From the sequence record NC_048748.1: a DNA stretch of 64,000 nucleotides; one strand, 5' to 3'. Source of the stretch: Escherichia phage vB_EcoS_HdH2. The translations under genes and the position numbers were made by a program. The notes under the pieces are model-generated. The model was not told the origin of the DNA and did no database searches. It saw only the letters and a list, made by a program, of their open reading frames with translations. Numbering within the stretch: position 1 is the stretch's first letter; each line of letters opens with the position of its first letter. This document shows, piece after piece, positions 1 through 64,000 of this stretch.

Positions 1-624
1 GTTGAACCTAATCTTGCACACTTGCGTATTGGTGAATGGTATAAGAAATATCCGGGTCAAGTAGTAAATTTGACTACTAACGTTGATGACCTTATTGAGC
101 GTGCTGGTGTTCCGCATAGTGACATTTTGCATATTCATGGATATTTAAAAGAGGTTGTTGTAGCTGACAGCTACAATAGTAGCAATAAACGAGTTATTGA
201 TGTTGGGTATAGCTCTATTGACCCAGATGATTATAAATGGGCTAAACCTAATGTAATCTTCTTTGGTGAGCATGCTCCAGCGTACGCAGAAATGTACAAT
301 ATTTTTGATGGTATTACCAGTCAAGATATGATCGTTGTGGTTGGTTGCTCTAACCAAGTAATTAACTTCTACTGGGAATTATTTCCTGTTCTTAATTTGA
401 CTGCTGCCAAATTAATGGTAGTTAACTACTATGATAGTGCCCTAGCGACAGAGCCAGGCTATCAAGGTATGACTCGTAGTGAGATGTACCAGCTGGAAGA
501 ACGCGGTATCCCTTACTGGAGTAAAGGGGCTGTAGATGCCTTCAGTGACCCTGATTTTATTGCTCGTGTAGAAGCTCATCTAGAGGGTAGACCTTATATG
601 CCGGGGAAACAAATATGTCCATAA
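1..624 (+). CDS. Sir2-like (sirtuin-family) protein, 5'-partial; reading frame is open to the window start
   Basis: Sirtuin-like motifs in order: PNLAH, TTNVDDLIERAG (cf. TQNIDxLxxxAG), HIHGY (HG), VIFFGE (FGE), VVVGCSNQV (GTSLxV-like). No CxxC zinc-ribbon cysteines between HG and FGE. Confidence 0.5.
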   Translation, partial: VEPNLAHLRIGEWYKKYPGQVVNLTTNVDDLIERAGVPHSDILHIHGYLKEVVVADSYNSSNKRVIDVGYSSIDPDDYKWAKPNVIFFGEHAPAYAEMYNIFDGITSQDMIVVVGCSNQVINFYWELFPVLNLTAAKLMVVNYYDSALATEPGYQGMTRSEMYQLEERGIPYWSKGAVDAFSDPDFIARVEAHLEGRPYMPGKQICP

Positions 625-797
625 TTAAATCTGTGTATACACACCCTGATGATATATTTGTATGGGCGGACGGTAGTTGGTGCTATCGCTGTGAGTTGTG
701 GGAAATGGACTATAAATCCGATGACTATGGTGTTATATATGTGGATACGGTTGAGTATGATACGTTCTTAGAAAGGAACAAAAATGGAAATAAGTAA
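615..797 (+). CDS. hypothetical small protein
   Basis: 60-aa ORF overlapping the stops/starts of both neighbours; no recognisable motif. Confidence 0.35.
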   Translation: MSIIKSVYTHPDDIFVWADGSWCYRCELWEMDYKSDDYGVIYVDTVEYDTFLERNKNGNK

Positions 798-1290
798 TAC
801 TCCAATTATTTTTCTAGACATTGATGGGGTGCTCAATTCGAGCATCTCCCACCATCATGCACCTGATGATGAAAAGATTTTCTTTGGAAGTGACTGGGTT
901 TTCAAACCGCTTCTCAAGGCTTTTCAGGACTTTATTCGTCCTTCTCCGATAATGATTGTTGGAGTATCCTCATGGTTCTCTGTCAGGAATGAGATGGAGA
1001 ACGTTCAGATTATGACCGGATTAGGTCTTATCGATCGTTTTCTTGGTACAACGGATTTTACTGGTGGTGGGCTATCTAGGGGTAATTCTGTTCTTCGCTT
1101 CGTTGAAAAGCATAAGCTCAAACATTGGTGTGTGCTGGATGATGCCGGTGCTATGATGTATCAGTATCCAACGGTTATAGTCAATGGTAGAACAGGAATA
1201 AATCTTCAGGATTTAAAAGCTGTTAGCTATATGCTAGAATTTAGCCCAGATCTTGAAATGTGTAAATCCTTACAACAATTTAAGGTGTAA
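784..1290 (+). CDS. HAD-superfamily hydrolase-like protein
   Basis: N-terminal IIFLDIDGVLNS (HAD motif I, DxDG) and later VLDDAG; 168 aa. Confidence 0.5.
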   Translation: MEISNTPIIFLDIDGVLNSSISHHHAPDDEKIFFGSDWVFKPLLKAFQDFIRPSPIMIVGVSSWFSVRNEMENVQIMTGLGLIDRFLGTTDFTGGGLSRGNSVLRFVEKHKLKHWCVLDDAGAMMYQYPTVIVNGRTGINLQDLKAVSYMLEFSPDLEMCKSLQQFKV

Positions 1291-1292
1291 AT

Positions 1293-1721
1293 ATGTTCAA
1301 TAATGTATTCTCTAAAGAAGCTAACCCAATTTTGGTTAACTTTTGGCGTACTCTCCCGGCTAGCCTGTATAATGAGGCTATTAACTCCTTGAAAATATGG
1401 TGTGAGAATAACGAAATCTCCTTTGCTTTTAAAGATGATATTGATGAGGCCCCCTGTATTGGTTTAATTGTTCAGGTAGAGGAGGGTCTTGAAGAAATTG
1501 TCGGCTGGAAAGAGTTAGATGAAATGGGCTTAGTTTTTGCGTTAAACTATAAGCTGTTTATGCCTGCTAAGCATCGCCTCGTTGTTAACTATAAAACCAG
1601 TGAATCTCCTGGCTTTCAAGTTAATGAACATTACGGTTGGTCTTACTCACCGGAAGAAGTAAATGAGGGGATTCAGAAACTTCGACGTTTCGGGTATATG
1701 ATCCCAGGTTTAACCGCCTAA
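1293..1721 (+). CDS. hypothetical protein, tandem paralogue A
   Basis: 142 aa; shares PCIG, EL(D/S)xMGL(V/I)(F/V)ALN(Y/F) and G(Y/I)(M/Y)(I/V)PGL blocks with the next ORF. Confidence 0.65.
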   Translation: MFNNVFSKEANPILVNFWRTLPASLYNEAINSLKIWCENNEISFAFKDDIDEAPCIGLIVQVEEGLEEIVGWKELDEMGLVFALNYKLFMPAKHRLVVNYKTSESPGFQVNEHYGWSYSPEEVNEGIQKLRRFGYMIPGLTA

Positions 1722-1730
1722 GGGGGCACA

Positions 1731-2123
1731 ATGGAACAAGTATATTGGCGTCAGATTGATCCTAGTTTGGTGAAGCGTGCGGAGAAGCTGCTACAACGTT
1801 GGTTGGTGGTAAGACAAGCCTCCTTCACTTTTCCGGAGCAGCAAACGGATGATCCATGCATTGGCGTTTTCCTGTCTGGATATGCCGGGGAGTGGGAATT
1901 GGATTGGAATGAATTGTCTGCTATGGGCTTGATTGTTGCCCTAAACTTCTCTATATTCCATCCACGTGGTTTGGCCATATGTCGTGTGCCTGATGACGGT
2001 TGTTCGCCCCATCTTTTACAGGTGGAAGATGATATTTGGGAGTACACTCCAGGTATTCTCAAAGAAGCTAAAGAACAATTAAATCGTGTTGGGATCTATG
2101 TTCCGGGGCTAAATGATGAATGA
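1731..2123 (+). CDS. hypothetical protein, tandem paralogue B
   Basis: 130 aa; paralogous to 1293..1721; followed by hairpin plus T-run. Confidence 0.65.
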   Translation: MEQVYWRQIDPSLVKRAEKLLQRWLVVRQASFTFPEQQTDDPCIGVFLSGYAGEWELDWNELSAMGLIVALNFSIFHPRGLAICRVPDDGCSPHLLQVEDDIWEYTPGILKEAKEQLNRVGIYVPGLNDE

Positions 2124-2146
2124 GTTTTATTAGCTGAACTCTGATT

Positions 2147-2171
2147 ACCGAGTCATTTTGGCTCGGTTTTA
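2147..2171 (+). terminator. intrinsic terminator
   Basis: accgag/ctcggt stem followed by tttt, directly after stop of 1731..2123. Confidence 0.55.
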
Positions 2172-2214
2172 TCCGTACTCAAGACCAGTGATAGCATCTT
2201 TGGAAAAAATTTAC

Positions 2215-2243
2215 TTGCATGATGCTCAAAATCTTGATATAAT
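2215..2243 (+). promoter_or_regulatory. sigma70-type promoter
   Basis: TTGCAT, 17-bp spacer, TATAAT. Confidence 0.65.
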
Positions 2244-2740
2244 ATTTATATTGAATCGAGAGACATTAGTAAAAATTAATTTTGCTAATTTTTCTTGTTT
2301 ACAATCCGCGATACGGAACAGTTAGGCTGCCCCATTAAGGGTTGTTTTAACTATTACTAGTGTTTATATTGCATTAGTTAATCTTCAATTAAGTGATCTG
2401 TGTACCCTGAATTCGGAAAGGTAAATCCAAACCGTGCATATTTAGCTCGTTATATAGGCAGAGTTTTATATGGGGGTGCGAACGAAAAGAGCAGCGAATG
2501 GCGGCACGTACAGTAGTCACCTACCAATAGGATAGTGAGGACAAATAGAATCGGCTTAGCGGCCAATGACCTAGGTTCTATTCTGTATATGAGCGAAGAG
2601 AGCACAGCACTGAGATATGATAACTTATTCATATTGTTTGATGATAATTGATGTTTACGTAAATAGTAGTAATAGTTGTTCTATTCTTTCTGAATAGTCC
2701 TAAAGAAAAGATTTCGATTAACCAACACAGGAGTATTGTT

Positions 2741-5530
2741 GTGTTTTCTATCCTCCAAGGTCACGCTGGGTTTTCTCGTGATTTAGCAACAGGTATTTGG
2801 CGAGAAATCAAAGCGGAAGATTATACCTTTGCCAAGCGATTCTCGAAAGAGCATCCAGAAGGTAAACCAGCTTCTATGCCCTTCAAATTTGATGTAATAG
2901 AAGAGCACGACCCTCAAAGCCTTGCCGAAATGTTACCACTTATGAGACGTTTAACGTCTGACCCTCATATCGTTGCGGTACGAGGTCGGTGTCTTGCACC
3001 TAAAAATAACGTGCGACGTAAGAAAGGTAACTTTAATGTATCTAATCCTAGTAATATTATTGCTATGGACGTGGATGGTATCCTAGATACCGGTGGGTAT
3101 GACAAGTTTAACCTTGTTGGTATGGCCCGCCACATTATTAAGATGTTGAATAGTATTAGTGAGGACATGTTCCCTCTTGATGCAGGCTTTATAGCTCATG
3201 CATCGTCTTCGGCTGGGCTAAAACCAGGTATCCGAATGCACTTAATGCTAGAATCTAACGTCAAGGTAACTCAGGGTCAGTTAAAGTTCTTATTTACATC
3301 TATCAACGATAGTAGTAAGCAAAAATTTGGTTTTGATATTGCCGACTTAGCTTATTATTCATCTGTCCAGCTCCACTATTTTGCCGACCCCTTATTTAGT
3401 GATGGTATTGTTGATCCGTTTAAAGCGGAGAGTAAGCCACGTCTGGTGTATGTTAAAGGTTCGAAAGTAAATTTGCCCAATAATCTGGTTGACTATGAAA
3501 CAACTAGAGGGGAGTTTAAGGAAGAGTTTTATTCTTTACTTGATCAAATTAAAGGCAAAAAGATCGCGTCTGATAAAGTAGAAGAAACCATCAGCGAATT
3601 GGAAGAAGCTGAGGATGGGGTGTACCTGCGTATTATCCCCAAACTCTACCATAGAGCATTAGAGGATGGTGTTGATTTTGCATGGCTAGAACGTGAGATT
3701 AAACCCGCTTTATCTGAATATATTGCAACTAAAGATAACAGTCGTAATATTCAAGATTACTTTAATAACGGTCGTAAGCAGGCTCTCAAAGCGTTTGTTA
3801 ATAATTCTAAACGTGAGATTCCATTAAATCTGAAAGGTGTTCCGCTCAAGAAATTAGAAGTGGATTCTCCACCAGAAGTTCCGTACCTGAAGATTAACAT
3901 TGTGCCTCCAAAAGGCCATATAACATTTGTTAAAGCAAGTCTTGGTACTGGTAAGACTACGGCAGTAACTAAATGGCTGGACGCAGGTGTTCTTCCTGGC
4001 AACTTTTTAGCAGTTACAAATACTAGAGCACTGGTATCTTCAAACGCTAAGAAATTTAGCGCAGGACAATATGATAAGTCTGTAGATATGCTCAACTTTA
4101 AACGTGGAGCTATTGATCGTATGTCCACGACTATTCACTCTTTGCATAAGTTCAAAAGTTTTATTGGTCAAATAGATACCATTTTTATTGATGAATGTGA
4201 TGCTGTAATGAATGATCTATTATTCGCACCTGTTGTTAAGCAACGTCGCGAATGTATTCAAGTTCTACGTGACATCCTCATGACAGCTAAAACTGTAATT
4301 CTATCAGATGGTGATATTAGTGCCGAAACTATTGAAGCATATGGTTCTCTAATTGATTTTGATAAACCAGTAGCATTTTATAATCATCACCGTAAGATGC
4401 TGTCAAAAGCTCATGCTTATGAGTTCCCTGATGAATCCAGTATTTGGGTTGCACTTCAGACTTCCCTGGAGATGGGTGAGAAATCTATCCTAGTATCTGA
4501 CTGTGGGCCAGATGAACTGAATGAGAAGGGCATGGCGTTGCGTCGTAATACGGGTGCGTTAGTTAAGGAAATCCACTCAAACTCTACGTCTGATGTAGAT
4601 ATTAGACGTATTCTGGATTACACAACTAATGAACTAATTGATCAACAAATTGATTGCTTATTATGTAGTCCATCCGTAACGAGTGGTGTTGACTTTAACT
4701 ATTTTGATAACGTATTTGTTATTACTAGAACTAGTAATCAAGCGCCAAACATGCGCTTTCAAGCAATCAGGCGCGACCGTGGTGCTCAGAATATCTATTA
4801 TTTTATTGATAAATCCACTAGTGGATTCTCCGCAGGTTCTGAACAGTATAATATTGATGAAGGTTGGCTGGAGTTAGCACAGCAATTATACGCACGTCGC
4901 AGGGAGCTGGAATCTAGGAACTATACTAGTACTTTACGTTATTACTTGCTTGATCAAGGTGCAACTATTGATATTTTCAGCGAAAGCTGGGGAACTATTG
5001 AAGGTGCTGGTAAAGAATATACAGAAGAGCGAATCAAAGCCATTCTGCATTCAACTCCGGATTATTGTGCTCCACGTCATGCGGATGCGTATGAAGCTAA
5101 ACTACTTCTTGTTCGCTATTATCATCTTGAGTCTATTAAAGATGTAACAGTTGAGCATGTTGAACAATATATCAAAGATAAACCGAATGATCGAGCCGCC
5201 TTCTTCCATAAGATGCACGAGATGTTTTGGGAAGATATTAAGAAGTGTTCAAATGTAACCATTAAACCATTCATAGAAGCTCTGAAAGGTAAGAAAAAGG
5301 ACTTCTTCCTTAAAACAGGTCAAAGTGCTAACCCAAAATATGCTAGAATGTATCTTGGTATGATGGGTATTGGTAAGGATATGAACACTGAAAATATCGT
5401 AGACTGGTATAGAACCTATTGTAAAATCGAGTGTATGCCAATCCCTTATAAGTTCATGACTGACGAGGAAAGACATATGCACGATGAAGCAATGGCAGAG
5501 CTAGGTGCTAGAAATGACAGTGAAGAATAA
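2741..5530 (+). CDS. SF2 helicase-like ATPase, replication-origin-binding-protein type
   Basis: 929 aa; Walker A KASLGTGKTTAV and Walker B IFIDECD; GTG start 6 nt after AGGAG. Confidence 0.6.
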   Translation: MFSILQGHAGFSRDLATGIWREIKAEDYTFAKRFSKEHPEGKPASMPFKFDVIEEHDPQSLAEMLPLMRRLTSDPHIVAVRGRCLAPKNNVRRKKGNFNVSNPSNIIAMDVDGILDTGGYDKFNLVGMARHIIKMLNSISEDMFPLDAGFIAHASSSAGLKPGIRMHLMLESNVKVTQGQLKFLFTSINDSSKQKFGFDIADLAYYSSVQLHYFADPLFSDGIVDPFKAESKPRLVYVKGSKVNLPNNLVDYETTRGEFKEEFYSLLDQIKGKKIASDKVEETISELEEAEDGVYLRIIPKLYHRALEDGVDFAWLEREIKPALSEYIATKDNSRNIQDYFNNGRKQALKAFVNNSKREIPLNLKGVPLKKLEVDSPPEVPYLKINIVPPKGHITFVKASLGTGKTTAVTKWLDAGVLPGNFLAVTNTRALVSSNAKKFSAGQYDKSVDMLNFKRGAIDRMSTTIHSLHKFKSFIGQIDTIFIDECDAVMNDLLFAPVVKQRRECIQVLRDILMTAKTVILSDGDISAETIEAYGSLIDFDKPVAFYNHHRKMLSKAHAYEFPDESSIWVALQTSLEMGEKSILVSDCGPDELNEKGMALRRNTGALVKEIHSNSTSDVDIRRILDYTTNELIDQQIDCLLCSPSVTSGVDFNYFDNVFVITRTSNQAPNMRFQAIRRDRGAQNIYYFIDKSTSGFSAGSEQYNIDEGWLELAQQLYARRRELESRNYTSTLRYYLLDQGATIDIFSESWGTIEGAGKEYTEERIKAILHSTPDYCAPRHADAYEAKLLLVRYYHLESIKDVTVEHVEQYIKDKPNDRAAFFHKMHEMFWEDIKKCSNVTIKPFIEALKGKKKDFFLKTGQSANPKYARMYLGMMGIGKDMNTENIVDWYRTYCKIECMPIPYKFMTDEERHMHDEAMAELGARNDSEE

Positions 5531-5747
5531 AAAATGGGAAACAAGGAAGTTTCCAGTAAAAGAACGTAAAGTTCCTGTTTACGATACTTCGGAAAAGCTA
5601 TGTAGGGTGGTACCGCACAGATTAGCTGGCATCCCTAACATATCCGAATGGTTACTTAAACAACGGAGGACTAACGTATCTCTTCGCATAGGGTTTGAGT
5701 TAGATAAAGTATATGCTGAACTTTCTTCTTTGCTCAAAGAATCATAA
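5505..5747 (+). CDS. hypothetical small protein (start uncertain, GTG 5505 or ATG 5514)
   Basis: 80-aa ORF overlapping end of upstream gene; no motif. Confidence 0.3.
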   Translation: MLEMTVKNKKWETRKFPVKERKVPVYDTSEKLCRVVPHRLAGIPNISEWLLKQRRTNVSLRIGFELDKVYAELSSLLKES

Positions 5748-5756
5748 AAAATTTAT

Positions 5757-5785
5757 TTGCTTTCAGGAAAATTTTTCTGTATAAT
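5757..5785 (+). promoter_or_regulatory. T5 PN25-type early promoter
   Basis: TTGCTT, 17-bp spacer, TATAAT, then AGATTCATAAATTTGAGAGAGAGGAG; matches the classic PN25 promoter sequence from memory. Confidence 0.8.
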
Positions 5786-5818
5786 AGATTCATAAATTTG
5801 AGAGAGAGGAGTTTAAAT

Positions 5819-6523
5819 ATGGCTGGTTCTCGCAGAAAGAAACATATCCATGAAATCCCGGATGAAGTCTTTAAAAAAGTTATAGAGCATCTGGAGAACG
5901 GTGGTACTAAGAAAGCAGCATGTGAAATGCTCGGCGTATCATCCAACCCAACTATGGAAAGGATGATAGAAGAGTGGCAAGATCGCCAAATTCAAGTTGC
6001 CGAGATGAAGAAAAAGAAACGTGGCACACTCATTGAAGGCATTGAGTTAGCTAACGTTATTGAGCAGTATTTATCTGGTGATTCTTTTGAAGAAATTGCC
6101 GATCGTAATTACCGCTCTGTAGCAATGGTTAAATCTGTTCTGGAACGATATGGTGCTCTACTTCGTTTGAACGATATTGTAGATCCATTGAATCCTCCAA
6201 TTATTCCTGATGATGCTGTAGCAGAAGAATTTGCAGTTGGTGAGCTTGTTTGGGTTCCTGGGTACCAGTGTATCGGTGAAATCAAAAAAGCAATGGATAA
6301 TCCTGTTGGCTGTTATCGAGTCTGGTTACTATCGGAAGGCAAACAACAGAACGTTCATTATATGAATTACGAGCTGGCCTCTGTTAAACATCTGGAAAAG
6401 TTAGGGGTTGATGTAAAGTCTCTGGGGTATAAATGGACTCGGGAAGAAGTCATTACGTTGATTAACGAAGCTGTTAAGGCCGCCTTGAAACTTGATAAAG
6501 AAAAAGGAAAACGCCGTGAGTAG
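5819..6523 (+). CDS. putative DNA-binding protein with N-terminal helix-turn-helix
   Basis: ATG 5819 preceded by GAGAGAGGAG; the ORF-track TTG at 5798 lies only ~12 nt from the -10 hexamer. HTH-like segment GGTKKAACEMLGVSSNPTMERMIEEW. Confidence 0.65.
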   Translation: MAGSRRKKHIHEIPDEVFKKVIEHLENGGTKKAACEMLGVSSNPTMERMIEEWQDRQIQVAEMKKKKRGTLIEGIELANVIEQYLSGDSFEEIADRNYRSVAMVKSVLERYGALLRLNDIVDPLNPPIIPDDAVAEEFAVGELVWVPGYQCIGEIKKAMDNPVGCYRVWLLSEGKQQNVHYMNYELASVKHLEKLGVDVKSLGYKWTREEVITLINEAVKAALKLDKEKGKRRE

Positions 6524-6767
6524 ACTAACTGATTTACTTAAAGATGGGGAAGTAAAAACACTATATCGTAGAAGCTGGGATAACGATAATAACGGCTTAG
6601 TGTTACTAACTTTAGATGCTGACTCGGATGTAGCTACTCAGCATACCTGGGTAGCCGGTAACTATCCATACAGCGAGGTTGTTTCATTAACAGTATGCGA
6701 AGCTATTGCAGACGATTGGGAGGTTGCCAGCATCGAGGATATGCTCGCTGTTGGCCTGGTGGAGTAA
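6516..6767 (+). CDS. hypothetical protein
   Basis: Likely GTG start at 6516 after AAAGGAAAA (ORF track extends to 6492). Confidence 0.45.
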   Translation: MSRLTDLLKDGEVKTLYRRSWDNDNNGLVLLTLDADSDVATQHTWVAGNYPYSEVVSLTVCEAIADDWEVASIEDMLAVGLVE

Positions 6768-6784
6768 CTACTTAAAAATTTCAG

Positions 6785-6813
6785 TTGCTTAATCCTACAA
6801 TTCTTGATATAAT
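6785..6813 (+). promoter_or_regulatory. sigma70-type early promoter
   Basis: TTGCTT, 17-bp spacer, TATAAT. Confidence 0.7.
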
Positions 6814-6870
6814 ATTCTCATAGTTTGAAAGAACTATTCTGTTTAATTCTTAATTAAGGAAATATAAAAT

Positions 6871-7281
6871 ATGACTACTCCAACTCAGTGGACTGATGAA
6901 CTGTTCGAAAAAATGTCTTCCGAATACGTTGCTCGTATGGAGCAATTCCCAGAGGATGAACGTCCGGGTGTTAGCATGGAAATTGTTAGCGAAATTGCCC
7001 AGGAAAACGGCGTAACTCCGAACGGTTTTCGTATGAAGCTGACTAAAGCAGGTTTGTATATCAAGAAAGCTGCTGGCTCTGCTTCTAAATCTAGCGCATC
7101 TACTGGAGAAAAAGCTTCCAGTGGTTCTCGTACCTCCAAAGCCCAGGCTCATGCCGACCTTCGTTCAGCATTCTCTGATGCTGGCCTAGCACCAGATTTT
7201 CTGGATGATGCAATTATCGACAAACTGACCGGCAAAGCGGCTGCTCATCTGGCAGAAGCAATCCGAGCTATCACTAAGTAA
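6871..7281 (+). CDS. hypothetical early protein with host-optimal codon usage
   Basis: 136 aa; GC3-rich codon choice (ctg, cgt, ggt, gct, ccg); segment EIVSEIAQENGVTPNGFRMKLTKAGL resembles the repeat modules of 10183..10950. Confidence 0.75.
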   Translation: MTTPTQWTDELFEKMSSEYVARMEQFPEDERPGVSMEIVSEIAQENGVTPNGFRMKLTKAGLYIKKAAGSASKSSASTGEKASSGSRTSKAQAHADLRSAFSDAGLAPDFLDDAIIDKLTGKAAAHLAEAIRAITK

Positions 7282-7317
7282 TTTTTAGATAAATCCACCA
7301 ACAAAAGGAACACAGTT

Positions 7318-7614
7318 ATGACCAAAGCTGAAATTATTGCACAATGTGAAAAATTTGGTGAGTTTTATCTTCATTACGAGAAACTTCGTCAGAAAGGAAC
7401 CACATACCTTCAGGGTACGATGGAATTTGATCCAGCCCAGGATAAATATCTGGCTGAGCGTATTAAACGTGAACGTATTCGTAAAGCGAAAGATGATGAA
7501 ATCCTTGTCTTCTCTCGTACTAATGATAGTTTCCGTTTTATTCCTGTCGAGAAAGTCCGTCGTGTGACTAGCCTCCAATCAGAGTTAGATCGTGCCTCTC
7601 CAGTAGGCCGATAA
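7318..7614 (+). CDS. hypothetical protein
   Basis: 98-aa ORF with AAAGGAA upstream; followed by terminator. Confidence 0.6.
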   Translation: MTKAEIIAQCEKFGEFYLHYEKLRQKGTTYLQGTMEFDPAQDKYLAERIKRERIRKAKDDEILVFSRTNDSFRFIPVEKVRRVTSLQSELDRASPVGR

Positions 7615-7624
7615 GAAACCAATT

Positions 7625-7648
7625 AGCCCCTATATGGGGCTTTTTGTG
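7625..7648 (+). terminator. intrinsic terminator
   Basis: agcccc-tatat-ggggct followed by ttttt. Confidence 0.7.
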
Positions 7649-7664
7649 TATTTGGGATATGTAA

Positions 7665-7973
7665 ATGAGCGAACAGGTAAATCAAAACTATGAAGGACAC
7701 GTTGATGACCAGTCCATCATACTTTGGGAGAAGGAGGGAGAACAAGTAAGATTAACAGTATCTGAATTTCGTGGGAATCTATACATGGGTATTCGTTACT
7801 GGCTTCTTGATATTAATGATGAATGGTTTCCAACGAAATCTGGCTTCTCTTTTCCTTACACTCTAGAAACAACATCACAGCTTTTCTATGCGTTTACACA
7901 GATTCTTAGCGAATCTGAGGTTTTACATGAAGTACAGAAACGAGCTGAAGAACTCAAAGCCAAGAATGCCTAG
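7665..7973 (+). CDS. hypothetical protein
   Basis: 102-aa ORF; terminator immediately downstream. Confidence 0.6.
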   Translation: MSEQVNQNYEGHVDDQSIILWEKEGEQVRLTVSEFRGNLYMGIRYWLLDINDEWFPTKSGFSFPYTLETTSQLFYAFTQILSESEVLHEVQKRAEELKAKNA

Positions 7974-7990
7974 TTCTTGGCTTTTTCTTT
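7958..7990 (+). terminator. intrinsic terminator
   Basis: agccaagaa / ttcttggct stem followed by ttttcttt; the stop codon sits in the loop. Confidence 0.65.
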
Positions 7991-8000
7991 ATAAATGTAT

Positions 8001-8029
8001 TTGCTTTCAACTCAGTTTTGTTATATAAT
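8001..8029 (+). promoter_or_regulatory. sigma70-type early promoter
   Basis: TTGCTT, 17-bp spacer, TATAAT, then ATTTATATAAATTGATAAG box. Confidence 0.7.
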
Positions 8030-8058
8030 ATTTATATAAATTGATAAGAGGATCAATT

Positions 8059-8247
8059 ATGAAAGTAACACTTCCAAAAATTCAAGCAAAGCTAAATCTA
8101 GTATCGAATGCTAGAAATAACTATCTAGATAACTTTGGTGGAATCAACGATAAAGCGTACAAAGATGCGTGGTTGAAAGAAGCGCAAGAGTTAGCCGATC
8201 TCATTGCTCAGTATAATAAAGAACTACGGGTAGAAATGAATGACTAA
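8059..8247 (+). CDS. hypothetical small protein
   Basis: ATG 8059 after AAGAGGA; ORF track begins at an upstream TTG. Confidence 0.5.
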   Translation: MKVTLPKIQAKLNLVSNARNNYLDNFGGINDKAYKDAWLKEAQELADLIAQYNKELRVEMND

Positions 8248-9211
8248 TGTAAAAGACTTTATTAAACGCTGTCAAGAAGCATATTATCAAGGCATGTCTT
8301 TAATCTCTGATGAAGAATATGATCGCCTGGTAAAACGCTTCCCATTAGAAGAAGAGATTGGGCCTAAGGGTGATATTCCACATCTGTACCGTATGTATTC
8401 TTTACAGAAAGTTTATTATAATCGTGGAGATAAACCTCCGTTTAACCCATTAGGTCAGGTAGAAACTGATAAGTTAGATGGTTGTGCGATTTCTCTGCTA
8501 TATATTAATGGCGAATTTGTTCAAGCACTAACTCGTGGTAATGGTATTCTAGGAAATGATGTCACAAGCAACGTAAGATTGCTGAACATCCCCAAAAAGA
8601 TTTCCCAAAAAGTACCTACTCAAATCACTGGTGAAGTTCTAATTACAAAAGAAGTAGAAAATAAACGTAACTTTGCCTCTGGTGCTATTAACCTCAAAGA
8701 TAGCGATGATTTCGTACAACGTATCGGGGAAGGTGGTTTAATCTTCGTTGCATATGGTATCCAGTGTTCTGCTGAATCTGTAGGTATTACAGAAGCGTAT
8801 TTAAAAGATATGCTTTGGCTGGAGAATGAGAACTTCTTAACAGTTGTTAATGTGCGTTCCTTCTTTAAATGGATTCCTACTGATGGTAAAGTTGTTCGTA
8901 TTAATGACAACAACAAATTCTTCCGAGAAGGCTGGACTAATAAATTCCCTCGTGGAGCATTCGCTATTAAAGAGGATGAAGAAGGCGAGATTACAACTCT
9001 TACTAAAGTTGAGTGGCAGGTAGGGGCTTCTGGTAAAGTAACTCCAGTTGGTTATTTCGAACCGGTAATTATTGATGATGCTACGATTGTTAAAGCGACT
9101 CTCAATAACGTTGATTATATTAACTCTCTCGATCTAGAGATCGGTTGCCAGATTCGAGTGATTCGTGCTGGTGGTGTAATCCCGTGCATAGTAGAGCGAG
9201 TATACGATTAA
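8240..9211 (+). CDS. ligA: NAD-dependent DNA ligase, subunit A (adenylation/OB part)
   Basis: KxDG adenylation motif in ETDKLDGCAISLLY; 323 aa, equivalent to the N-terminal two-thirds of bacterial LigA. Confidence 0.85.
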   Translation: MTNVKDFIKRCQEAYYQGMSLISDEEYDRLVKRFPLEEEIGPKGDIPHLYRMYSLQKVYYNRGDKPPFNPLGQVETDKLDGCAISLLYINGEFVQALTRGNGILGNDVTSNVRLLNIPKKISQKVPTQITGEVLITKEVENKRNFASGAINLKDSDDFVQRIGEGGLIFVAYGIQCSAESVGITEAYLKDMLWLENENFLTVVNVRSFFKWIPTDGKVVRINDNNKFFREGWTNKFPRGAFAIKEDEEGEITTLTKVEWQVGASGKVTPVGYFEPVIIDDATIVKATLNNVDYINSLDLEIGCQIRVIRAGGVIPCIVERVYD

Positions 9212-9261
9212 TACATAACCCTTTGCTACCCATCTACCATATCGGAATTATAAAGTGGTTA

Positions 9262-9290
9262 TTGACATTTTCGCCGCTTAGGTATATACT
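9262..9290 (+). promoter_or_regulatory. sigma70-type promoter between the ligase halves
   Basis: TTGACA, 17-bp spacer, TATACT. Confidence 0.6.
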
Positions 9291-9354
9291 ATTATCATTC
9301 AGTTGAGGGATAGAAAGTTATGGCGAGGGTAAGCAAAGTTAATTAAAATTGTAG

Positions 9355-9383
9355 TTGCTAAATGCTTAAATACTTGCTATAAT
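9355..9383 (+). promoter_or_regulatory. sigma70-type early promoter
   Basis: TTGCTA, 17-bp spacer, TATAAT, then ATTTATATAAATTGATAAGGAAG. Confidence 0.7.
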
Positions 9384-9413
9384 ATTTATATAAATTGATA
9401 AGGAAGAAATTTG

Positions 9414-10190
9414 ATGAAAATCGAAATTCCAACACAATGTCCCTCTTGTGGTTCTAAGCTAGATCTTGTCAACGGACAATTATTCTGTCGTAATAAGTCC
9501 AACTGTCCAGCGCAATCAAGTAAGTTAATTGAGAACTTCTGTACAAAAATGAAGTTAAAGGGCTTTGGCCCGAAAACTATTGAGAAGCTGGAGCTGACGA
9601 AGATTTCAGAACTATTTTACCTAACCGAAGAAGATTTGGTTAGAGCCGTGGGTAGCAAGGTTGCCGCTAAGTTAATTAGCGAATTAAATACTAAAGTTCG
9701 CGGAGACATTGACTTTGGTTCAGTTCTCGGTTCTTTAGGAATCCCTCTAATTGGAGAGGTTGCAGCAAAGAAATTATCCCAAAATTGCACTAGCTTTCAA
9801 GATGTGAGAGCTGACGGCAAGGCTGGAGAAAACTATAAAGCCTGGCTAAATTCCCCACAAGGCAAGGATGTTATCGAATTACCGTGGAAATTCTCAAATG
9901 GTATTAAGGGTGCTAAAGCTGAGGTCATCACTGATGGTCTAGTAGCCCAACCAAACGGAATAACGGTATGTATTACCGGATCTTTGCAAGATTTTGCAAA
10001 TCGAACGGATGCAACAAACTATTTAGAAGGTCTAGGATATACGGTTAAGAAATCCGTTACTAAAGACGTCAAATACCTAATCTGTGAGGATGAATCGAAG
10101 CGTTCTTCCTCATCTTATAAGAAAGCCGAAACGAATGGGATAGAAATCCTGTCGATTAAAGAACTATTGGAGAAAAATAATAATGTCTAA
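9414..10190 (+). CDS. ligB: NAD-dependent DNA ligase, subunit B (Zn-finger/HhH/BRCT part)
   Basis: Cys4 zinc finger CPSCGSKL...CRNKSNCPAQ typical of LigA C-terminal half; 259 aa. Confidence 0.85.
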   Translation: MKIEIPTQCPSCGSKLDLVNGQLFCRNKSNCPAQSSKLIENFCTKMKLKGFGPKTIEKLELTKISELFYLTEEDLVRAVGSKVAAKLISELNTKVRGDIDFGSVLGSLGIPLIGEVAAKKLSQNCTSFQDVRADGKAGENYKAWLNSPQGKDVIELPWKFSNGIKGAKAEVITDGLVAQPNGITVCITGSLQDFANRTDATNYLEGLGYTVKKSVTKDVKYLICEDESKRSSSSYKKAETNGIEILSIKELLEKNNNV

Positions 10191-10950
10191 ACTGAACTGG
10201 AACGTAGAAGGTGTAACCGAGTCTCTGAAAGCAAAAGCCACTGCTCTGGGTGTTGATGTAATCTCTCAAGAACAAGTAGCTGCTATCGCCGCTGAACTGG
10301 CTGCTGAAACTGGCAAAGACGTTACCGCTCGCTCTGTTGGCTCTAAGCTGCGTAAAGAAGGTTTCGAAGTACAGAAAGCTAACGAAGTACAGAAATCCCC
10401 GTGGACTCCTGAGCAGGAAGCTGAACTGGTTGATTTCCTGAACGCTCATGCTGGTCAGTATACTTATGCTGAAATCGCTGCTGCTGTAGCTGGTGGTCAG
10501 TTCGGTGCTAAACAGGTACAGGGTAAGATCCTGAGTCTGGAAATGACCGCTTCTGTTAAACCAACTGAAAAAGCTGCTGCTGTTCGTTCCTTCACTCCTG
10601 ATGAAGAAACTGATTTTGTTAATCAGGTTGTTGCTGGGGCTACTATTGAAGCTATCGCTGCTCACTTCGGTCGTAATATCAAACAGATCCGTGGTAAAGC
10701 TCTGAGTCTGCTCCGTGAAGGTCGTATCGCTGCTATGCCGGTACAGGAAACTTCAAGTGCTAAAACTCGTGAAGATCTGCTAGAAGGTCTGGATCTGGTT
10801 AACATGACCGTTGCTGAGATCGCTGAGAAAACTGGTAAGTCTGAGCGTGGTGTTAAATCTATGCTGTCTCGTCGTGGTCTGGTTGCTAAGGACTATGATG
10901 GTGCCGCTAAGCGTGCTAAACTGGATGCAAAAGCTGCGGCTGCTGAATAA
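10183..10950 (+). CDS. hypothetical abundant early protein with four tandem ~55-aa HTH-like repeats
   Basis: 255 aa; four modules of pattern (I/V)AxxxGxxxxxxxxKLxxxG; strongly host-optimal codon usage unlike neighbours. Confidence 0.8.
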   Translation: MSKLNWNVEGVTESLKAKATALGVDVISQEQVAAIAAELAAETGKDVTARSVGSKLRKEGFEVQKANEVQKSPWTPEQEAELVDFLNAHAGQYTYAEIAAAVAGGQFGAKQVQGKILSLEMTASVKPTEKAAAVRSFTPDEETDFVNQVVAGATIEAIAAHFGRNIKQIRGKALSLLREGRIAAMPVQETSSAKTREDLLEGLDLVNMTVAEIAEKTGKSERGVKSMLSRRGLVAKDYDGAAKRAKLDAKAAAAE

Positions 10951-10967
10951 TCTGGTAAATTAAACCT

Positions 10968-10999
10968 AAGGGGAGGGGGCTATGCTCCTTCCCCTTTTT
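10968..10999 (+). terminator. intrinsic terminator
   Basis: aaggggaggg / ccttcccctt stem followed by ttttt. Confidence 0.7.
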
Positions 11000-11032
11000 G
11001 CATTTAGAAGGCACGAAAGCGTGCAAAGGAGA

Positions 11033-12505
11033 ATGACCTTGTTTAACGTGCAAGCTGTAGTGTTGAAGATGCTTCTAGCTTCCGAACAGAAGCAAATAGC
11101 ATTGGAAACATTCTCAAAACTGCATAAAGATCATTTTAATGACGCTTTCTCCTCAATTTACCAAGCCGTCCAGAATTATTATAAAAAATATAACACAATG
11201 CCGTCCATTGACGCACTTATGCTTGAAGCTAATAGGAACGCCCGCCTTTCTCAAGCTCTAGTCGTCTTAGCTAACACTCAAATTCCAGAAGTGAGCATGG
11301 AACAGGCACTTGAAGTCCTAGAAGCCGAATATACACAGGATTTATTCCTGAAGCTTCTAGAAACAGACGTGCTTCAAGATTTAACAATGCTGGATCAGGG
11401 AGAAATTCTCAACCGAGTTGCCTCCCTTCACTTAAAATTAGAAGAGAAAGTAACGAATACTGGAAAAGTATTCAACGCAGATAACATGCGTATTTTCCAG
11501 AGAGAAGAAGATACCAAACTGAACTTAATCGCTCTTGGTATTTGTAATGAGTTCGACGCTCAAATCGGTTTAGCTCGCACAGAAACGTTACTGCTTGGTG
11601 GTTGGCGTGGTACTGGTAAATCCATTATCTGTTCAAACATACAGGTTCAGCAATATTTGAATGGGGATATTGCTCCATACTTCTCAATTGAGATGAAAGA
11701 ACATGAAGTATTTAGACGTAATCTAGCCATGTTAGCTGGTGTATCAGCATTAGCAATGCGTAATAATACTCTAGAAGGTGCACCTCTATTGAGATTAGCC
11801 AGAACTAGAGCTAGAATGTTTAATGGGGGTGAAGAGCTTTTCGACAACTTCGTTAAACAGTACACAATGGCTAAGATGAGTGATTTCTACGATATGGAAA
11901 GTAAGCTAATAGAAGGGTATGAGCTACATACTCCTATGATTATTGTTTATGATCCTGAGCTGTCTATTACAACAGTTGACGTAGAATTAAATAAATTAGT
12001 TGCTAGATATGGGGATAAAGTTACAGTAGCTTTATTGGACTATATTAACCAAACCCGACTTCCAGATTCTAAAACCATTGATATGTATGACTGGAAAGAA
12101 CAGATGGTTGTTAGCTCGTCTTTCAAATCTATCTGTCAGAAACATAACGTGGCTGGTGTAGCTCCTTACCAGATCGATCAAGATGGTAGAACACGTATGT
12201 CAAAAGGGATTCTTGATTCCGCAGACATGGCTGCTAATCTTAATGCTGCAAAAGCTGATAATGGTCAAGGTGCTATTATGTTTGACTTCGTTAAGACCCG
12301 TTCTTCTGATAGCGTGAAGTTTATGCCTAAAATGAACTGGGAAACCCTGCGGATGGATAACACTACCAACCTAGCAATGGAAGATATATCTCAAATGGAA
12401 GCTGAGTTCGTTATCCCTATTGAGAAGGATAAGCCAGCTCAATCTAAACGTGCTAAGAAAGACAAAGCTGAAAATTCAACAGGTGAACAGGCCAGCGATA
12501 TATGA
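11033..12505 (+). CDS. DnaB-like (RecA-fold) replicative helicase; start uncertain
   Basis: Walker A LLLGGWRGTGKS about 190 aa from N-terminus; ORF-track start 10982 lies inside the upstream terminator hairpin, so ATG 11033 (after AAGGAG) is preferred. Confidence 0.6.
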   Translation: MTLFNVQAVVLKMLLASEQKQIALETFSKLHKDHFNDAFSSIYQAVQNYYKKYNTMPSIDALMLEANRNARLSQALVVLANTQIPEVSMEQALEVLEAEYTQDLFLKLLETDVLQDLTMLDQGEILNRVASLHLKLEEKVTNTGKVFNADNMRIFQREEDTKLNLIALGICNEFDAQIGLARTETLLLGGWRGTGKSIICSNIQVQQYLNGDIAPYFSIEMKEHEVFRRNLAMLAGVSALAMRNNTLEGAPLLRLARTRARMFNGGEELFDNFVKQYTMAKMSDFYDMESKLIEGYELHTPMIIVYDPELSITTVDVELNKLVARYGDKVTVALLDYINQTRLPDSKTIDMYDWKEQMVVSSSFKSICQKHNVAGVAPYQIDQDGRTRMSKGILDSADMAANLNAAKADNGQGAIMFDFVKTRSSDSVKFMPKMNWETLRMDNTTNLAMEDISQMEAEFVIPIEKDKPAQSKRAKKDKAENSTGEQASDI

Positions 12506-13035
12506 TAACACAGGAACGACTAAAAGAACTGTTTGACTACTCCCCAGAGACTGGGGAGTTTATTAGAAAAGTATCTAGAGGCAGCCAGAAAGCCGGGAGT
12601 ATAGTAACTAGAAAGGATTCAAACGGTTATATAATTATCGGTATAGATGGTAGGGATTATAAAGCCCATCGTATGGCCTTCCTATTTATGGAAAACACGT
12701 TACCTGAAAAAGTAGACCATGTAAATAGAATACCCTTTGATAACCGATGGTGTAATCTAAGAGACGCCACAGCCCAGGAAAATAGTAGAAATAAAACCGC
12801 ATGTAGTAAGTCTGGATATTTGGGAGTTGCTTGGGATATAGAAAAACAAAGATGGAGAGTTCAAGTAAGAGACTCTAATAGCACTCTTAAAAATGGTGGC
12901 AGATTTAAGTATGAAGAGCTAGAGCTAGCTGTAAATTCAGCAAATATATTAAGGGCTAAGTTACATGGAGAACGTGCTGTTATAGAAATTTTTGATACAT
13001 CTAATTATCCTTCGCTGGAGGAGTTAAATTCATGA
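12502..13035 (+). CDS. free-standing HNH homing endonuclease with AP2-like DNA-binding domain
   Basis: HNH motif AHRMAFLF...DHVNRIPFDNRWCNLRDAT; AP2-like YLGVAWDIEKQRWRVQVR; ATGA overlaps at both ends. Confidence 0.8.
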   Translation: MITQERLKELFDYSPETGEFIRKVSRGSQKAGSIVTRKDSNGYIIIGIDGRDYKAHRMAFLFMENTLPEKVDHVNRIPFDNRWCNLRDATAQENSRNKTACSKSGYLGVAWDIEKQRWRVQVRDSNSTLKNGGRFKYEELELAVNSANILRAKLHGERAVIEIFDTSNYPSLEELNS

Positions 13036-13922
13036 GTAGAATAACAGAGTTACTTGATCTAAAAGGAATTGAGTACAAGGATACAGGCGGGGATATTCTT
13101 ATATGCTGTCTCAATCCAGATCATGACGATAAACACCCGAGTTTGCGTATTGACCCTGAAACAGGTATTATGCACTGCTTGAGTTGTGGCTTCGGTAAAG
13201 GTATACCGAGCATTTACCATTATTTTAATGAGACTCAGTACAGACAGTCCCCAAGGCTATCGCAAGTACGTAAAAAGATTTCAGAGATTAGGAATGGATC
13301 AACGAATCTTGCAATTCCTGAATCTGCTTACCTTTTCGAAGGTGATTTCCGAGGTATAAGTTCTAAGACCTTGAAGAAATATTTTGCTTTCCAACATCAA
13401 GCAGACTGGGAAGGCAGAATTGTATTCCCAATCACAGATGCTGTTGGACGCAATATCCTATTTTTGGGTCGTTCTATAAACAGTTCTGCCCCTCCTAAAT
13501 ACTTAGTAAAACCAAAACAAGTTTCACCACCAATTTTTCCTGTACGATATAATACTCCAGTTCTTATTCTAGTTGAAGGCATCTTTGATATGCTGAACCT
13601 AGAGGATAATGGTATAGACTATGCTTCTTGCTGCTTTGGTACACATCAGTTTACTTCGGATAACATTGCAGATAAGTTCAGTCCTTACATTATTGCCGGT
13701 GTAAAAGTTGTTGTTATCTTACTAGATAATGATGCTTCTGGTAATAAAGCTGCACAAGCACTGGCCAAGCTAATTCGTACAAAAACGCGTTTAACACCTG
13801 TAGTTGCTAACTTTCTTCTGCCTGAAGGTAAGGACCCTGGTGACTTAAATAAAGAAGAGATTGATATGTTAGCAAAACGTATTGAAATTTTAGTTGCTGA
13901 ATCGCTTAAAGATTTGGTATAA
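13032..13922 (+). CDS. DNA primase (zinc-finger plus Toprim)
   Basis: Zinc finger CCLNPDHDDKHPS...HCLSCG; Toprim-like LVEGIFD and LLDNDASG. Confidence 0.75.
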   Translation: MSRITELLDLKGIEYKDTGGDILICCLNPDHDDKHPSLRIDPETGIMHCLSCGFGKGIPSIYHYFNETQYRQSPRLSQVRKKISEIRNGSTNLAIPESAYLFEGDFRGISSKTLKKYFAFQHQADWEGRIVFPITDAVGRNILFLGRSINSSAPPKYLVKPKQVSPPIFPVRYNTPVLILVEGIFDMLNLEDNGIDYASCCFGTHQFTSDNIADKFSPYIIAGVKVVVILLDNDASGNKAAQALAKLIRTKTRLTPVVANFLLPEGKDPGDLNKEEIDMLAKRIEILVAESLKDLV

Positions 13923-13984
13923 TATATTGGTAAGTTAGAGAAGAAACACTGAAGTTATACTTACTTACCAAGAGGAGATTAAAT

Positions 13985-16552
13985 TTGAAAATCGCAGTAG
14001 TTGATAAAGCTCTAAATAATACTCGTTATGATAAACATTTCCAGCTATACGGCGAGGAAGTTGATGTATTCCATATGTGTAACGAGAAGTTATCTGGTCG
14101 TTTGCTTAAAAAGCACATTACTATTGGAACACCAGAAAACCCATTTGATCCGAATGATTATGATTTTGTTATACTAGTAGGTGCTGAACCTTTCCTGTAC
14201 TTTGCAGGTAAGAAAGGTATTGGTGATTATACCGGTAAACGTGTAGAGTATAATGGATATGCTAACTGGATTGCGAGTATCAGCCCAGCCCAGTTACACT
14301 TTAAACCTGAAATGAAACCAGTTTTTGATGCAACAGTAGAGAATATCCACGATATTATCAATGGTCGTGAGAAGATTGCAAAAGCTGGTGATTACCGTCC
14401 TATTACTGACCCTGATGAGGCAGAAGAATATATCAAGATGGTGTATAATATGGTTATCGGACCTGTCGCATTCGACTCCGAAACCTCAGCACTATACTGT
14501 CGAGATGGTTATCTGCTTGGTGTTTCTATGTCTCACCAAGAGTATCAGGGTGTATATATCGATTCTGATTGTCTCACAGAGGTTGCAGTATATTATCTCC
14601 AGAAAATTCTAGATAGTGAAAACCACACTATTGTTTTTCACAACTTGAAGTTTGATATGCACTTTTATAAGTACCATCTGGGACTTACTTTTGATAAAGC
14701 ACATAAAGAACGCAGGCTCCATGATACCATGTTGCAGCACTATGTTCTAGATGAACGTCGTGGTACTCATGGCTTGAAATCTCTAGCAATGAAGTATACC
14801 GATATGGGTGACTACGACTTCGAACTAGATAAGTTCAAAGATGATTACTGCAAAGCACATAAAATCAAGAAAGAAGATTTCACCTATGATTTAATTCCAT
14901 TTGATATTATGTGGCCGTATGCTGCGAAAGATACAGATGCTACCCTACGTTTACACAACTTCTTTTTACCAAAAATTGAGAAGAATGAAAAACTTTGCAG
15001 TCTGTATTACGATGTTCTAATGCCTGGTTGTGTATTCCTACAGCGTGTCGAAGATCGTGGAGTACCTATATCTATTGATCGTTTGAAAGAAGCTCAGTAT
15101 CAGTTAACTCATAACCTGAATAAAGCCCGTGAGAAACTGTATACTTATCCAGAAGTTAAACAGCTAGAACAAGATCAGAATGAAGCATTTAACCCGAATT
15201 CTGTTAAGCAACTTCGTGTTCTTCTGTTCGATTATGTTGGTTTGACTCCAACTGGTAAGTTAACGGATACTGGTGCAGATTCTACAAACGCAGAAGCTCT
15301 GAATGAACTGGCTACGCAGCATCCGATTGCTAAAACTCTTCTAGAGATTCGTAAACTGACTAAGCTGATCTCTACTTATGTTGAGAAGATTCTACTGAGT
15401 ATTGATGCAGATGGTTGCATTCGTACTGGTTTCCATGAACATATGACTACTTCTGGTCGTCTAAGTTCTTCTGGTAAACTGAACCTGCAACAGTTACCTC
15501 GTGATGAATCTATCATTAAGGGTTGTGTAGTTGCACCACCTGGATACCGTGTAATCGCATGGGACTTAACAACTGCGGAAGTTTATTATGCTGCTGTTCT
15601 ATCTGGTGATAGAAATATGCAACAAGTATTTATCAACATGAGAAATGAACCTGATAAATACCCTGACTTCCACTCTAACATCGCCCACATGGTATTTAAA
15701 TTGCAATGTGAACCCCGTGATGTTAAAAAGTTGTTCCCAGCTCTGCGTCAGGCTGCTAAGGCAATTACCTTCGGTATTCTGTATGGCTCTGGCCCGGCTA
15801 AAGTAGCTCATTCTGTTAATGAAGCTCTTCTGGAACAGGCTGCTAAGACAGGAGAACCGTTTGTTGAATGTACTGTTGCGGATGCGAAGGACTATATCGA
15901 AACTTACTTCGGTCAGTTCCCACAGCTTAAGCGTTGGATTGATAAGTGCCACGATCAAATCAAGAATCATGGGTTTATCTATAGTCACTTTGGTCGTAAA
16001 CGTCGTCTGCATAATATCCATTCCGAAGACCGTGGCGTTCAGGGTGAAGAAATTCGTTCTGGATTTAACGCAATCATTCAGTCTGCTTCTTCTGATAGTC
16101 TCCTTTTAGGTGCTGTAGATGCAGATAATGAAATCATTTCTCTTGGTTTAGAACAAGAGATGAAGATTGTTATGCTGGTTCATGACTCCGTAGTTGCTAT
16201 TGTTCGTGAGGATTTGATCGACCAATACAATGAAATCCTGATTCGTAATATTCAGAAAGACCGTGGTATCAGTATTCCTGGCTGTCCGATTGGTATTGAT
16301 TCAGATTCTGAAGCTGGAGGTTCTCGTGACTATTCTTGTGGTAAGATGAAGAAACAGCACCCATCAATCGCTTGTATTGATGATGATGAATATACTCGTT
16401 ATGTCAAGGGTGTATTACTTGATGCAGATTTCGAGTATAAGAAATTAGCTGCAATGGATAAAGAGCATCCAGACCACAGCAAGTACAAGGATGATAAGTT
16501 TATTGCTGTATGCAAAGATCTGGATAACGTGAAAAGGATTCTCGGTGCTTAA
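13985..16552 (+). CDS. DNA polymerase, family A, with 3'-5' exonuclease domain
   Basis: 855 aa; exo motif VAFDSETSAL; motif B RQAAKAITFGILYG; motif C LVHDS; TTG start 8 nt after GAGGAG. Confidence 0.95.
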   Translation: MKIAVVDKALNNTRYDKHFQLYGEEVDVFHMCNEKLSGRLLKKHITIGTPENPFDPNDYDFVILVGAEPFLYFAGKKGIGDYTGKRVEYNGYANWIASISPAQLHFKPEMKPVFDATVENIHDIINGREKIAKAGDYRPITDPDEAEEYIKMVYNMVIGPVAFDSETSALYCRDGYLLGVSMSHQEYQGVYIDSDCLTEVAVYYLQKILDSENHTIVFHNLKFDMHFYKYHLGLTFDKAHKERRLHDTMLQHYVLDERRGTHGLKSLAMKYTDMGDYDFELDKFKDDYCKAHKIKKEDFTYDLIPFDIMWPYAAKDTDATLRLHNFFLPKIEKNEKLCSLYYDVLMPGCVFLQRVEDRGVPISIDRLKEAQYQLTHNLNKAREKLYTYPEVKQLEQDQNEAFNPNSVKQLRVLLFDYVGLTPTGKLTDTGADSTNAEALNELATQHPIAKTLLEIRKLTKLISTYVEKILLSIDADGCIRTGFHEHMTTSGRLSSSGKLNLQQLPRDESIIKGCVVAPPGYRVIAWDLTTAEVYYAAVLSGDRNMQQVFINMRNEPDKYPDFHSNIAHMVFKLQCEPRDVKKLFPALRQAAKAITFGILYGSGPAKVAHSVNEALLEQAAKTGEPFVECTVADAKDYIETYFGQFPQLKRWIDKCHDQIKNHGFIYSHFGRKRRLHNIHSEDRGVQGEEIRSGFNAIIQSASSDSLLLGAVDADNEIISLGLEQEMKIVMLVHDSVVAIVREDLIDQYNEILIRNIQKDRGISIPGCPIGIDSDSEAGGSRDYSCGKMKKQHPSIACIDDDEYTRYVKGVLLDADFEYKKLAAMDKEHPDHSKYKDDKFIAVCKDLDNVKRILGA

Positions 16553-17042
16553 TTTCAAATTGCCCGTCTATGCGTTACGGGCGTTTGTATCAATTGAGCA
16601 AGAAGGTGATTATTCCGTAATTACAACAAGATATAATAAATATGTGCTAGATAACAGGAAGTTGCCTGGCACGTTTTCTCAACGTAGGCTTATTCTATTT
16701 GAGAAACGGAAAGAATTACCATACAAGCTCTATCCTATTAGGGGTAGAATATCAATGTTGTCTCAATTAGTTGGGTCAAAGCGTAACCAATTTATAGATT
16801 CTGATGGAAATCTTATTAATTGGAAGAAAACTACGTTCTATGATGTTGTCACCTCTAAAGTTTTGCATTCAGCTAGAATTTATAATGGAAAATACCAATG
16901 CTATGTGGCTAAAGTCCCTTATCCGTTTGTATTATCCTATGTTCCAGCTTATATAAGCTATATTCTGGTAAATAATAGCCCTGTTATTTATCAAGTCCAT
17001 CAAGAGGAGCCTGAAATTCCTAGACTTAGAATAAAATTATGA
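16545..17042 (+). CDS. hypothetical protein (start uncertain, GTG)
   Basis: 165-aa ORF between polymerase and helicase; no in-frame ATG near the 5' end. Confidence 0.4.
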   Translation: MLNFKLPVYALRAFVSIEQEGDYSVITTRYNKYVLDNRKLPGTFSQRRLILFEKRKELPYKLYPIRGRISMLSQLVGSKRNQFIDSDGNLINWKKTTFYDVVTSKVLHSARIYNGKYQCYVAKVPYPFVLSYVPAYISYILVNNSPVIYQVHQEEPEIPRLRIKL

Positions 17043-18391
17043 AGGTTGTTATATCTAATAAAGCCTATTTCAAGCCCGATGATGAACTTTGGGATTATTG
17101 TAGTAAGCAAACCACTTATCACATAGAGACAATGACTAGTAAATACCCTATTATGTATAAGAATAGTGGTGTTGTTGCCAAAGAGATTAAGTGGATTCCT
17201 ATTACGCGTCTGGACTTACTAGATGCTAAAGGAGTAAAATACGAATTAGTCGATAAACGCACATTAGCTCCGGTAGATATACCAAAACCTAAGTTCAAAC
17301 TGCGTGAAGAAGATCAGCTTCCAATATACGAAGAATGCGATGATACTTGTATTATTAATGGTAAGCCTGGATTTGGTAAAACTATCCTAGCCCTTGCACT
17401 TGCGTATAAATTTGGCCAGAAAACTCTGGTAATTTGTACGAATACATCCATTCGTGAAATGTGGGCGGCAGAAGTTCGTAAATGGTTTGGGTTTGAACCA
17501 GGCATCATAGGTTCTGGGAAATACAATATCGATCCACCAATTGTAGTCAGTAATATTCAAACAGTGAATAAACATGCGAATAATCTTTCTAAAGTATTCG
17601 GTACTGTTATAGTTGATGAAGTTCACCATTGTGTGGCTACAACTTTCACTAACTTCCTAGAAATATCATGTGCTCGCTATAAAATTGGACTATCCGGTAC
17701 ACTAAAACGAAAAGATGGTTTGCAAGTTATGTTCAAAGATTTCTTTGGGTATAAAATCTTTAGTCCTCCAGTTAATAATACTGTTGCTCCTACAATCCAC
17801 AGGTACTCAGTACCAGTTGAATTGTCTGGAAACCAAAACGTACCGTGGGCATTACGTGCTAACGATGTGTATAATCATCCTGAATATCGAGAGACTATTA
17901 TAAACCTAGCACATTTATATGTGAATATGGGACATAAAGTACTCATTGTAAGTGATAGAACAGAGTTAATCCAAACAGTACTAGAAGCACTATCTCAGAG
18001 AGGAATCACAACCTATGAAATTATAGGAGCAACCCACTTAGATGACCGATTAAAAATTCAGGAAGATATAGCAAAAGGTGGGCCTTGTGTACTTGCAGCA
18101 GCTCAAAGTATCTTCTCTGAAGGTATTTCCCTTAATGAGCTGTCTTGTTTAATAATGGGAAGCCTCATTAATAATGAATCTCTCATTGAACAGCTTGCAG
18201 GCCGTGTTCAACGTATTGTCGAGGGCAAACTCGACCCTATTGTTGTAGATCTAATTATGAAAGGTGGTACTGGTCTAAGACAGGCTTCTGGACGTATGGC
18301 AGTATATCGTAACAACGGGTGGAAAACTATTACCATGACTCCTGAGAAAGCAGTTCAATTAGCTAAAATTGCATTTGGCAACAGCTCATAA
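17039..18391 (+). CDS. SF2 DEAH-type helicase (T5 D10-like)
   Basis: 450 aa; Walker A NGKPGFGKT, DEAH box VIVDEVHH; ATGA overlap with upstream ORF. Confidence 0.75.
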   Translation: MKVVISNKAYFKPDDELWDYCSKQTTYHIETMTSKYPIMYKNSGVVAKEIKWIPITRLDLLDAKGVKYELVDKRTLAPVDIPKPKFKLREEDQLPIYEECDDTCIINGKPGFGKTILALALAYKFGQKTLVICTNTSIREMWAAEVRKWFGFEPGIIGSGKYNIDPPIVVSNIQTVNKHANNLSKVFGTVIVDEVHHCVATTFTNFLEISCARYKIGLSGTLKRKDGLQVMFKDFFGYKIFSPPVNNTVAPTIHRYSVPVELSGNQNVPWALRANDVYNHPEYRETIINLAHLYVNMGHKVLIVSDRTELIQTVLEALSQRGITTYEIIGATHLDDRLKIQEDIAKGGPCVLAAAQSIFSEGISLNELSCLIMGSLINNESLIEQLAGRVQRIVEGKLDPIVVDLIMKGGTGLRQASGRMAVYRNNGWKTITMTPEKAVQLAKIAFGNSS

Positions 18392-18403
18392 ATGATGTAT
18401 AAT
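18375..18403 (+). promoter_or_regulatory. sigma70-type early promoter
   Basis: TTGGCA, 17-bp spacer, TATAAT, then ATATACATAAATTTGAGAGAG. Confidence 0.6.
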
Positions 18404-18474
18404 ATATACATAAATTTGAGAGAGAAAGTTTCGGATTGATAAGAAAGTCCGAAGCAGAAAAATAAAAATTTTAG

Positions 18475-18504
18475 TTGCTAAATTCTCTCGAAATCTAGTA
18501 TAAT
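18475..18504 (+). promoter_or_regulatory. sigma70-type early promoter
   Basis: TTGCTA, 18-bp spacer, TATAAT, then ATATATATACATAAATTCGAGGAG. Confidence 0.65.
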
Positions 18505-18615
18505 ATATATATACATAAATTCGAGGAGAAAACAAAAATTAAATTCTTCGATTATGAAAAGCTATACTTACTAGCTAGAGGAAATTCCGACCTAATTATT
18601 AAGCTCTTCAAAAGA

Positions 18616-18900
18616 ATGCTTACAGAGCCTGATGCTCACCAATTATTGGTCGGTTCCTCATTCATTTTAAATGAATCAACAATAGTTAATAATCCAAATA
18701 AATTGTCTAATAGACAACTGGCAGAATATCTAGGAATTTTAAGTCTACGAAATTATGCCGAATACAAGTTTACAAACGATCCTAGTTTGGACATGCAATA
18801 TGTTCCAGTATGGATACCACGTTTAGTAATCGACACTAACCCACTAATCGCAATTAACAAATCGAAATTAATCTTTAAAGAGGAAATAAAATATGGCTAA
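18616..18900 (+). CDS. hypothetical protein (may begin upstream at a non-ATG codon, see findings)
   Basis: 94-aa ORF from ATG 18616 with no SD; frame is open upstream to 18538, which has a strong SD. Confidence 0.5.
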   Translation: MLTEPDAHQLLVGSSFILNESTIVNNPNKLSNRQLAEYLGILSLRNYAEYKFTNDPSLDMQYVPVWIPRLVIDTNPLIAINKSKLIFKEEIKYG

Positions 18901-19666
18901 GTCTTGGGGCGAAACTACTGGCGGTTCTAACGATAAAATCGAATTCCTGAAGTTCAACAACGGTATCACTCGTGTCCGTATCGTTTCTGGTGTTCTTCCA
19001 CGTTATGTCTATTGGCTGACTAATAAAGAGGGTAGCGTAGCTCCTTTCGAATGTCTTCGTTTCAACCGTGACAAAGAGAGCTTTGTTCGTGGTAAAGCTG
19101 ATCCGGTTCATGAGATGGGTTTCTTCGAGAAAGAGCTGGATAAAGATGGTAATCGTGTTCCGCTGAAACCGAAGAAAAACTATATCGCTTTTGTTATCGA
19201 CCGTTCTGATAACAAACTGAAAGTAATGGAAGTCAAAGCTACTATTCTGAAAGGCATCCAGTCTATCATGAAGCAGTTGAATCTGGCAACTCCGTTTGAT
19301 ATTGATATTTCTATCGAGAAAAAAGGCAAAGGTTTCGATACTGAGTATGATGTACAGCAGATTGCTGCTATGCAGTTCCAGATTAAGCTGCAAGATCCTA
19401 ACAGTGCAGAATCTAAGCAATATGCTGCGGATGTAGATCTGATTGGTGAAGCTATGTGTGATGAAGATGGCGACATCATTAAGTTCGAAAAAGTTCCTTC
19501 TCTGGAACAAACCTATCCGGTTCCTACCTATGAAGAGCAGAAAGAAGCAATTCTAGCCTTCATGGAGGGTCGCGAGAATAAAGATGATGATGCCAAATCT
19601 GGTAATAGCAATGCAGGCTCCCAGAAAGGTATTGACTCAGAAGCTGCAAGCGATCTGGATGACTAA
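18893..19666 (+). CDS. abundant early protein with acidic C-terminal tail; candidate ssDNA-binding protein (D11 position)
   Basis: 257 aa; host-optimal codons; SD AAAGAGGAA; C-terminus DSEAASDLDD; terminator downstream. Confidence 0.6.
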   Translation: MAKSWGETTGGSNDKIEFLKFNNGITRVRIVSGVLPRYVYWLTNKEGSVAPFECLRFNRDKESFVRGKADPVHEMGFFEKELDKDGNRVPLKPKKNYIAFVIDRSDNKLKVMEVKATILKGIQSIMKQLNLATPFDIDISIEKKGKGFDTEYDVQQIAAMQFQIKLQDPNSAESKQYAADVDLIGEAMCDEDGDIIKFEKVPSLEQTYPVPTYEEQKEAILAFMEGRENKDDDAKSGNSNAGSQKGIDSEAASDLDD

Positions 19667-19672
19667 TAGATA

Positions 19673-19698
19673 GAGGGGCTTCGGCCCCTTTCTTTTTA
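19673..19698 (+). terminator. intrinsic terminator
   Basis: aggggc-ttcg-gcccct followed by ttctttttaa. Confidence 0.75.
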
Positions 19699-19702
19699 AC
19701 TT

Positions 19703-20680
19703 ATGAGAATATTATTTAGTGCTGATCATCATATCAAACTAGGACAAGATAAAGTTCCAAAGGAATGGCAGAAGCGTCGCTTCCTGATGCTAGGAGAACG
19801 GTTAAATGATATATTCCATAATCATAACTGTGATCTTCATATTGCTGGTGGTGATATACTTGACGTTGCCGACCCGTCGTCAGAAGAAATAGAACTGCTT
19901 GAACAGTTCATGTCAAGACTCGACCATCCAGGCAAAATCTTTACTGGAAATCATGAAATGTTAACTAAAACCATTTCATGTCTATATCATTATGCAGGAG
20001 TTATTAATAAAGTAACGAGTGGTAAGTGGGAAGTAATTACTAAACCATATCGTTCCCCTGAATTTGATATTGTTCCATATGACGAAATCCATAAATCTAA
20101 GTGGAAACCATCTGAATCAAAACTATGTTTCACACATGTTCGTGGTGAAATCCCTCCACATGTAAAACCAGAAATTGATCTAACTAAGTATAACTGTTAT
20201 GATACTGTAATTGCTGGCGATTTACATTCTTATACTAATAGCCAGACTATCGGATCTACTAGACTTCTCTACCCAGGGTCTCCATTAACTACATCGTTCC
20301 ATAGAGAACGCACAAAAGGTACAAATGGTTGCTTTATCATTGATACCGACACATTAAAAGTAGAATGGATTGAACTAGGGGATTTACCACAACTGATTCG
20401 TAAAACAATCGGAGCTGGTGAAGAGATGGAACCTAGTGATTATGATCGTGTAGTCTATGAAGTTACTGGTGACGTTGTTCAATTAAAGTCTATTAAAGAC
20501 TCTGATTTATTAGATAAGAAGATTAACCATCGAGTTACTAAAGATGCTAAGTTAAATCTTGTTGATCTTGATATGTTAGGTGAACTTGAACTTTACTTCC
20601 GTGAAGTCGAGAAGCTATCTCAAGGCGACATTGATAGAATCTTGGCTAGAGCTGCGAAATATGTCAAAGATTACAATTAA
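19703..20680 (+). CDS. SbcD/Mre11-like nuclease subunit (T5 D12-like)
   Basis: Calcineurin-type motifs FSADHH, IAGGDILD, GNHE; 325 aa. Confidence 0.8.
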   Translation: MRILFSADHHIKLGQDKVPKEWQKRRFLMLGERLNDIFHNHNCDLHIAGGDILDVADPSSEEIELLEQFMSRLDHPGKIFTGNHEMLTKTISCLYHYAGVINKVTSGKWEVITKPYRSPEFDIVPYDEIHKSKWKPSESKLCFTHVRGEIPPHVKPEIDLTKYNCYDTVIAGDLHSYTNSQTIGSTRLLYPGSPLTTSFHRERTKGTNGCFIIDTDTLKVEWIELGDLPQLIRKTIGAGEEMEPSDYDRVVYEVTGDVVQLKSIKDSDLLDKKINHRVTKDAKLNLVDLDMLGELELYFREVEKLSQGDIDRILARAAKYVKDYN

Positions 20681-22499
20681 GACACTAAAATTTAGTAACG
20701 TTATGTCTTACGGTAAGGACATCGTAATTCATTTCGATAAGAATCCAGTTACTCAACTAATTGGTGGCAATGGGCTAGGGAAATCCACCATCGCTACGGT
20801 TATCGAGGAATTGTTTTATAACAAGAACTCACGTGGTATTAAGAAAGATGCTCTGTTCTCTTGGAATGCCCCTAAGAAAGAATACGATATGCACGCTTAC
20901 TTTTCAAAAGATGATGATGAGTATGAGCTGCATAAAGTAGTTAAGTCAACTGCTAAAGTAACGTTGATTAAGAATGGGGAAGATATTAGTGGACATACGG
21001 CAACCCAAACATACAAGATAATTGAAGAGATTATGGGTGGTGACTTTCAAACATTCACCAAACTGATTTATCAATCAGTGGGTTCCAACCTAGATTTTCT
21101 AAAAGCAACAGATGCAACACGTAAGGCTTTTCTTGTTAACTTGTTCAATCAAGAGCAATACAAAGAAATGTCGGAAACTGTTAAGGCTGACCGTAAAGAA
21201 ATAGCAAATACCTTAAATAATTTGCAGGGCCAGATGGCTGTAATTACGAAAATCCTTAATGGGAAAAATAATCTCGGGAGTTTACAGGAACCGGTTGAAG
21301 TTCCTGAGTTTGATGAAGAACCATTAGCACAAGAACTTACTGAATCGAAAATTAAGGCGGCATTAGCCAAGTCTCAAGAGGCTAATATTACTAAATTGCG
21401 TAATTTGGACAAAGCTGTACAAGTTGCCGAACAATCTTTCGAGCCTTTCAAAAATTTGCCCGCGCCCACTGACCAAAACGAAGAGATCTCAAGTGTTACG
21501 CGTGACCTAACGATTGTGACCTCACGTGCGGGCGAAGTTAAGAAACGTTATCAGAAGTTCAAGCAAGAAGCTTCAAATACTGAATGCCCTACTTGTGGTA
21601 CTCATCTGGATACAACTGCTGCTCAAAAAGCAATGGATATGGCTAGAATAGAATATGATCCTCTGTTCAAAGAGAAGCAATCTCTTGAAGCTAAGCTAGA
21701 ACAGTTGAAGAAAGAACAACTTGAGTACGTTGCGTATACTAGAGCAAAGGATGCTTTGGATAAAGCGGTGGTAGCTAGAGACGAGTTCAAAAATTCAATG
21801 AGTGATGCTTCTTTTGAAGAACTCAATGTGCAAATCCTACAGGTGCAAATCCGACAATTAGAACAGGCAATCGCTGATGGACGTTCTAAGGTTGCAATTG
21901 CCAAAGAGCATAATGCAAATGTCGAATTAGCTAATGCAAAATATAAAGCGAAAATAGAACAGATTGAGAAAGCTGAAGCAGAAATGTCTGAGATTACTTC
22001 CAAACTGAATGGAGTATCAGAAGCTGTAGCTGATCTTGATATTCTAATTGCTGCTTTGAAAAATCTGGTGGGATATAAATTAGAGCATAGTGTGAAAGTA
22101 TTTGAAGAACTAATTAATAAATACCTTTCCATTATGACTGGAGGTAAATTCGCACTTGGATTTGAACTTGATGAAACAAAATTACAAGTAGTAATCTTCA
22201 ATGATGGAAACCGTACCAGTATGGAGAACTGCTCTACTGGTCAGCAAAGTCGAATTAATCTAGCAACATTGTTAGCGATTCGTATGCTGTTAACATCTAT
22301 TAGTAAAGTTAATATTAATCTTCTATTCCTTGATGAAGTAATTAGCTTTATTGATACGAAAGGACTTGATACTCTCGTTGAACTATTAAATGAGGAAGAA
22401 AGTCTAAATTCTATCATTGTTTCTCATGGGCATACGCATCCATTAGCTCATAAGATTACTGTCAAAAAAGATGCAGAAGGATTTTCCTACTTAGAATAA
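20661..22499 (+). CDS. SbcC/Rad50-like ATPase subunit (T5 D13-like)
   Basis: Start moved to ATG 20661 (MSKITIKTLKFSNV, typical Rad50 N-terminus); Walker A GGNGLGKST, zinc-hook-like CPTCG in coiled-coil, LLFLDEV near C-terminus. Confidence 0.8.
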   Translation: MSKITIKTLKFSNVMSYGKDIVIHFDKNPVTQLIGGNGLGKSTIATVIEELFYNKNSRGIKKDALFSWNAPKKEYDMHAYFSKDDDEYELHKVVKSTAKVTLIKNGEDISGHTATQTYKIIEEIMGGDFQTFTKLIYQSVGSNLDFLKATDATRKAFLVNLFNQEQYKEMSETVKADRKEIANTLNNLQGQMAVITKILNGKNNLGSLQEPVEVPEFDEEPLAQELTESKIKAALAKSQEANITKLRNLDKAVQVAEQSFEPFKNLPAPTDQNEEISSVTRDLTIVTSRAGEVKKRYQKFKQEASNTECPTCGTHLDTTAAQKAMDMARIEYDPLFKEKQSLEAKLEQLKKEQLEYVAYTRAKDALDKAVVARDEFKNSMSDASFEELNVQILQVQIRQLEQAIADGRSKVAIAKEHNANVELANAKYKAKIEQIEKAEAEMSEITSKLNGVSEAVADLDILIAALKNLVGYKLEHSVKVFEELINKYLSIMTGGKFALGFELDETKLQVVIFNDGNRTSMENCSTGQQSRINLATLLAIRMLLTSISKVNINLLFLDEVISFIDTKGLDTLVELLNEEESLNSIIVSHGHTHPLAHKITVKKDAEGFSYLE

Positions 22500-22502
22500 A
22501 AC

Positions 22503-22985
22503 ATGGCTGTAGATAGTAGAGAGAAAGGTAAACGTGGTGAATATCAGGTAAGAGATATTCTACGTGAGCGTACAGGTCTTGAGTGGGAACGTGTTCCTGG
22601 CTCTGGTGCTTTTGGCCAGAGCCACGGACTGAAGGGTGACATCTACCTTCCACCACAAAGCGGACACATTAGTAAATACTGCTTCGAGGTTAAGTGGTAT
22701 AAAGATGATAATATATCAAGTAATTTATTTAATGTTGGTGAATCCACTCTAGAGAAGTGGTGGCAGCAGTGCTCACGTGAAGGTGAGCAGATGAACTCCA
22801 AACCTGCATTAATATTCAAGAAAGACAGAGGACAGTGGTTAATAGCTTTGGATAGCTCAGACCCGATGGTTGACAACTTAATGAGTCGTACCCATATGGT
22901 GTTAAATAAGAAAGACATGGAAATCGTAATTGGTTTATTTGAGCCATGGCTACATCATGCATCTGTTGAGGACTTAATTAAATAA
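22503..22985 (+). CDS. hypothetical protein (D14 position), possible nuclease fold
   Basis: 160 aa between the SbcC-like and flap endonuclease genes; function not readable from sequence. Confidence 0.5.
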   Translation: MAVDSREKGKRGEYQVRDILRERTGLEWERVPGSGAFGQSHGLKGDIYLPPQSGHISKYCFEVKWYKDDNISSNLFNVGESTLEKWWQQCSREGEQMNSKPALIFKKDRGQWLIALDSSDPMVDNLMSRTHMVLNKKDMEIVIGLFEPWLHHASVEDLIK

Positions 22986-23860
22986 TGAGTAAATCCTGGG
23001 GAAAATTTATTGAAGAAGAGGAAGCTGAAATGGCTTCCCGTCGTAACCTAATGATTGTCGATGGAACTAACTTAGGCTTTCGCTTCAAACATAACAACAG
23101 TAAAAAACCATTTGCCTCAAGTTATGTTTCCACTATTCAGTCTCTAGCAAAATCTTATTCTGCTAGAACTACAATAGTTTTAGGGGATAAAGGGAAGTCT
23201 GCATTCCGCTTAGAGCATCTCCCCGAGTATAAGGGAAATCGAGATGAGAAATACTCACAGCGTACGGAAGAGGAGAAAGCGCTAGATGAGCAGTTCTTTG
23301 AGTATTTAAAGGATGCTTTCGAATTATGTGAAACTACATTCCCAACTTTCACTATTCGTGGTGTAGAAGCAGACGACATGGCAGCTTATATTGTTAAGCT
23401 CATCGGGCATCTATATGATCACGTTTGGTTGATTTCTACTGACGGTGACTGGGATACCTTATTAACTGATAAAGTTTCTCGCTTCTCTTTCACAACACGT
23501 CGTGAATATCATCTTCGTGATATGTACGAGCATCATAATGTTGACGATGTAGAGCAGTTTATCTCTCTGAAAGCAATTATGGGTGATTTAGGGGATAATA
23601 TCCGAGGTGTTGAAGGTATTGGGGCAAAACGCGGTTATAACATTATTCGTGAATTCGGTAACGTTCTGGATATTATTGATCAGCTCCCATTGCCTGGAAA
23701 ACAGAAATATATACAAAATTTAAATGCTTCGGAAGAGTTGCTTTATCGAAACCTAATTCTGGTTGATTTACCTACCTACTGTGTGGATGCTATTGCTGCT
23801 GTAGGTCAAGATGTATTAGATAAGTTTACAAAAGATATTTTGGAGATTGCAGAACAATGA
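22985..23860 (+). CDS. D15: 5'-3' exonuclease / flap endonuclease (T5 D15-type)
   Basis: 291 aa; MIVDGTNLGFR, GDKGKSAFRLEHLPEYKGNR, H3TH LKAIMGDLGDNIRGVEGIGAKRG. Confidence 0.95.
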   Translation: MSKSWGKFIEEEEAEMASRRNLMIVDGTNLGFRFKHNNSKKPFASSYVSTIQSLAKSYSARTTIVLGDKGKSAFRLEHLPEYKGNRDEKYSQRTEEEKALDEQFFEYLKDAFELCETTFPTFTIRGVEADDMAAYIVKLIGHLYDHVWLISTDGDWDTLLTDKVSRFSFTTRREYHLRDMYEHHNVDDVEQFISLKAIMGDLGDNIRGVEGIGAKRGYNIIREFGNVLDIIDQLPLPGKQKYIQNLNASEELLYRNLILVDLPTYCVDAIAAVGQDVLDKFTKDILEIAEQ

Positions 23861-24303
23861 TTAAAATTAAATTAACTCATCCAGATTGTATGCCTAAGAT
23901 TGGTTCCGAGGATGCCGCAGGTATGGATCTGCGAGCATTCTTTGGTACTAACCCTGCTGCAGATTTACGAGCTATTGCACCAGGTAAATCTCTAATGATT
24001 GACACCGGTGTCGCGGTGGAAATTCCGCGAGGTTGGTTCGGTTTGGTAGTTCCACGTAGTTCTTTAGGTAAACGCCATCTGATAATTGCAAATACCGCAG
24101 GGGTGATCGACTCAGATTATCGTGGAACTATTAAGATGAACCTGTTTAACTACGGTTCTGAAATTCAAACATTAGAAAATTTCGAGAGACTTTGTCAACT
24201 AGTAGTAGTACCACACTACTCAACTCATAATTTTGAAATCGTTGATAAACTAGAGGAGACTGATCGTGGAGAAGGTGGATTTGGAAGCTCAGGAAGTAAG
24301 TAA
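23857..24303 (+). CDS. dut: dUTP pyrophosphatase
   Basis: AGMDLRA, VIDSDYRGTI, C-terminal RGEGGFGSSG; 148 aa. Confidence 0.9.
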   Translation: MIKIKLTHPDCMPKIGSEDAAGMDLRAFFGTNPAADLRAIAPGKSLMIDTGVAVEIPRGWFGLVVPRSSLGKRHLIIANTAGVIDSDYRGTIKMNLFNYGSEIQTLENFERLCQLVVVPHYSTHNFEIVDKLEETDRGEGGFGSSGSK

Positions 24304-24538
24304 TTTTACTGATCCTAATGGAGTAGGCCTAGACTTAGCTGAACCTACTAATTTCTATCATGTGGCTGTTGCTCAGCCTGATCTTAACAAAATTGTACTT
24401 AAAGTCGATATGTTTGGTAATGTGGAACAGTGGGATGAGGAAGGATTCTTGAACCTATGTAATGAGTCTCAAGATCCAACTCTCAAAGCCATGTTAGCCG
24501 TGTATAACTTAGGTATTATCAAAGGAAGTAAAGATTAA
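24266..24538 (+). CDS. hypothetical protein
   Basis: 90-aa ORF ending just before the convergent terminator. Confidence 0.4.
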   Translation: MEKVDLEAQEVSNFTDPNGVGLDLAEPTNFYHVAVAQPDLNKIVLKVDMFGNVEQWDEEGFLNLCNESQDPTLKAMLAVYNLGIIKGSKD

Positions 24539-24544
24539 TAAAAA

Positions 24545-24574
24545 CCCCAGTGGATTGTCCACTGGGGTTTTCTT
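24545..24574. terminator. bidirectional intrinsic terminator between convergent early and late modules
   Basis: ccccagtgga-ttgt-ccactgggg flanked by A-run upstream and T-run downstream. Confidence 0.75.
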
Positions 24575-26818
24575 TTACTTAGCCTTTAACTCAGCTATCT
24601 GAAGTTTTAGCTCCTCTATCTGATTGCTTAGATTTTGAATTGCCGCTAGAGCATCTAATAGAAGCACATTCTCATCTAGGGCCAGAGAAGTAGAACCGTC
24701 GGAAGATTCGTATTTTCTTACATATTGACTATCAATCTCCTCTAGTTGTTGCGCGATAAAACCTCTACGTACCTGATTCCCTTTATCATATATGTACTTA
24801 AATGAGGTATACTCCATCTGCTTAATATTCTCCAGAGCAATGGAAGTACTTAAGGATTCAATATCCTTTTTCTTATTACGATCTGAAACTGGGGACTTAC
24901 TAAATATATAGTTAACAGTACCTGCATTATCACCAAAAGTAATATCATAACTAGTACCATTAAAGATAGTATTTCTAACAGCGTTACCACTAGGGGATTC
25001 CCCCGTACTAAGATCGTAATCCCAGCATTGCGTAAGCATTGCATTTGGGTGGGCGTTAATATCACTCCCCATAGTAAGTGTACCTAGAGCCGTATAGCTT
25101 CTCCAAGCGCCTCCAGGCCCTCCTGTACCTCCACCAACAATAGGGACAAAAGCTCCATAGAGGGAAGTATTCCACCAATCTTGTGCTCTAAAAGGAGTGT
25201 ACCCATAAGCTAAAGGAGTTGCAGAACCCCCTGTAGCTCTTCCCAGTCTAATTGCACCGTCTAACCCGAAATTAAAGTGGGCCACATCTATCTCACTTAC
25301 TAATTGGTTTTCTACAGCTATAACACCCACTAAGTTTCGTGCATAGGCACCTTGAGCATACATACGCATCCTATAGGCATCTGTTGTACCCACTCTGTAT
25401 TGAGAGGTTAGTTTACCACCTAATACAGTTGTACTAACTGCAGGAGCCGAGGCATCAGCATTAATAGAAGAAAAGTCTGTATTAGCAGCATTAAAAGAAC
25501 CATTAGCACGGATAATCCAAATACCTGTTGCATGGTTAGGGTATAGGTCACCAATAGGGCCAGTACCGCCGGGGTCTGATTGGTAAGCAGGACCACGTCC
25601 ATATGTCTTGTTACTTCTAGAGGCCGAAAATCCTAAGTGGTCTCCCTTATCTGAACCTCCTACAGTAAAGGAACTACCTGTATCTTGAGCATTTAAATAA
25701 AAAGCCCCCATGGCATCTGCAGCATCAGCGTTACTACCATGAGTATAGAAAGTACCAGTAATATTGGGGGCAGTCTGATTCCACACCTGATTAGCAGACG
25801 GTTCATTAGTGGCTCCAGAACTACCAGATAAGAATAGATGCTTAATACTATTTAACTGTGTACCATTAAGATCAGGAACTCGGAAAGTAGTAGAACCATC
25901 ACCAGTAGAGTAGGAAGCTCTCCAAGCGCTAGGTCTATTAGGATCCCCACTATTAATCCATAAAGCGTCGGAAACAGCGTAAAATAGACCACTAGATACC
26001 GCAGACCATAGATCTGCTGTTTTAGCATCAGTACGGCTAACTAACTGACCATCTGCTGGTATATAGCCGGCTGGCAGGTTAGTACGGTTACCATTGAACC
26101 ATTCAACAGCACCAATACGGTTATTCATAACTCCACTCATGCTAGCACCACCTCCTCCTGAGATATTAGCTAGCTGACGAACAGTAACAGCATCATAAGG
26201 TGCTTGACCATCGGCGGCTAATGCTAGAGGTTTACCATCTAGCAGCTTAGTTAAGGCCTCCGCAGGAGTACTAGCACCGGTACCACCAGATTGAATAGGT
26301 AAAGGTATAAATGTACCAGAAGCTGTGCTATAAACTCCCCATGTAGTACCTTCACCAACAGTAAGATAGTTTGTCGCATAAGGACTATATACTAGAGTTT
26401 CACCGGGGAACTGCTTAAACCTATTAAGCTCTAAGTTAGCTCTAGCATTTTCCGCAGTGCTAGCCCCTGTACCACCCTGAGCAACCGTAATAGCCTTAGT
26501 AAGTGCGTTTAGTTCAGTAATATCGTTATTAGCACCTTTAGCAGCTTTAGTGTTAAGAGTACTATTAATACTACCAATTGCAGTATTAATATTCCCAATA
26601 GCATCAGTGTTACTTTTGATAGAGCTATCAATACCAGTTAAACGCGTATTAAGTTCTTGCTGATCTAAGTTATATTTAGAAATTTGTAGATATTTGGATG
26701 TTAGTACGACAGCACCAGCTTCTCCATCAACAGAGAAAACGCCGGCAACTGCGGCGTCTCTATTAACTACAACATAGGGGGCCATAGCCCCACTTTTTGG
26801 CATTAAATTACGTGACAT
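24575..26818 (-). CDS. ltfB: L-shaped tail fibre protein B-like (LtfB-like), with C-terminal intramolecular chaperone domain
   Basis: 747 aa; GGTGAST...AR.NL repeats (x2); C-terminal block NKKKDIESLS...RRGFIAQQLEEID...LLLDALAAIQNL typical of self-cleaving S74-type chaperone. Confidence 0.75.
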   Translation of the reverse strand: MSRNLMPKSGAMAPYVVVNRDAAVAGVFSVDGEAGAVVLTSKYLQISKYNLDQQELNTRLTGIDSSIKSNTDAIGNINTAIGSINSTLNTKAAKGANNDITELNALTKAITVAQGGTGASTAENARANLELNRFKQFPGETLVYSPYATNYLTVGEGTTWGVYSTASGTFIPLPIQSGGTGASTPAEALTKLLDGKPLALAADGQAPYDAVTVRQLANISGGGGASMSGVMNNRIGAVEWFNGNRTNLPAGYIPADGQLVSRTDAKTADLWSAVSSGLFYAVSDALWINSGDPNRPSAWRASYSTGDGSTTFRVPDLNGTQLNSIKHLFLSGSSGATNEPSANQVWNQTAPNITGTFYTHGSNADAADAMGAFYLNAQDTGSSFTVGGSDKGDHLGFSASRSNKTYGRGPAYQSDPGGTGPIGDLYPNHATGIWIIRANGSFNAANTDFSSINADASAPAVSTTVLGGKLTSQYRVGTTDAYRMRMYAQGAYARNLVGVIAVENQLVSEIDVAHFNFGLDGAIRLGRATGGSATPLAYGYTPFRAQDWWNTSLYGAFVPIVGGGTGGPGGAWRSYTALGTLTMGSDINAHPNAMLTQCWDYDLSTGESPSGNAVRNTIFNGTSYDITFGDNAGTVNYIFSKSPVSDRNKKKDIESLSTSIALENIKQMEYTSFKYIYDKGNQVRRGFIAQQLEEIDSQYVRKYESSDGSTSLALDENVLLLDALAAIQNLSNQIEELKLQIAELKAK

Positions 26819-29800
26819 TAACTAGTACCTTTCATTTTGTCTAACTCTGCTTCTATATTTGATAATCTAGTCATCAAATCAAGCTTTTCGTTAATGTTGT
26901 CAATAACAGTGGACATCTCCTGTAATTTAGTCTCAAGAGACTTATTTCTTTCAGATAATACTTTAATAGCAGCTAAAGCATCCATTAATAATGGGTTGGT
27001 ATCTAGAGTTAAAGTAATATCGTCAGTTTCAGGGTTGCCAACAGATTTAACATATTGAGGATCAATCAACTCTAATTGTTGTGCAATAACACCACGTCTA
27101 ATATTCTTTTTCTTATCAAACTTATATGTGAATTTCTTGAACTCCATTTTTTCAATATTTTCAAGAGATTCTTCACCCGATACGTCCTGAATATTATCTT
27201 TTAAATTGATATCAGATACCGCATTTTTAGTATAAGTAAAGTTAAAGACAACGTTATCATAGTCTGATCCCCATCCGTTAATATCCCCTGACATGTGGAA
27301 CTGGTAGGTGCATGCCCAATTAGAGTCCCCGCGCAGTCTAAATACATAGGCAGGCCAAGCAGTAGGGCCACTGGCTATTAATCCAGTAGTAGCCCTCATC
27401 GGGTAACCACCTGTAGATTGAGTTCTGGCACTAATAATAGGCACAAACCCGTGATCATTATCTACTACATCAGAAGCTTGAAAAGGAGCGAAGAAACCAA
27501 ATGAATCCCCATCCCAGGGTTTCTGGTATCCTTGAGTATGCATGCGCTCTGCATTCCAAGCCCCGGAATCCATATACAGATTAGCATATTTAGTAGCAGT
27601 AAAGGAACCGTCTGCAGTACGTCTATAGGCAGCTATCGTAGCTCTTTCAGTAAGAGATTGGCCATAATTACCTTCTGAGTAAAATAGCGCTTCTAAACGA
27701 GGTGTGTCTGGATCCACCGAGTTATCCAACTGGACTTGTGCAGAAAAAACCTCCGATCCTATGTAAGATCCCGCCGAAGGAACCGCGTGGTATTTACGGG
27801 AAATAACACCACCATTCTTAATATTAATAGGCCAACCTTCCAGATTACGTAGCTGAGTAATATCGAAGTTAATACCAGCACTTGCAGCCTCTAGGTTTTT
27901 TCTAGCTTGAGCTGGCTCAGTAGCTCCAGTACCCCCATGCTCAACAGGTAAAGATACCCACTTGTTCTCAGAATGGTCGTATACTCCCCAGTTTTTAGTG
28001 TCTTGGACCATAAACACTATATTTTGATCCTGAGAGGTTATATGTGTTCCTCCTTCTAGCTGCTTTACTCTATCCACTTCTAGGTTAGTTTTGGCGGAAC
28101 TAACTGTAGAAGCTCCTGTCCCTCCTTTAGCTAGACTTAAGACACCTTGAGTATCACCATTTAGATCTGGCTTGTTAACAGTACCATAAAGAATATTAGT
28201 ATGAACAATAGGGTTTTCACTATCTAAACCAGCATCATTGATTGCAGCTACAAATACTGCGGCACTACCATACCCAGCACAGATAAATGAATTAGTATCT
28301 GCTACCCTAGAGTAGAAACCTGCAGAATACGAGGGCAAGCCCTCAACTCCAGTATCATTGCGATAATATCCAGAACCAAAAGCTCTCATAGCTTTAAAGA
28401 AGGATACTAGATCTGGCTCATTTAACGTAATACCAGCACCACCTAAGCCAAAAGCACCGCGAAGTAGAACTTCCCCATCAGTACCATTCCAAGCATTCTT
28501 AGTAACAACGTTACCTAGTGCTAGGTTACCATTCTCGTCTGGTATAATAGTTCCATTAACCATAGCCACGTAAGGGAGCTTAATAGCTCCAGTATCGTCA
28601 GCAGGACTAATCCCATTCACAGTGGTAATATAAGGAATTTGTTCTTTGATAGCACCAGCATCTTCTTCACCCTTAGTTGGTGCACGGAATGCCTGTCCCT
28701 GCATCATATCTGGTAGACGGAAAGTAGTAGTACCATTACCAGTGGAGAAATAGAGAGTTGCACCTGCTTGCCATTGTTCTTCGGTAACAGAAGGGATTAA
28801 GCCAGCCTCAATAGCTTCCCAAGTATCTGGGTAGTCTACACGAAGAACTTCACGACCATCAGCAGGAAGAACACCAGGGTAGCCAACACCTGAATCTTTA
28901 TCATAAGGGAACCAAGTAACTTCACCCAGCCATAAAGAGGGGTTACCACCAGGAAGAGTAATCTGTACGTTACCTGCGTCATCTGCACGAACGTTGTTAA
29001 TAGAAACTAGCTTTTGCTCTGTCTCTACTAACTCTAATACTGGAGTCTCAGCAGTTCCAGCTACTTTGTACCAACCGTACTTTGAATCAGTTTGATTCCA
29101 TACTAAAATCTTTTCACCTAATACACGACTAGATACATCTGCATCAGCTTCAGCTTTAGTTTTATATACTTTGATAAATCCAGAAATATCTTCTTTATCA
29201 AGTTTAGTGTCTACTATTTGAGCAGCACGATCAGCTTCTGCTTTAGCGCGATTAGCCTCAGTAGTTGCATTTCCTGCCTGATTAGTGGCTTCACCCTCAG
29301 ATGCAGCAGCATTAATCTCAGACGTTTTAGCATTTAATTCCGATTGCTTAGCAGCAGCAGCATGTTCTCCAGCAGTTGTAGCAGAATTAGCAGCTTTTAT
29401 TTCGGAAGAGGCGGTTCTTTTCTCAGCAGCTTCTGCACCAGTTTGGGCTGTCTGTGCAGCTATTTTAGCCTGTTCAGCTAATAAACGACTTTGTTCAGCA
29501 TTCTGCGCTGCCAATTCGGCAGAGTCTCTAAATCCCTTTGATTCTTGCGCAGAAGCTGCAGAATTATCTGCACTGCTTTGGGCTAATCCCGCCTGTTTTT
29601 CTGACTCAGTAGCAGAGGCAGCAGATTGAGTTGCTGAAGCTTCGGAAGCACCAGCATGAATACCTGCCTGAATCTCTGAATCTTTAGCTTTATTTTCAGA
29701 GTCTTTAGCTGCTATTTCAGAACCTTTAGCAGCAGCAGCGGATCCTGCAGCGGCCTCTACAGCAGCAGTTAATTCACCAGCAGTAATAGAACTAATAGAA

Positions 29801-29901
29801 TTACCTAAAACTACTGTATATTTAGGATACTTACTAGCAGTAGTTGTAGTATCATCTATGTTCAGAATCTGCTGTACAATAATTTTAGTTTTAAGTGCCA
29901 T
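26818..29901 (-). CDS. ltfA: L-shaped tail fibre protein A-like (LtfA-like), with C-terminal intramolecular chaperone domain
   Basis: 1027 aa; Ala/Ser/Glu-rich repetitive N-terminus; GGTGAST repeats; C-terminal block NLKDNIQDVS...RRGVIAQQLELID...LLMDALAAIKVL. Confidence 0.75.
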   Translation of the reverse strand: MALKTKIIVQQILNIDDTTTTASKYPKYTVVLGNSISSITAGELTAAVEAAAGSAAAAKGSEIAAKDSENKAKDSEIQAGIHAGASEASATQSAASATESEKQAGLAQSSADNSAASAQESKGFRDSAELAAQNAEQSRLLAEQAKIAAQTAQTGAEAAEKRTASSEIKAANSATTAGEHAAAAKQSELNAKTSEINAAASEGEATNQAGNATTEANRAKAEADRAAQIVDTKLDKEDISGFIKVYKTKAEADADVSSRVLGEKILVWNQTDSKYGWYKVAGTAETPVLELVETEQKLVSINNVRADDAGNVQITLPGGNPSLWLGEVTWFPYDKDSGVGYPGVLPADGREVLRVDYPDTWEAIEAGLIPSVTEEQWQAGATLYFSTGNGTTTFRLPDMMQGQAFRAPTKGEEDAGAIKEQIPYITTVNGISPADDTGAIKLPYVAMVNGTIIPDENGNLALGNVVTKNAWNGTDGEVLLRGAFGLGGAGITLNEPDLVSFFKAMRAFGSGYYRNDTGVEGLPSYSAGFYSRVADTNSFICAGYGSAAVFVAAINDAGLDSENPIVHTNILYGTVNKPDLNGDTQGVLSLAKGGTGASTVSSAKTNLEVDRVKQLEGGTHITSQDQNIVFMVQDTKNWGVYDHSENKWVSLPVEHGGTGATEPAQARKNLEAASAGINFDITQLRNLEGWPINIKNGGVISRKYHAVPSAGSYIGSEVFSAQVQLDNSVDPDTPRLEALFYSEGNYGQSLTERATIAAYRRTADGSFTATKYANLYMDSGAWNAERMHTQGYQKPWDGDSFGFFAPFQASDVVDNDHGFVPIISARTQSTGGYPMRATTGLIASGPTAWPAYVFRLRGDSNWACTYQFHMSGDINGWGSDYDNVVFNFTYTKNAVSDINLKDNIQDVSGEESLENIEKMEFKKFTYKFDKKKNIRRGVIAQQLELIDPQYVKSVGNPETDDITLTLDTNPLLMDALAAIKVLSERNKSLETKLQEMSTVIDNINEKLDLMTRLSNIEAELDKMKGTS

Positions 29902-30323
29902 TATTGAGTTACTCCATCGCTGATGTATACTTTACCTTCCATAATACGGAAAGAACTGACTTCAGAGCCAATTACATCACGAGTCATTAGGATATCATAA
30001 TAACCAGCAAAGCGTTGTCTTGGGTTATACTTATCACGTTCTTTAGATGCTTTTTCACCAATATTAGTAACGTCTGCAACGGAAAGACTAATTGCAGCAG
30101 CACCTTGAGCAGCATCAATAACGCGAGTTTTAAAGTTAGCTAGAACTTCGGCGTTCTCGTCTAAGCTAGACTTAATAGTTCCTCGGAGTGAATATCCGGT
30201 TAAGTTAACAGGAACTTCTGTTGGTGGATACACACTATCATCAACATCCATAAATTGCATGATAAGACCATAAGGTACTTTTTCATCAATAACAATATCA
30301 ATAACTCTATTTTCAGTACTCAT
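29901..30323 (-). CDS. tail collar protein (T5 p132 position)
   Basis: 140 aa, between straight-fibre gene and ltf genes; call by size and synteny. Confidence 0.45.
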
Positions 30324-30329
30324 TATTTA

Positions 30330-32402
30330 TTACCTTATATGAATATACCCGCTATTTAGGTCTATCTTCATCTTGTAGTATGCCTCAGGGTTTCCTGATA
30401 ACGCAGCGTTCCTATCATAAATGATGTTAACACCGATCTGAGATAAGAAAGCATTTCCTGCTACAATTTTATCTGCCGTCACCGTCCCATTAACAATCAT
30501 GTTTCCGTGGAGAACCATTGCAGGGTTAACCCAACCAGACCCATTCCATTGTCTTGTAAATGCTGATTGTGGAGCATTACTATTAAATTCGGTTAATACA
30601 TCATATCTAACAGGAGGACTACCAAAGTTATTCTGGAAGAAGGCATTAGCCTGCCCATCATCCCAACCCCCAAGACCAGGAATACCTAAGGAGTACATTC
30701 CAGGACCACGTTGTCCATCATGTCCTATAGTACCTTCAGTACCACTCCACTGAACTACATCAGACCAGCTAGTACCTTCAAGAAGTTTGTTAGTAACGGG
30801 ATCAAGCGTACCTGTAGTGGCATAGATATTTTGTGTCATATCTGTACGGTTAGGTGGAGTTTTTGACCAACCAGGAGGCGGATAATCTTGTTCTAGTGGT
30901 TTAGCAGGTAGAGATGTTGCTAACTTATAAACAAATACTGTTTGCTTACCTTGCATACCAGTACCTAGATCTACATCGCCATTAGGAGTTCCAATAACTA
31001 CTCCACTAGAAATACGTAGCACATCACCATCATAACGAATCCACTGTGTGGCATTACCAATGTCTAGTTTTGCTTTGGCTGAAGTATTATCCATACCCAT
31101 CCAAATACCAGAGTTATTATCCCCCCAGGATTTACCTTGTGTGTAGATTGCTGGATTATCTTTACCAGATAAGTTAGTCATGATAAAGTTAGCAGCATTG
31201 ATATCTCTAGTAATTACTTTACCATCAACGTTAACAACACGGTTTATAGGGTCAAAAGAAATGGGTGCTTTCCCTTCTTCATCTAGTAGACCAATGTTAA
31301 TAGCACCAGTAGCTGCGTCGATTAAGAATGTCTGTCTCCAGATTTCTCCATCTTTCATACTACCCTTAATAAAGGCATAGTTAACATCAATACCCGTCTC
31401 ATTGACAAAGCTGTTGTCTAGAGGAGTATCTTCATTCAATATAAATGTTACAGGAGCTGATTCTGTTATATCCTGTTTATTTGGTCCCCAGGCAATTGAC
31501 GAAACCTTAAAGGTATGTTCAACTTTCCACGGGAATGATATAATCGTTGCAGCTCTAGCAGCCCCAACGTTTATCTTTTGAGCTTTAGCCCAGCCAGTCT
31601 TAGCGTATTCTTCAGAGTTTATATAAGTAACCAGAAATTCACGGACATTAGCACCCGCACCACGTTCCCAGTCCCACTCTATTCTAACATCATATCGTTC
31701 CTTACCATCTGCGATTCGTGCAGCTTTAAAGGCAATATTAGTAGGTGCGGTAGGTGGTACGAAATTATAAGCTACAGTGAAAACGCTAGGATATTCATAA
31801 TAACCAGATGAGTCAACTGTAACACCATCTGGCATCGTAATTTGACCAGATATTCTGATCTTATAGTCGCCAACAGGAACACCACCAAATTTGATAGTAG
31901 GTCCCAGTGCGCCTATATAATATTTAACCCATTCACTATCTTCTGATGCAGTACTTTTTAATTCAATAGTGCAGTAACTAGCTTCACCAGCCGTCTCTAC
32001 AACAACTATTGGAGCACCAACACCAACGTCAACGGGTTCTGATTCAGATCTTGCTGCAGTAATTATTGGCTTTTCCTTTGTTCTAAAGTTAGTTTCATTA
32101 GAGAGGTTGATACCAATCTTAGCTTCCAGTAACTCTGAGTCAATAATTGAGTCATAGAAAGCCCCCTGGATCTCATAGGAGGTAGAGGGGGTTAGATTAT
32201 TAATCATTACGAAGAAAGTATCTATACCGGTGTAATCACGTCTATCTATACTTTCTCCTATTTTTAACCAAAAAGATCTACCAATAACATCATAATCAGT
32301 ATAAATGGAGTGCTGGACATAAGCCAAAGTATATCCAGTCATTATACTATTTAAGACCATTTTGGCTGGTGCATTATTTGAAATCATTAAATGGATGCCC
32401 AC
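30330..32402 (-). CDS. central straight fibre / baseplate protein (T5 pb4-like)
   Basis: 690 aa, directly downstream of the hub gene; call by size and synteny. Confidence 0.6.
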   Translation of the reverse strand: MGIHLMISNNAPAKMVLNSIMTGYTLAYVQHSIYTDYDVIGRSFWLKIGESIDRRDYTGIDTFFVMINNLTPSTSYEIQGAFYDSIIDSELLEAKIGINLSNETNFRTKEKPIITAARSESEPVDVGVGAPIVVVETAGEASYCTIELKSTASEDSEWVKYYIGALGPTIKFGGVPVGDYKIRISGQITMPDGVTVDSSGYYEYPSVFTVAYNFVPPTAPTNIAFKAARIADGKERYDVRIEWDWERGAGANVREFLVTYINSEEYAKTGWAKAQKINVGAARAATIISFPWKVEHTFKVSSIAWGPNKQDITESAPVTFILNEDTPLDNSFVNETGIDVNYAFIKGSMKDGEIWRQTFLIDAATGAINIGLLDEEGKAPISFDPINRVVNVDGKVITRDINAANFIMTNLSGKDNPAIYTQGKSWGDNNSGIWMGMDNTSAKAKLDIGNATQWIRYDGDVLRISSGVVIGTPNGDVDLGTGMQGKQTVFVYKLATSLPAKPLEQDYPPPGWSKTPPNRTDMTQNIYATTGTLDPVTNKLLEGTSWSDVVQWSGTEGTIGHDGQRGPGMYSLGIPGLGGWDDGQANAFFQNNFGSPPVRYDVLTEFNSNAPQSAFTRQWNGSGWVNPAMVLHGNMIVNGTVTADKIVAGNAFLSQIGVNIIYDRNAALSGNPEAYYKMKIDLNSGYIHIR

Positions 32403-35236
32403 TCCACAGACTGTTCTCCATCATCCCCTTCTGCCCTAATACGAAAATACAATTTTCTATTTATACCTAGAGCACCGCTGTTCTGGAGAGCAAAGTCTGC
32501 CTTATTATATGTTAATAAATAGTCATAAGTATACTGATTTTCAATACGTACACTTCTTAACATCCTATTTTGCGAATCGTGTATTTCAAGGGTATAAAAT
32601 ATACTCTCTATTATATCTTCTTCAGGTATTCTATCCCAGGCTAGTTTCACATCTGGGCCAACAAACTCAGTTACATCTCCAGAGGCAGTATTAGTTACCC
32701 TAAAATTAGATACTACGCTTAGGTTTTTAGCAGAGTTAAGTTCTATAGATAATGTTACTGGAGAACTTCTTCTACCATTAATATCTACTGCCCTTATTTC
32801 AAATATTGCTAAACCTGCAGGCTCTCCAATTATCTCTTGGATCATGCGTTCATTGGGATTTGTTTCTAGTTGCTGCACAATATAAGGTTCAGCATGACCG
32901 GAATGCACAATAGAGTAGTAAACTACATTATTGGTTAGACTCGGAAGCCAGGATAACTCACCATTTTTACCTATAGAGCCTACTAAACCGCTAGGAGTAG
33001 GAGTATATTTAAAGTCTCTAGGAGGAAGGACATTGTTACTAATATCAGGAATATCATTACCGCTATTATCAACCTGCTCAGAGTTGATGAATACATCCTC
33101 TCCATACTCCTGTAAGGTAACATTTATCTTTCCTTCTCTAGAGTTTTCCACTTCGTCTACTAGGAAATACTTTTTGTCCCATCCATAACGATCATATGTG
33201 AATGCAATAGCATCATTAGGCTCAATACCAATGAATTGATATGGCAATGAGAAAGAAAGTGTTCTTGAGTATCTGGATTTCTTAAGTTCTCTATCCGCAA
33301 AACTTCTTGCAGTATAGTAATTAGTAATATTAGCAAAAGATAGTTGTAATTTTTTATCTAGGTTCTTGTCCTGTTCCTTATACTTAGAGTTATAGAATGT
33401 AATGGAATTAGTTTTCCAGCTAAGGGCTGGATCTACGATAGATGCTTGAACTGAGTTGAATTTATTTCTACCAGTAGTATCTGATAGCTCCAAATCACCG
33501 TAAGTATCTAGAAAATTAATCTCTAATGGAGTATTAGAGTATTTTTCTACAGTAACCCTGTACTGGCCAGATAAGTTGTTAATAGCCCCACCGTAGGACT
33601 CTAATAAACCTTGCACATTTTTAAATACTGATTCAGATGTATCCAGAATAGTATTCATTTGTACTATTTGTCTATTTTCTGCTAGTGGATCAGTCCACCC
33701 AACGTATCTCCAATATGGCTGCCAAGATACCTGATAGGATTCATCTATAATATCTAAAATAGCTGCTTCCTGTATTAATTGCTGAAGGGGGAACTGATCA
33801 ATGGTAATATTAGCGCCGTATCTATCAGAGGTTAAGTAATCAAGTGTTTGCCAAATACCATTTAAACTAGTACTATTAGCAGTTACTCTACCATCAGAAT
33901 GGTAAATTTTTATCTTCTTACCCTGAATCTCAGCACTAACTTCAGGAATCTCAGTCCTATTTTCATTAATAGTGAAGCGCACCACTGCGTATGCAGTATC
34001 TAGTAGTTTATACCTAGCATCCCAGTACTCCGGTCCATTGCCATTCATATTCTGAAGGTAGAACCCACGTTCTTTAGCTATATCTACTAGTACTTCAGAA
34101 GCCGTTTGGTCAGGTTTTCCATGATACGTCCAAATTCTTATGTCACCATTACCATCATTATACTTATACTCCTGCCCATGCACGGAAGGGCTACTAGAGG
34201 AGGTTCCGGATGCTATCCTCTGCATTGTATCTCCTGCTATTTTTTTAGTACCAAAGCAGGTTCTAGCAGAGCTATCATTAGCATCTACACAAATCATAGG
34301 GTTATCACCAAAGGAGAAATCAAGAAAACCATCAATCTCTCCCTCAGCAAAAGCGTATACGACATAAACTATATTGGGATTGTGTAGTTCTGTATCAGCA
34401 AAAATGGGTATTCCAGGAATTTTTTGAACTCCATAAACCACCGGTATGTATTTAGCAGCAAGGTTAAAATCTATATCCACTTCTTTAGTGACAGTTTCAT
34501 AGTATTTTTTAAGGCTGTAGCTTCTAGATAAACCGAATAATTTTTTCTTTGATTTTAGCTTGTATCTTTCTTCCTGAACCTGATATTTTGCTAGGATAGA
34601 GATACTTTTATTAGAGTGGAAGAAGCCGTAGTCTTCTTGATACTCTGGTCTTTTAGCACCATTAGATGGTACTAACTGTCCAGCTACAACTTCAAGCCCC
34701 CTATGGGAAGCGTCATCAGTATATCTACCATTAACTCTATCAAAGTCATAGAATTGGTTAGAACAATTCCAGGTAATTGTAGAGGTTCCCACTCCAGAGG
34801 TACTAATGTTATCTTTAATACCCCCTCCAGTAATCCTCCCCCTAAAATATAGTAAAGGACCATTTGTATCTGGGTCTACTGGCAGAATAGAACCATCTTC
34901 AGTAATAATTGCTTGATGAATTGATACGGTTCTATCTAAGAAGGACACACCATTTTGTACTAGTTTTAGTACTTCATCCTGTGCTGTACCAGTAATAGTA
35001 AAAGATAGACTACCAATAGATAAATCTCTATTTTGTTTGTGTGAGCTAATAGACTTAACTTTACCCGCCTGGTATAAGATGCCATTATATAGTACATCCC
35101 TAAAATAATCAGTTAAATAAATAAAAGCAGTACTAGTACCAGTAGAGCCAGGTAACTCTAGAGAAATTAGACTAGCAGTTTTTATTCTGCTATTATTTTT
35201 TAAGTAGTTTCTAGCACTATCTAGTATTTTTTTCAT
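32387..35236 (-). CDS. baseplate hub protein (T5 pb3-like)
   Basis: 949 aa; position after distal tail protein and tape measure. Confidence 0.7.
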   Translation of the reverse strand: MKKILDSARNYLKNNSRIKTASLISLELPGSTGTSTAFIYLTDYFRDVLYNGILYQAGKVKSISSHKQNRDLSIGSLSFTITGTAQDEVLKLVQNGVSFLDRTVSIHQAIITEDGSILPVDPDTNGPLLYFRGRITGGGIKDNISTSGVGTSTITWNCSNQFYDFDRVNGRYTDDASHRGLEVVAGQLVPSNGAKRPEYQEDYGFFHSNKSISILAKYQVQEERYKLKSKKKLFGLSRSYSLKKYYETVTKEVDIDFNLAAKYIPVVYGVQKIPGIPIFADTELHNPNIVYVVYAFAEGEIDGFLDFSFGDNPMICVDANDSSARTCFGTKKIAGDTMQRIASGTSSSSPSVHGQEYKYNDGNGDIRIWTYHGKPDQTASEVLVDIAKERGFYLQNMNGNGPEYWDARYKLLDTAYAVVRFTINENRTEIPEVSAEIQGKKIKIYHSDGRVTANSTSLNGIWQTLDYLTSDRYGANITIDQFPLQQLIQEAAILDIIDESYQVSWQPYWRYVGWTDPLAENRQIVQMNTILDTSESVFKNVQGLLESYGGAINNLSGQYRVTVEKYSNTPLEINFLDTYGDLELSDTTGRNKFNSVQASIVDPALSWKTNSITFYNSKYKEQDKNLDKKLQLSFANITNYYTARSFADRELKKSRYSRTLSFSLPYQFIGIEPNDAIAFTYDRYGWDKKYFLVDEVENSREGKINVTLQEYGEDVFINSEQVDNSGNDIPDISNNVLPPRDFKYTPTPSGLVGSIGKNGELSWLPSLTNNVVYYSIVHSGHAEPYIVQQLETNPNERMIQEIIGEPAGLAIFEIRAVDINGRRSSPVTLSIELNSAKNLSVVSNFRVTNTASGDVTEFVGPDVKLAWDRIPEEDIIESIFYTLEIHDSQNRMLRSVRIENQYTYDYLLTYNKADFALQNSGALGINRKLYFRIRAEGDDGEQSVEWASI

Positions 35237-35847
35237 AAACTTTCCCGTAAATTTAATGAGATGCCGGAATATGTTCCGTTATTATTTAATGTAGATCCGA
35301 AAGCATCACCATTCATGAGTTTTGTTCTAAATAGTATCCCATTAAATACTGGTTTTTCAGCTCCAGTAGTAGTTACAAATAAATCAGGATATATGTTAAT
35401 AGACCATGAATTACCAGATCTATTAAATGATGTTATTTTATAAACTTTTGGGTGATTGGATAATTTAAATAAATCACCTGGTTTAGGGATACCGGTAAGA
35501 ACACCTTTTGTATCCATAGTAATATTGGAACCTTTTTGTCCTGCTGGTATATTTACTAAGTTAGTATTACCCCTAACCCTAAAAGCCTCATACTGAGGTA
35601 ATATAACATCAATGTAACCTCCTGTCCTCTTATACTCTAGAATAAAGGAATCTAGAACACTATATTCATCAGGAAACAATTCTGGGTAAGAAATATTTAT
35701 ACCCCAGTACTGAGCAGATACCTTAACTTCGTTAACTTTACCATTAGGTAACTCATCACGAATTACTGGGTCATTATCAATCAGGTTAACACTTTCGAAT
35801 CCTAATCCTGAAAGTTCTGGATTCGTGTATGGGTCTGGTAATCTCAT
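35233..35847 (-). CDS. distal tail protein (T5 pb9-like)
   Basis: 204 aa, immediately downstream of tape measure gene. Confidence 0.6.
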   Translation of the reverse strand: MRLPDPYTNPELSGLGFESVNLIDNDPVIRDELPNGKVNEVKVSAQYWGINISYPELFPDEYSVLDSFILEYKRTGGYIDVILPQYEAFRVRGNTNLVNIPAGQKGSNITMDTKGVLTGIPKPGDLFKLSNHPKVYKITSFNRSGNSWSINIYPDLFVTTTGAEKPVFNGILFRTKLMNGDAFGSTLNNNGTYSGISLNLRESL

Positions 35848-35956
35848 AGTTAATTTCTCCTCTTAGATACAATTATTATAATAGTATTAGAAAATTTTAT
35901 CAAGAAATTTTTATTTTTCCATAAAGAAAAGGAGGACTCAAAGTCCTCCTCCAGTT

Positions 35957-38900
35957 TTAAGAATTTCCTAGTGTTTTTAGGCTAGCACCGTTCTCATTCA
36001 GAGCTAATTCTACTGCGTCTCTTAGAGCACCACTATTACTAGAAGCAAACTCTCTAAAACTTGCAGCATCCATAGCACTAATATTCAAGATGATAGGTCT
36101 TCCTGAAGTTGAGTTAGATGAGGTTTTTAGCTCATCATTAGGCGTAGCTTTCATAGGAACCATAGGGGTAACTACTTCTGTACCATGCTCACCCATTTGA
36201 TAGCTAACCCCAGGGTACATATTACCACCCTCAGCACGAGGAACGAAAGAGTTAGCACTACCTATACCTTGATCGCCACGAATATAAGATAGTTCACCTG
36301 CATTAGCAGACATGGACACATCTATATTCTTTTGACGCTCTCCTAAGGTTAAGTAACTAGTTGTATCCGCTCCAGAATCTGCAATAGAAGACATACCAGA
36401 TGCAGAAGATGCTTGAGCAAGAGCTAAGGCACCTGCCAAACCTGCTGCCACCATCAAAGGAATAGAGAATGGGTACGGTACAGCTGTCGCCGCCTGCATT
36501 ACAGCTACTGCAGTTTGGATGATGATCTGCTTCTTAGCTGCGTCTTGTTGAATCTTCAACTTTTCAGCTTCCAACTTCTTCAACTTAGCTTTAGATGCTT
36601 CTGATTTACCATCACGTTTCTGTTCTGCTGCAATAGCCTGATCAATTGCACTAACCTGTTGACTAGTACTATATTGAATCATAGAGGCTACGGTCTGCAT
36701 ACCGGAAGCAATCATAGATGTAGTATCTAAAGATCCCTGAGAGAATTGAATCATAGCATTAGTTAGGTTACCCATGCTTTGAGCTACAGCGGTTGCTTCA
36801 GAGTTTAGCTCAGATAGTTTAGAGATTGCCTGATCATAGGAGGCCATTCTATTTTGCATATCAGCAAAATCTTTATCCTCCCCAGATAGTCCAGTTGTAG
36901 GAGTATATACAGCACCTACAGAAGATCCCACCTGTTGCTGCATCTGGGTATCTCTCTGTTTTCTAAGCTGCTCTAAGGCCGCCGAAGTTTTATAAATCTC
37001 ATTACGATATTTAATTTCTTCCTCAGTATTGCCCTTAGACAGCTCCAGCTGTTGCTGCAGAATGGATAATCTTTCAGTAAGAATTTGAGATTGACCAGTA
37101 ACATTCCTCTGCGTTTGGCTGACCTCTAGCGCATCCATGAGAGCTGATACATGTGAGGCAGTTGCCTGTTTCTCCGCTTCCCATATTTCTCTACTTATTT
37201 GTGCTTGAGCACGTCTAGACTGTTCTGCCTCTTTCTGTTTGTCCGCTTGTTTTGTATACCATTCGTACTTCTCTTTCTCTATAGTTAGTTCTAGTTTTAG
37301 CTGAGCTAATCTATATTGAGTAGTAGTCATAGTGCGGTCATTCAGAAGAGCTATCTCACGATCTACACCAAGAATTTTATCTGTGTAATCTTTAACCTTC
37401 TTCTGGGCTTCCATACCCTGATTAGTAAGTTTAAGCTTCTCCAGCTGAATTTTTTCAATTTCTTTTTCAACAGCTTTATTTCCCTGGTTTGTTTGAAGAA
37501 CACGGCGTAAAGCAGCTTCTTGCTCTTCTAACTGTTGCAACTCTAAACGTCTACCAGCTTCCTGAGCCTTTTCCTTATCCTTAGTTTGATTATACACATC
37601 GGCTATTTTCTGTTGAACTGCTAACTGATTTTTAGTTTCATTACCAGTTAGTTTAACATACTCGGACAAGGCCTGAGAAGCAGTTTTCATCTCAGATAAC
37701 GTATTATAGCCTAAATTAAGATTTTTAACATACTCATCTGCACTTTTACCAGTACCTAGAGATAGAGATTCTATGTTTTTTATAGCATCTGCTAAAGTAG
37801 CACTAGTTTTAGCAGCAGTATCTGTATTCTGAGCAACGTTCTGTATATCATTAGCTAAGTCACTAGCAGTTTTCTTAGTCTGATTGTACGCTTTCTGCTG
37901 CTCGGTTAGTCCTTTTAATACAGTAGAGTTAAAATCGTATACAGCACCAGGATCAGTAGTATCTCTCTGTAGATTAATTTGCTTCTGAAACTCGGGGTTA
38001 GCTTTTGCAGCAGCAGCTCCAGCAGCTTGATACGCTGATTTCCAGGCATTAAGGTTTTCAGTAGAATCCTCTACTTCCTTACCAAGTCTAGTTACTTGTA
38101 GACCCATAGCTGCAGTTTCTGCTACAAATTGCTTATTGGCCTCCGAAGCACCTGCTGCTGCAAGACCAACAGGAATACCTTCACCAACTTGACGTATAGC
38201 TAGTTTTGTATAGAAATCTGCTTGTTCCATTCGTTTATCGAACTCAGATTTTAGCTTATTACGCTTATCAAGAGATTCCTTATACATATCTAGAGCTTTA
38301 TTATAGCCTTCTTCAGAAGCAGCTAAACTTAAAGCAACAGCACCAACGTTGGTAGGGTCTATCTGTCTATTGGTTTTTTCTTGAGCTCTAGCTGCCTCCG
38401 CAGATACAGAAGCCTGAGAAGTATAAAATACTGTGTTGATAGCATCAATTACTGGCCCTAAGTACTTAGCAGCAGCCTGCTGAATCTTTCTCAGTGCGGC
38501 ATCAGCATTAGCGGCAAACTGCTCCCACGGAGTAGCACGTAAAACTTCATCTAAGTAACCAAAACGTTTAGTAGACTCTGCTATAACAGCATTAGCATAC
38601 GCTTGCTGTTTCTGGAAGGTAGTAAGGCTATTAATATTATATGTTATACCTGTGTTTGCAGCATTTAACTGTTTAACGTAATCAGCATAAGCATCGTTAA
38701 GACGAATAGTAACACCAAGCTCATCCAGAAGTTCGATTTCCTGTTTAGATACACCCTTAATTACACGGTTAAGTGCATCGGTCATATCAACGCCAAGAAC
38801 AGCAGCAGCACGACGAGCTACTAGACCAAATTTATTAAGTTGTTCAGCATCAAATCCGTACGCAGAAGCTGAGGATGCTTGTCTCATTGCTTCTTCAAAG

Positions 38901-39637
38901 GAGATTGCATAGCCAGCTGCCTCTTGTAGTGATCTAGCAAGGGACTGAACAGGAGTACCTGTCTGAGTACCCACTATAACACCAAATTTTTCTAGACGAT
39001 TTAGCTGATCACCTAGTTTGAGTTGTTCGAATGCAGATTGCAAAACGAAGATGTTAGAAGCAATAGCAGCGTATAATAATGGTAAACCACCACCAACTTT
39101 AGCCATTGCAGCAAAATCACGGGTAGCACCACGAGCTGAACCAGAAGTATTACCAATGGCTCTAGACGCTCTGCCAGCGGCACCAGCAGTATCATTAAAG
39201 CCTCTAGTTGTACCGCCTAAAACTCTATTGGTGTCATACAATCTATCTTGAACTTTCTCTGTTGCAGCTGCAACATCATTACCCATTGCTTTAACAGATC
39301 TAGAAACTCCATCGAATCCAATTTCTAGTTTATCTGTTACTTCAATAAGTTGGATAGCCAGGTAATCTAGCTTATCACCAATACCATCAATGGATTTAGT
39401 GATGCCAGCCATACCCCTACTAGCTTGCATTTTAGTAAGACTTTTTGCTGCTCTGTCTGCTGCCCTCTCAATGGAATATAGAGTTTTGGGCATTTTACCT
39501 AACTGTTCATTTGTCAGTTCGGAAGCAGCAGCAGCATTTTCTAATGCATCAGATACGTTTTCAATAGACTTTGCAGTACGGGTTGCCCCCTTCTGTTTAA
39601 CGTCTATTAGTAATTCTCGTATTAGCTTATCAGTCAT
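35957..39637 (-). CDS. tape measure protein (T5 pb2-like)
   Basis: 1226 aa, long coiled-coil-type sequence, hydrophobic C-terminal segment (AVPYPFSIPLMVAAGLAGALALA). Confidence 0.9.
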   Translation of the reverse strand: MTDKLIRELLIDVKQKGATRTAKSIENVSDALENAAAASELTNEQLGKMPKTLYSIERAADRAAKSLTKMQASRGMAGITKSIDGIGDKLDYLAIQLIEVTDKLEIGFDGVSRSVKAMGNDVAAATEKVQDRLYDTNRVLGGTTRGFNDTAGAAGRASRAIGNTSGSARGATRDFAAMAKVGGGLPLLYAAIASNIFVLQSAFEQLKLGDQLNRLEKFGVIVGTQTGTPVQSLARSLQEAAGYAISFEEAMRQASSASAYGFDAEQLNKFGLVARRAAAVLGVDMTDALNRVIKGVSKQEIELLDELGVTIRLNDAYADYVKQLNAANTGITYNINSLTTFQKQQAYANAVIAESTKRFGYLDEVLRATPWEQFAANADAALRKIQQAAAKYLGPVIDAINTVFYTSQASVSAEAARAQEKTNRQIDPTNVGAVALSLAASEEGYNKALDMYKESLDKRNKLKSEFDKRMEQADFYTKLAIRQVGEGIPVGLAAAGASEANKQFVAETAAMGLQVTRLGKEVEDSTENLNAWKSAYQAAGAAAAKANPEFQKQINLQRDTTDPGAVYDFNSTVLKGLTEQQKAYNQTKKTASDLANDIQNVAQNTDTAAKTSATLADAIKNIESLSLGTGKSADEYVKNLNLGYNTLSEMKTASQALSEYVKLTGNETKNQLAVQQKIADVYNQTKDKEKAQEAGRRLELQQLEEQEAALRRVLQTNQGNKAVEKEIEKIQLEKLKLTNQGMEAQKKVKDYTDKILGVDREIALLNDRTMTTTQYRLAQLKLELTIEKEKYEWYTKQADKQKEAEQSRRAQAQISREIWEAEKQATASHVSALMDALEVSQTQRNVTGQSQILTERLSILQQQLELSKGNTEEEIKYRNEIYKTSAALEQLRKQRDTQMQQQVGSSVGAVYTPTTGLSGEDKDFADMQNRMASYDQAISKLSELNSEATAVAQSMGNLTNAMIQFSQGSLDTTSMIASGMQTVASMIQYSTSQQVSAIDQAIAAEQKRDGKSEASKAKLKKLEAEKLKIQQDAAKKQIIIQTAVAVMQAATAVPYPFSIPLMVAAGLAGALALAQASSASGMSSIADSGADTTSYLTLGERQKNIDVSMSANAGELSYIRGDQGIGSANSFVPRAEGGNMYPGVSYQMGEHGTEVVTPMVPMKATPNDELKTSSNSTSGRPIILNISAMDAASFREFASSNSGALRDAVELALNENGASLKTLGNS

Positions 39638-39654
39638 ATTTTATTTTTCCCAAT

Positions 39655-39685
39655 AAAAAAGGCTCTGGGCAAATCACCCAGAGCC
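39655..39685 (-). terminator. intrinsic terminator upstream of tape measure gene
   Basis: Minus-strand ggctctggg-tgatttg-cccagagcc followed by tttttt. Confidence 0.65.
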
Positions 39686-39720
39686 AAGCCTCATCGTGGA
39701 ACGCCCATTGGAGGAAACTT

Positions 39721-40089
39721 TTACCGTGCTCGAGATTTGGCGTGCGGCTTAACGTTAGGTATTCTACCGTTTTGCGGCTTATGCTTCTCAGCACGTTTAC
39801 GTGCAGCGTCTACAGCTTTAGCATCAAATATATTGATAATGTGTAGAACAAATTCTTTTTCTATAGGATCAGTAATCCCATAAATATCAAATAAAACACC
39901 TAAAGCAGCTTTGTCTTTACCTATAAAGATAGGGAAGTCACCAGGTATGAAACAGTCAACTAGACTATTATAAATATTCATACTAATAGCTACAATAGGT
40001 GGAAAGTCTTCAAGTTCAACAGGCATAGCCTTAGGATCAGGTTCTATACCCATTGACTCACAGAGTATTAAATATTGTTGTTTAGTCAT
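39721..40089 (-). CDS. putative tail assembly chaperone
   Basis: 122 aa; position between tail tube and tape measure genes. Confidence 0.35.
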   Translation of the reverse strand: MTKQQYLILCESMGIEPDPKAMPVELEDFPPIVAISMNIYNSLVDCFIPGDFPIFIGKDKAALGVLFDIYGITDPIEKEFVLHIINIFDAKAVDAARKRAEKHKPQNGRIPNVKPHAKSRAR

Positions 40090-40150
40090 TTTAGATGCTG
40101 AGCTTTTAATACACTTATCTGCAAAATCAGCAACAGCATCTAGTAGTTCT

Positions 40151-40570
40151 TTACGCTTTTGAGCTACGAAAAGTGTCTAAATGGAACACTGTCTGGTTGA
40201 TCCAAGAATCAAACGCAGCAGAGTTCTGCATAAGCATTACAGCATTATCACGACTAAAGGGAACTTCAGTAGCAGGATCAGCATCTGTTTCAATCAGCAT
40301 GAGTTTTTCAACGTCACCCACAGTCAAACCAGTCCAACCTTTAATAGCAGCATCAACAAATGCTTCAATGAACTTATCATCATCCTGTACCTGAATCAAA
40401 GTACCATTAACCCACTCGTCACGCTTAGCAGAGGTGATAACTCGTTTAGAAGTAGCACGAGACATATAATTAAGCTCTAGCTTAAAGTTTGGCATACCTG
40501 GGTATGAAAGAGTGACAGTACGAGTATCAAGAGTAATATCTTTTAAGTTAATCATTTTTAATTTCTCCAA
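40151..40570 (-). CDS. putative tail assembly chaperone / tail protein
   Basis: 139 aa; position only. Confidence 0.35.
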   Translation of the reverse strand: MEKLKMINLKDITLDTRTVTLSYPGMPNFKLELNYMSRATSKRVITSAKRDEWVNGTLIQVQDDDKFIEAFVDAAIKGWTGLTVGDVEKLMLIETDADPATEVPFSRDNAVMLMQNSAAFDSWINQTVFHLDTFRSSKA

Positions 40571-41450
40571 AGAAATCTATTCTCACTGGGTCTGAAGAAG
40601 CAGTAGGTATAATATCCCACTCAACTTTATACACATCTGAGAAATCTAGGCGTTTTGTAATACGTGCTAAAGGAAAATCTATAGAAATATTATTATTTCT
40701 TATATTTAAAGGTACATCGGTCTCTGGTTCGATATTGTAAACCATATCTCCAGCAAAACGTTTTAAGTAATATAGAGAAATGGTTGCTGAAGCATTCATT
40801 TCATTTACATAGGCTCTTTTATTATTATAGATTTTATTTATGTCAAAAACACTCTTATCTTCTCTCCAAGAGCATTGCTGTTGAAAAGATAAAGAAGCGG
40901 AAATAAGGCCAGGTAAGATGCTACCGTTAGTAGAAGCTATTACTGGGCTATAAGATATTACTTCACCCTGTATAATAGAAGCTGCTTCTCTATATGTAGA
41001 TACTTCGGAGAATTTCCCTGACTCAATACCAACATTAAGAATTGGTATATTCTTATCTAAAGAAAAATCTACTGTAGATACATAGCAGTTCTCAAAGTAT
41101 ACACAGTTATTATCTTTATTTACTATATAGATATTAAACATAATAGGTTCAATATTGTTACTATATAGTGGTAGTAAGAAAGTATTACCTTTTCTATCAA
41201 AACCTAGCCATTCAAAGAAGTTAGCTTCAGTAAGAGTATTACTAAAATTTATTGCTAATGATATAGAAGAAGGAGTTTGAGCATTTATAATAGAGTCTGC
41301 ATAGTTAGTTCTACGATGAATAGTCCTACGAAGGGTCTTAAATTCTTCGTAGGAGGTTTGTACATCATAGTTTGATAGGGCATCAAAATGAAATGCCCTA
41401 CCATCATACTCAACTATAACTTTTGACTCTCGCATTAGAGAGTAGTACAT
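40548..41450 (-). CDS. tail protein (p140/p141-type position)
   Basis: 300 aa, directly downstream of tail tube gene. Confidence 0.4.
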   Translation of the reverse strand: MYYSLMRESKVIVEYDGRAFHFDALSNYDVQTSYEEFKTLRRTIHRRTNYADSIINAQTPSSISLAINFSNTLTEANFFEWLGFDRKGNTFLLPLYSNNIEPIMFNIYIVNKDNNCVYFENCYVSTVDFSLDKNIPILNVGIESGKFSEVSTYREAASIIQGEVISYSPVIASTNGSILPGLISASLSFQQQCSWREDKSVFDINKIYNNKRAYVNEMNASATISLYYLKRFAGDMVYNIEPETDVPLNIRNNNISIDFPLARITKRLDFSDVYKVEWDIIPTASSDPVRIDFFGEIKND

Positions 41451-41454
41451 TTAT

Positions 41455-42861
41455 TTAACCACCAGCACTAACTGTGATAGTTTTAGTACCTTCTACACCA
41501 GAACCATCTTTAGCTACAGCCTTCACAGTAACTGCACCAGTTCTAGAAGCATCGGCTGTTAATAGTCCAGATTCTGCATCAATCGTAGCTGCATTACCAC
41601 TAGAAATAGACCAAGTTACAGCCTTATTAGTAGCTTCTGGAGGTGTTACCTCAACAGACATCTGTAAAGTATTACTATTTGTTACAGAAACAGCCTCACC
41701 TGCCGATTTAACTGTAATGGATTTAACGGGAACTGGAGGAGTTTTAGCACCATCCCCCGTAGCAATCAGATTAGCCACAGTAGTTTTTGTATACTTGTTA
41801 GAAAATCCAAGATAACCTTCGTCACCAGTATCCAAATCTGTAGGAATAGCTTTAAACTCTACTGAAGTACCAAGTACATCATCAGTCTCAATAGTAGGGA
41901 TGTTAACGTGCGCCTGTTTAGCAACTAACACAGCTGCCGGTCGCTCATCATCGTATTCACCACCCAAAATAAGTGCAATTTCAAAACGGTTAACTACCTT
42001 AAGGGTTTTGACAAGATCTTTGTACAGTTCCATGGAACCAAGAGACTTATCATTAAGGTATGCTGTCAAAGAACCTGTTAACTCAAACGCACCAGTAAAT
42101 GAACCGATAGGAATATTTACACGTGACATAATATTCGGGGTTAGGTACGTGATGTTGTTATTAATGGTAAAAGTACCACCAGTAATAGGAATATCATATG
42201 CCTTATCAGAATCCATATCCTTAATTTTTAGGATAGTTAACTTGTTCTTAATGTAAGAACTCTGAATAGTCATATAGGTTTCATCATCAATACCTAATGC
42301 ATCTGGATCAAATGGTTGGCTATCTAACGGGATGAGCTGATTACCATTACCAGACCAGGTTACACGACCAATATCCTCAATATCAACGTTAACTTCTGCC
42401 TGGTTGATCTGGCAAGAGTCAATGTAACTCCACGCATTGTCAGTCAGAATGTAGATATGCAGCATAGCTAACTCATGGTAAGAATTATCTTTGAAGTTAA
42501 CCATGAAGTTAGTAGCATTATTATGTGCTCCAGTATCTCCGTCAAGATTAATAGCTTTACCACTAGAAAGTGCATGCCATAACATATAGTCAGGAACAAT
42601 TTGTTTGCTAGTAGTTTTATCCTTGTATGGCAGGATATATGTGGAGAAGCTCCACTCAGCCGCGTTCAAGGAATCGTTAAAACGTTTAGAACCACGAGTA
42701 GGACGCGGACCAGCTTCGTTAACAGTAATATCTGTTGAGTTACTGTCCTGACCCCAAGAAATATCATCCTGAACTAGAATCTCTTGCGTGTTGGTCTTAT
42801 CGTGACCAGTCTTAACCGTAGACACGAAGATTCGAGTATTACGTAATAGTTGTAAAGACAT
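41455..42861 (-). CDS. major tail tube protein (T5 pb6-like) with C-terminal Ig-like domain
   Basis: 468 aa; C-terminal Big_2-like segment ITVKSAGEAVSVTNSNTLQMSVEVTPPEATNKAVTWSISS...VTVKAVAKDGSG. Confidence 0.8.
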   Translation of the reverse strand: MSLQLLRNTRIFVSTVKTGHDKTNTQEILVQDDISWGQDSNSTDITVNEAGPRPTRGSKRFNDSLNAAEWSFSTYILPYKDKTTSKQIVPDYMLWHALSSGKAINLDGDTGAHNNATNFMVNFKDNSYHELAMLHIYILTDNAWSYIDSCQINQAEVNVDIEDIGRVTWSGNGNQLIPLDSQPFDPDALGIDDETYMTIQSSYIKNKLTILKIKDMDSDKAYDIPITGGTFTINNNITYLTPNIMSRVNIPIGSFTGAFELTGSLTAYLNDKSLGSMELYKDLVKTLKVVNRFEIALILGGEYDDERPAAVLVAKQAHVNIPTIETDDVLGTSVEFKAIPTDLDTGDEGYLGFSNKYTKTTVANLIATGDGAKTPPVPVKSITVKSAGEAVSVTNSNTLQMSVEVTPPEATNKAVTWSISSGNAATIDAESGLLTADASRTGAVTVKAVAKDGSGVEGTKTITVSAGG

Positions 42862-42887
42862 TTAATTATTTTCTCCTAATCTGTAAC

Positions 42888-43373
42888 TTATCTGCGAAGT
42901 GACCTACGTGGAGGCTGATACCTCACTGTTACATTTATTTCTGCTAAACCATATGGGGCCAGTAGACCCTCATCTGTACTAACTGATGTAATGCTCATAT
43001 CAGTCGCCTCACATGGGAAGGTCGATCCATTAGGTTTACTAACAGTATATTCTAAATTTCCACCTGTGTCAATAACGGTTTTTATATCCGCTACGAGTTT
43101 TTCAAGTTGCTCTTGAATGTCTGTTTTCTCTTTATCATACACCAGGATAGGAAGTTCTAAAAACATCCACTGTTGACCTGAGGGAAGATACTGCCCAGTT
43201 TCAGTTCCGATATGAACTGCAACATAAGGAAACTCTCGTATCTCCTCAAACTTATAAGTTTGACGTGAGACGTTTCCATACAAGTTATTAAAATATTCAT
43301 CTGGTTGAGAGCCATCCATTTGTTTGGCTATTCGGTCAACCAGAGCTTGTGCTATACTTGTTCTGTGATCCAT
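42888..43373 (-). CDS. head-tail joining / tail completion protein (by position)
   Basis: 161 aa between capsid and tail tube genes. Confidence 0.35.
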   Translation of the reverse strand: MDHRTSIAQALVDRIAKQMDGSQPDEYFNNLYGNVSRQTYKFEEIREFPYVAVHIGTETGQYLPSGQQWMFLELPILVYDKEKTDIQEQLEKLVADIKTVIDTGGNLEYTVSKPNGSTFPCEATDMSITSVSTDEGLLAPYGLAEINVTVRYQPPRRSLRR

Positions 43374-43376
43374 TTA

Positions 43377-44144
43377 TTAGGTTCCTTGATTAACCTTAAT
43401 TTTGTACCTGGAGTGAATTAAGTCTCTTGCAGCTTTAGCTATCGCCTCTCCAATTAGTCTTTGGGGGTTTCTAGCACCTGGGTAGGGTCGTAATGACAAT
43501 CTTCGATATGTAGATACTGCAGGATTAAATACTGAATATGGACGTACCATATAATTATATGTAACATTTAATTCAGGAGCACCTTTGCTAGTTCCAGCAT
43601 CTCTAAGCATAACATCTTTAACTTTTAGAGAATTTGCAAAACGACCTGTTCTAAATTTAAGGGGAGCTCCTGCTTTTTTCATATCCTTTATTAAGTATTC
43701 TTTAGCAACCAACTCCAGAATAACCTTCATATTACTATTTGATACAAAACGACCAGAAGCACCTGTTACTGCACCAGAATATCCATCTTCTACGTCTCTA
43801 GGATCCCCAAAGTTTACTTGAACTCTACCAGTAGAACGTTTTTTACCTATAGAGGATTTTTTACCGGCGGTTGCTTGAATAAGACTTTCTAAAGCCCCTA
43901 AGTCTCCTGTTAGATCTAAGCTAGAAGAAACTGCTTTTAGAATAGAAGCGGTCCTAACATTAAGGAGATCTTGGGATACAGGTTTTGAGAACTTAAAAGA
44001 TACCTGAGCAACAGTACCATCCCTAGTAGGATCTTTTAGTCCTGTTTCAACAGAATATACAACAGTATTCTTATTGTTCTCGGAACGCCCAACATTATCT
44101 AGCTGCTCCTTAATAATTTGTGTAGCTAAATCAGAAAGAGACAT
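43377..44144 (-). CDS. head-tail joining protein (by position)
   Basis: 255 aa; position only. Confidence 0.35.
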   Translation of the reverse strand: MSLSDLATQIIKEQLDNVGRSENNKNTVVYSVETGLKDPTRDGTVAQVSFKFSKPVSQDLLNVRTASILKAVSSSLDLTGDLGALESLIQATAGKKSSIGKKRSTGRVQVNFGDPRDVEDGYSGAVTGASGRFVSNSNMKVILELVAKEYLIKDMKKAGAPLKFRTGRFANSLKVKDVMLRDAGTSKGAPELNVTYNYMVRPYSVFNPAVSTYRRLSLRPYPGARNPQRLIGEAIAKAARDLIHSRYKIKVNQGT

Positions 44145-44656
44145 TATACTCTCCTGTAAACTTCAATAATAGTACGAATATGTTCTGGAATACCAGACTT
44201 AGTATTATTAAAAGTAACTGTTTCTCCACCAATTGTTTTAGCTTGACGGTAATCCTGTTTATGCCAATGATCTACTAGCATACATGCTGCAAGTTTGAGA
44301 TCTTCAGGAATTGGGTTAAATCCACCTTGTGTGTACTCTACATCCATATAACCTTCTGGAGGACTAAATTTAAGAAGTATAACCCCATCAGAATACAACT
44401 TATACTGTTCAGGATCTATCTCCTTGTCGTTAATAGTCATTTTGGTTACTGAAGTAGCCGAGGGAGAACTTAAGAAGTATTTTTTACGAGTAGGTTTTGT
44501 ATTGATTAACTGGTCTACCGCATCAGCATCATCCATACCCAGGAGGCTGGTAATCAGCGCGTTGGCAGCAGTAATCATCATTTCTACACCAGATTCTAGT
44601 TCAGGTCGTTTTAACCCGCCGTATAATCTATAGTCTTCAGCTGTGATTATTTGCAT
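44144..44656 (-). CDS. head completion protein (by position)
   Basis: 170 aa; first gene after the post-capsid terminator. Confidence 0.35.
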   Translation of the reverse strand: MQIITAEDYRLYGGLKRPELESGVEMMITAANALITSLLGMDDADAVDQLINTKPTRKKYFLSSPSATSVTKMTINDKEIDPEQYKLYSDGVILLKFSPPEGYMDVEYTQGGFNPIPEDLKLAACMLVDHWHKQDYRQAKTIGGETVTFNNTKSGIPEHIRTIIEVYRRV

Positions 44657-44670
44657 TTATTTTTCCCAAT

Positions 44671-44696
44671 AAAAAAGGAGAGCCGAAGCTCTCCTT
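44671..44696 (-). terminator. intrinsic terminator after major capsid gene
   Basis: Minus-strand ggagagc-ttcg-gctctcc followed by tttttt. Confidence 0.7.
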
Positions 44697-44715
44697 ATCG
44701 GCTGAAAAGCCTGTA

Positions 44716-46092
44716 TTAAGCGGTAGCGTAAGCACCGGATACAACACCATTACTAAAGTAACGTTGCAGGTTAACACGCTGAGTAACGTAGTATGCATCA
44801 CGCTGTTTACCAGCTTGGCGCTCACGTTCAACAGTAACAGCACGCTGACGTGGCATTACGAAGTTATCTTTATAAACAATAACTGCGAACTCTTTCTCAG
44901 CCGCTTTAGCTGGGAAGTACTCAGAAACCACAACCGGCAGACCATAAATACGACCAACCTGACCTTGCAGTTTAACAGCATCGTTACCAACCTGTGCAAC
45001 ATCCTGCCATTCTTCATCTTCCAGAAGATCATAATAAGCATCCATAGATACGATAAGTACCAGTTTGCTCAGTTTCAGACCATGACGGCCCAGTTTACGA
45101 CGCAGTTTAGAGATAGTTTTAGCAGTTACCAGAACAGAACCATCAGCTTTAGCTTCAGTAGTAACTTTAGCACCATCATCTTCAGCCAGTTTCAACAGAC
45201 CTTTCGGCTTACCAGTACCATCACCAGTCATAAAAGCTTCTTCGATAGAAACAGCGTGTGCTTCAATCAGACGCTTACGCAGCAGCGGCAGCAGGGAGAA
45301 GATTGCATCTTCTTCAGTTTCATCAGTAATGAAGGACTTAGCAGCCAGTTTGTAGGTTTTAAAACTAATTTCAGTTAATGTACCTTTAACTTCGTTACCA
45401 ACAGTAGCATCAGTACCGTAGGAACCAGCATCTACCCAAGTAGCTTTTCCAGCTTCAGGCTCAACCAGCATAGTAAGAATTTTGCTGGACATTGGCAGTT
45501 CATCGAACAGTGCACCAACTACTAACTCTTTCTGCAGGTCACGAAGGATACGGGTAGAGAAAATAGTTTCGTAGTTTTCACTGGAAACCTGTACAGAGGA
45601 AGAAGTATTAACAGCTTTAACGTGGGCTTTACCATGTTCAGTTTCAAATACGTCCTTCTCCATCATATAAGACAGGAGAACTAGTTTTTCAACTTCATCT
45701 TCAAAAGCTTCCTGAGTACCATACAGTGCTTTAGCTACACTATCACCGACGAAGGAACGACCTTCACGAGCTGCTAGCAGAGATTTAATTTCATCCTGAA
45801 GACCAACAATGGTTTCCTGCTGCTTTTCTACAGTCTGTGCGAACAGTTCTGCGCTCTTTTTAGATTTTTCATCCAGGGACTTAACCAGTTCCAGAGCTTG
45901 TTCCAGTTTCTGACGATCTTCGCCAACTGCTTTAGAAACCAGGTCATTCATACGAGCCAGTTCTTTTTCTTCCTGCTCTTTACGCATACGTTCAGCTTCC
46001 TGAGCTTTCTGAGCAGCGGTCAGACCTTCCAGAGATTTAGCCAGATCACCCAGACCAAGTTCTTCTTTCAGCTTATTAATATCAATAGTCAT
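44716..46092 (-). CDS. major capsid protein precursor (T5 pb8-like, HK97 fold)
   Basis: 458 aa; host-optimal codon usage; N-terminal coiled-coil scaffold-like region. Confidence 0.9.
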   Translation of the reverse strand: MTIDINKLKEELGLGDLAKSLEGLTAAQKAQEAERMRKEQEEKELARMNDLVSKAVGEDRQKLEQALELVKSLDEKSKKSAELFAQTVEKQQETIVGLQDEIKSLLAAREGRSFVGDSVAKALYGTQEAFEDEVEKLVLLSYMMEKDVFETEHGKAHVKAVNTSSSVQVSSENYETIFSTRILRDLQKELVVGALFDELPMSSKILTMLVEPEAGKATWVDAGSYGTDATVGNEVKGTLTEISFKTYKLAAKSFITDETEEDAIFSLLPLLRKRLIEAHAVSIEEAFMTGDGTGKPKGLLKLAEDDGAKVTTEAKADGSVLVTAKTISKLRRKLGRHGLKLSKLVLIVSMDAYYDLLEDEEWQDVAQVGNDAVKLQGQVGRIYGLPVVVSEYFPAKAAEKEFAVIVYKDNFVMPRQRAVTVERERQAGKQRDAYYVTQRVNLQRYFSNGVVSGAYATA

Positions 46093-46109
46093 TTTTAAAT
46101 AATTCTCCG

Positions 46110-46742
46110 TTATTCTTTAACGTAGCCTAAAGCTATCGCAAGTTTTTCTAGTTCAGAAAGATTACGTTCTTGAGCTGGGACAGCTTTAGAACTTATTGCA
46201 GTAAAAGATTTACGCCATTCAGTATAATCGTGACCATTCATGCTCTTAGCGAGATTGAACGTTGAGTCCTGATTACAAGGTACAGAAACTACCGAAACTT
46301 CGTATAGTTCTAAATCTTTAATAATAAATATATCAGTAGCTTCATCCCACTCTGCATCTAGGCAGCGGAATCCGATACTAAAAGTTTTCAGTACACCGTT
46401 TTTAATTAGTGAAAAGATAGCCGGATCAGAACTTTCATAGATCTCGCATTCGATTTCGAGACCCATTTCAGTAGGGTTAAGATCAATACACTTGCCGATT
46501 GGACGACGATGATCGTGTCCGAAAAGAATAATCGGGTTTTTCATGTAGTTAGCAAGTGCATTAGATGTTTTCCATGCCGAAGCAGGAATTACATCACCAG
46601 CACGATCTTTACTAATTGTATTAGCAAATCCACGGATTTTTACAACACCCTCTTTGGATTCGCTATCAATAGATTTAATATAAGCATCTAAATGAACGGG
46701 TGCTGATTTTAACTTGTTATAGTCAATAGCAGCTTGTGTCAT
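46110..46742 (-). CDS. prohead maturation protease (T5 pb11-like)
   Basis: 210 aa, between decoration/portal and capsid genes. Confidence 0.7.
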   Translation of the reverse strand: MTQAAIDYNKLKSAPVHLDAYIKSIDSESKEGVVKIRGFANTISKDRAGDVIPASAWKTSNALANYMKNPIILFGHDHRRPIGKCIDLNPTEMGLEIECEIYESSDPAIFSLIKNGVLKTFSIGFRCLDAEWDEATDIFIIKDLELYEVSVVSVPCNQDSTFNLAKSMNGHDYTEWRKSFTAISSKAVPAQERNLSELEKLAIALGYVKE

Positions 46743-46745
46743 TTA

Positions 46746-47237
46746 TTAGCCTCCAACCCCAGGGTTAACTGTCACAGTACACGCAGTAGAATCCTTACTT
46801 ACTCGCTTACTATCTGTTACAGTTACTTTATAAGAGCCAGCATCCTCAGCTGCTGCTATAGGCTTAGTATAGGTAGCCCCTGAAGCACCAGGAATAGCAG
46901 AACCATCTTTAGTCCATGCATAAGTATATGGACCAGTACCACCAGTTGCAGTAACAGAAAGAGTTAACGTTGCTCCAGTATCAACTGACATGCTCGCAGT
47001 TAAATCTTTAGAAAGAGTTAATGGTGGGGCCGGTGGAGCAGGAGGAACTGCTTTACCATAAGCCTCTACAAATTTCTTCCATACTTTACGGTTAGTATGC
47101 GCAGATGAAAGCCCTAGTTCTCTACGCAGAAAAGCATAGCTAGGAACATATTTATGCGCAGCAACCGTAGCAAAGAAGATATGAGATTCTGGCAGTTTTT
47201 CACCAAAAATGGTCTTTAGACCACTATAATCAATCAT
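46746..47237 (-). CDS. head decoration protein (T5 pb10-like), capsid-binding domain plus Ig-like domain
   Basis: 163 aa; Pro-rich linker PPAPPAPP; Ig-like ATLTLSVTATGGTGPYTYAWTKDGSAIPGASGATYT...AGSYKVTVTD. Confidence 0.7.
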   Translation of the reverse strand: MIDYSGLKTIFGEKLPESHIFFATVAAHKYVPSYAFLRRELGLSSAHTNRKVWKKFVEAYGKAVPPAPPAPPLTLSKDLTASMSVDTGATLTLSVTATGGTGPYTYAWTKDGSAIPGASGATYTKPIAAAEDAGSYKVTVTDSKRVSKDSTACTVTVNPGVGG

Positions 47238-48451
47238 TCTTTATCTCCCTCGGTGGAACCTTGAGGTCTACCACCTTCTTGACCAGATACACCTGTTGCA
47301 GAACCAGCAACGTTAGCAGGAATACGAATCCTATCCATCTGCTCATCATCTAAAGGTTCAAGGTTCAGCTCTAAACGAGCTTCGTTACCAGTCATAATAC
47401 CATTATTAACCAATGAGGTTAAATGTTTAGCCTCAGCTTCTTTATCTGGTGTTAATGCAGCTACTTCCTTAGTATTAGGAGTAATCTTATAACCAAAAAA
47501 GAAAGTAAGAGAACTAGTCAGTTTGTTCAGCATAGGAATGATAGTCATATAATAGAACAGTTCGATGTTTGGTCGAATATTCGCATTATTACCACCATCA
47601 AGCAGTACTTGCGGAACTCCAAAGGCTAGACAAATAGATTTATTAAACCCTTCGATGTCTTCCTTAAAGTCTAGATCTTTAAAAGAGGATATTTGGGAGT
47701 ACGGTTTAGCTTTCATACCACCATCTAGAATCAGGACAGAAGACTGACCCGTACTAGGATTATAATCGAGTTGTAATTCTTCTTGTTTACGCTCACGCAA
47801 TTTCTTGTTCAGGATTTCATCCGTTTCAAGAATAAGACCAATCACGGTTCCGTTATCGAGGAACTTCTCTTTAAAGTTAAGCATCTTAGAACGCTTCTCA
47901 AGAGAATCAATAACAGTAGCAACACGAGATTGTCCAGAAATTTGAGAATTTGTGCCACACACGTAACTGTTATCCTTTATAAAGATAATCTCATCTACGC
48001 GATAGTCTATCTGATTATTAAATATAAATTTTTTGATAAACTTATTGGCATCTGCCTCGACCTGCATAAGAGCAGCCGGGACGTGGTAAAGCGATGTGCC
48101 ATCCCAATAGATGTATGCACAGCCTTCAAAAAGTAGGTCAGTGACTACAAGTCTACGGAATGTGCTTATATCCATGAATGGATTAGGTCGTACATTTAAG
48201 AGAGTGTCTAGAGTCTTTGTTTTGACGCCATTAGCGTACGTAACAATATTATATTTATCTCCGACAGTATAAGAACACTCCGCCGCACTATCTATAACCA
48301 TATTGGCAGTTCGATTGAGAATCTCAATCTTGCTATAGGCTTGTCCAGTGGTAAAAGGCTTACGGTTAGTGCGATGACTAACTGGTTCCATGTCTCTTAT
48401 AATACGTTGACCCGGATTTAACTTTTCAGTAATCCAGCTTTTTAAACCCAT
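47234..48451 (-). CDS. portal protein (T5 pb7-like)
   Basis: 405 aa; position between terminase and protease. Confidence 0.8.
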   Translation of the reverse strand: MGLKSWITEKLNPGQRIIRDMEPVSHRTNRKPFTTGQAYSKIEILNRTANMVIDSAAECSYTVGDKYNIVTYANGVKTKTLDTLLNVRPNPFMDISTFRRLVVTDLLFEGCAYIYWDGTSLYHVPAALMQVEADANKFIKKFIFNNQIDYRVDEIIFIKDNSYVCGTNSQISGQSRVATVIDSLEKRSKMLNFKEKFLDNGTVIGLILETDEILNKKLRERKQEELQLDYNPSTGQSSVLILDGGMKAKPYSQISSFKDLDFKEDIEGFNKSICLAFGVPQVLLDGGNNANIRPNIELFYYMTIIPMLNKLTSSLTFFFGYKITPNTKEVAALTPDKEAEAKHLTSLVNNGIMTGNEARLELNLEPLDDEQMDRIRIPANVAGSATGVSGQEGGRPQGSTEGDKE

Positions 48452-48975
48452 TATAAGAACCTTGCGAATCCTGATTTTATTTCAGTCTTGACTTGTGTCT
48501 TTTCTTGAGGATTCTGTAATTTGTCTTTCTGCTTTTGAACCCATGCTTTCTGTTTATTAGCAGAAAATAATGGAGGTTCTTTCGTGTAAACCTTATGTAA
48601 TAGTTGGTGATGGTGTACACAAAGGGTAACAGTGTCTTCTACTAGCTCATGCCTATATCGATCATAGAATGCCGTCCTATTTGAAAGGACTATTTCTTCG
48701 TCAGTGAAATCCAATTGGAGTTCTTTAGCAAATTTTTTAACTAGTAGAGACACCGTATGGTAATGATGAAGCTCTAATTCTTCAGCACAACCGCAGATAG
48801 CACATTGAGAGTCTTTTTTATATTGACTTTTTATTCCGTCTCTCATAAGGGATATAGCATCGCGTTTATATTTTATATTGCTTGCCATAGTGTTCTCCTC
48901 AACTGTATGAATATAGTATACATAATCGTATCGAATTTGTAAAGGGGATTTTAAAATACAGGAATGGGATACCAA
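48451..48975 (-). CDS. HNH endonuclease (zinc-binding)
   Basis: CAICGCAEELELHHYH...CVHHHQLLH; between terminase large subunit and portal genes. Confidence 0.6.
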   Translation of the reverse strand: MVSHSCILKSPLQIRYDYVYYIHTVEENTMASNIKYKRDAISLMRDGIKSQYKKDSQCAICGCAEELELHHYHTVSLLVKKFAKELQLDFTDEEIVLSNRTAFYDRYRHELVEDTVTLCVHHHQLLHKVYTKEPPLFSANKQKAWVQKQKDKLQNPQEKTQVKTEIKSGFARFL

Positions 48976-49003
48976 CTCAGTTGGTATCCCATCCTATATT
49001 TAT

Positions 49004-50320
49004 TTATTTACCACGGGAAATAGAATAAATTCCATAGCGGAGCGCATCACAAAGGTGAGAGTTAGCATCATGACGTGGTTTTTCACGTGATAATTTCTCT
49101 TCGCCTTCTTGGAAGTCCCACTTATAGTTCTGCAATGCATGAATTAAGGAGGAACATGAGGCATCCACAATAATTTTCCCTTGCTGAAATAACGCTTGCA
49201 AACATGCTAGGCCATCTAGGACAGATTTTTTAGCTGGAGCTGATGCAATTTCGTGCTCATAAGCTAAGTCCTGGCGGAACTGAGCGGCGGCAGAGTCAAC
49301 AAAAATACGATCAACTTTATAACGATTTATACAATGCTGAATATAAGCAGCATGCTGGGCTGTAGTTTTTTCCGCCTGCTGGTACTCTTCTAATACATAG
49401 TAAGTATCCGTATCGTAATGATATTTAATAGTAAGAACTGCTGTAGGATCACGATAACCAACGTCAATACCAAGCAATGTTTCGAATGCTTCATCATCTT
49501 TAAAGAAGTGACGCATACCTTTGAGGTCTTTAACATGATCGATAGCATTAAAGGTATCGAAGATCTGACCTTCGAATACAGAGAAGTCAGCCTCGTATTC
49601 TTGGCGGAAGTAGTTTTTACTAACAGTACGACGTGCTTCCTCAATATCATTCAGGTCAGCACGTGGATTATCACGATATGTACCATGAATAGATACCCAG
49701 TTAGGTAATGTATCATCAAATCCATAGGCATAAAACTCTTTAAACCAGTTACCACCACGAGGAGTAGAGATAAATAGAGCCTTAGAATTAGGCTTATCTA
49801 GAGTAGGACGCAGCTGAACTCTAAAGGCATCACCACCTACATCGGAAATTGCCGCCTCGTCAAAAATGATAAAGTCATATGAACGTCCAACTGCGGAGTC
49901 AGCCTGAGCAGCGGAAGCTAGTTTAAACAGAGAACCATTAGCTAACTCAATTTCCTTATCTTTAGCGTTCTCACGTTCAGTTTGTAGGCCATATTTTTTA
50001 ATAAGACCACGAATCTGAGACCATCCGATGTTGGCCAGTGAATAGTTAGGAGCAACTACTAACACCTTCACATTAGGTTCCAGCAATTTTAGGAACCCAA
50101 GAGTATATGCGATGAAGGATTTACCTACACGGCGTGATACACACGCCGTTACAAAACGATGTCTAGGGTCCTCTAGAGCATTAATAATCGCTATTTGAGG
50201 ACCATTAGGTGTAATACCTTCTTGTGCTAGTATTCCCGAAACAGGTAGACGAAAGAAACGTTTATCTATTCCGAAATCAATAACATCTACTGTATTAACG
50301 TAAGGTCTTGATACTTCCAT
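49004..50320 (-). CDS. terminase large subunit
   Basis: 438 aa; Walker A CVSRRVGKSF, Walker B YDFIIFDEAA. Confidence 0.9.
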   Translation of the reverse strand: MEVSRPYVNTVDVIDFGIDKRFFRLPVSGILAQEGITPNGPQIAIINALEDPRHRFVTACVSRRVGKSFIAYTLGFLKLLEPNVKVLVVAPNYSLANIGWSQIRGLIKKYGLQTERENAKDKEIELANGSLFKLASAAQADSAVGRSYDFIIFDEAAISDVGGDAFRVQLRPTLDKPNSKALFISTPRGGNWFKEFYAYGFDDTLPNWVSIHGTYRDNPRADLNDIEEARRTVSKNYFRQEYEADFSVFEGQIFDTFNAIDHVKDLKGMRHFFKDDEAFETLLGIDVGYRDPTAVLTIKYHYDTDTYYVLEEYQQAEKTTAQHAAYIQHCINRYKVDRIFVDSAAAQFRQDLAYEHEIASAPAKKSVLDGLACLQALFQQGKIIVDASCSSLIHALQNYKWDFQEGEEKLSREKPRHDANSHLCDALRYGIYSISRGK

Positions 50321-50802
50321 TACTTCTTACCTCCAGTAGCTAGGGAAGTAATTAAGTCCATGTAGTTTTGATCCCCAGCTCCAGCAATAATATTATTCTG
50401 GATGTTGGTCTGATTGGCTGGAGTACGGGCTGCTGCCTTCACTTTCTCCAGTTCTACCATCATTTTCATTTCTTCCATCTTCATCTTGTGTGCCTTCCAG
50501 AGAATGTCCATAATATCCTGGTCAGAACCCATGCCGGTTTCTTCTAGTTCCTCCAGCTTACGCTTGATAACTTCATCCAGAACACCAAATAAACGATCCC
50601 TATTACGGAAACCACTCTCCATAAAAATATCGTTTAAGTAGTTTTTAACTTCACTACGATTCATAATATCTCGGAAAGCAATTTCAGACATTCCAAGACT
50701 ACGTGCCGCAGAAGGCACATCGCTACCACACTGTAAATAAGCTTCAATCACATCCATCCCTTCAGGGGACATAAGATCTGGTACTAATACATCATTTGCC
50801 AT
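50320..50802 (-). CDS. terminase small subunit (by position)
   Basis: 160 aa immediately upstream of large subunit; AGGAGG SD. Confidence 0.5.
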
Positions 50803-50812
50803 ATTTCCTCCT

Positions 50813-52600
50813 TTAGGTAAGGCGTTGAACTGTTACTCTTAATCTCGGTAGGAAAATAGCTGCAGCCTCATCAGCGTGAATAATTACGCCCAATTCAGCA
50901 TTACCATTTCCTAGATTTTTAATAGTATAAATATATCCGTTTCTTCTAAATGTTAACTCATCAGGTCTACTTGCCCAAGTTTGAGTATAACTGTATGCAG
51001 TAGTGGAGTGATAAGGGACTAAGTATCCAGGAGGTAAGGTTAATATTTGATGGAATATTCCATCACCTTCCGTGTAACTATGCTGTCTTCTTCCTTGTAC
51101 TTGCCAAGCAACACCACCATATGTGCGTATAGCTCCTCCTGCGGTATTAATATTCCCCATGATAACTTCAGTAGTTAATATTACTGTTGCGTTAGCATTA
51201 GGCAATCCTAATCCTATGGTGGCCAAAGCTCTATAGTAGTTACCTGCTCCAGGATATGTTGGAGTTATATCATCGCCAACGTAAGTGCTAGCAACATTAT
51301 TAGGAAATAGTCTTAAGGGTACAGTACTAGGACTCCACACAGCTCCATGCTCATTACCTATAGTGTTATTACTTGAGTTTACGTACCATTGTTTACCCGC
51401 TCCGAATTTGTAAATACTAATTTGAGACTTAGCCCCTCCATAATCTACGGGAGACCATAAAGATCCATTACTAGATCCTACAATTTCACAGCGCGCAGTA
51501 GTATCCCCGAAGGCTCCAGTGTACGCTGCGTTATTTCCAATGTACTCCATATCTGGCCTATAGCCTAAGTTACCAAAAGCATTTTGGTTGATAAACTTAT
51601 ATCCAGTATTTGGTAAACTAACCCCTTTTATAGTAAAATTAGATGGAGTTATAAGTATATCTGACCCAGTAAATGGATTACCGGATACGCCCATATTACC
51701 ATTAGAGTACCTTAGATTAAGTACATACCAAATAACTTTGGTAGGTGTAATATTATAACCATCCTGCACATATACTTTCTTAGCGGCCTGTGCCGCTAAA
51801 TTAGATGTTGAACCTTTGCATATGTAAACCTTATCAGGGTAAGTAGGAGATTGATACAATAAGTTAACATTAGCCGGTACTGTGCCCTTTTTACCTACAT
51901 AACCTCGTATATTAGAGTTACAAACGTAAAACCAATTATGCCCTCTATGGGCGGCCCCTATAGGAGCTTGCCAATTAGGGTGCCAGTAGTCAGCATTACC
52001 ACCATCTATAGGTACTGTAGACGCTCCTGCTGGAAATCCTGCTAAAGTCCATGCCCTACCTATAGCCTCACCAGCATATGCTCCTCCCGGTCTATATAAA
52101 TTAAACCCAGAGGCTTGAGATATGGTACCACCTGTACCCTGCCTAGCAATTGATTCTTCATGCCCTAAACCAGAGTTATAAATATAGGTGCCATGTGCTA
52201 AACTATTACCGGATGCAAAAGCTGACGTAAGACCTACTTCTGCACCTGCCCTACCAATAGGCGGATCTTCAAAAAATGCAGTAAATTGACCAACTTGAGA
52301 TTGAGTACCATTAAGAAAAGCTCTGTGAGTACCATTTATCTCAATAGCAGTTAGTATAACTCTACCTGGGTCGTTGGATTTAATATTTATTATGTCAGAG
52401 GGCATTTGACATACAAAAAACCCATTCCCGGCATTACCTAATGCAGCCTCATAAGTACCATCAACTAGGACAAATGGCATATCACTATGAAAAATACTAT
52501 TGGCATTTGGACTATAGTGACGATTAATGTCACCACCAGATTCAGTATTTAAAGATAGTACGGTCTTACCATCGCTATATTTTCCAGCGAAAAAACCCAT
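50813..52600 (-). CDS. receptor-binding tail protein (T5 pb5/oad-type)
   Basis: 595 aa; divergently adjacent to a lipoprotein gene as in T5 oad-llp; Gly/Asn/Tyr-rich. Confidence 0.6.
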
Positions 52601-52625
52601 ATAATCTCCTATTATAAAAATGTAT

Positions 52626-52654
52626 TTGCTTTCATCCCTCTATTTTGCTATAAT
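52626..52654 (+). promoter_or_regulatory. sigma70-type early promoter for llp
   Basis: TTGCTT, 17-bp spacer, TATAAT, then AGATTCATAAATTAGAAATGGAGAG. Confidence 0.7.
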
Positions 52655-52685
52655 AGATTCATAAATTAGAAATGGAGAGATAAAT

Positions 52686-52952
52686 ATGAAAAAGTTTGTG
52701 ATTGCACTAGTTGCCGCAGTTATGTTGTCTGGTTGTGCACCTACCCCCAAACCATTTTGTACGGGATTTGTAAAATCTTTTGGCGGTGCTGGGGAGGAGC
52801 ATTACGGCCTCAAGGTTCAAAAAGTTCGTATTAAGGGAGATCGCTTCCCAGTAGTACAGCTCCGTACTAAGTTTGGGTGGTGGGATCTCAGTCAGTTTGA
52901 CCTTAAATACGGTGATTGTAAATTTAAACTAGAGCAATCTAACTACCTGTAA
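52686..52952 (+). CDS. llp: lytic-conversion (superinfection exclusion) lipoprotein, Llp-like
   Basis: Signal peptide plus lipobox MKKFVIALVAAVMLSGC; 88 aa; divergent from receptor-binding protein gene. Confidence 0.7.
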   Translation: MKKFVIALVAAVMLSGCAPTPKPFCTGFVKSFGGAGEEHYGLKVQKVRIKGDRFPVVQLRTKFGWWDLSQFDLKYGDCKFKLEQSNYL

Positions 52953-53128
52953 TTAGTATAAAGCAAAAAGACATCCAAGTAAACTAAATTTTTTATTTCT
53001 TGGATGGTGTACTGGCAGAAACCACTATATAAGAAAAGTAGAAGTCCTTCTAGGAGTTCACAGGCACGGTTGGTTGTACACAAATTATAGAATATTTCAA
53101 AAATCACATTTATAGGAGTATGAAAGAT

Positions 53129-53257
53129 ATGTCAAACAAAAGAAAGAGCAGACGCGGAGAAGTGTACGATAGCTGGATTAATAGTTTTGGACTTGGTACT
53201 ATCCTATTCTTTATTTTCGTAGGTTTTTGGTTAGCAGCTATGGCGGGGTGGATTTAA
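53129..53257 (+). CDS. small membrane protein (42 aa)
   Basis: AGGAG 9 nt upstream; MSNKRKSRRGEVYDSWINSFGLGTILFFIFVGFWLAAMAGWI; not in ORF track (below its size cutoff). Confidence 0.5.
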   Translation: MSNKRKSRRGEVYDSWINSFGLGTILFFIFVGFWLAAMAGWI

Positions 53258-53364
53258 TGGAATGGGTAATTATTGCACTACTAGGGATTGTGATTATCGG
53301 GCAATGTATTTTAGATAATCACTTAGCTAGAATTGAAACCTTATTAACGGAGAAGCGTAAATGA
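53257..53364 (+). CDS. small membrane protein (35 aa)
   Basis: TAATG overlap with previous ORF; MEWVIIALLGIVIIGQCILDNHLARIETLLTEKRK. Confidence 0.45.
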   Translation: MEWVIIALLGIVIIGQCILDNHLARIETLLTEKRK

Positions 53365-53555
53365 TGGAAGTAGTAGCTACACTAATAGTAATACTAGTAT
53401 GGGCAACTTTCATTGTTTCTTATAACGCGTATGTTCGCCTAAAAACTCTAGAAGCTCAAGTAAAACAACAACAAGTTACTCTAGAAAAGCTAGTACTACT
53501 GCAACGTTGTGATAGCACCCGTATTCTGCAAATTGAGAGGGAATTAGATGTTTAG
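53361..53555 (+). CDS. small membrane protein (64 aa)
   Basis: ATGA overlap; N-terminal hydrophobic helix VVATLIVILVWATFIVSY. Confidence 0.5.
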   Translation: MMEVVATLIVILVWATFIVSYNAYVRLKTLEAQVKQQQVTLEKLVLLQRCDSTRILQIERELDV

Positions 53556-53793
53556 TATTATAATTGCTTTTATTATAGGGGTATTTGCGGGAGTTTTCGG
53601 GATGACTGCGGCTATTAACAAGCATCGTAAATATATTGCGGAAGTATCGCGGGAGATTGCGGAAAGGGAGCGGAAGTTTGACGAGAAACGTGCGGAGTTT
53701 GAGCGGGAGTGGTCGGATGGATCTCGGGCGTCGCGGAAGAGATTCCGTGAGTTTAGACCAGAACACAGGTTCGATGGCCCTTCTATGCGCTAA
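53548..53793 (+). CDS. small membrane-anchored protein with charged tail (81 aa)
   Basis: Hydrophobic IIIAFIIGVFAGVFGMTAAI then Arg/Glu-rich tail. Confidence 0.5.
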   Translation: MFSIIIAFIIGVFAGVFGMTAAINKHRKYIAEVSREIAERERKFDEKRAEFEREWSDGSRASRKRFREFRPEHRFDGPSMR

Positions 53794-53898
53794 TTGGGAA
53801 ATCTCGAAATTTCATAAGATTACACATGGAGGTGTGTCCAGTGGCCCCCCAGATGAGAATGAGTCTCATTACCGCCCGTTACTATTACCATGCTAACT

Positions 53899-53935
53899 GT
53901 TTCACCCTGCAACCATTTTAATTGCAAGGTGAAAC
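53899..53935. other. 13-bp-stem hairpin between convergent genes
   Basis: gtttcaccctgcaa / ttgcaaggtgaaac (one mismatch); no flanking U-run. Confidence 0.4.
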
Positions 53936-53952
53936 AATATCAACTTTAATTA

Positions 53953-54687
53953 TTACGCAACTTTTAATTTCTCGATATATTGTTGCGGGCTGCAACTATA
54001 TTCTGCGCGTTCTTCTTCTGTCATACTTTCCCAACATAATTGCAAGCGATCGGCTAGGAACTGATAATCATTATCATCCTCAAGAGATTCATCAATAAAG
54101 GTTTCACCTATCAATGTGACGCCGATTGATAGAATATCGTTAATAGCTTGCGCGTCCAGCGTTTTAAATCCATATGATGCCGCCGCTGATAGCACGCCTT
54201 TATGATCGTCGATCATCGTGAAATCAGCGTTCGGGTATAGCTGTTTGAATAGCTCAAAATAATGGCTTTTATAAATAGCGTCCTTACTGTGGTATATTTC
54301 GCTAACTTTATCAGCCGTAAAATATTTGTGAAGTGTATCGCGGGAAAATACACGGATATTACTATCCCCACGCCCTCGCAATCCTTGCTTGCGCAAATAA
54401 TAATAGTCCGACTTGCTCATCAGTCGAGCGGTACAAATAATGTTTAACGTGTTGGCGTCATTCATGCACTGGCGCATATATGTAACAAGCGGCAATAAAG
54501 TATCCTGCATTATTAAATCATGTTTACATGCTTCATTTTTATACTTATTTAAATCTAAATTCCCATCGCTATCAAAGCAAGGCGCTACGCGATGAAATGA
54601 ATTGATGATTGTTCCGTCCAGATCCCAAATCATGACGCGGGAAATATGCGGGAAATTACGGGTAATATTCGTTTTAACTTGATTCAT
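53953..54687 (-). CDS. dmp: HAD-family phosphatase, candidate 5'-deoxyribonucleotidase (dmp-like)
   Basis: 244 aa; HAD motif I MIWDLDGTIINS; located in pre-early-type block with A1-like gene. Confidence 0.5.
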   Translation of the reverse strand: MNQVKTNITRNFPHISRVMIWDLDGTIINSFHRVAPCFDSDGNLDLNKYKNEACKHDLIMQDTLLPLVTYMRQCMNDANTLNIICTARLMSKSDYYYLRKQGLRGRGDSNIRVFSRDTLHKYFTADKVSEIYHSKDAIYKSHYFELFKQLYPNADFTMIDDHKGVLSAAASYGFKTLDAQAINDILSIGVTLIGETFIDESLEDDNDYQFLADRLQLCWESMTEEERAEYSCSPQQYIEKLKVA

Positions 54688-54761
54688 TTTGTTACGTTCT
54701 CCGTTTAAGGGATTAAATTAAATTAATCCAGCCCACTGGATGGGCCGGACTATTCCAGCTA

Positions 54762-55154
54762 TTAAAGACCATAAGCCAACGCATCAGCGATAAAACTAAT
54801 ATCCTCACCTGATACATCGGAACGGATGCCCGCGCATGTAAATACCTTCGCGCTCATTAGCTGATCATCAAGGCAAGCGGGGCAAGGGGCAACTACTGCG
54901 AAAGCTAACCCCGATTTCACCGCGTCGATGATAGTCGTTTCTTGTTTCATCGTGTCAATATAAACGCCTTTCGCCTTGATGCGGCTGGATAGTTTGCCCG
55001 TGGTATAGGCAAAGGTAGTAACCTGCAAAGCGTCATTAAAATCTAATAGGTCATCAACAACGTGCCCCGCCTCAACGTGATACCGCTCACCATTAGAATA
55101 AACTAGGACGATGGAAGAATGAGCGCGATCGAATGGAATATTTTGCTTTTTCAT
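54762..55154 (-). CDS. hypothetical pre-early protein (A2 position)
   Basis: 130 aa, downstream of A1-like gene. Confidence 0.4.
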   Translation of the reverse strand: MKKQNIPFDRAHSSIVLVYSNGERYHVEAGHVVDDLLDFNDALQVTTFAYTTGKLSSRIKAKGVYIDTMKQETTIIDAVKSGLAFAVVAPCPACLDDQLMSAKVFTCAGIRSDVSGEDISFIADALAYGL

Positions 55155-55175
55155 ATTTATAAAACTCCAATTAGT

Positions 55176-55685
55176 TTAATAAGGGATATTAAATTCTTTA
55201 CACTTTGATTTAACCCATTCTAAAAGAATAGATAAATCATAATTGCCTTTTGAAACATATTTATTTGTTATAGGGTTTTTAATTTTTGCCCTGTAATATT
55301 CTCCCGCTATGGGATCAACTTTATCAAGATAAATATATTTCGGTAGTTTATTACGCCTTTTATAATCACTCTTATTTGTCATATTAACCGCATGAGTAAC
55401 TAGGCGTAAATTATTTATATCGTTGTTAACGGGGTAAGAAATTATTTTATGATCTATATCTAAATCAGGGTTAATTTCTTTATTAAATAAAACCCAAATT
55501 AAACGATGAGCTTTATATAATTCACCATTAATCATTACATCATAATAGCCTGTCTGATTTAATGTTCCCGCTACACTTCCAGCTTTCACACCGGGCTTAC
55601 TTATTTTCCATCGTAAAAATGATGGGCTAGATTCATCATAATAAACATTCTCGTTAACTTCATTAAAATCTATTTCTTTTGCCAT
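55176..55685 (-). CDS. free-standing HNH homing endonuclease
   Basis: YKAHRLIWVLF...DIDHKIISYPVNNDINNLRLVTHAVN; paralogue of 59474..59821. Confidence 0.75.
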   Translation of the reverse strand: MAKEIDFNEVNENVYYDESSPSFLRWKISKPGVKAGSVAGTLNQTGYYDVMINGELYKAHRLIWVLFNKEINPDLDIDHKIISYPVNNDINNLRLVTHAVNMTNKSDYKRRNKLPKYIYLDKVDPIAGEYYRAKIKNPITNKYVSKGNYDLSILLEWVKSKCKEFNIPY

Positions 55686-55755
55686 TTATATTCCTCCAAT
55701 TAATATTATCTCATTAATTGGAGGATTTAGGCAAATAAGGTTTTAATTTATCGGC

Positions 55756-57429
55756 TTACTGTACAAAGAATTTACCGTTCTTAAAGTCGATCAAAGTACG
55801 CTGGCCGTTCGCATAGGTAATAACATGCGTTTGCGTCCAGCTTGACGCGCCAACGTTGTAACCCATATCCAGACTACCAGACACGCCGGCAGTGTATACG
55901 CCGCCGTAAATGCTGGCGGTGTGAGTGTGCCCCGTGTTTAATTTGCCCAATTTCTTAAATTGCTTCGGATTGCCACGGCTCCCGTTAATGCCATTGTGAC
56001 CGTGTACGCCGCATTCAATGCCTGCAATTTTAAATGATTGGTCAGTGGTCAGGAAAATAGCGTTAAATTCACAACCTGCAACCTTGCGCAGCGCATAATC
56101 TAGCACGTTGAAAGTATCGTCTTTTTCTGCAATAGCTCCGTAAATCGCAGCATTAAGGCGGTGATATAGTTCCGCGTTGGCTGGATCGTCTTTAATGTTA
56201 GCATTACGATCATCAAGCCAACGGGATAACGCCAGATCATGGTTAGATTCAACAATGATCGTTTGAGCAAAATCGCGCTCCATTGATTCCAGTACGCGCC
56301 CGGTATCGATCAAATCATCAATAACCTTATCACGTCCGGCGGCGTATTGTTTTGCTAGGAATACACCAGACGCACGATTATGATGATTGCGTGATGTAAA
56401 ATCATGCACGTCATGCACAAACTGATATTTTGGCTTCAGAATATCAACAAGCCCGTAGGTGTCACCATGCCCCCACGACGCAGCGGCGCACTCCTCATCT
56501 AATTTTTCAGCGTGAATATCGCCATATTGTAAACCTAAAACGTGCCCCGTTGTTTCATAGCATCCGGCGGGAGTGGCGCAAATATTCAAATCGTAAAACA
56601 TGCCGCTTTCGTCCATCGTTTCAAGCTGGCGAACAAAAAATTCCCCGTCCTCGTCGAACTCAACGACAAGCGCACCAAAGTTATGTAGCGCCTCGGCCTT
56701 TTGCCCTGCTTTCTGCTGGATGTAGTTTTTAAGCGTTGCCGTGCCCGTTGAATACATGCGGCGCACTACTTCACCTTTTAAAGCTGGCACGCTTTCGGCG
56801 GTGATTTTAGCCGCCCCGATTGCCAGACCTTCCAGATTAAGCGCCGTTGCAGTTTCAGCGAATCCAGAAAGCGGATAATCTGCGGTAGGTAACACGTTAA
56901 TCTCCGCCATGAAAGCAAAACGGCGATTATTTAAAAACACGTTTTTGCTGCAAATATATTTATCAAATGCAGAATCATATTTGATTCCGTCCGCGCCCTC
57001 ACCATTTTGGAATCCGTTTTTATTATAAATATACTTAGAAACAAGCAAATCAGCGCCGATAAACTGGGCATATTGTTCAAGCGAGGCTAAAAAGTTTTTA
57101 TGCGGGAAAGTATTATTCTGAATCGAGGTAATAATAAAGCGTTTGCCTTGTTTTACTTCCCAGCTTTCCACCGTGCTAGAAATAACTCCGGCGGCTTCAG
57201 GGCGGTCATCGTTTTTAATAGCTTTTACAGTTTTTGCCGCTTTTGGTTTCGCTGGTTTATTTGCTTCCAGCCAATCACAAATAGCGGTGGAATGCTTTGG
57301 AGTATCGTAAACCGCTTTCGAAATATCGTCGCATACTTCCAGTTTAGTAGCGCGCAGACGTTTACCATAGAAATTGAAGTCAGCGGCAAGGTTCAGGATA
57401 ACGGTTTGTTTTTCTGCGGAAATAATCAT
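55756..57429 (-). CDS. A1: A1-like pre-early protein, calcineurin-type metallophosphoesterase
   Basis: 557 aa; motifs GLQYGDIHAEK, VESNHD, GVHGHNG, GHTH. Confidence 0.7.
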   Translation of the reverse strand: MIISAEKQTVILNLAADFNFYGKRLRATKLEVCDDISKAVYDTPKHSTAICDWLEANKPAKPKAAKTVKAIKNDDRPEAAGVISSTVESWEVKQGKRFIITSIQNNTFPHKNFLASLEQYAQFIGADLLVSKYIYNKNGFQNGEGADGIKYDSAFDKYICSKNVFLNNRRFAFMAEINVLPTADYPLSGFAETATALNLEGLAIGAAKITAESVPALKGEVVRRMYSTGTATLKNYIQQKAGQKAEALHNFGALVVEFDEDGEFFVRQLETMDESGMFYDLNICATPAGCYETTGHVLGLQYGDIHAEKLDEECAAASWGHGDTYGLVDILKPKYQFVHDVHDFTSRNHHNRASGVFLAKQYAAGRDKVIDDLIDTGRVLESMERDFAQTIIVESNHDLALSRWLDDRNANIKDDPANAELYHRLNAAIYGAIAEKDDTFNVLDYALRKVAGCEFNAIFLTTDQSFKIAGIECGVHGHNGINGSRGNPKQFKKLGKLNTGHTHTASIYGGVYTAGVSGSLDMGYNVGASSWTQTHVITYANGQRTLIDFKNGKFFVQ

Positions 57430-57526
57430 AGTAATAAAGCTCCATTAAAGGGATTAAAAACGTTTGTTATTGGCAAATATTGCCAGATATAACGCCGCTT
57501 ATTTACAGCGTTATAACTTGCAATAT

Positions 57527-57772
57527 TTAACTAATCGGCATAAGGCTAGAACTAACACCACAAGCAACGGCGGCAATAAAGCAAAGTAAGCCCAACCGCT
57601 TTGCTAATTTAGATTTACGTTTAAAATAATATGAATCTAAATCATTTTGAAAATAAGCGAACAATAATGAGGCCGCTACAATAAATAAGCCTAAAATTAG
57701 CGATTCAGTGGGGTAAAAGATCATTTTAATAACTCCAGTCAAAGGGAAATTATAGTGGGGAATATTCCCCAC
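57527..57772 (-). CDS. small membrane protein
   Basis: 81 aa; two hydrophobic helices. Confidence 0.5.
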   Translation of the reverse strand: MGNIPHYNFPLTGVIKMIFYPTESLILGLFIVAASLLFAYFQNDLDSYYFKRKSKLAKRLGLLCFIAAVACGVSSSLMPIS

Positions 57773-57781
57773 TAATTAAAT

Positions 57782-58189
57782 TTATTCGCCTGCGGCTTGT
57801 TTTACTTCATCGGCAACGCCTAACAGCTGCGCCACGGCGTCCAACGTTTCTAATTTTGCGCTTTCCAGTGATGCCAGATCGTCAACGTCTTTGATAATGC
57901 CGGAATCAATGGCATGTTTAGCGATAACACGCACATAATGCGCTTTACGAATGGAACTGCCGCCGCCAACTTTACGCGGCTTATCGCTTTTCTGATACGC
58001 TTTCGCGCTGGTCAATTTTGAGCGAACGGACACGGGGGAGGCCGCACCTACTGCTTTCGCAATCTCTTTCAAGCCGTCGCTATTTGCGAAATCTAAACCG
58101 TTTTCATTGATTAGCTGCTGATACATGGAAACAGCCTGCTGGGTGTTTTCTTCATTCCAAGAAAATTTTGCGGTTTTAACGTTAGTCAT
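57782..58189 (-). CDS. hypothetical pre-early protein
   Basis: 135 aa; AGGAG SD. Confidence 0.55.
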   Translation of the reverse strand: MTNVKTAKFSWNEENTQQAVSMYQQLINENGLDFANSDGLKEIAKAVGAASPVSVRSKLTSAKAYQKSDKPRKVGGGSSIRKAHYVRVIAKHAIDSGIIKDVDDLASLESAKLETLDAVAQLLGVADEVKQAAGE

Positions 58190-58290
58190 GATTATAACTC
58201 CTATTGAATTAATTTAAGGGATAAGATTAACATAATGTTAATCGTTATATCCCCCGAACTACTGGGGGATATAAAAGTAACACTATAAAC

Positions 58291-58542
58291 TTATGCTACA
58301 GCTTCCCATTTTTCGTTACGCTGGATAACCTTTACAGCGTCGCCGGATTTAACCCGAACGCTATAAATAGTTTTTCCGTTGTTACTCCGTTCCGTTTCAG
58401 CGTATACCGCATCAATTACATCAAACGGCATAAGCGCCGCGCCTTTGATGCGTTCGGTTTTTCCGGTTGCCTCATCCGTTTTAGTAACGAAAGGAATAAA
58501 AACGGATTGACCAATTTTAGGCGCATTAGTAACGTTTTGCAT
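58291..58542 (-). CDS. hypothetical small protein
   Basis: 83-aa ORF. Confidence 0.45.
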   Translation of the reverse strand: MQNVTNAPKIGQSVFIPFVTKTDEATGKTERIKGAALMPFDVIDAVYAETERSNNGKTIYSVRVKSGDAVKVIQRNEKWEAVA

Positions 58543-58774
58543 AGTATAAACTCCAGTTTATTTAGTGGATTGTTCCGCATTACCTGCTGTAAAAGTAGTG
58601 GCAGGTAATAAGTAACAATCCGCTCGCCATTATAATCAATTTAAGGAACTCCACTCAGGCCGCTATATCCCAGTTAGGGGGCGGGGCACATTATGGCAAG
58701 TACCGGCCGTCAAATTTTATCAAGTTATCGCTCTCATCGAACTGGGTACATCTTAAAGCCTATCGGCTAGGGTG

Positions 58775-58978
58775 TCAAACAATTTTTTGCAGTTTTTTAT
58801 GATTCTCTTTCAAGTCAATCATAATATTGCGCCAGATCATTTCCAACCCTTGCTGGCGGCCTTTCTTGTACTGCGTGAATCTATATTTTACGGATTGCTG
58901 AGCTATTGTCAACAATTTTTTAGTAGTACCATCCAATTTTTTGGCTGGTTTACCAGTTATTAAAAGCGTTTGTTTCAT
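58775..58978 (-). CDS. hypothetical small basic protein, enclosed by 24-bp inverted repeats
   Basis: 67 aa, Lys-rich; AAGGA SD. Confidence 0.4.
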   Translation of the reverse strand: MKQTLLITGKPAKKLDGTTKKLLTIAQQSVKYRFTQYKKGRQQGLEMIWRNIMIDLKENHKKLQKIV

Positions 58979-59473
58979 ATCTGCGATTCCTTATATAATT
59001 GATAAGTTTACCGCCGATAGACTTTAAGATGTACCCAATTTTTAAAGAGCGCGGCGGTAAACTTTCCCGCCGTGTAGTTCGTCATTGCCGCCCTACGAGA
59101 TAAATAATAGGGGATACCCAAAAATGGCGCAACCTTATTTTTGTAAAGAAATGTAAAGAAGGCAACACGCCCGGCGCTCACATAAGTTTAAAGGAAACGG
59201 GCGCGCGGATACCACAAAACACAGCAGATAGGCAAGTAATTTTTTCATTTATATTTGCCTTGCCCTACTTGACAAAACTTAAAAAGCTCGTGGTAGCGAT
59301 AAACGAGGGTAGGCAATGCAATGGCATACCTGAAAATTTTACCGCTTTCTAGGGCGTTTTAGGCGGCCTAAAATTGATTTAACAAATATTTAACAACTGC
59401 AAAATTGAAAAATAGTTGGAAAAGGTATTGACTTTTAAAAATCAAGACTAAATGAGTTATTTTATAAAATTAA

Positions 59474-59821
59474 TTAATTGACTTTCTTTTTATATTGTGA
59501 AGGCCGGTTTTTATTGTTTTCGGCCTGCGTTACTTGTCTAAGGTTATCCCCTTTATTATTTAGCTTGTTACGATCAATATGATCAATCATTAGATTACTA
59601 TCTATTTCACCATGTAATAGTAACCATACGACACGATGTACTAAATAACATTCTTTATTAAGTCGAACGATATAATAACCTTGTGAATAGTAAGTACCTG
59701 CAACTGTATCTTTCCTAACTCTTCCCTTATTGACTTTCCAGCGTAGTGACGTTTTCGATGTTTCATCATAATAAAAGTAATGATTAAACAAGTCATAATC
59801 CATTTCTTTATATTTACCCAT
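59474..59821 (-). CDS. free-standing HNH homing endonuclease
   Basis: YLVHRVVWLLLHG...DHIDRNKLNNKGDNLRQVTQAEN; N-terminus parallels 55176..55685. Confidence 0.75.
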   Translation of the reverse strand: MGKYKEMDYDLFNHYFYYDETSKTSLRWKVNKGRVRKDTVAGTYYSQGYYIVRLNKECYLVHRVVWLLLHGEIDSNLMIDHIDRNKLNNKGDNLRQVTQAENNKNRPSQYKKKVN

Positions 59822-59876
59822 TGTTATAGTTTCCTTATGTTATTAATTTAATCTCTATTATATTATATCAAAACCA

Positions 59877-59959
59877 TTAGCAGACTACCTAATGAGTTTT
59901 TCAAGTTTAATTAGCAGACTACTAATCCCGGAAAATCTCATTAGCCAACTAACTATTTC
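59877..59959 (+). repeat. three direct repeats of TTAGC(A/C)(G/A)ACTA(C/A)
   Basis: Copies at 59877, 59911, 59941 in the intergenic region upstream of the HNH gene start. Confidence 0.6.
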
Positions 59960-60085
59960 TTGAGTTATAATATAAATATAAATTAATGAGAAATAATCAC
60001 TATAAAAATAATCACTACGATAATAATAACAACAAGAAACTATCGGCCTAAGTGAGAACCACTATCATTTAAGTTATTCACAAAG

Positions 60086-60181
60086 TTATCCACAGCACAA
60101 AATGATTTGACACGATAGGCGGCGATATACGGGCTTATCCACAGACTTATCCACAGGTTATCCTACTGTATAAATATACAG
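60086..60181 (+). promoter_or_regulatory. left inverted-repeat module: three DnaA boxes plus a LexA-like SOS box
   Basis: TTATCCACA at 60086, 60135, 60147; CTGTATAAATATACAG at 60166..60181. Confidence 0.7.
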
Positions 60182-60448
60182 GGTAGAAAGGTAGTGTTAA
60201 CGACTGCAATCAATTTTATGCCGCCTAAAACGCTTTCTAACGAGCTAAATGCGGTGGGGTAATATTAAAGTAAAGCCGCAACGCGTCGCCCTGGTGGCTT
60301 CGCCGTGTTTTGCTCTTTACTATGCCGCTGCGCGGTTAGCATAAAACTAGGTGTTAGGCAAGGAAAATAAAAAGGTAAAATAATATTTGCCCCTAGAAAG
60401 AAAATACCTTTATCATTCACTCACCGATTAACGAGGGAGGCCGAACAA

Positions 60449-61426
60449 ATGAGGCTTTATAAACCAGATAACGCAACCGTCTTAAAAGGTGCATTGCGCA
60501 ACCTGCTGGATGGTAGCAGAACAACCAGCATTAAACACTTTGTTAACAAGGCCGAAGATATTCACCAAAATTTTTTTGATGATTTCGACGCCTATGATAT
60601 GAGTAGCTTTTTGCAACTATATAAGCAAGGGGCAACGATTATCTTATATAATCGAGATAATCACCTGCTTACTAGCAGGGGGCCGGACACTGATTTCATA
60701 ATCGTAAAAGGTAACACAGTAAAAGCCTATGATACTGGGGCGGGCTTAGAAGTTTTTTCAATAGAAAACTATGAAGCCAACCCCAATGATCTTTATGACG
60801 TTGAAAACTTTCTTGATTCATTTTGGCGTTATTTATCCGTTGGCTGGAATCGGTCAATTGGTGACGGGTATCGTCTGGCGGCTGTAATGGCTTTTGATGA
60901 TAACGGTAATTTTTTGTTACCGTCGGAAGTATACCCATACGTATATGATGGGGATATAGAAAGCGCGGGCTTTTCTTTCTGGAAGGAGGAGGATCAGCCT
61001 ATTGACAACACGGAAAAACATGCTGTAAATTCTAACACTCAAACCATTGAAAACAAAGGAAAAAATGCCATGACCAAGATCGCTAATATCGTTGCCGCTA
61101 ATAAGTCCGCCGTTGTAAATGCTGCAAAACTGGAAGCGGGTAAAATTGCACTGACTCAAATTACGAAAGTAGCGGCTAAAAAAGCACCGTTTATTATCAA
61201 GGGTTATATTGATACGCCGATTGGTCGGGTAGTGATTGCCAACCTGCTGAGCGTAGCGGTTGACCAGTACTCCCCTAGCAACCAAAAGGCGAAAGCGGTA
61301 GCGGATGCAGCTATGGAAGCGGCTATGTTAGAAATGGTACAAAGTTTTAACATCGCTGAAATGATTGACGAAATGGTGAAAGGTATTGATATTTCTACTT
61401 TTACCGTTAACACCGAAAACGAGTAA
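60449..61426 (+). CDS. hypothetical protein
   Basis: 325 aa; GAGG SD; terminator downstream. Confidence 0.65.
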   Translation: MRLYKPDNATVLKGALRNLLDGSRTTSIKHFVNKAEDIHQNFFDDFDAYDMSSFLQLYKQGATIILYNRDNHLLTSRGPDTDFIIVKGNTVKAYDTGAGLEVFSIENYEANPNDLYDVENFLDSFWRYLSVGWNRSIGDGYRLAAVMAFDDNGNFLLPSEVYPYVYDGDIESAGFSFWKEEDQPIDNTEKHAVNSNTQTIENKGKNAMTKIANIVAANKSAVVNAAKLEAGKIALTQITKVAAKKAPFIIKGYIDTPIGRVVIANLLSVAVDQYSPSNQKAKAVADAAMEAAMLEMVQSFNIAEMIDEMVKGIDISTFTVNTENE

Positions 61427-61451
61427 TAGTTAACCTAGTGTAAAGTTTTGT

Positions 61452-61480
61452 AAAGGTCGCCATAATCGGCGACCTTTTTT
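61452..61480 (+). terminator. intrinsic terminator
   Basis: aaaggtcgcc-ataat-cggcgaccttt followed by tttttt. Confidence 0.7.
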
Positions 61481-61544
61481 GTTATAATGCCTTTACACCG
61501 TTCGAGGACGGTTGAAAATTTTCCCAAAAATTTGGAGGCTTAAA

Positions 61545-61775
61545 ATGGTTGCTTATTCTTCTTCTGACTCTCTTTTCACTGGAAAAGGTTGGGTGTCCAA
61601 TCGCTGGATCATTCAAGAAATGGTGCAAGAATACGGCATTGCTAAAACTTACACTACCATTCAGGCGCTTTATGATAATGATCAGATTGATCAGCAGACA
61701 GCTGGCTTTTTGCTGGATACCCTGAAGGCGGAACATTGTACTAAAAAACAAGCCGCCAAAATCGTTTTAATGTAA
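61545..61775 (+). CDS. hypothetical small protein
   Basis: 76 aa from ATG 61545 after TGGAGG. Confidence 0.5.
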   Translation: MVAYSSSDSLFTGKGWVSNRWIIQEMVQEYGIAKTYTTIQALYDNDQIDQQTAGFLLDTLKAEHCTKKQAAKIVLM

Positions 61776-61821
61776 TTAATAACGGGGCGTTATTTTCGCC
61801 CCACTAACTAGGAGAATGAAA

Positions 61822-61968
61822 ATGGTTATTTTTCGAGCTATTCTGGCGGGTATCTTGGGCGCTATTTTATCTTTGTTTGCAATAGCTTTCGACGTTCACG
61901 CGGTTATTATTGGCGCGGGTATCGCTGTTTTTTCTTATTTGCTGGGCTGCATGAATAAAGGAGAATAA
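61822..61968 (+). CDS. small membrane protein (48 aa)
   Basis: AGGAG upstream; MVIFRAILAGILGAILSLFAIAFDVHAVIIGAGIAVFSYLLGCMNKGE. Confidence 0.5.
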   Translation: MVIFRAILAGILGAILSLFAIAFDVHAVIIGAGIAVFSYLLGCMNKGE

Positions 61969-61970
61969 AA

Positions 61971-62183
61971 ATGATCCGCAACGTTTCTCTTGCTCGTTCA
62001 AAAGGTTTTAAGCTGGTGGACGTTAACACGTTCGAACGGGAAGATTGTAAAATCGAATATATAGCACGGAATAAAAACGCCTTCCGTGTTACAGAAAAGA
62101 AATTCGATAAACGGGGTAACGTGATAGCTGAAACGGTTAAATATTTTGCCACCTTTTACGCTGCGTTTCGTGGGGTACTATGA
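61971..62183 (+). CDS. hypothetical small protein
   Basis: 70 aa, AAAGGAG upstream. Confidence 0.5.
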   Translation: MIRNVSLARSKGFKLVDVNTFEREDCKIEYIARNKNAFRVTEKKFDKRGNVIAETVKYFATFYAAFRGVL

Positions 62184-62305
62184 AAAGCGTTATTGTTATT
62201 CTCCTTGCAATGGTTGGCGGTTTTACCGCCACCTTATTTAAGAATGATCCCCTTTTACTGGGGATTTTTATGCTTTTATCTGGTTATCTGATCGGGAGGT
62301 TATAA
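62180..62305 (+). CDS. small membrane protein (41 aa)
   Basis: ATGA overlap; MKSVIVILLAMVGGFTATLFKNDPLLLGIFMLLSGYLIGRL. Confidence 0.45.
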   Translation: MKSVIVILLAMVGGFTATLFKNDPLLLGIFMLLSGYLIGRL

Positions 62306-62306
62306 A

Positions 62307-62651
62307 ATGGTAATTTATGAGGGCAACCGCTTTGTTACTAATTGCCGCCCGGCATTATTAGCAAACTACTTAAACCAGCTTTCACCTGAATATAAGGGCG
62401 TTGTTAATATTTACGAGGGAAAAGCGCATTATAAGATTAATGCGGTCGTTGCCCGTGAACTAGCATTTCAATTTTTGACCTTCGCATCGTGTGATATTCA
62501 GGTCATGGGTGAAGCATTAATAGCAGAAAATGAAGACGATTTTATTAATATTTTCCGCAAGGTATGCACCGAGCGCCTGATCATGAAAGGTGTATATATT
62601 CAATCAACGGCGGAAAGTATTGAAACGGCTTTTCGAAAGGTGGCACAATGA
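62307..62651 (+). CDS. hypothetical protein
   Basis: 114 aa; GGGAGG SD. Confidence 0.55.
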   Translation: MVIYEGNRFVTNCRPALLANYLNQLSPEYKGVVNIYEGKAHYKINAVVARELAFQFLTFASCDIQVMGEALIAENEDDFINIFRKVCTERLIMKGVYIQSTAESIETAFRKVAQ

Positions 62652-62753
62652 GATTATATATTTTCGCGGGTAATGTTGAGGCTGCAAATGATTCCGCTGG
62701 TGGCGATAATGTTCGCCACTATTGGCAAAAATATATTTACTAGGAGCTATATA

Positions 62754-62948
62754 ATGGGCAAGAATATTATTGTGACCAAAATCAGTACAATGGTTGACGT
62801 TTTTTACGTGCCCGATACGCCAGAAAACCGGCAAGCGGTCGAGCGGGGCGATTATGGTAGCGTTATTTATGATCACGATGGCTATTATCGGCATTTGGTC
62901 GATTCCTATGGGGAGGAGGAGAAGATCACGCATCGACTACCAGACTAA
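62754..62948 (+). CDS. hypothetical small protein (start uncertain)
   Basis: ATG 62754 after AGGAG; ORF track extends the frame to 62673. Confidence 0.45.
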   Translation: MGKNIIVTKISTMVDVFYVPDTPENRQAVERGDYGSVIYDHDGYYRHLVDSYGEEEKITHRLPD

Positions 62949-63025
62949 TAATCACGGGGCGCAACTATCAGGGAGTGCCCCAATTCCCAAATGAGAATCA
63001 TTCTCATTTGACCGCGCCCGTGATG

Positions 63026-63093
63026 GTTAGCCCGCTAACGATTAGGGTGTTACGTGTTGCCTTGTGTGATCGTTAGCGGGCTAACTAATTTTT
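63026..63093 (+). terminator. large hairpin plus T-run after the small-gene operon
   Basis: gttagcccgctaacg ... cgttagcgggctaac (15-bp arms, ~30-nt loop) followed by taattttt. Confidence 0.45.
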
Positions 63094-63205
63094 AAGCCTC
63101 CTCCAATTTTGCCCTTGTTTTAGTATCCCCACCAAAATTAAACGCGTTAGAATGCGATTCAGGACGTTTTAGCGGTATATTAGAATTATTCACTACATAG
63201 GAATA

Positions 63206-63313
63206 CTGTATAAATATACAGTAGGATAAGCTGTGGATAAGTCTGTTAATAACGCCTCAAAATGGCTAGGATTCTGTCAAGTCAAATCGTGCTGTTAATA
63301 AGTCTGTGGATAA
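63206..63313 (-). promoter_or_regulatory. right inverted-repeat module: LexA-like SOS box plus two DnaA boxes
   Basis: TACTGTATAAATATACAGTA (19/20 to LexA consensus); TGTGGATAA at 63232 and 63305 (TTATCCACA on minus strand). Confidence 0.7.
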
Positions 63314-63511
63314 CTTAAATAACAGTGTTTCTCACTTCCATTCTTAAACGAGAATGATTCTCATTTGCATTCCACTGTCTAACCGATAATCATTTCCTTT
63401 CTTAAATGAGAATCATTTCACTTTTTGAATAGTTCTCATTTCACTTCTTAAATGAGAATCATTATCATTCGCATTCCACTTCTTAAATGATAATGATTCT
63501 CATTCAAAGTC

Positions 63512-63536
63512 GCAGGGCAATTGCCCTGCGCTTTTG
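63512..63536 (+). terminator. palindromic hairpin plus T-run
   Basis: gcagggcaattgccctgc followed by gcttttg. Confidence 0.5.
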
Positions 63537-63755
63537 TGCAAATCCGACATGTGCTCCAAGGGTTACGTGCTGGCGTGTATGTGCAAATCCGACAATTTTT
63601 GGTAGTGTGCAAATCCGACCCGAAAAATTTATAAATTCGTGAGAGTGACGAATCTGTCTCCTAAAAACTCCAGCAATCACGAACTGCGTTCGAATCCTGT
63701 GGAATTAGCTAGAGTATGTGCAAATCCGACATGTGTTGAGCTGTGCGAATCCGAT
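63536..63755 (+). repeat. five direct repeats of GTGC(A/G)AATCCGA(C/T)
   Basis: Copies at 63536, 63581, 63607, 63718, 63743 with irregular spacing. Confidence 0.7.
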
Positions 63756-63779
63756 GAAATTTTTGTGACTTCGATGAGA

Positions 63780-63940
63780 GGGTGTGTGATTGTATAGGTT
63801 TGAGGAGAAGATGAGAGAGCGAGAAAAATTTGGGAGGCTAGAAGGATGTGGGTGCAGGATTGGTGCGGAGCACCTGATTTGCGGGGATTTTGGGGAAGAG
63901 TTGAGAAGATTTGGGAAGATTTGAGATAGGTGCAGAAAAA
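63780..63940 (+). repeat. purine-rich strand-asymmetric tract with GATTTGGGAAG-type repeats
   Basis: About 160 bp almost devoid of C on the plus strand; repeated gagaagat and tttggg(g)aag units; no ORF. Confidence 0.6.
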
Positions 63941-64000
63941 GCGAAATTTTATTAGCTAAATGGGGCAAAATAGCTTGACAAGTGAAAATTCTTGTGGCTC

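Follow-up and report, generated by a model that had tools for sequence, protein, structure and literature searches.

Inverted repeats carrying DnaA boxes and LexA-type palindromes in the terminal repeat of T5-like phages: candidate landing sites for host proteins on entering DNA

Why should a strictly virulent phage carry sites for the host proteins DnaA and LexA on the DNA that enters the cell first? This question is raised by a 3-kb cassette of small genes in Escherichia phage vB_EcoS_HdH2 (NC_048748.1), bounded by inverted repeats in which both box types match the host consensus sequences, as an earlier note on this DNA had observed. The window analyzed here comprises the last 64,000 nt of the 120,120-bp contig, so that its end is the right end of the genome.

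Position of the cassette in the genome

The last 10,166 bp of the window are 100% identical to positions 1 to 10,166 of the same contig and represent the right copy of the direct terminal repeat of a T5-like phage, that is, its first-step-transfer DNA. The cassette lies inside the right copy, and the earlier description of its surroundings as pre-early-type is supported, this being T5 pre-early DNA. To the left of the cassette, the repeat carries the following features:

53835..64000, right copy of the direct terminal repeat (first-step-transfer DNA), from identity to the contig start
55756..57429, minus strand, A1 gene (557 aa), an ORF that homologous records call A1 or DNA transfer protein
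57782..58189, minus strand, A2 gene (135 aa), from the ORF and homologous records
59474..59821, minus strand, HNH homing-endonuclease gene directly left of the proximal arm (PF13392 at 4e-16; phrog_99)

A1 is required for second-step transfer and host DNA degradation. A2, for which searches of Pfam and PDB returned no match, is a dimeric double-stranded-DNA-binding protein that is also required for second-step transfer (Davison 2020). HNH insertions of this type have been noted in T5, Shivani, and FFH1 (Davison 2020).

Inverted-repeat arms and their boxes

An inverted-repeat search delineated two arms of 147 nt that are 74% complementary, with a 132-nt core 76.5% identical between them (blastn E = 3e-22). 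The inverted repeats of ~100 bp reported earlier are therefore real and beyond chance, but the arms are longer than had been proposed. They contain the following elements:

60050..60196, plus strand, proximal (left) arm, corresponding to T5 IRC-spacer-IRD (Repeat Region 2), from the inverted repeat and T5 annotation
60074..60094, plus strand, DnaA-box pair 1, TTATTCACA + AAG + TTATCCACA, from motif search
60135..60155, plus strand, DnaA-box pair 2, TTATCCACA + GAC + TTATCCACA, from motif search, spaced 61 bp from pair 1
60164..60183, putative proximal LexA-type operator TACTGTATAAATATACAGGG, 22.1 bits
60173..60200, minus strand, candidate leftward promoter-like site TTAACA-16-TATATT (10/12 match), with its -10 inside the proximal LexA box
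63191..63337, minus strand, distal (right) arm, corresponding to T5 IRD'-spacer-IRC', from the inverted repeat and homology
63204..63223, putative distal LexA-type operator TACTGTATAAATATACAGTA, the T5 "palindrome D," 25.7 bits
63232..63313, minus strand, four DnaA-type boxes, TTATCCACA at 63232-63240 and 63305-63313 and TTATTAACA at 63244-63252 and 63293-63301, from motif search, spacing 61

The proximal arm is 75 to 94% identical to the left arms of 30 T5-like phages, including T5 itself, and the distal arm is 88 to 98% identical to T5-like right arms. From this homology, the matching position in the terminal repeat, and the location of the distal arm inside an annotated injection stop signal (a misc_feature at 9140-10144 of AY692264 that covers its equivalent), both arms can be identified as the known T5 repeats that bracket the accessory pre-early genes. 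The closest known system is thus T5 Repeat Regions 2 and 3 (C, D, D', C', and palindrome D), the same element with homologous sequence; the T5 arms likewise carry eight DnaA-type boxes, paired at 3 bp with a spacing of 61 bp, as well as an identical palindrome D. The T5 record AY587007 already annotates the arms as inverted repeats C, D, D', and C' and the LexA-like box as palindrome D, so the earlier suggestion that this architecture had no prior description does not hold. The repeat names in that record are credited by Davison to Wang et al.; Heusterspreute et al. 1987 is cited in Davison's preprint (bioRxiv 10.1101/866236).

All five perfect copies of TTATCCACA in the window lie inside the arms, three on the plus strand (60086, 60135, and 60147) and two on the minus strand (63232 and 63305), just where the earlier note had placed them; the chance expectation is 0.64, and five copies were reached in none of 100 shuffles. 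To these can be added TTATTCACA at 60074 and the two TTATTAACA variants of the distal arm, which brings each arm to four boxes, paired 3 bp apart with the pairs 61 bp apart start to start. A weak third repeat, TTATCCTAC, follows pair 2 at 60158-60166 and overlaps the flank of the LexA box. The literature linking DnaA boxes and palindromes to the T5 injection stop, as mentioned in the earlier note, does exist: the eight DnaA boxes of these arms have been analyzed in 25 phages, DnaA binding has been proposed to stop injection, and the T5 origins map mid-genome (Davison 2020), while the palindromes are annotated in AY587007.

The LexA-like palindrome CTGTATAAATATACAG occurs exactly twice in the window, at 60166 and 63206. 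The right 20-mer, identical to positions 9330-9349 of AY587007, agrees with the LexA consensus at 19 of 20 positions, as previously stated. With a matrix built from an ad hoc set of 24 E. coli operators (median, 19.6 bits; maximum, 23.9 bits), the two boxes score 22.1 and 25.7 bits; the null expectation is 0.01 sites of at least 22 bits per 64 kb in first-order Markov sequences. Every one of the 30 unique left arms retains the proximal box, four of them with ACAA in place of ACAG; the distal box scores at least 23.7 bits in all 30 right arms, and none of the 71 boxes from T5-like phages falls below 16.5 bits. Variation among these boxes is concentrated at positions where the LexA motif carries little information (Spearman rho = -0.71), and the palindrome center flips between AA and TT independently in each arm. 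The same 16-mer was found with LexA-type flanks in ~100 other viral contigs, never with a DnaA box within 150 bp, whereas in T5-like contigs DnaA boxes were nearby in 25 of 25 occurrences. Judging from these sequence features, LexA very likely binds the boxes. In the published T5 accounts consulted, palindrome D figures either as a palindrome without assignment or as a possible cleavage site of the restriction type. Neither LexA nor SOS is mentioned in the text of Davison 2020, and no link between LexA and T5-like phages was found in the searchable literature, which does not cover some older T5 papers. The assignment of palindrome D as a LexA-type box thus appears to be new, in line with the earlier impression that the paired LexA box had no prior description.

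Conservation of the boxes

A box of at least 18.9 bits stands beside DnaA boxes in all ten lineages sampled. Boxes of 18.9 to 25.7 bits adjoin TTATCCACA in Klebsiella phage Spivey, Pantoea phage AAS21, Pectobacterium phage My1, and Proteus phage 1, as well as in the Vibrio phages JSF12, D36, and Cody. A1 is only 32 to 41% identical to that of the window in the Proteus and Vibrio phages (32 to 34% in Vibrio phages); A2, present in every box-carrying phage, is 35 to 41% identical in distant phages and keeps its conserved motifs. When the window was compared with four distant phages by unbiased 9-mer matching, the two LexA boxes (19 and 23 nt) and the DnaA boxes came out as the longest nonrepetitive blocks shared anywhere in the terminal repeat. 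The boxes are thus conserved far beyond their flanks, the reverse of the pattern (motifs lost, flanks kept) that the earlier note had named as speaking against them. A core of ~30 bp, consisting of a DnaA box and the LexA box, is identical in both arms, and a 61-nt core is present in 540 phage records.

Genes and signals between and beyond the arms

Based on sequence comparisons, the genes between the arms can be recognized as the dispensable pre-early genes 011 to 017 of T5. They and the adjacent signals are listed below:

60208..60249, plus strand, motif CCTAAAACGC..TTCTAACG of the T5 "inverted repeat B'" type, from the inverted repeat and T5 annotation
60387..60416, plus strand, likely promoter of the rightward pre-early operon, TTGCCC-18-TATCAT, at the site of the T5 putative promoter T5P4 (T5 and BF23 annotations)
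60449..61426, plus strand, 325-aa DUF7566 protein, homologue of T5 011 (PF24450 at 3e-106; phrog_4263)
61452..61477, plus strand, internal rho-independent terminator separating the first gene from the small-gene block, with a counterpart annotated at this site in T5 and BF23
61545..62948, plus strand, seven small pre-early ORFs, all matching PHROG families and conserved in T5-like loci: 76 aa (61545-61775), 48 aa (61822-61968), 70 aa (61971-62183), 41 aa (62180-62305), 114 aa (62307-62651), 31 aa (62648-62743), and 64 aa (62754-62948)
63026..63085, plus strand, operon terminator consisting of a perfect 17-bp hairpin and a downstream T-run, corresponding in position to T5 palindrome C
63338..63530, AAATGAGAATCATTCTCATTT repeats and palindromes (T5 DRC and palindromes E to I), then hairpin CGCAGGGCAATTGCCCTGCG (T5 palindrome J), from T5 annotation
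63535..63755, plus strand, five copies of TGTGCAAATCCGAY (T5 direct repeat D), from repeat search

The plus-strand operon of seven small ORFs proposed earlier stands as to strand and size but comprises eight conserved ORFs, with the 31-aa ORF (phrog_22819) added. The internal terminator, which in the T5 record is followed by a promoter, divides the block. The 48-aa and 41-aa products, on reading, each look like hydrophobic peptides with two segments rather than the single-helix membrane peptides suggested before. The 70-aa ORF matches phrog_4227, "endonuclease nicking abasic sites generated by host Ung." T5 011 itself is listed in AY692264 as T5p010, "37 kD pre-early protein, unessential, del1 region," and toxicity has been reported for a protein of this type when expressed alone. 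According to Annor 2026, a promoter upstream of gene 011 has been experimentally characterized. The B'-type motif has its partner at 59338-59379 and a related copy at 63140-63180 in the distal-arm flank; CTAAAACG occurs seven times versus 2.2 expected. In T5, the 7.9% nick and shear point is annotated just past palindrome J. In Klebsiella, Pantoea, Pectobacterium, and two Vibrio phages, the TGTGCAAATCCGAY motif likewise lies beyond the distal arm.

Alternative explanations

The usual layout of a LexA operator places the box over a -10 element, and the palindromes might be classical SOS operators at which LexA represses an overlapping, unmapped promoter, either the leftward site at 60200-60173 or an inward one with its -35 in the adjacent DnaA-like repeat. 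Synthesis of a pre-early transcript or small RNA would in that case be confined to SOS-induced cells or to the time after host-DNA breakdown triggers LexA cleavage. The leftward site, present in 17 of 30 unique left arms, fits that layout, and a terminator-like hairpin at 60292-60306 could end a rightward transcript of ~130 nt from the proximal box. However, the site is absent from T5 and all distant phages although the box is kept there, no site of at least 10/12 was found over the universally conserved distal box, and none of the annotated T5 promoters overlaps the boxes. The AA/TT flip swaps the strand that carries a good -10 (TATATT versus TATAAA), promoter-like matches are common in such AT-rich DNA (26 found versus 16 expected), and no Rfam family matched. 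The three experimentally characterized pre-early promoters described in Annor 2026 all lie away from the boxes. SOS-coupled control, as envisaged by the earlier note, is thus possible in principle, but no conserved promoter was found under the boxes, and operators of this kind are unlikely. A somewhat less probable explanation is that the palindrome is bound or cut by the A2 dimer or an A1-A2 complex, with the LexA likeness being a coincidence or a mimicry that would keep LexA off or compete with it. A2 has the appropriate dimeric DNA-binding nature and role in second-step transfer, accompanies the box in every phage, retains its motifs, and lacks a Pfam or PDB homologue; cleavage of a palindrome in this region has been proposed to restart injection, with palindrome D among the candidate sites (Davison 2020). 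Against this, the resemblance to the LexA consensus covers the full 20 positions, including the flanks, the variation of the boxes follows the LexA information profile, and the 16-mer occurs with LexA-type flanks in unrelated viral contigs without DnaA boxes nearby. The LexA motif is understood to be constant across Gammaproteobacteria, so boxes that stay constant while A1 and A2 diverge to 32 to 41% identity are what would be expected for a host factor. Still, A2 could recognize the same palindrome, as its specificity could persist at 35 to 41% identity. That the palindromes are functionless products of chance is hardly credible: the region is full of repeats and palindromes, but the low null expectation and the conservation of the box in ten lineages, including Vibrio phages, and of the 61-nt core argue otherwise.

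The inverted repeats could also be the ends of a mobile or actively invertible cassette in which the host-factor boxes are incidental. The gene block, whose length and content are highly variable (Davison 2020), is indeed inverted in two genera, Sugarlandvirus and Myunavirus (Klebsiella Spivey, L039-41; Pectobacterium My1), with both gene order and strand reversed in My1. In the Type 2 and 3 phages, where the block was described as "missing and replaced" (Davison 2020), the 011 homologue is in fact retained but inverted. The boxes stay put in the inverted loci, and the breakpoint maps to the LexA box and the first DnaA box. However, PHROG and Pfam searches of the eight ORFs and the genes around them turned up neither a recombinase nor an invertase or transposase, and the Tequintavirus-like loci retrieved (L001-L038, of which L035 lacks the region) all show the same orientation. 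In every case the arms are found at one fixed place in the terminal repeat, with no sign of transposition; they keep arm-specific sequence (76% identity within the genome versus 88 to 98% between orthologous right arms), so that exchange between them is rare; and their conserved part is the boxes, not the ends. Invertible phage segments, such as Mu G, P1 C, and others of the Hin/Gin/Cin family, similarly have a block flanked by inverted repeats and found in both orientations among relatives, but here there is no invertase gene, the arms are long (147 nt) and diverged (74%), and the orientation is fixed within genera. Of the mobile or invertible cassette suggested earlier, only a history of inversion remains; there is no sign of an active element, which is very improbable, and the inversion looks like a rare homologous-recombination event.

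Proposed binding of LexA and DnaA to entering DNA

We tentatively favor, at somewhat less than an even chance, the interpretation of the arms as composite, promoter-less landing pads for LexA and DnaA, both abundant in the host, each pad being an array of four DnaA boxes phased into one predicted high-affinity LexA operator on the gene-facing side. It accounts for the deep conservation of the boxes, the lack of a conserved promoter, the AA/TT flip, and the inversion with its breakpoint in the box. The left terminal repeat of T5 is the first to enter the cell. Preexisting LexA dimers and DnaA would occupy the arms as these emerge into the cytoplasm, and the complexes could, in cis, play an architectural part on the first-step-transfer DNA or form roadblocks along it. 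The distal arm lies ~0.3 kb before the nick and shear point, within the annotated stop signal, and its complex might contribute to holding or insulating the paused DNA and keep rightward transcription from reaching DNA that is not yet injected, with the proximal arm probably an accessory copy. The identical ~30-bp core appears to have been the homologous-recombination substrate through which the gene block was inverted at least once in evolution. Independent support comes from the argument that the DnaA boxes of the arms belong to the stop signal (Davison 2020).

Titration of host factors, another earlier proposal, probably has little importance, given the early destruction of the host chromosome by T5 (Annor 2026). 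LexA cleavage is not required for infection, given that E. coli DH5alpha is recA1 and the T5-like phage ESCO40 was isolated on it. A T5 deletion mutant lacking hegG to 017 still grows and forms small plaques; if contiguous, this deletion removes the proximal arm, which would make it dispensable in the laboratory. The connection between cytoplasmic LexA/DnaA binding and the pause is weak, since cytoplasmic DNA-binding proteins can be expected to favor entry rather than block it.

The phage boxes share with the E. coli SOS boxes (recA, sulA, umuDC, dinD, and colicin genes) the CTGT-N8-ACAG pattern, the TA-rich center, and the TA flanks, and score at or above the strongest chromosomal operators in the set used for the matrix. 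Chromosomal operators, however, lie across or next to the promoter that they repress. The phage boxes have no conserved promoter and belong to a virulent phage; each is joined to an array of DnaA boxes, the two form an inverted pair separated by 3 kb, and a genome contains four of them. LexA co-option by mobile elements is also known from CTXphi and coliphage 186 (tum). Similarly, GIL01, with its gp7-LexA system (PMC4551915), uses host LexA and an operator instead of its own repressor. In all three, which are temperate, LexA gates a lysogeny-lysis promoter, in contrast to the first-entering DNA of a strictly virulent phage with no evident promoter. datA and DARS are DnaA-box clusters outside oriC, and DnaA-box complexes have been reported as transcription roadblocks for asnC; such clusters resemble the arms in having clustered high-affinity TTATCCACA with weaker phased neighbors and no expected origin function but are not paired with a putative LexA operator on injected phage DNA.

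Induction of the SOS response lowers LexA occupancy, so the element could make the transfer step sensitive to the DNA-damage status of the host. Whichever role LexA may have in pausing, insulation, or SOS sensing, its assignment to palindrome D gives the unsolved T5 injection pause a cheap new test.

Gene content of the terminal repeat

The T5-like phage genome to which the window belongs is 120,120 bp long in IMG/VR, and the window makes up its final 64,000 nt. The first 10,166 bp of this genome recur without change at window positions 53835-64000 (10,166 bp). This identity defines the segment as the right copy of the direct terminal repeat, which in T5 makes up the first-step-transfer (FST) DNA, the first to enter the cell. 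The gene layout of the repeat agrees with the annotated T5 and BF23 records.

Genes located within the terminal repeat
55756-57429, minus strand, A1
57782-58189, minus strand, A2
59474-59821, minus strand, HNH endonuclease gene
60449-62948, rightward, block of small genes (the cassette)

Pfam and PHROG scans of the cassette ORFs and their neighbors recognized DUF7566, the Ung-dependent nicking endonuclease family (the annotation of the PHROG family matched by the 70-aa ORF), and the HNH endonuclease. The list of small ORFs in the earlier note proved to be right, except that it missed one more conserved ORF (31 aa) and an internal terminator. In the 48-aa (61822-61968) and 41-aa (62180-62305) peptides, a short polar turn (DVH and KNDP, respectively) divides two hydrophobic segments, so that, as read by eye, both look like helical hairpins and not single-helix peptides. 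When the complete terminal repeat was scanned against Rfam with a permissive cutoff, no score came near a gathering threshold.

The E. coli Chi sequence GCTGGTGG would be expected 0.8 times in the window but is present in six copies, of which only one is on the minus strand. The cassette contains two of these copies; both are less than 2 kb from the right genome end and are kept in T5 and BF23. In the Klebsiella phage Spivey, the Chi sites of the cassette have the same orientation relative to the genome despite the inversion of the genes.

Chi sites (GCTGGTGG) in the window
9167, plus strand
10489, plus strand
19844, plus strand
41459, minus strand
62012, plus strand
62696, plus strand

Paired DnaA boxes in the inverted repeats

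The inverted repeat reported in the earlier note is real: its proximal (60050-60196) and distal (63191-63337) arms align over 147 nt with 74% identity, and the core yields a blastn E value of 3e-22. These arms, at positions 6216-6362 and 9357-9503 of the terminal repeat (6022-6152 and 9332-9462 in T5), lie downstream of A1 and A2 and bracket the oppositely transcribed pre-early genes; the distal arm is found, as in T5, just before the noncoding stop region. The left and right arms are, respectively, 75% and 92% identical to those of T5 (loci L017/L018), which is included in the alignment of 30 unique arms of each side.

The 64-kb window has five perfect TTATCCACA boxes, with 0.64 expected, and every one of them is in the arms (2 × 147 nt), a clustering that exceeds chance. 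With one TTATTCACA and two TTATTAACA variants, there are four boxes per arm.

DnaA-type (DnaA/DnaA*) boxes in the arms
Proximal arm: 60074, 60086, 60135, 60147
Distal arm: 63232, 63244, 63293, 63305

These boxes form pairs, 3 bp apart, with two pairs per arm and the same 61-bp spacing between the pairs in both arms. Substitutions found among the phages remain within the TTWTNCACA pattern, e.g., TTATCCACA, TTTTACACA, and TTTTGCACA. The sequence CTGTATAAATATACAG is present exactly twice, once per arm, on the gene-facing side. In sequence homology, location, and box arrangement alike, the arms are the IRC-spacer-IRD and IRD'-spacer-IRC' repeats of the T5 type, and they can be predicted to bind DnaA. 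Within the spacer between the box pairs, all the phages examined have an invariant hexamer, TTGACA or TTGACG (60107-60112 and 63267-63272), and no usable -10 element was found 16 to 18 bp from it in any of the arms examined.

LexA-type boxes

Next to the DnaA boxes, the proximal and distal arms contain CTGT-N8-ACAG palindromes (60164-60183 and 63204-63223, respectively). Scored with an ad hoc LexA matrix derived from 24 E. coli operators, these palindromes reach 22.1 and 25.7 bits, respectively within and above the range of the training operators (13.2 to 23.9 bits, median 19.6). Random 64-kb sequences of the same composition contain 0.01 sites of at least 22 bits each. When the unique arms were aligned, 30 from the left side and 30 from the right, the box was the part kept best, and all the distal boxes in these right arms score at least 23.7 bits. 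Across the 71 boxes compared, CTG and CAG are essentially invariant, and the information content of a position correlates negatively with its variability (rho = -0.71, a value inflated by relatedness among the phages). The inverted repeats and their boxes are real features, not products of chance.

The region upstream of A1/A2 was sampled in seven distant phages: Klebsiella phage Spivey (Sugarlandvirus), Pantoea phage AAS21, Pectobacterium phage My1 (Myunavirus), Proteus phage 1 (Novosibvirus), and Vibrio phages JSF12, D36, and Cody. All seven carry a LexA-type box, usually two, scoring 18.9 to 25.7 bits and located 9 to 22 bp from a DnaA-type box (a perfect TTATCCACA or its one- or two-mismatch variant); the identity of A1 to that in the window drops to 32 to 41% in the Proteus and Vibrio phages. 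When the 9-mers of the complete terminal repeat were compared, without prior selection of sites, with those of the four most distant phages, the longest nonrepetitive blocks in common proved to be the two LexA boxes (of 19 and 23 nt) plus the DnaA boxes. The comparison across T5-like genomes suggested in the earlier note thus reveals a box that is conserved from E. coli phages to Vibrio phages.

The same exact 16-mer is found in at least ∼100 unrelated viral contigs, mostly of 10 to 75 kb, with TA or AA flanks. Among the matches listed, none of its occurrences in the unrelated contigs has a DnaA box nearby, and all 25 of its 25 occurrences in T5-like contigs do. The fused DnaA-LexA module can therefore be recognized as a signature of the T5-like family. 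Taken together, the scores of the boxes, the random expectation, their conservation and pattern of variation, and the presence of the 16-mer elsewhere make it very likely that these boxes bind LexA.

Phages of Rhizobium and Dinoroseobacter that encode A1 have this gene among structural or replication genes, without A2 or the terminal-repeat or cassette context, which made a search for covariation of the box with the alphaproteobacterial LexA motif inapplicable.

Several other LexA-like sequences were noticed. The window has two more sites, at 15135-15154 (17.8 bits) and 27369-27388 (18.3 bits), with 0.07 expected per 64 kb at 17 bits or more; both are inside long ORFs (855 and 1027 aa, respectively). 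In the Vibrio phages JSF12 (locus L046, 7682-7710) and Cody (locus L048, 508-535), the first DnaA box joins a second, degenerate LexA-like palindrome, TTATCCACAACTGTATATTTATACAT (16.5 bits), with which it shares one base. The 61-nt LexA/DnaA core also matches the 261-kb record of "Klebsiella phage vB_Kpn_AM_K6" and short "Listeria phage" records, all of which probably reflect chimeric or contaminated database entries and not genuine hosts of the element.

Orientation of the gene block

Relative to A1, the gene for the 325-aa DUF7566 protein runs in the opposite direction in AAS21 and all Tequintavirus-like loci and in the same direction in Spivey, My1, and loci L039-41, compared phage loci that carry an inverted block. 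In My1, homologs of the first and the last genes are reversed in both order and strand, which indicates a true inversion of the segment. In L039-41, the inner flank of the distal arm of the window is found next to the proximal arm with its orientation reversed, and the outer, DnaA-containing part remains distal. This mapping places the breakpoint within the longest run of identical sequence shared by the two arms, which comprises the LexA box and the first DnaA box. These comparisons show that the gene block was inverted in the course of evolution, and that the arms act independently of the transcription direction of the enclosed genes.

Beyond this evolutionary inversion, the suggestion that the repeats delimit a mobile or invertible cassette found no support. 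The Pfam and PHROG scans detected no invertase or recombinase among the cassette ORFs and their neighbors, no transposase was found, and the element always occupies the same position in the terminal repeat. Both orientations were not seen among close relatives: all Tequintavirus-like loci fetched share a single one, and inversion is observed only between genera. The lack of a recombinase and the fixed orientation within genera argue for rare homologous recombination rather than an active switch.

Additional conserved motifs

The T5 "direct repeat D" motif TGTGCAAATCCGAY is present in five copies at 63535-63755. Phages of Klebsiella, Pantoea, and Pectobacterium and two Vibrio phages also have between one and seven copies of it beyond the distal arm, which makes it a third deeply conserved noncoding motif near the boundary of the terminal repeat.

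Positions of TGTGCAAATCCGAY in related phage loci
L043, 5216-5708
L044, 4433-4928
L046, 7379
L048, 151-277
L171, 12358-13286

Another motif, GCGTTAGAATGCG...CGTTTTAG, occurs at 59338-59379, 60208-60249, and 63140-63180, with copies placed 20 to 55 nt inward of each LexA box and in T5 inverted repeat B; in the Proteus and Vibrio phages, recognizable versions of it are likewise found on the flanks of the boxes. This motif could be a site for a phage protein, such as A2. The sequence CTAAAACG is found 7 times in the window, compared to 2.2 expected.

Relation to previous work

In the T5 GenBank entry AY587007, the proximal arm is annotated as inverted repeats C and D (6022-6152) and the distal arm as D' and C' (9332-9462), and TACTGTATAAATATACAGTA at 9330-9349, the equivalent of the distal box, is listed as "palindrome D," with no function given; the feature "injection stop signal" (9140-10144) in the entry AY692264 includes the distal arm. 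In the preprint by Davison (2020), 25 T5-like phages were compared, the eight DnaA boxes and their pairing were described, the gene block between the arms was found to be highly variable, and injection was proposed to be stopped by membrane-bound DnaA on these boxes. The BF23 paper (PMC10644984) repeats this account and states that experimental studies of the repeats or of DnaA binding are lacking. With the arms annotated in AY587007 and the boxes described by Davison (2020), the inverted-repeat architecture, for which the earlier note knew of no prior description, has been reported before, and so have the DnaA boxes and the cassette. The text of Davison (2020) does not mention LexA or SOS, and no link between these and T5-like phages was found in the searchable literature, a scope that does not include the Davison 2015 review, Wang et al. 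(2005), and Heusterspreute et al. (1987). What does appear to be new is the identity of palindrome D as a LexA operator and its conservation throughout the family.

Possible functions of the boxes

No conserved promoter-like site overlapping or abutting the distal box was found. The sole good match, a leftward TTAACA-16-TATATT over the proximal box, is present in 17 of the 30 arms and absent in T5 and the distant phages. The annotated promoters of T5 do not overlap the boxes, and its three experimentally characterized pre-early promoters are sited elsewhere. The boxes thus lack a conserved promoter and are probably not classical operators.

The center of the box (60171-60172 and 63211-63212) alternates between AA and TT, both bases changing together and each arm of loci L001-L041 independently of the other, with all four combinations found among close relatives. 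Centers of AT or TA, common in the same 16-mer of non-T5 contigs, do not occur in the Tequintavirus-like arms. The arm-specific flanks (CAGGG versus CAGTA) do not track the center, which argues against gene conversion between the arms and favors local inversion of the center, e.g., by template switching. Such a flip would move a usable -10 element to the other strand, leaving a symmetric dimer unaffected. One of the two main rival readings, an unmapped SOS-regulated promoter or small RNA at the boxes, for which the TTAACA-16-TATATT match is a candidate, is accordingly considered unlikely.

The T5-like phage ESCO40 has been isolated on E. coli DH5alpha, a recA1 strain, so cleavage of LexA is not required for growth of T5-like phages. 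Titration of host regulators, also suggested in the earlier note, is unconvincing given that T5 degrades the host chromosome early (Annor et al., 2026).

The favored reading is a promoter-less landing pad for host factors, with LexA and DnaA predicted to bind the arms upon entry of the terminal repeat. The distal complex, ∼0.3 kb before the nick and shear site, would serve as an architectural element or a roadblock, and its LexA component would render this step sensitive to the SOS status. We infer that such complexes may affect the pause, insulation, or SOS sensing. In its full form, with host LexA, together with DnaA, being a working part of the T5 injection stop signal, the distal complex holding or insulating the paused DNA, and the length or fidelity of the pause, and hence the pre-early program, tied to the SOS and replication status, the proposal is rather improbable. 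Several points speak against the favored reading. T5 without the genes from hegG through 017, several of which are toxic if expressed alone, is viable and forms small plaques (Annor et al., 2026), so the proximal arm, if this deletion is contiguous, appears to be dispensable; the lexA status of the host is not known to affect plaque formation; and cytoplasmic DNA-binding proteins would more naturally draw the DNA in than halt its entry. The other main rival is recognition of the palindrome by the phage protein A2, or by A1-A2. A2 is still 35 to 41% identical in the distant phages, in line with such a role, which nevertheless seems quite doubtful. A2 has no Pfam or PDB sequence match and no fold recognizable by sequence, and the idea that it might itself be a LexA-like protein was dropped in view of this lack of matches.

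Implications

T5 pauses once 8% of its genome has been injected and resumes at a later time, and the second transfer step is "poorly understood" (PNAS 2026). Palindrome D as a top-strength LexA operator would bring in a second named host protein, one for which genetic tools are well established (lexA(Def), lexA(Ind-), and recA strains) and which is available in purified form. The LexA reading turns a descriptive "array of palindromes" into a testable hypothesis and offers a direct experimental handle on the T5 injection stop, at a time when tools for T5 phage engineering exist (Annor et al., 2026). Should LexA prove irrelevant, the result shrinks to an improved annotation of a known element. 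If LexA is indeed a working part of the stop signal, a host factor would be identified for a cis-acting signal whose mechanism is poorly understood (PNAS 2026), and a strictly virulent phage family would be seen to sense LexA occupancy without a promoter; retention of a promoter-less SOS box by a virulent phage would be unusual.

Follow-up and report, generated by a model that had tools for sequence, protein, structure and literature searches.

The palindrome array at 62989-63502 of Escherichia phage vB_EcoS_HdH2 (sequence record NC_048748.1, of which a stretch of 64,000 nucleotides was analysed, called the window below) is, as judged by alignment, the orthologue of the "direct repeat C / palindromes E, G, I" block of phage T5, an element that is already annotated and not new. 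By sequence, its sites are indistinguishable from the Fur operators of E. coli, and this resemblance is real, family-wide and reciprocal. The explanation that we consider best, with a probability of roughly 40%, is that direct repeat C and palindromes E to I form a stop block which is read by half-sites and which would be bound by host Fe2+-Fur in a complex at the trailing end of the DNA delivered first. Binding of Fur to the array sites in vitro can be expected with good confidence. Occupancy of the sites by Fur in vivo is what we infer from the sequence, and a role of Fur in the pause of genome delivery is speculative.

Copies and coordinates of the palindrome array

The presence of the palindrome array was confirmed. 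When the 64 kb window was searched for TGAGAATNATTCTCA with at most 2 mismatches, 6 matches were obtained against 0.52 expected, a number that was reached in none of 100 shuffled sequences. Four of the 6 matches lie inside 62989-63502, namely those at 62992 (0 mismatches) and at 63349, 63453 and 63488 (1 mismatch each), and three half-sites are present in the same region, at about 63384 (CGATAATCATT), at 63407 (TGAGAATCATT) and, in inverted orientation, at about 63432 (GTTCTCA). The original prediction had counted "five or six copies in ~500 bp"; four of these are full 7-1-7 palindromes, and the total is reached only by adding the three half-sites. Its description of two copies, at 63453 and 63488, as containing a perfect Fur half-site was exactly right. 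The remaining two matches, at 53854 and 54062, belong to the same terminal repeat and lie away from the array.

None of the palindromes is free-standing; they are embedded in an asymmetric direct repeat, CCACTTYYTAAATGAGAATCATT..., with a unit of 23 or 35 bp. The main array (63338..63505, plus strand) corresponds to copies 1-4 of T5 direct repeat C and to palindromes E, G, H and I. Its full sites are located at 63349-63363, 63453-63467 and 63488-63502, and its half-sites at about 63384-63394, 63407-63417 and 63432-63438. The copy at 62992, which stands 340 bp upstream of the main array and is separated from it by a LexA-box-like palindrome and two DnaA boxes, is contained in an outlying perfect 21-bp palindrome, AAATGAGAATCATTCTCATTT (62989..63009). 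This palindrome occupies the position of T5 palindrome C and was found in most of the T5-like phages examined, T5 itself being without it.

The array in the injection-stop region of T5-like phages

By megablast, positions 62900-64000 match Tequintavirus and related T5-like phages in their terminal repeat with 86-92% identity, and by blastn the region is 86% identical to T5 (L001 9238-9694) and 89-95% identical to other T5-likes. In the alignment to the T5 sequence AY587007, the array falls on copies 1-4 of direct repeat C together with palindromes E, F, G, H and I (nt 9468-9637), and the order of the elements is the same as in T5 nt 9330-9700. Within the terminal repeat, the array is flanked on one side by the inverted repeats with their DnaA boxes and on the other by the palindrome J hairpin, the 7.9% nick and the copies of direct repeat D.

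Genome delivery of the T5 type pauses at 8%. Davison named this part of the T5 genome "Repeat Region 3" and presumed it to be the injection-stop signal (iss), remarking that the function of the repeat block is "impossible to guess". The shear point of first-step transfer, T5 nt 9618, which is a calculated position known for T5 only, maps into the last unit of the array. The question of how delivery is stopped dates to Lanni's model of the 1960s, and the mechanism is still called "poorly understood" in a 2026 paper. It has been established by others that the stop occurs without protein synthesis and that no stop is seen in FhuA proteoliposomes. The stop signal must accordingly be read by some component that the host already contains. 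Neither Fur nor LexA was found in connection with the T5 stop signal in full-text searches of the literature covered, and the Fur resemblance of the T5 stop-signal repeats is apparently unreported, although an earlier mention elsewhere is possible.

Resemblance of the array sites to Fur operators

Scoring with a Fur matrix had been suggested in the original prediction as a check on its claim of Fur-box-like sites. We used a symmetric 19-mer matrix iterated from the classical consensus over 14 Fur-regulated intergenic regions of E. coli MG1655, on which real E. coli Fur operators scored 5.8-21.5 bits in a leave-one-out analysis. The array sites scored 12.7-18.4 bits and thus stand at the level of native operators. 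The scores were 14.0 and 12.7 bits at 62987 and 62993, two registers of the outlying palindrome that lie 6 bp apart, and, in the main array, 17.7 bits at 63350, 13.2 at 63385, 16.1 and 18.4 at 63448 and 63454, and 14.4 and 16.8 at 63483 and 63489. In the whole 64 kb, 19 positions reached at least 12 bits, of which 8 are inside 520 bp; at a threshold of at least 16 bits, seven positions were found in the terminal repeat and none in the 53.8 kb that make up the unique part of the window.

The register pairs 62987/62993, 63344/63350, 63448/63454 and 63483/63489 are each 6 bp apart, which is the spacing of overlapping sites in Fur clusters reported by Chen et al. (2007). The G at position 4 of the half-site is the less-favoured base of Fur in one of the registers, a point against the Fur reading.

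The strongest evidence for equivalence with the Fur operator motif came from a reciprocal test. A matrix was built from the 80 distinct full phage sites only, and is therefore independent of the E. coli-derived matrix; it was used to scan 97.5 kb of E. coli DNA, with Fur-regulated intergenic regions accounting for 3.4% of the length. The best 16 matches were all located in Fur-regulated intergenic regions, with the top scores at fecI (19.5 bits), ryhB (18.1 bits), fhuF (16.5 bits), fhuE (16.5 bits) and entS (15.6 bits), and the best match elsewhere reached 2.5 bits. The Fur resemblance is stronger than had been claimed for it, and the forward matrix, the reciprocal matrix and the phage family all agree on it.

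Conservation among T5-like phages and distant relatives

Altogether, 27 T5-like phages of Escherichia, Klebsiella and other hosts were examined, each of which had 4-9 matches to the Fur matrix against 0.1 expected. Each of 26 distinct IMG/VR T5-like stop-signal regions contained 4-9 positions of at least 12 bits, with maxima of 15.8-22.1 bits, against about 0.1 such positions in dinucleotide shuffles. Clusters at the same threshold were also observed in Klebsiella phages Riker and IME260, in Pectobacterium phages My1 and DU_PP_V, and in DT57C; the two Pectobacterium phages have four matches to the Fur matrix each.

Over 149 distinct units, the half-sites TGATAAT, TGAGAAT and TGCGAAT were counted 50, 48 and 28 times, respectively. 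Since TGATAAT, the exact Fur half-site, is the commonest in the family as a whole, the TGAGAAT consensus put forward in the original prediction is specific to this phage, for which it holds, and is not the consensus of the family. Compared column by column, the unit and Fur profiles correlate best in two registers 6 bp apart (0.70 and 0.64), which exceeds 2000 of 2000 column permutations. The left flank of the unit, CCACTTYY, is as conserved as the core, and this conservation is left unexplained by Fur. The number of units varies from 4 to 11 per phage by gain or loss of 23/35-bp units, which rules out a coding role for the array.

Among more distant relatives, the Vibrio phages phi 3, IW18 and D386 keep CTGTATA(A/T)ATATACAG and TTATCCACA boxes, and phi 3 and IW18 further keep a GC hairpin or a CTGCGC nick-like motif together with GTGCAAA(A/T)CCGA repeats. 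At the array position, these three phages have unrelated tandem repeats, which are made up of a 30-bp unit with GCTAAATTAGC in phi 3, of a 17-bp unit, CACTAATATAGGGAT, in IW18, and of AT-rich units of about 45 bp in D386. Proteus phage PM135 retains one TGAGAATGCTTCTCA and two GTAATGATAAC. The box of E. coli Fur is also recognised by Vibrio Fur. An array that changes from lineage to lineage and stays in one position fits a reader that co-evolves with the phage, and the distant relatives in this respect weaken the Fur reading.

Neighbouring elements and terminal-repeat context

The LexA-box-like palindrome TACTGTATAAATATACAGTA (63204..63223), which lies in the same stop-signal region and corresponds to T5 palindrome D, has 1 mismatch in 20 to TACTG(TA)5CAGTA; 2 such matches occur in the 64 kb against 0.01 expected. 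It agrees with the established LexA box consensus (CTGT-N8-ACAG with an AT-rich centre) and is, by sequence, a putative LexA site. The palindrome is kept in at least 20 of the 26 T5-likes, and also in the Vibrio and Proteus relatives. To its right, two perfect DnaA boxes, TTATCCACA, are located on the minus strand at 63232-63240 and 63305-63313 (span 63232..63313) and correspond to the T5 inverted repeats D' and C' with their spacer. The window contains 5 perfect DnaA boxes, all within repeat regions of the terminal repeat; the DnaA boxes of the T5 inverted repeats were already described by Davison.

On the other side of the array, a GC-rich hairpin followed by a T run (63511..63530, plus strand) corresponds to T5 palindrome J (9650-9668 in the T5 annotation). 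The hairpin is terminator-like and is kept in every aligned phage, and in T5 the major 7.9% single-strand nick is on the right arm of this palindrome. Five copies of TGTGCAAATCCGAC (63535..63755, plus strand), the equivalent of T5 direct repeat D, form the right flank of the array, and their motif is also kept in the Vibrio phages.

A related palindrome, TGAGAATGAGTCTCA (53854..53868; 17.6 bits on the Fur matrix), lies 18-32 bp inside the left end of the terminal repeat, a boundary derived from the alignment to T5 nt 1, and thus at the tip of the first-entering DNA. Other T5-likes, Pectobacterium My1, Vibrio phi 3 and Vibrio IW18 keep it, and T5 lacks it. The perfect Fur 15-mer TGATAATCATTATCA in the dmp gene (54062..54076) scored 17.1 bits in two registers; the same site and peptide are present in Klebsiella phages. 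We rejected it as a real Fur site, because it encodes the conserved peptide DDNDYQ (minus strand) in AT-rich codons and is probably a by-product of coding and not a member of the array. The array itself is about 470 bp from the right end of the terminal repeat, a distance that is an indirect estimate obtained by applying the length of the T5 LTR from 53837.

The IHF consensus WATCARNNNNTTR has no match in 62900-63560. No Rfam family was matched and only sub-threshold chance hairpin matches were returned, on which ground an RNA element was rejected. No credible sigma-70 promoter was found in the array, the weak 9-of-12 matches being about as many as expected from shuffles, and no gene lies downstream; a promoter or operator reading of the array was rejected on this result.

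Proposed role of the array

The array would be the last DNA to enter the cell in first-step transfer, and we propose that it may work as a series of tandem sites, read by half-sites, for a dimeric DNA-binding protein. On the motif evidence, the candidate reader is host Fe2+-Fur, for which each full site offers two overlapping registers 6 bp apart, as natural Fur clusters do. Fur that is already present in the cell would coat the array on its emergence into the cytoplasm. The neighbouring motifs resemble the sites of two further host proteins, LexA and DnaA; DnaA may bind the adjacent DnaA boxes, and either LexA or the phage protein A2 may bind the adjacent LexA-like palindrome. Fur, DnaA and LexA or A2 would in this way assemble with the trailing end of the first-step DNA into a nucleoprotein complex, which might be part of the stop signal, or might hold or protect the DNA end, until A1 and A2 release it.

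A stop signal built from high-affinity operators of host repressors, with direct repeat C bound by Fur, palindrome D by LexA and the DnaA boxes by DnaA, would be the fullest form of this proposal and is unlikely; that host repressors actually cause the stop is likewise improbable. Against the Fur model stands the finding that the array is replaced in Vibrio phages phi 3, IW18 and D386, with the LexA-like palindrome and the DnaA boxes retained, a pattern that suits a lineage-specific phage reader. In addition, it is physically hard to see how a cytoplasmic protein halts a pressure-driven entry of DNA. To our knowledge, fur has not emerged as a host factor of T5.

Alternative explanations

According to an older view, the repeats act through DNA structure, as hairpins, cruciforms or bent DNA that jam the tail or the membrane channel, and have no sequence-specific reader. 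Many repeats and palindromes, with secondary structures possible, have been described from the region, and the single-strand fold of 63330-63535 is far beyond that of shuffled sequences (-39.1 vs -13.1 kcal/mol, z = -9.6). The conservation, however, falls on specific bases and not on pairing. Perfect palindromes make up just 9 of the 80 full sites, and at the two variable pairs the bases are complementary as often as expected of independent halves (0.53 vs 0.53 and 0.34 vs 0.41), so that the 80 sites contain no excess of complementary pairs of the kind that compensatory change in a structured DNA or RNA would leave. The two half-sites vary independently, which argues for reading by a protein and not for hairpins. 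The 22-bp hairpin of this phage (palindrome H) is moreover not kept in T5 or other relatives, and ejection goes to completion in vitro. A hairpin or cruciform function was rejected on the lack of covariation and of conservation of the long hairpin, and an action of the repeats through structure is very unlikely. The main rival to Fur is instead a phage-encoded dimeric protein for which the array would be the operator, an alternative that the original prediction had also named. The only DNA-binding protein found in the terminal repeat is A2 (gene at 57782..58189, minus strand; PHROG 1725), a DNA-binding dimer on which second-step transfer depends, and no target site of A2 was found in the literature searched. 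The array, which sits at the stop point, would then be a cis-acting loading site for A2, either by itself or together with A1; once first-step transfer is over, A2/A1 would gather on the palindromes by the entry channel and restart the transfer or pull in the remaining DNA, and the likeness to Fur operators would be coincidental or reflect competition with Fur. This explanation is favoured by the conserved flank of the unit, for which Fur gives no explanation, and by the Vibrio phages phi 3, IW18 and D386, where the array motif is wholly changed and A2 is just 33-39% identical. The basic linker KPRKVGGGSS of A2 also occurs only in lineages with TGAGAAT-type sites and is missing from phi 3 and IW18. 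On the other hand, the phage motif retrieves the Fur operators of E. coli near-perfectly, for which we estimate a chance of a few per cent if the sites belonged to an unrelated protein. The likely recognition helix of A2, SVRSKL, is invariant even in the Vibrio phages that lack the array motif, and thus fits better to a family-wide target such as the CTGTATAAATATACAG palindrome. The structure model of A2 (pLDDT 84) is all-helical, with an N-terminal three-helix bundle, the basic linker and a C-terminal helical domain; a Foldseek comparison of the model with the PDB gave nothing better than E = 0.5 and at most a vague likeness to helix-turn-helix or Myb-like proteins; a winged helix of the Fur kind was absent, and A2 was rejected as a Fur-like protein. 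An operator of the phage repressor type, with promoter overlap and a nearby cognate helix-turn-helix repressor, was not recognised at the array. Taken together, a loading site for A2 is possible and rather doubtful.

Perfect DnaA boxes beside an AT-rich repeat array, a lineage-specific tandem array at this position in every subfamily examined, and the related palindrome at the left tip of the genome would also fit an iteron or accessory set of an oriC-like element, or a signal for duplication or packaging of the terminal repeat. The iteron set that had been mentioned as a further option is a weak reading, as no Rep-type gene or Rep-like protein was found in the terminal repeat. The literature places the T5 origins elsewhere, near the centre of the genome, and the replication genes are silent at the first-step stage. 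The distance of the array from the estimated right repeat end speaks against this explanation as well, and we think it quite unlikely. The original prediction had itself put forward a Fur-titrating or iron-responsive element, the latter of which would control the receptor or phage genes, and sites of Fur-operator quality are what such an element would need. Neither idea was borne out. A cell holds thousands of Fur molecules, and the roughly ten sites for Fur dimers on each entering copy make titration at the early stage quantitatively implausible. T5 degrades host DNA within minutes of first-step transfer, so that de-repressed iron genes of the host would achieve little. The sites are free of any overlapping sigma-70 promoter, which rules the array out as an iron-responsive promoter. 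The same array is carried by DT57C, whose receptor BtuB is outside Fur regulation; presence of the array is therefore independent of receptor type, and a link to it was rejected. Fur titration or control of the receptor by iron is unlikely to a degree that leaves it hardly any weight.

Implications of the Fur reading

The repeat block as such was known. With operators of the Fur type, a box of the LexA type and DnaA boxes, what was a catalogue of palindromes becomes a set of named candidate readers, which bears on two long-open questions about T5, what brings delivery to a halt at 8% and on what A1 and A2 subsequently act. If host Fe2+-Fur is the reader, a virulent phage would use a global regulator of its host as a checkpoint of genome entry. 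In the fullest form of the proposal, with Fur, LexA and DnaA all bound, the 8% pause, or what becomes of the first-step DNA, would hinge on host proteins and through them on the iron and SOS state of the cell, and the Fur-like palindrome at the entering tip would allow one reader to tag this DNA at both ends. If the reader is A2 rather than Fur, the array would be the long-sought cis site for second-step transfer. The Fur resemblance makes a pause that has been unexplained for 60 years directly testable, and cheaply.

Comparison with known systems

"Repeat Region 3" of T5 and the region described here share the order palindrome D, DnaA boxes, direct repeat C array, palindrome J hairpin with the 7.9% nick, and direct repeat D, and in both phages the region follows the rightward pre-early operon within the terminal repeat. 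At the position of palindrome C, this phage has an additional perfect copy and T5 a GC hairpin, and T5-like phages differ among themselves in the number of units and in the half-site variants.

With the Fur clusters of E. coli, for example those of fecI, fhuF, entS, ryhB and fhuA, the array has in common the same motif in both directions of the matrix test, register pairs 6 bp apart and adjacent sites. Native Fur operators also hold the variants seen in the phage, namely ATATGAGAATGG in fecI, AAATGAGAA in fhuE and AATAATCATTCTCATT in ryhB, and those of fecI and fhuE carry the G variant of the phage as well as its AAAT flank. Unlike the E. coli operators, the predicted phage sites do not overlap a Fur-repressed promoter or any other, lie in the DNA of a virulent phage, and belong to a longer direct repeat with an extra conserved flank. 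Iteron and oriC-type origins share with the region the DnaA boxes beside tandem AT-rich repeats, and differ from it in that no initiator gene is nearby here and the known T5 origins are elsewhere.

The DnaA-box model of Davison (bioRxiv 10.1101/866236) follows the same logic as the Fur model, in that a pre-existing host DNA-binding protein would read conserved sites of the stop region on the entering DNA. The two models concern different proteins and different sites, and the distributions of these sites differ: the DnaA boxes are family-wide, Vibrio phages included, and the Fur-like array occurs only in relatives with hosts among the Enterobacterales.

LexA-type palindrome, DnaA boxes and the A2 protein

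When the 64 kb window was searched for the LexA (SOS) box, two matches were found against 0.01 expected. One of them, TACTGTATAAATATACAGTA at 63204-63223, corresponds to T5 palindrome D and has a single mismatch to the 20-nt consensus, and the other, at 60164-60183, has three. The core CTGTATA(A/T)(A/T)TATACAG of palindrome D is kept in at least 20 of 26 T5-like phages and also in the Vibrio phages phi 3, IW18 and D386, while Proteus phage PM135 carries a CTGT-N8-ACAG variant of it (CTGTAATTATATACAG). Judged by its motif, palindrome D is a near-consensus LexA-type box; no mention of LexA was found in the accessible T5 literature. It could equally be, instead of a LexA site, a family-wide target of A2, the phage DNA-binding dimer needed for second-step transfer.

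The A2 gene lies at 57782-58189 on the minus strand. Alignment of the A2 proteins showed that the helix SVRSKL is without variation throughout the family. The basic linker KPRKVGGGSS was observed in Markadamsvirinae and Proteus phages only, with a KRKVGG variant in D386, and the lineages possessing this linker are those with TGAGAAT-type sites.

DnaA boxes in the T5 repeat regions were reportedly described at an earlier date by Heusterspreute. In the window, perfect boxes (TTATCCACA) occur at 60086, 60135, 60147, 63232 and 63305, which is five against 0.64 by chance, and all of them fall within the terminal repeat, in its two repeat regions. The DnaA boxes of these regions in T5 have already been described by Davison.

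Fur-matrix matches and palindromes outside the array

Outside the Fur-like array, the Fur matrix, which was derived from E. coli Fur-regulated promoters, matched a perfect Fur 15-mer, TGATAATCATTATCA, within dmp (54062-54076; 17.1 bits, two registers), whose counterpart in Klebsiella phages scores 24.5 bits. This 15-mer codes for a conserved peptide, DDNDYQ, through AT-rich codons and is therefore probably a by-product of the coding sequence. An isolated match of 15.8 bits, GAGAATGAAAATGGTTATT at 61812-61830, overlaps, in the pre-early operon, the start codon of a membrane-like ORF of 50 aa (61816-61968). The rightward pre-early operon probably terminates, in vB_EcoS_HdH2, at a perfect 17-bp inverted repeat with a 26-nt loop, GTTAGCCCGCTAACGAT / ATCGTTAGCGGGCTAAC (63026-63042 / 63069-63085), which is followed by TAATTTTT.

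The palindrome TGAGAATGAGTCTCA (53854-53868; Fur-matrix score 17.6 bits) lies within the terminal repeat, 18-32 bp from its inferred left boundary, that is, at the tip of the first-entering DNA. This palindrome may serve as a signal for the terminase or for the DNA end; alternatively, the reader of the array may have its second site here. The element ATGAGAA(T/C)NAGTCTCATTACCGCCC was found again in several T5-like phages, Pectobacterium phage My1 and Vibrio phage IW18, and phi 3 has a GATAAT variant; T5, however, differs from vB_EcoS_HdH2 at this position.

Conservation around the array

Directly past the hairpin come five copies (63535-63755) of the motif TGTGCAAATCCGAC, which is T5 direct repeat D. 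Since the Vibrio phages keep a near-identical GTGCAAA(A/T)CCGA (L134, 5911-5990; L136, about 100-290), this motif is conserved far more deeply than the Fur-like array. At the position of the array, each Vibrio lineage has a distinct tandem repeat array: a 30-bp unit repeated 4.5 times in phi 3 (L134, 6006-6140), a 17-bp unit repeated 4-5 times in IW18 (L136, about 330-400), and AT-rich units of ~45 bp in D386 (L137, about 5420-5610). Between T5-like and Vibrio phages the architecture is kept, but the sequence is changed.

Follow-up and report, generated by a model that had tools for sequence, protein, structure and literature searches.

What is an array of short direct repeats, followed by a stretch almost devoid of cytosine, doing at the very end of the DNA that we analyzed from Escherichia phage vB_EcoS_HdH2 (NC_048748.1; one strand of 64,000 nucleotides, hereafter "the window")? 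An earlier note, made from the sequence alone, had guessed that the DNA belongs to a T5-like phage and that the feature might be a genome terminus, an injection-stop signal, a nick-site cluster, or a replication priming region. Indeed, the 1.1 kb around the feature is 90–92% identical to Tequintaviruses (~91% overall) and matches 469 phage records, which bears out the guess of a T5-like phage. The same 1.1 kb has no similarity to PLSDB plasmids, and a plasmid or iteron-plasmid origin was rejected on this ground.

Judged by homology, the feature is the non-coding right end of the terminal repeat of a T5-like phage (Tequintavirus), in the part called "Repeat Region 3" or the iss region, and the element is already catalogued and annotated in the T5 GenBank records. 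The T5 RefSeq record (NC_005859) places an injection stop signal at 9140–10149, a major single-chain interruption of the minus strand at 9748/9749, and the left repeat at 1–10219; AY587007 names palindrome J, major nick 1 (7.9%), copies 1–6 of direct repeat D (DRD), copies 2–3 of direct repeat A (DRA), the repeat end, and DRD 7–9 past that end. In a four-way alignment of the window with T5, chee24, and K38 (87% mean column identity), the elements follow the same order as in T5 (palindrome J, nick 1, DRD 1–6, DRA 2–3, repeat end), and the T5 annotations (iss, nick, DRD, DRA 2–3, repeat end) transfer base for base. The T5 iss maps to window positions 62955–63930; by this annotation transfer the feature lies inside the annotated injection stop signal, in keeping with the link to injection that the earlier note had drawn. 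Davison's comparative work (bioRxiv 10.1101/866236) counts "nine DRD repeats" in "Repeat Region 3," to which no role could be assigned, and our literature search on the repeat sequence itself returned no relevant paper.

Since synteny and distances fit (D2 at 2741; dmp, A1, and A2 within 53.9–58.2 kb), the window corresponds to the last 64 kb of a ~122-kb genome and ends with the right-hand copy of the terminal repeat. Boundary matches to T5 place this copy at 53835–64000 on the plus strand (10,166 bp). At its left boundary, GGAGGTG is followed by TGTCCAGTGG, the first bases of both T5 records, and at its right boundary, T5 position 10219 falls on window base 64000. The repeat includes the ORFs of dmp (53953–54687) and A1 (55756–57429), and the feature lies within its last 470 bp. 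One repeat copy is visible in the window; because it is the right-hand one, DRD 7–9 are absent here.

The direct repeat D, TGTGCAAATCCGAC, has four exact copies and one degenerate copy in the span 63535–63755, all on the plus strand, with start-to-start spacings of 45, 26, 111, and 25 nt. This agrees with the earlier count of five irregularly spaced copies. Repeat searches and the T5 annotation identify the exact copies as DRD 1 (63535–63548), DRD 2 (63580–63593), DRD 3 (63606–63619), and, in T5 numbering, DRD 5 (63717–63730), and the degenerate copy as DRD 6 (TGTGCGAATCCGAT, two mismatches, 63742–63755). The 111-nt gap is filled by a decayed DRD 4 (about 63637–63657, plus strand; recognized by alignment to T5, chee24, and K38), which matches in register at five of 13 positions and is intact in T5; DT571/2-type loci are likewise without this copy (+107 from the nick). 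At up to two mismatches, the 13-mer occurs seven times in the 64-kb window (0.83 expected; none of 100 shuffles reached seven), five times in the array and twice in tandem at 21828–21855. The latter belong to an outlying pair (21827–21855, plus strand) that is equivalent to T5 copies 11/12 and lies inside the SbcC-like D13 gene. In T5, further DRD are annotated at 12073 (copy 10) and 79019–79048 (copies 11/12), and exact copies sit inside two genes, ORF019 and D13. A CRISPR array is rejected, as the earlier note had also judged, since the repeats are too short (13–14 nt vs at least 23 nt) and their spacing is irregular (45, 26, 111, and 25 nt vs regular spacers of ~26–40 nt).

From 72 collected copies, the DRD consensus is (A)T-GTGC(A/g)AATCCGA(C/t)-(A), an asymmetric motif of 13–15 bp that has one orientation in all 72; because the copies were picked by their similarity to the motif, its information content is inflated. 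The motif is almost invariant while A1 identity drops to 32%. Near the left boundary of the terminal repeat, neither the motif scan of the window nor the boundary comparison found any DRD copy.

To the right of the array lies a G-rich, C-depleted tract (63757–63950, plus strand; 6% C and 38% G, the minus strand being C-rich and G-poor). It holds 12 C in 194 nt, with a (G-C)/(G+C) of 0.72. No 180-nt segment of the 64 kb is poorer in C than 63753–63932 (5.6%, against a window mean of 19.6%), and the tract also contains both of the window's longest runs without C (50 and 47 nt). The earlier description of a "C-depleted purine tract" thus stands as far as the near-exclusive G/A/T composition goes; the word purine is loose, at 67% purine and 27% T. 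The reiterated GATTTGGGAAG units that had been noticed are present as about three loose copies of RATTT(T)GGG(G)AAG at 63826, 63886, and 63908, and they correspond to T5 direct repeat A copies 2–3 (about 63886–63925). Coding potential is lacking, as had been stated: neither T5 annotation has a CDS here, and close relatives differ by 1- and 2-nt indels in the tract. An 87-aa minus-strand ORF overlaps the region, as expected by chance because a G-depleted strand keeps few stop codons. Across L118, L035, Spivey, AAS21, and Proteus phage 1, the composition of the tract is kept while its sequence diverges.

Several structural explanations of the tract were tried and rejected. Neither the window nor T5 has a canonical G-quadruplex motif (four G-runs of at least 3, loops of at most 7–12 nt, G4Hunter above 1.5), the maximum G4Hunter score being 1.44; such a motif occurs only in Klebsiella-type relatives. 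Bending by helical phasing of the TTTGGG units is not significant (P = 0.07–1.0 in six lineages). Chi does not explain the tract either: L035 is the only genome with an exact Chi in the tract, and elsewhere the Chi sites are 1–4 kb in from the end.

The upstream half of the T5 iss/Repeat Region 3 (62955–63510), delimited by annotation transfer, repeats, motif scans, and the Davison preprint, is of a different makeup. Motif scans of it found a LexA-box-like palindrome (63204–63223), two TGTGGATAA DnaA boxes (63232 and 63306), and Fur-box-like palindromes (62987–63507). It is followed by the perfect palindrome GCAGGGCAATTGCCCTGC and TTTT (63511–63530, plus strand), which repeat analysis and the T5 annotation identify as palindrome J and which is the only terminator-like hairpin of the region. 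A structured RNA is rejected: Rfam gave only sub-threshold chance matches, all within the upstream palindromes, and nothing at gathering score. No promoters were found in the feature; TTGACA at 63975 was rejected as one, having no usable -10 element here or in relatives.

Between the hairpin and the array lies the major nick site, mapped from the T5 annotation: CCCTGCGC, 31 nt, and TTACGTG (63524–63569, minus strand). The nick is predicted on the minus strand between 63531 and 63532, where it would leave 5'-pGCGC; in T5, nick 1 is annotated at the 7.9% position, with a 99.5% nick in the right-hand copy. All four T5 major nicks show a bipartite plus-strand pattern, CCC(T)GCGC, about 30 nt, and (A)TTACRNGTG. 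In the window, this pattern occurs only at 21459 (the nick-4 homologue) and 63524 (0.01 expected), compared with 79 plain GCGC sites. The PhageTerm "repeat end" of Seafire maps to about 63530, which is what the nick would give in read-start data. Thus, of the "nick-site cluster" proposed earlier, the nick site survives (63531/63532 by T5 mapping) and the cluster does not, there being one site. It lies 4 bp before DRD 1, and in every lineage with the nick motif DRD 1 starts 3–4 nt after the nick.

At the other end of the feature is the terminus motif TTGACAAGTGAAAATTCTTGTGGCTC (63975–64000, plus strand), whose last base, by T5 mapping and comparison with relatives, corresponds to the end of the terminal repeat and the physical right end of the genome. 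In T5, Sepoy, and SPC35, a conserved TTGAC-N21-GGCTC motif ends at the repeat boundary, 26 nt after TTGAC. Both boundaries are the same in two independent T5 sequences, and the PhageTerm-derived repeat end of Sepoy and the annotated end of SPC35 both map to base 64000, so that the guess of a genome terminus fits well. At least six IMG/VR contigs (L043, L059, L084, L090, L099, and L120) share their end point with the window. The divergent 122-kb L035/L079 genome carries both repeat copies, and its contig ends 28 nt after TTGACAAATGAAAA, its TTGAC motif. Some relatives have their repeat ends annotated elsewhere (chee24 at the equivalent of 63792, K38 at 63972). Comparison of the boundaries revealed no convincing cut-site motif shared by the two genome ends. 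The repeat or record end lies within the module in T5, Sepoy, SPC35, L035, and the six IMG/VR contigs, and across lineages the boundary is always inside it, although their repeats measure anywhere between 7.8 and 12.9 kb. Since the boundary stays fixed in the module despite this range in length, the right end is specified locally.

The earlier note had tied its reading to the terminal-repeat boundaries of T5-like phages and to conservation among relatives, and both comparisons came out in its favor. As far as sequence comparison goes, what is new here is that the module of nick, DRD, tract, and terminus motif, with further DRD past the boundary, is conserved from E. coli phages to Klebsiella, Pantoea, and Vibrio T5-like phages; that DRD arrays flank the repeat boundary in all lineages examined; and that DRD is separate from the nick consensus. 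In a scan of IMG/VR for the exact 14-mer, clusters of at least three copies occurred only in T5-like contigs of 100–123 kb. Counted from the nick, the T5-type layout has DRD at +4, +50, +76, +107, +188, and +213, then the tract (roughly +240 to +400) and TTGACAAGTGAAAATTYCTGTGGCTC, whose last base at +470 coincides with the end of the repeat; DRD recur at +557, +592, and +729.

The number of DRD on the two sides of the boundary varies among phages. T5 and Sepoy have six to the left and three to the right, L118 has five and six, Klebsiella phage Spivey has six and four, as does L079 (of the L035/L079 genome), and Pantoea phage AAS21, with a tract of 3% C, has five and three. Vibrio phage Cody, with an A1 of 32% identity, has about eight to the left and two to the right, and its boundary runs GATTTTGGGGGATTTGGG...AATTGAC...GGGGGTCGCTCC; TTTGGGG-type units persist even in the tract of this Vibrio phage. 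In Proteus phage 1, a different tandem iteron stands in place of the right-hand array; the nick motif, a G-rich tract, a TTGACAAAAATTT motif, and a single degenerate DRD are retained. The variant type of this Proteus iteron is GGGGAATAATAGAATGG.

These arrangements bear on function. The reading that we favor, tentatively and at somewhat less than even probability, is that the feature marks the junction in two ways, as a protein-binding array for packaging at the right end and probably also for stopping and restarting DNA entry. DRD would be the putative binding sites of one sequence-specific protein, probably phage encoded, which would assemble to the left and to the right of the repeat/unique junction of replicated concatemers. 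Jointly with tract and terminus motif, this protein would define the right-end cut and the start of packaging. The copy in the left repeat is probably also part of the stop/restart signal, for example as the place where A2 acts, because the same sequence sits where first-step transfer halts. A2, a pre-early protein like A1 and Dmp, is essential and DNA binding, and it takes part in second-step transfer according to the 2026 literature. The left end leaves the virion first and hence would be packaged last, so that packaging should start from the right; since it should then begin with a cut at the right boundary, the module is where recognition by terminase would be expected. This "last in, first out" is a general rule, from which the direction of packaging in T5 is deduced. 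A putative small terminase subunit ORF (50320–50802) had no Pfam match.

In support of junction marking, DRD flank the boundary in all lineages, are absent from the left boundary, and keep a single orientation, with the reservation that the lineages are not independent tests because the flanking arrangement could simply be inherited. On the other side of the balance, conservation of A2 does not co-vary with the array: A2 is well conserved in Proteus phage 1, which has one degenerate DRD. The gene-internal copies in ORF019 and D13 are also unexplained by junction marking. A more specific version, in which DRD, the tract, and TTGAC...GGCTC together form the cis site for the right end, read by one phage protein (TerS, A2, or D2), with the same complex halting and releasing entry, would be rather improbable as a whole. 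If it were true, a single element, conserved in Demerecviridae of enterobacteria through to those of Vibrio, would serve both two-step injection and end generation.

A different explanation, which does not conflict with the readings of DRD given here, addresses the tract alone. The tract may be a Rho-loading (rut) site that ends leftward read-through from the early genes to the right of the left repeat before it becomes antisense to the pre-early genes; we consider this a serious if mundane rival, though on the doubtful side. Rho would terminate in the tract because the minus-strand RNA there would be C-rich, G-poor, and unstructured. A rut site takes at least 70–80 nt of RNA that is rich in C and poor in G and lies past a transcription unit, which the composition of the tract provides; the two strongest minus-strand C>G windows of 78 nt in the 64 kb both lie in it (34 C to 2 G and 27 C to 3 G). 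The minus strand carries T5.018, T5.019, and their homologues, with no intrinsic terminator annotated between them and the repeat, and it is the skew rather than the sequence that is kept in Klebsiella, Pantoea, and Proteus relatives. However, TTTGGGG-type units persist in the Vibrio phage, which suggests recognition of sequence and not of composition alone, and the right-hand copy in the window receives no incoming transcription.

Alternatively, DRD and the tract may matter only in the left repeat, where A2 with or without A1, a host protein, or a virion protein would bind DRD to hold or restart the DNA, the position of the boundary being incidental. We regard this as rather unlikely. The feature does lie within the annotated iss of T5, virion DNA has the full nine-copy array solely where the left repeat meets unique sequence, and the repeats continue to figure as possible stop elements in papers from 2026. 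According to the literature, shearing puts the end of first-step DNA (about 7.9%, roughly 9.6 kb) at the repeats; published mapping resolves the first-step stop (about 8%) to no finer than about 1 kb. However, an effect limited to injection leaves unexplained why the boundary lies in the module in all lineages, with repeats of 7.8–12.9 kb, and the array and A2 do not co-vary. Davison (bioRxiv 10.1101/866236) prefers as the stop signal the DnaA-box inverted repeats, which lie about 300 bp to the left.

A role in replication, with DRD as iterons for a phage initiator such as the UL9-like helicase D2 that would act along with the nearby DnaA boxes to start or prime replication in the terminal repeat, is very unlikely. 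Two consensus DnaA boxes are found some 300 bp away from the iteron-like array, and D2 (window 2741–5530) matches Pfam Herpes_ori_bp (30.5 bits vs a cutoff of 20). The reverse complement of a DRD variant, ATTCGCAC, also resembles the UL9 box, GTTCGCAC. However, the Pfam and PDB matches of D2 cover the helicase motor only (residues 389–533) and not the DNA-recognition domain of UL9, and the resemblance to the UL9 box was rejected, having no homology support in the DNA-binding domain. D2 has been proposed in the literature to act in initiation, and no T5 origin sequence has been published. Electron microscopy, as cited in a passage of Davison's preprint (bioRxiv 10.1101/866236), put the T5 origins near the genome centre, and replication genes are silent while only the repeat is inside the cell (Davison, bioRxiv 10.1101/866236). 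In favor of the "replication priming region" of the earlier note stands only the resemblance to iterons.

DnaA itself is an unlikely reader of DRD. Its box is TTWTNCACA, with a conserved T4. The reverse complement of DRD, ATTTGCACA, fits at eight of nine positions, but the variable A/G of DRD falls on the conserved T4 and the conserved TCCGAC half of the repeat is left unexplained, so this reading was rejected.

Least credible of all is a role of the repeats in targeting T5 nicking to this site: the nick is 4 bp from DRD 1, "GCGC, 3 nt, DRD" is kept even in Vibrio and Proteus relatives, and the nick-4 homologue has a DRD pair about 370 bp to its right, but T5 nicks 2, 3, and 4 have no DRD-like sequence within 150 bp (best match with at least 5/13 mismatches), most DRD copies are far from any nick, and the four nicks share another motif, CCC(T)GCGC-N30-TTACRNG, which alone selects both expected sites in the window. 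Since nicks 2–4 are without DRD and the bipartite motif explains all four, DRD is rejected as part of the nick consensus; DRD 1 merely occupies the bipartite spacer at nick 1.

Two-step DNA injection by T5 has been known since the 1960s, and papers from 2026 call its stop/restart mechanism poorly understood. The comparative picture narrows the search for cis signals to a near-invariant 13-bp site, arrays that straddle the boundary, a terminus motif, and repeats that stand apart from the nick consensus.

Among known systems, the closest is T5 itself, whose Repeat Region 3/iss is homologous base for base, at ~91% identity and in the same place downstream of the pre-early genes; the phage studied here differs in having lost DRD copy 4. 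With rut sites, the likeness concerns the tract, not the repeats: on the strand that early transcripts coming in would copy, the tract offers at least 150 nt rich in C and poor in G, whereas the conservation of TTTGGGG exceeds what a compositional signal needs. Iteron origins (plasmid and phage oris, herpesvirus UL9 oriS) share same-orientation, irregularly spaced repeats of ~13 bp close to DnaA boxes, and the phage genome also codes for a UL9-like helicase; in contrast to them, there is no adjacent initiator gene, the UL9 homology is confined to the motor domain, and the mapped T5 origins are central. The R-sites of lambda cosB and the hexamers of P1 pac are, as in T5-like phages, short repeated sites within a few hundred bp of an end-generating cut. 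Unlike in cosB and pac, the T5-like sites are more widely spaced (about 240 bp and about 90 bp from the cut) and all have one orientation, and T5 makes exact terminal repeats of 10 kb, unlike cos or headful phages. In P1 pac, clusters of hexamers lie on both sides of the cleavage region, as the DRD do, and T5-like phages have a conserved sequence at the cut.

The major nick sites of T5 share more sequence than the consensus in print, Pu|GCGC. A longer, bipartite pattern, in which CCC(T)GCGC and (A)TTACRNGTG are separated by ~30 nt, is common to all four separate positions that the T5 record lists as major nicks (AY587007 positions 9661, 22250, 39660, and 78651). The window contains two matches, 21459-21502 and 63524-63569, against 0.01 expected; these are both of the expected sites, with no others, whereas plain GCGC occurs at 79 sites. 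The bipartite unit was also found in T5-like phages of Proteus and Vibrio.

Annotated repeat ends vary among the relatives. In Salmonella phage Seafire (L135, MK050846), the PhageTerm-predicted terminal repeat is recorded as repeat_region 1-9592, and its end coincides with the conserved nick position, ~470 bp left of the terminus motif (TTGAC...GGCTC). Because this repeat ends at the nick and not at the terminus motif, some records of T5-like phages may list as genome ends what are really read starts from nicks. For the close relatives chee24 and K38, too, the annotated repeat ends deviate, mapping to window positions 63792 and 63972, respectively.

Copies of direct repeat D (DRD), a 13-15 bp site repeated in the same orientation, also occur within genes. 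An exact tandem pair lies at 21827-21855 within the SbcC-like D13 gene; the homologue of nick 4 is ~370 bp to the left of this pair. T5-type genomes carry a single exact copy within ORF019 (T5 AY587007 12073-12086), ~2.4 kb right of the nick. The ORF019 copy is kept across Tequintavirus and Epseptimavirus loci and is missing in Klebsiella-type relatives. These intragenic copies are far too exact for chance.

The Chi octamer, GCTGGTGG, occurs six times in the window compared to 0.8 expected, with five of the six on the plus strand (62012-62019, 62696-62703, and at 9167, 10489, and 19844; the minus-strand copy is at 41459). The first two of these are 1.3-2.0 kb inward of the right end, in the orientation readable by RecBCD coming in from that end. 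At least one Chi in RecBCD-readable orientation is likewise present ~0.3-4 kb from the right repeat end in T5, the relatives L118 and L035 (a 122-kb divergent genome), Klebsiella phage Spivey, Pantoea phage AAS21, Proteus phage 1, and Vibrio phage Cody. A palindrome at 63204-63223, TACTGTATAAATATACAGTA, shares 19 of 20 positions with the consensus of the 20-bp LexA (SOS) box, and a weaker copy lies at 60164-60183. Its CTGT-N8-ACAG core is kept at the same place in relatives infecting Klebsiella, Proteus, and Vibrio; the T5 annotation labels the site "palindrome D" and nothing more. Neither Chi nor LexA is mentioned in the Davison preprint on comparative T5 work (bioRxiv 10.1101/866236).

Between 62987 and 63507, palindromes of the AATGAGAATCATTCTCATT type share 14-15 of 19 positions with the consensus of the 19-bp Fur box; in the T5 annotation they are "direct repeat C" and palindromes E-I. 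Fur-box matches are ~20-fold enriched at these palindromes: 10 of the 24 matches in the window (≤5 mismatches) fall within 0.59 kb. The Fur-like boxes are intriguing given that FhuA, the receptor of this phage, is Fur-regulated. Similar boxes are retained in the Proteus phage, and the palindromes of the Vibrio phage belong to another family.

In Proteus phage 1 (L132, MT679223; Novosibvirus), the place where the right-hand DRD array would be is occupied by ~10 tandem copies of GGGGAATAATAGAATGG (reverse-complement coordinates 12953-13110), an array with 2.7% C. This replacement suggests that the type of iteron at the junction is exchangeable between lineages while the general layout stays.
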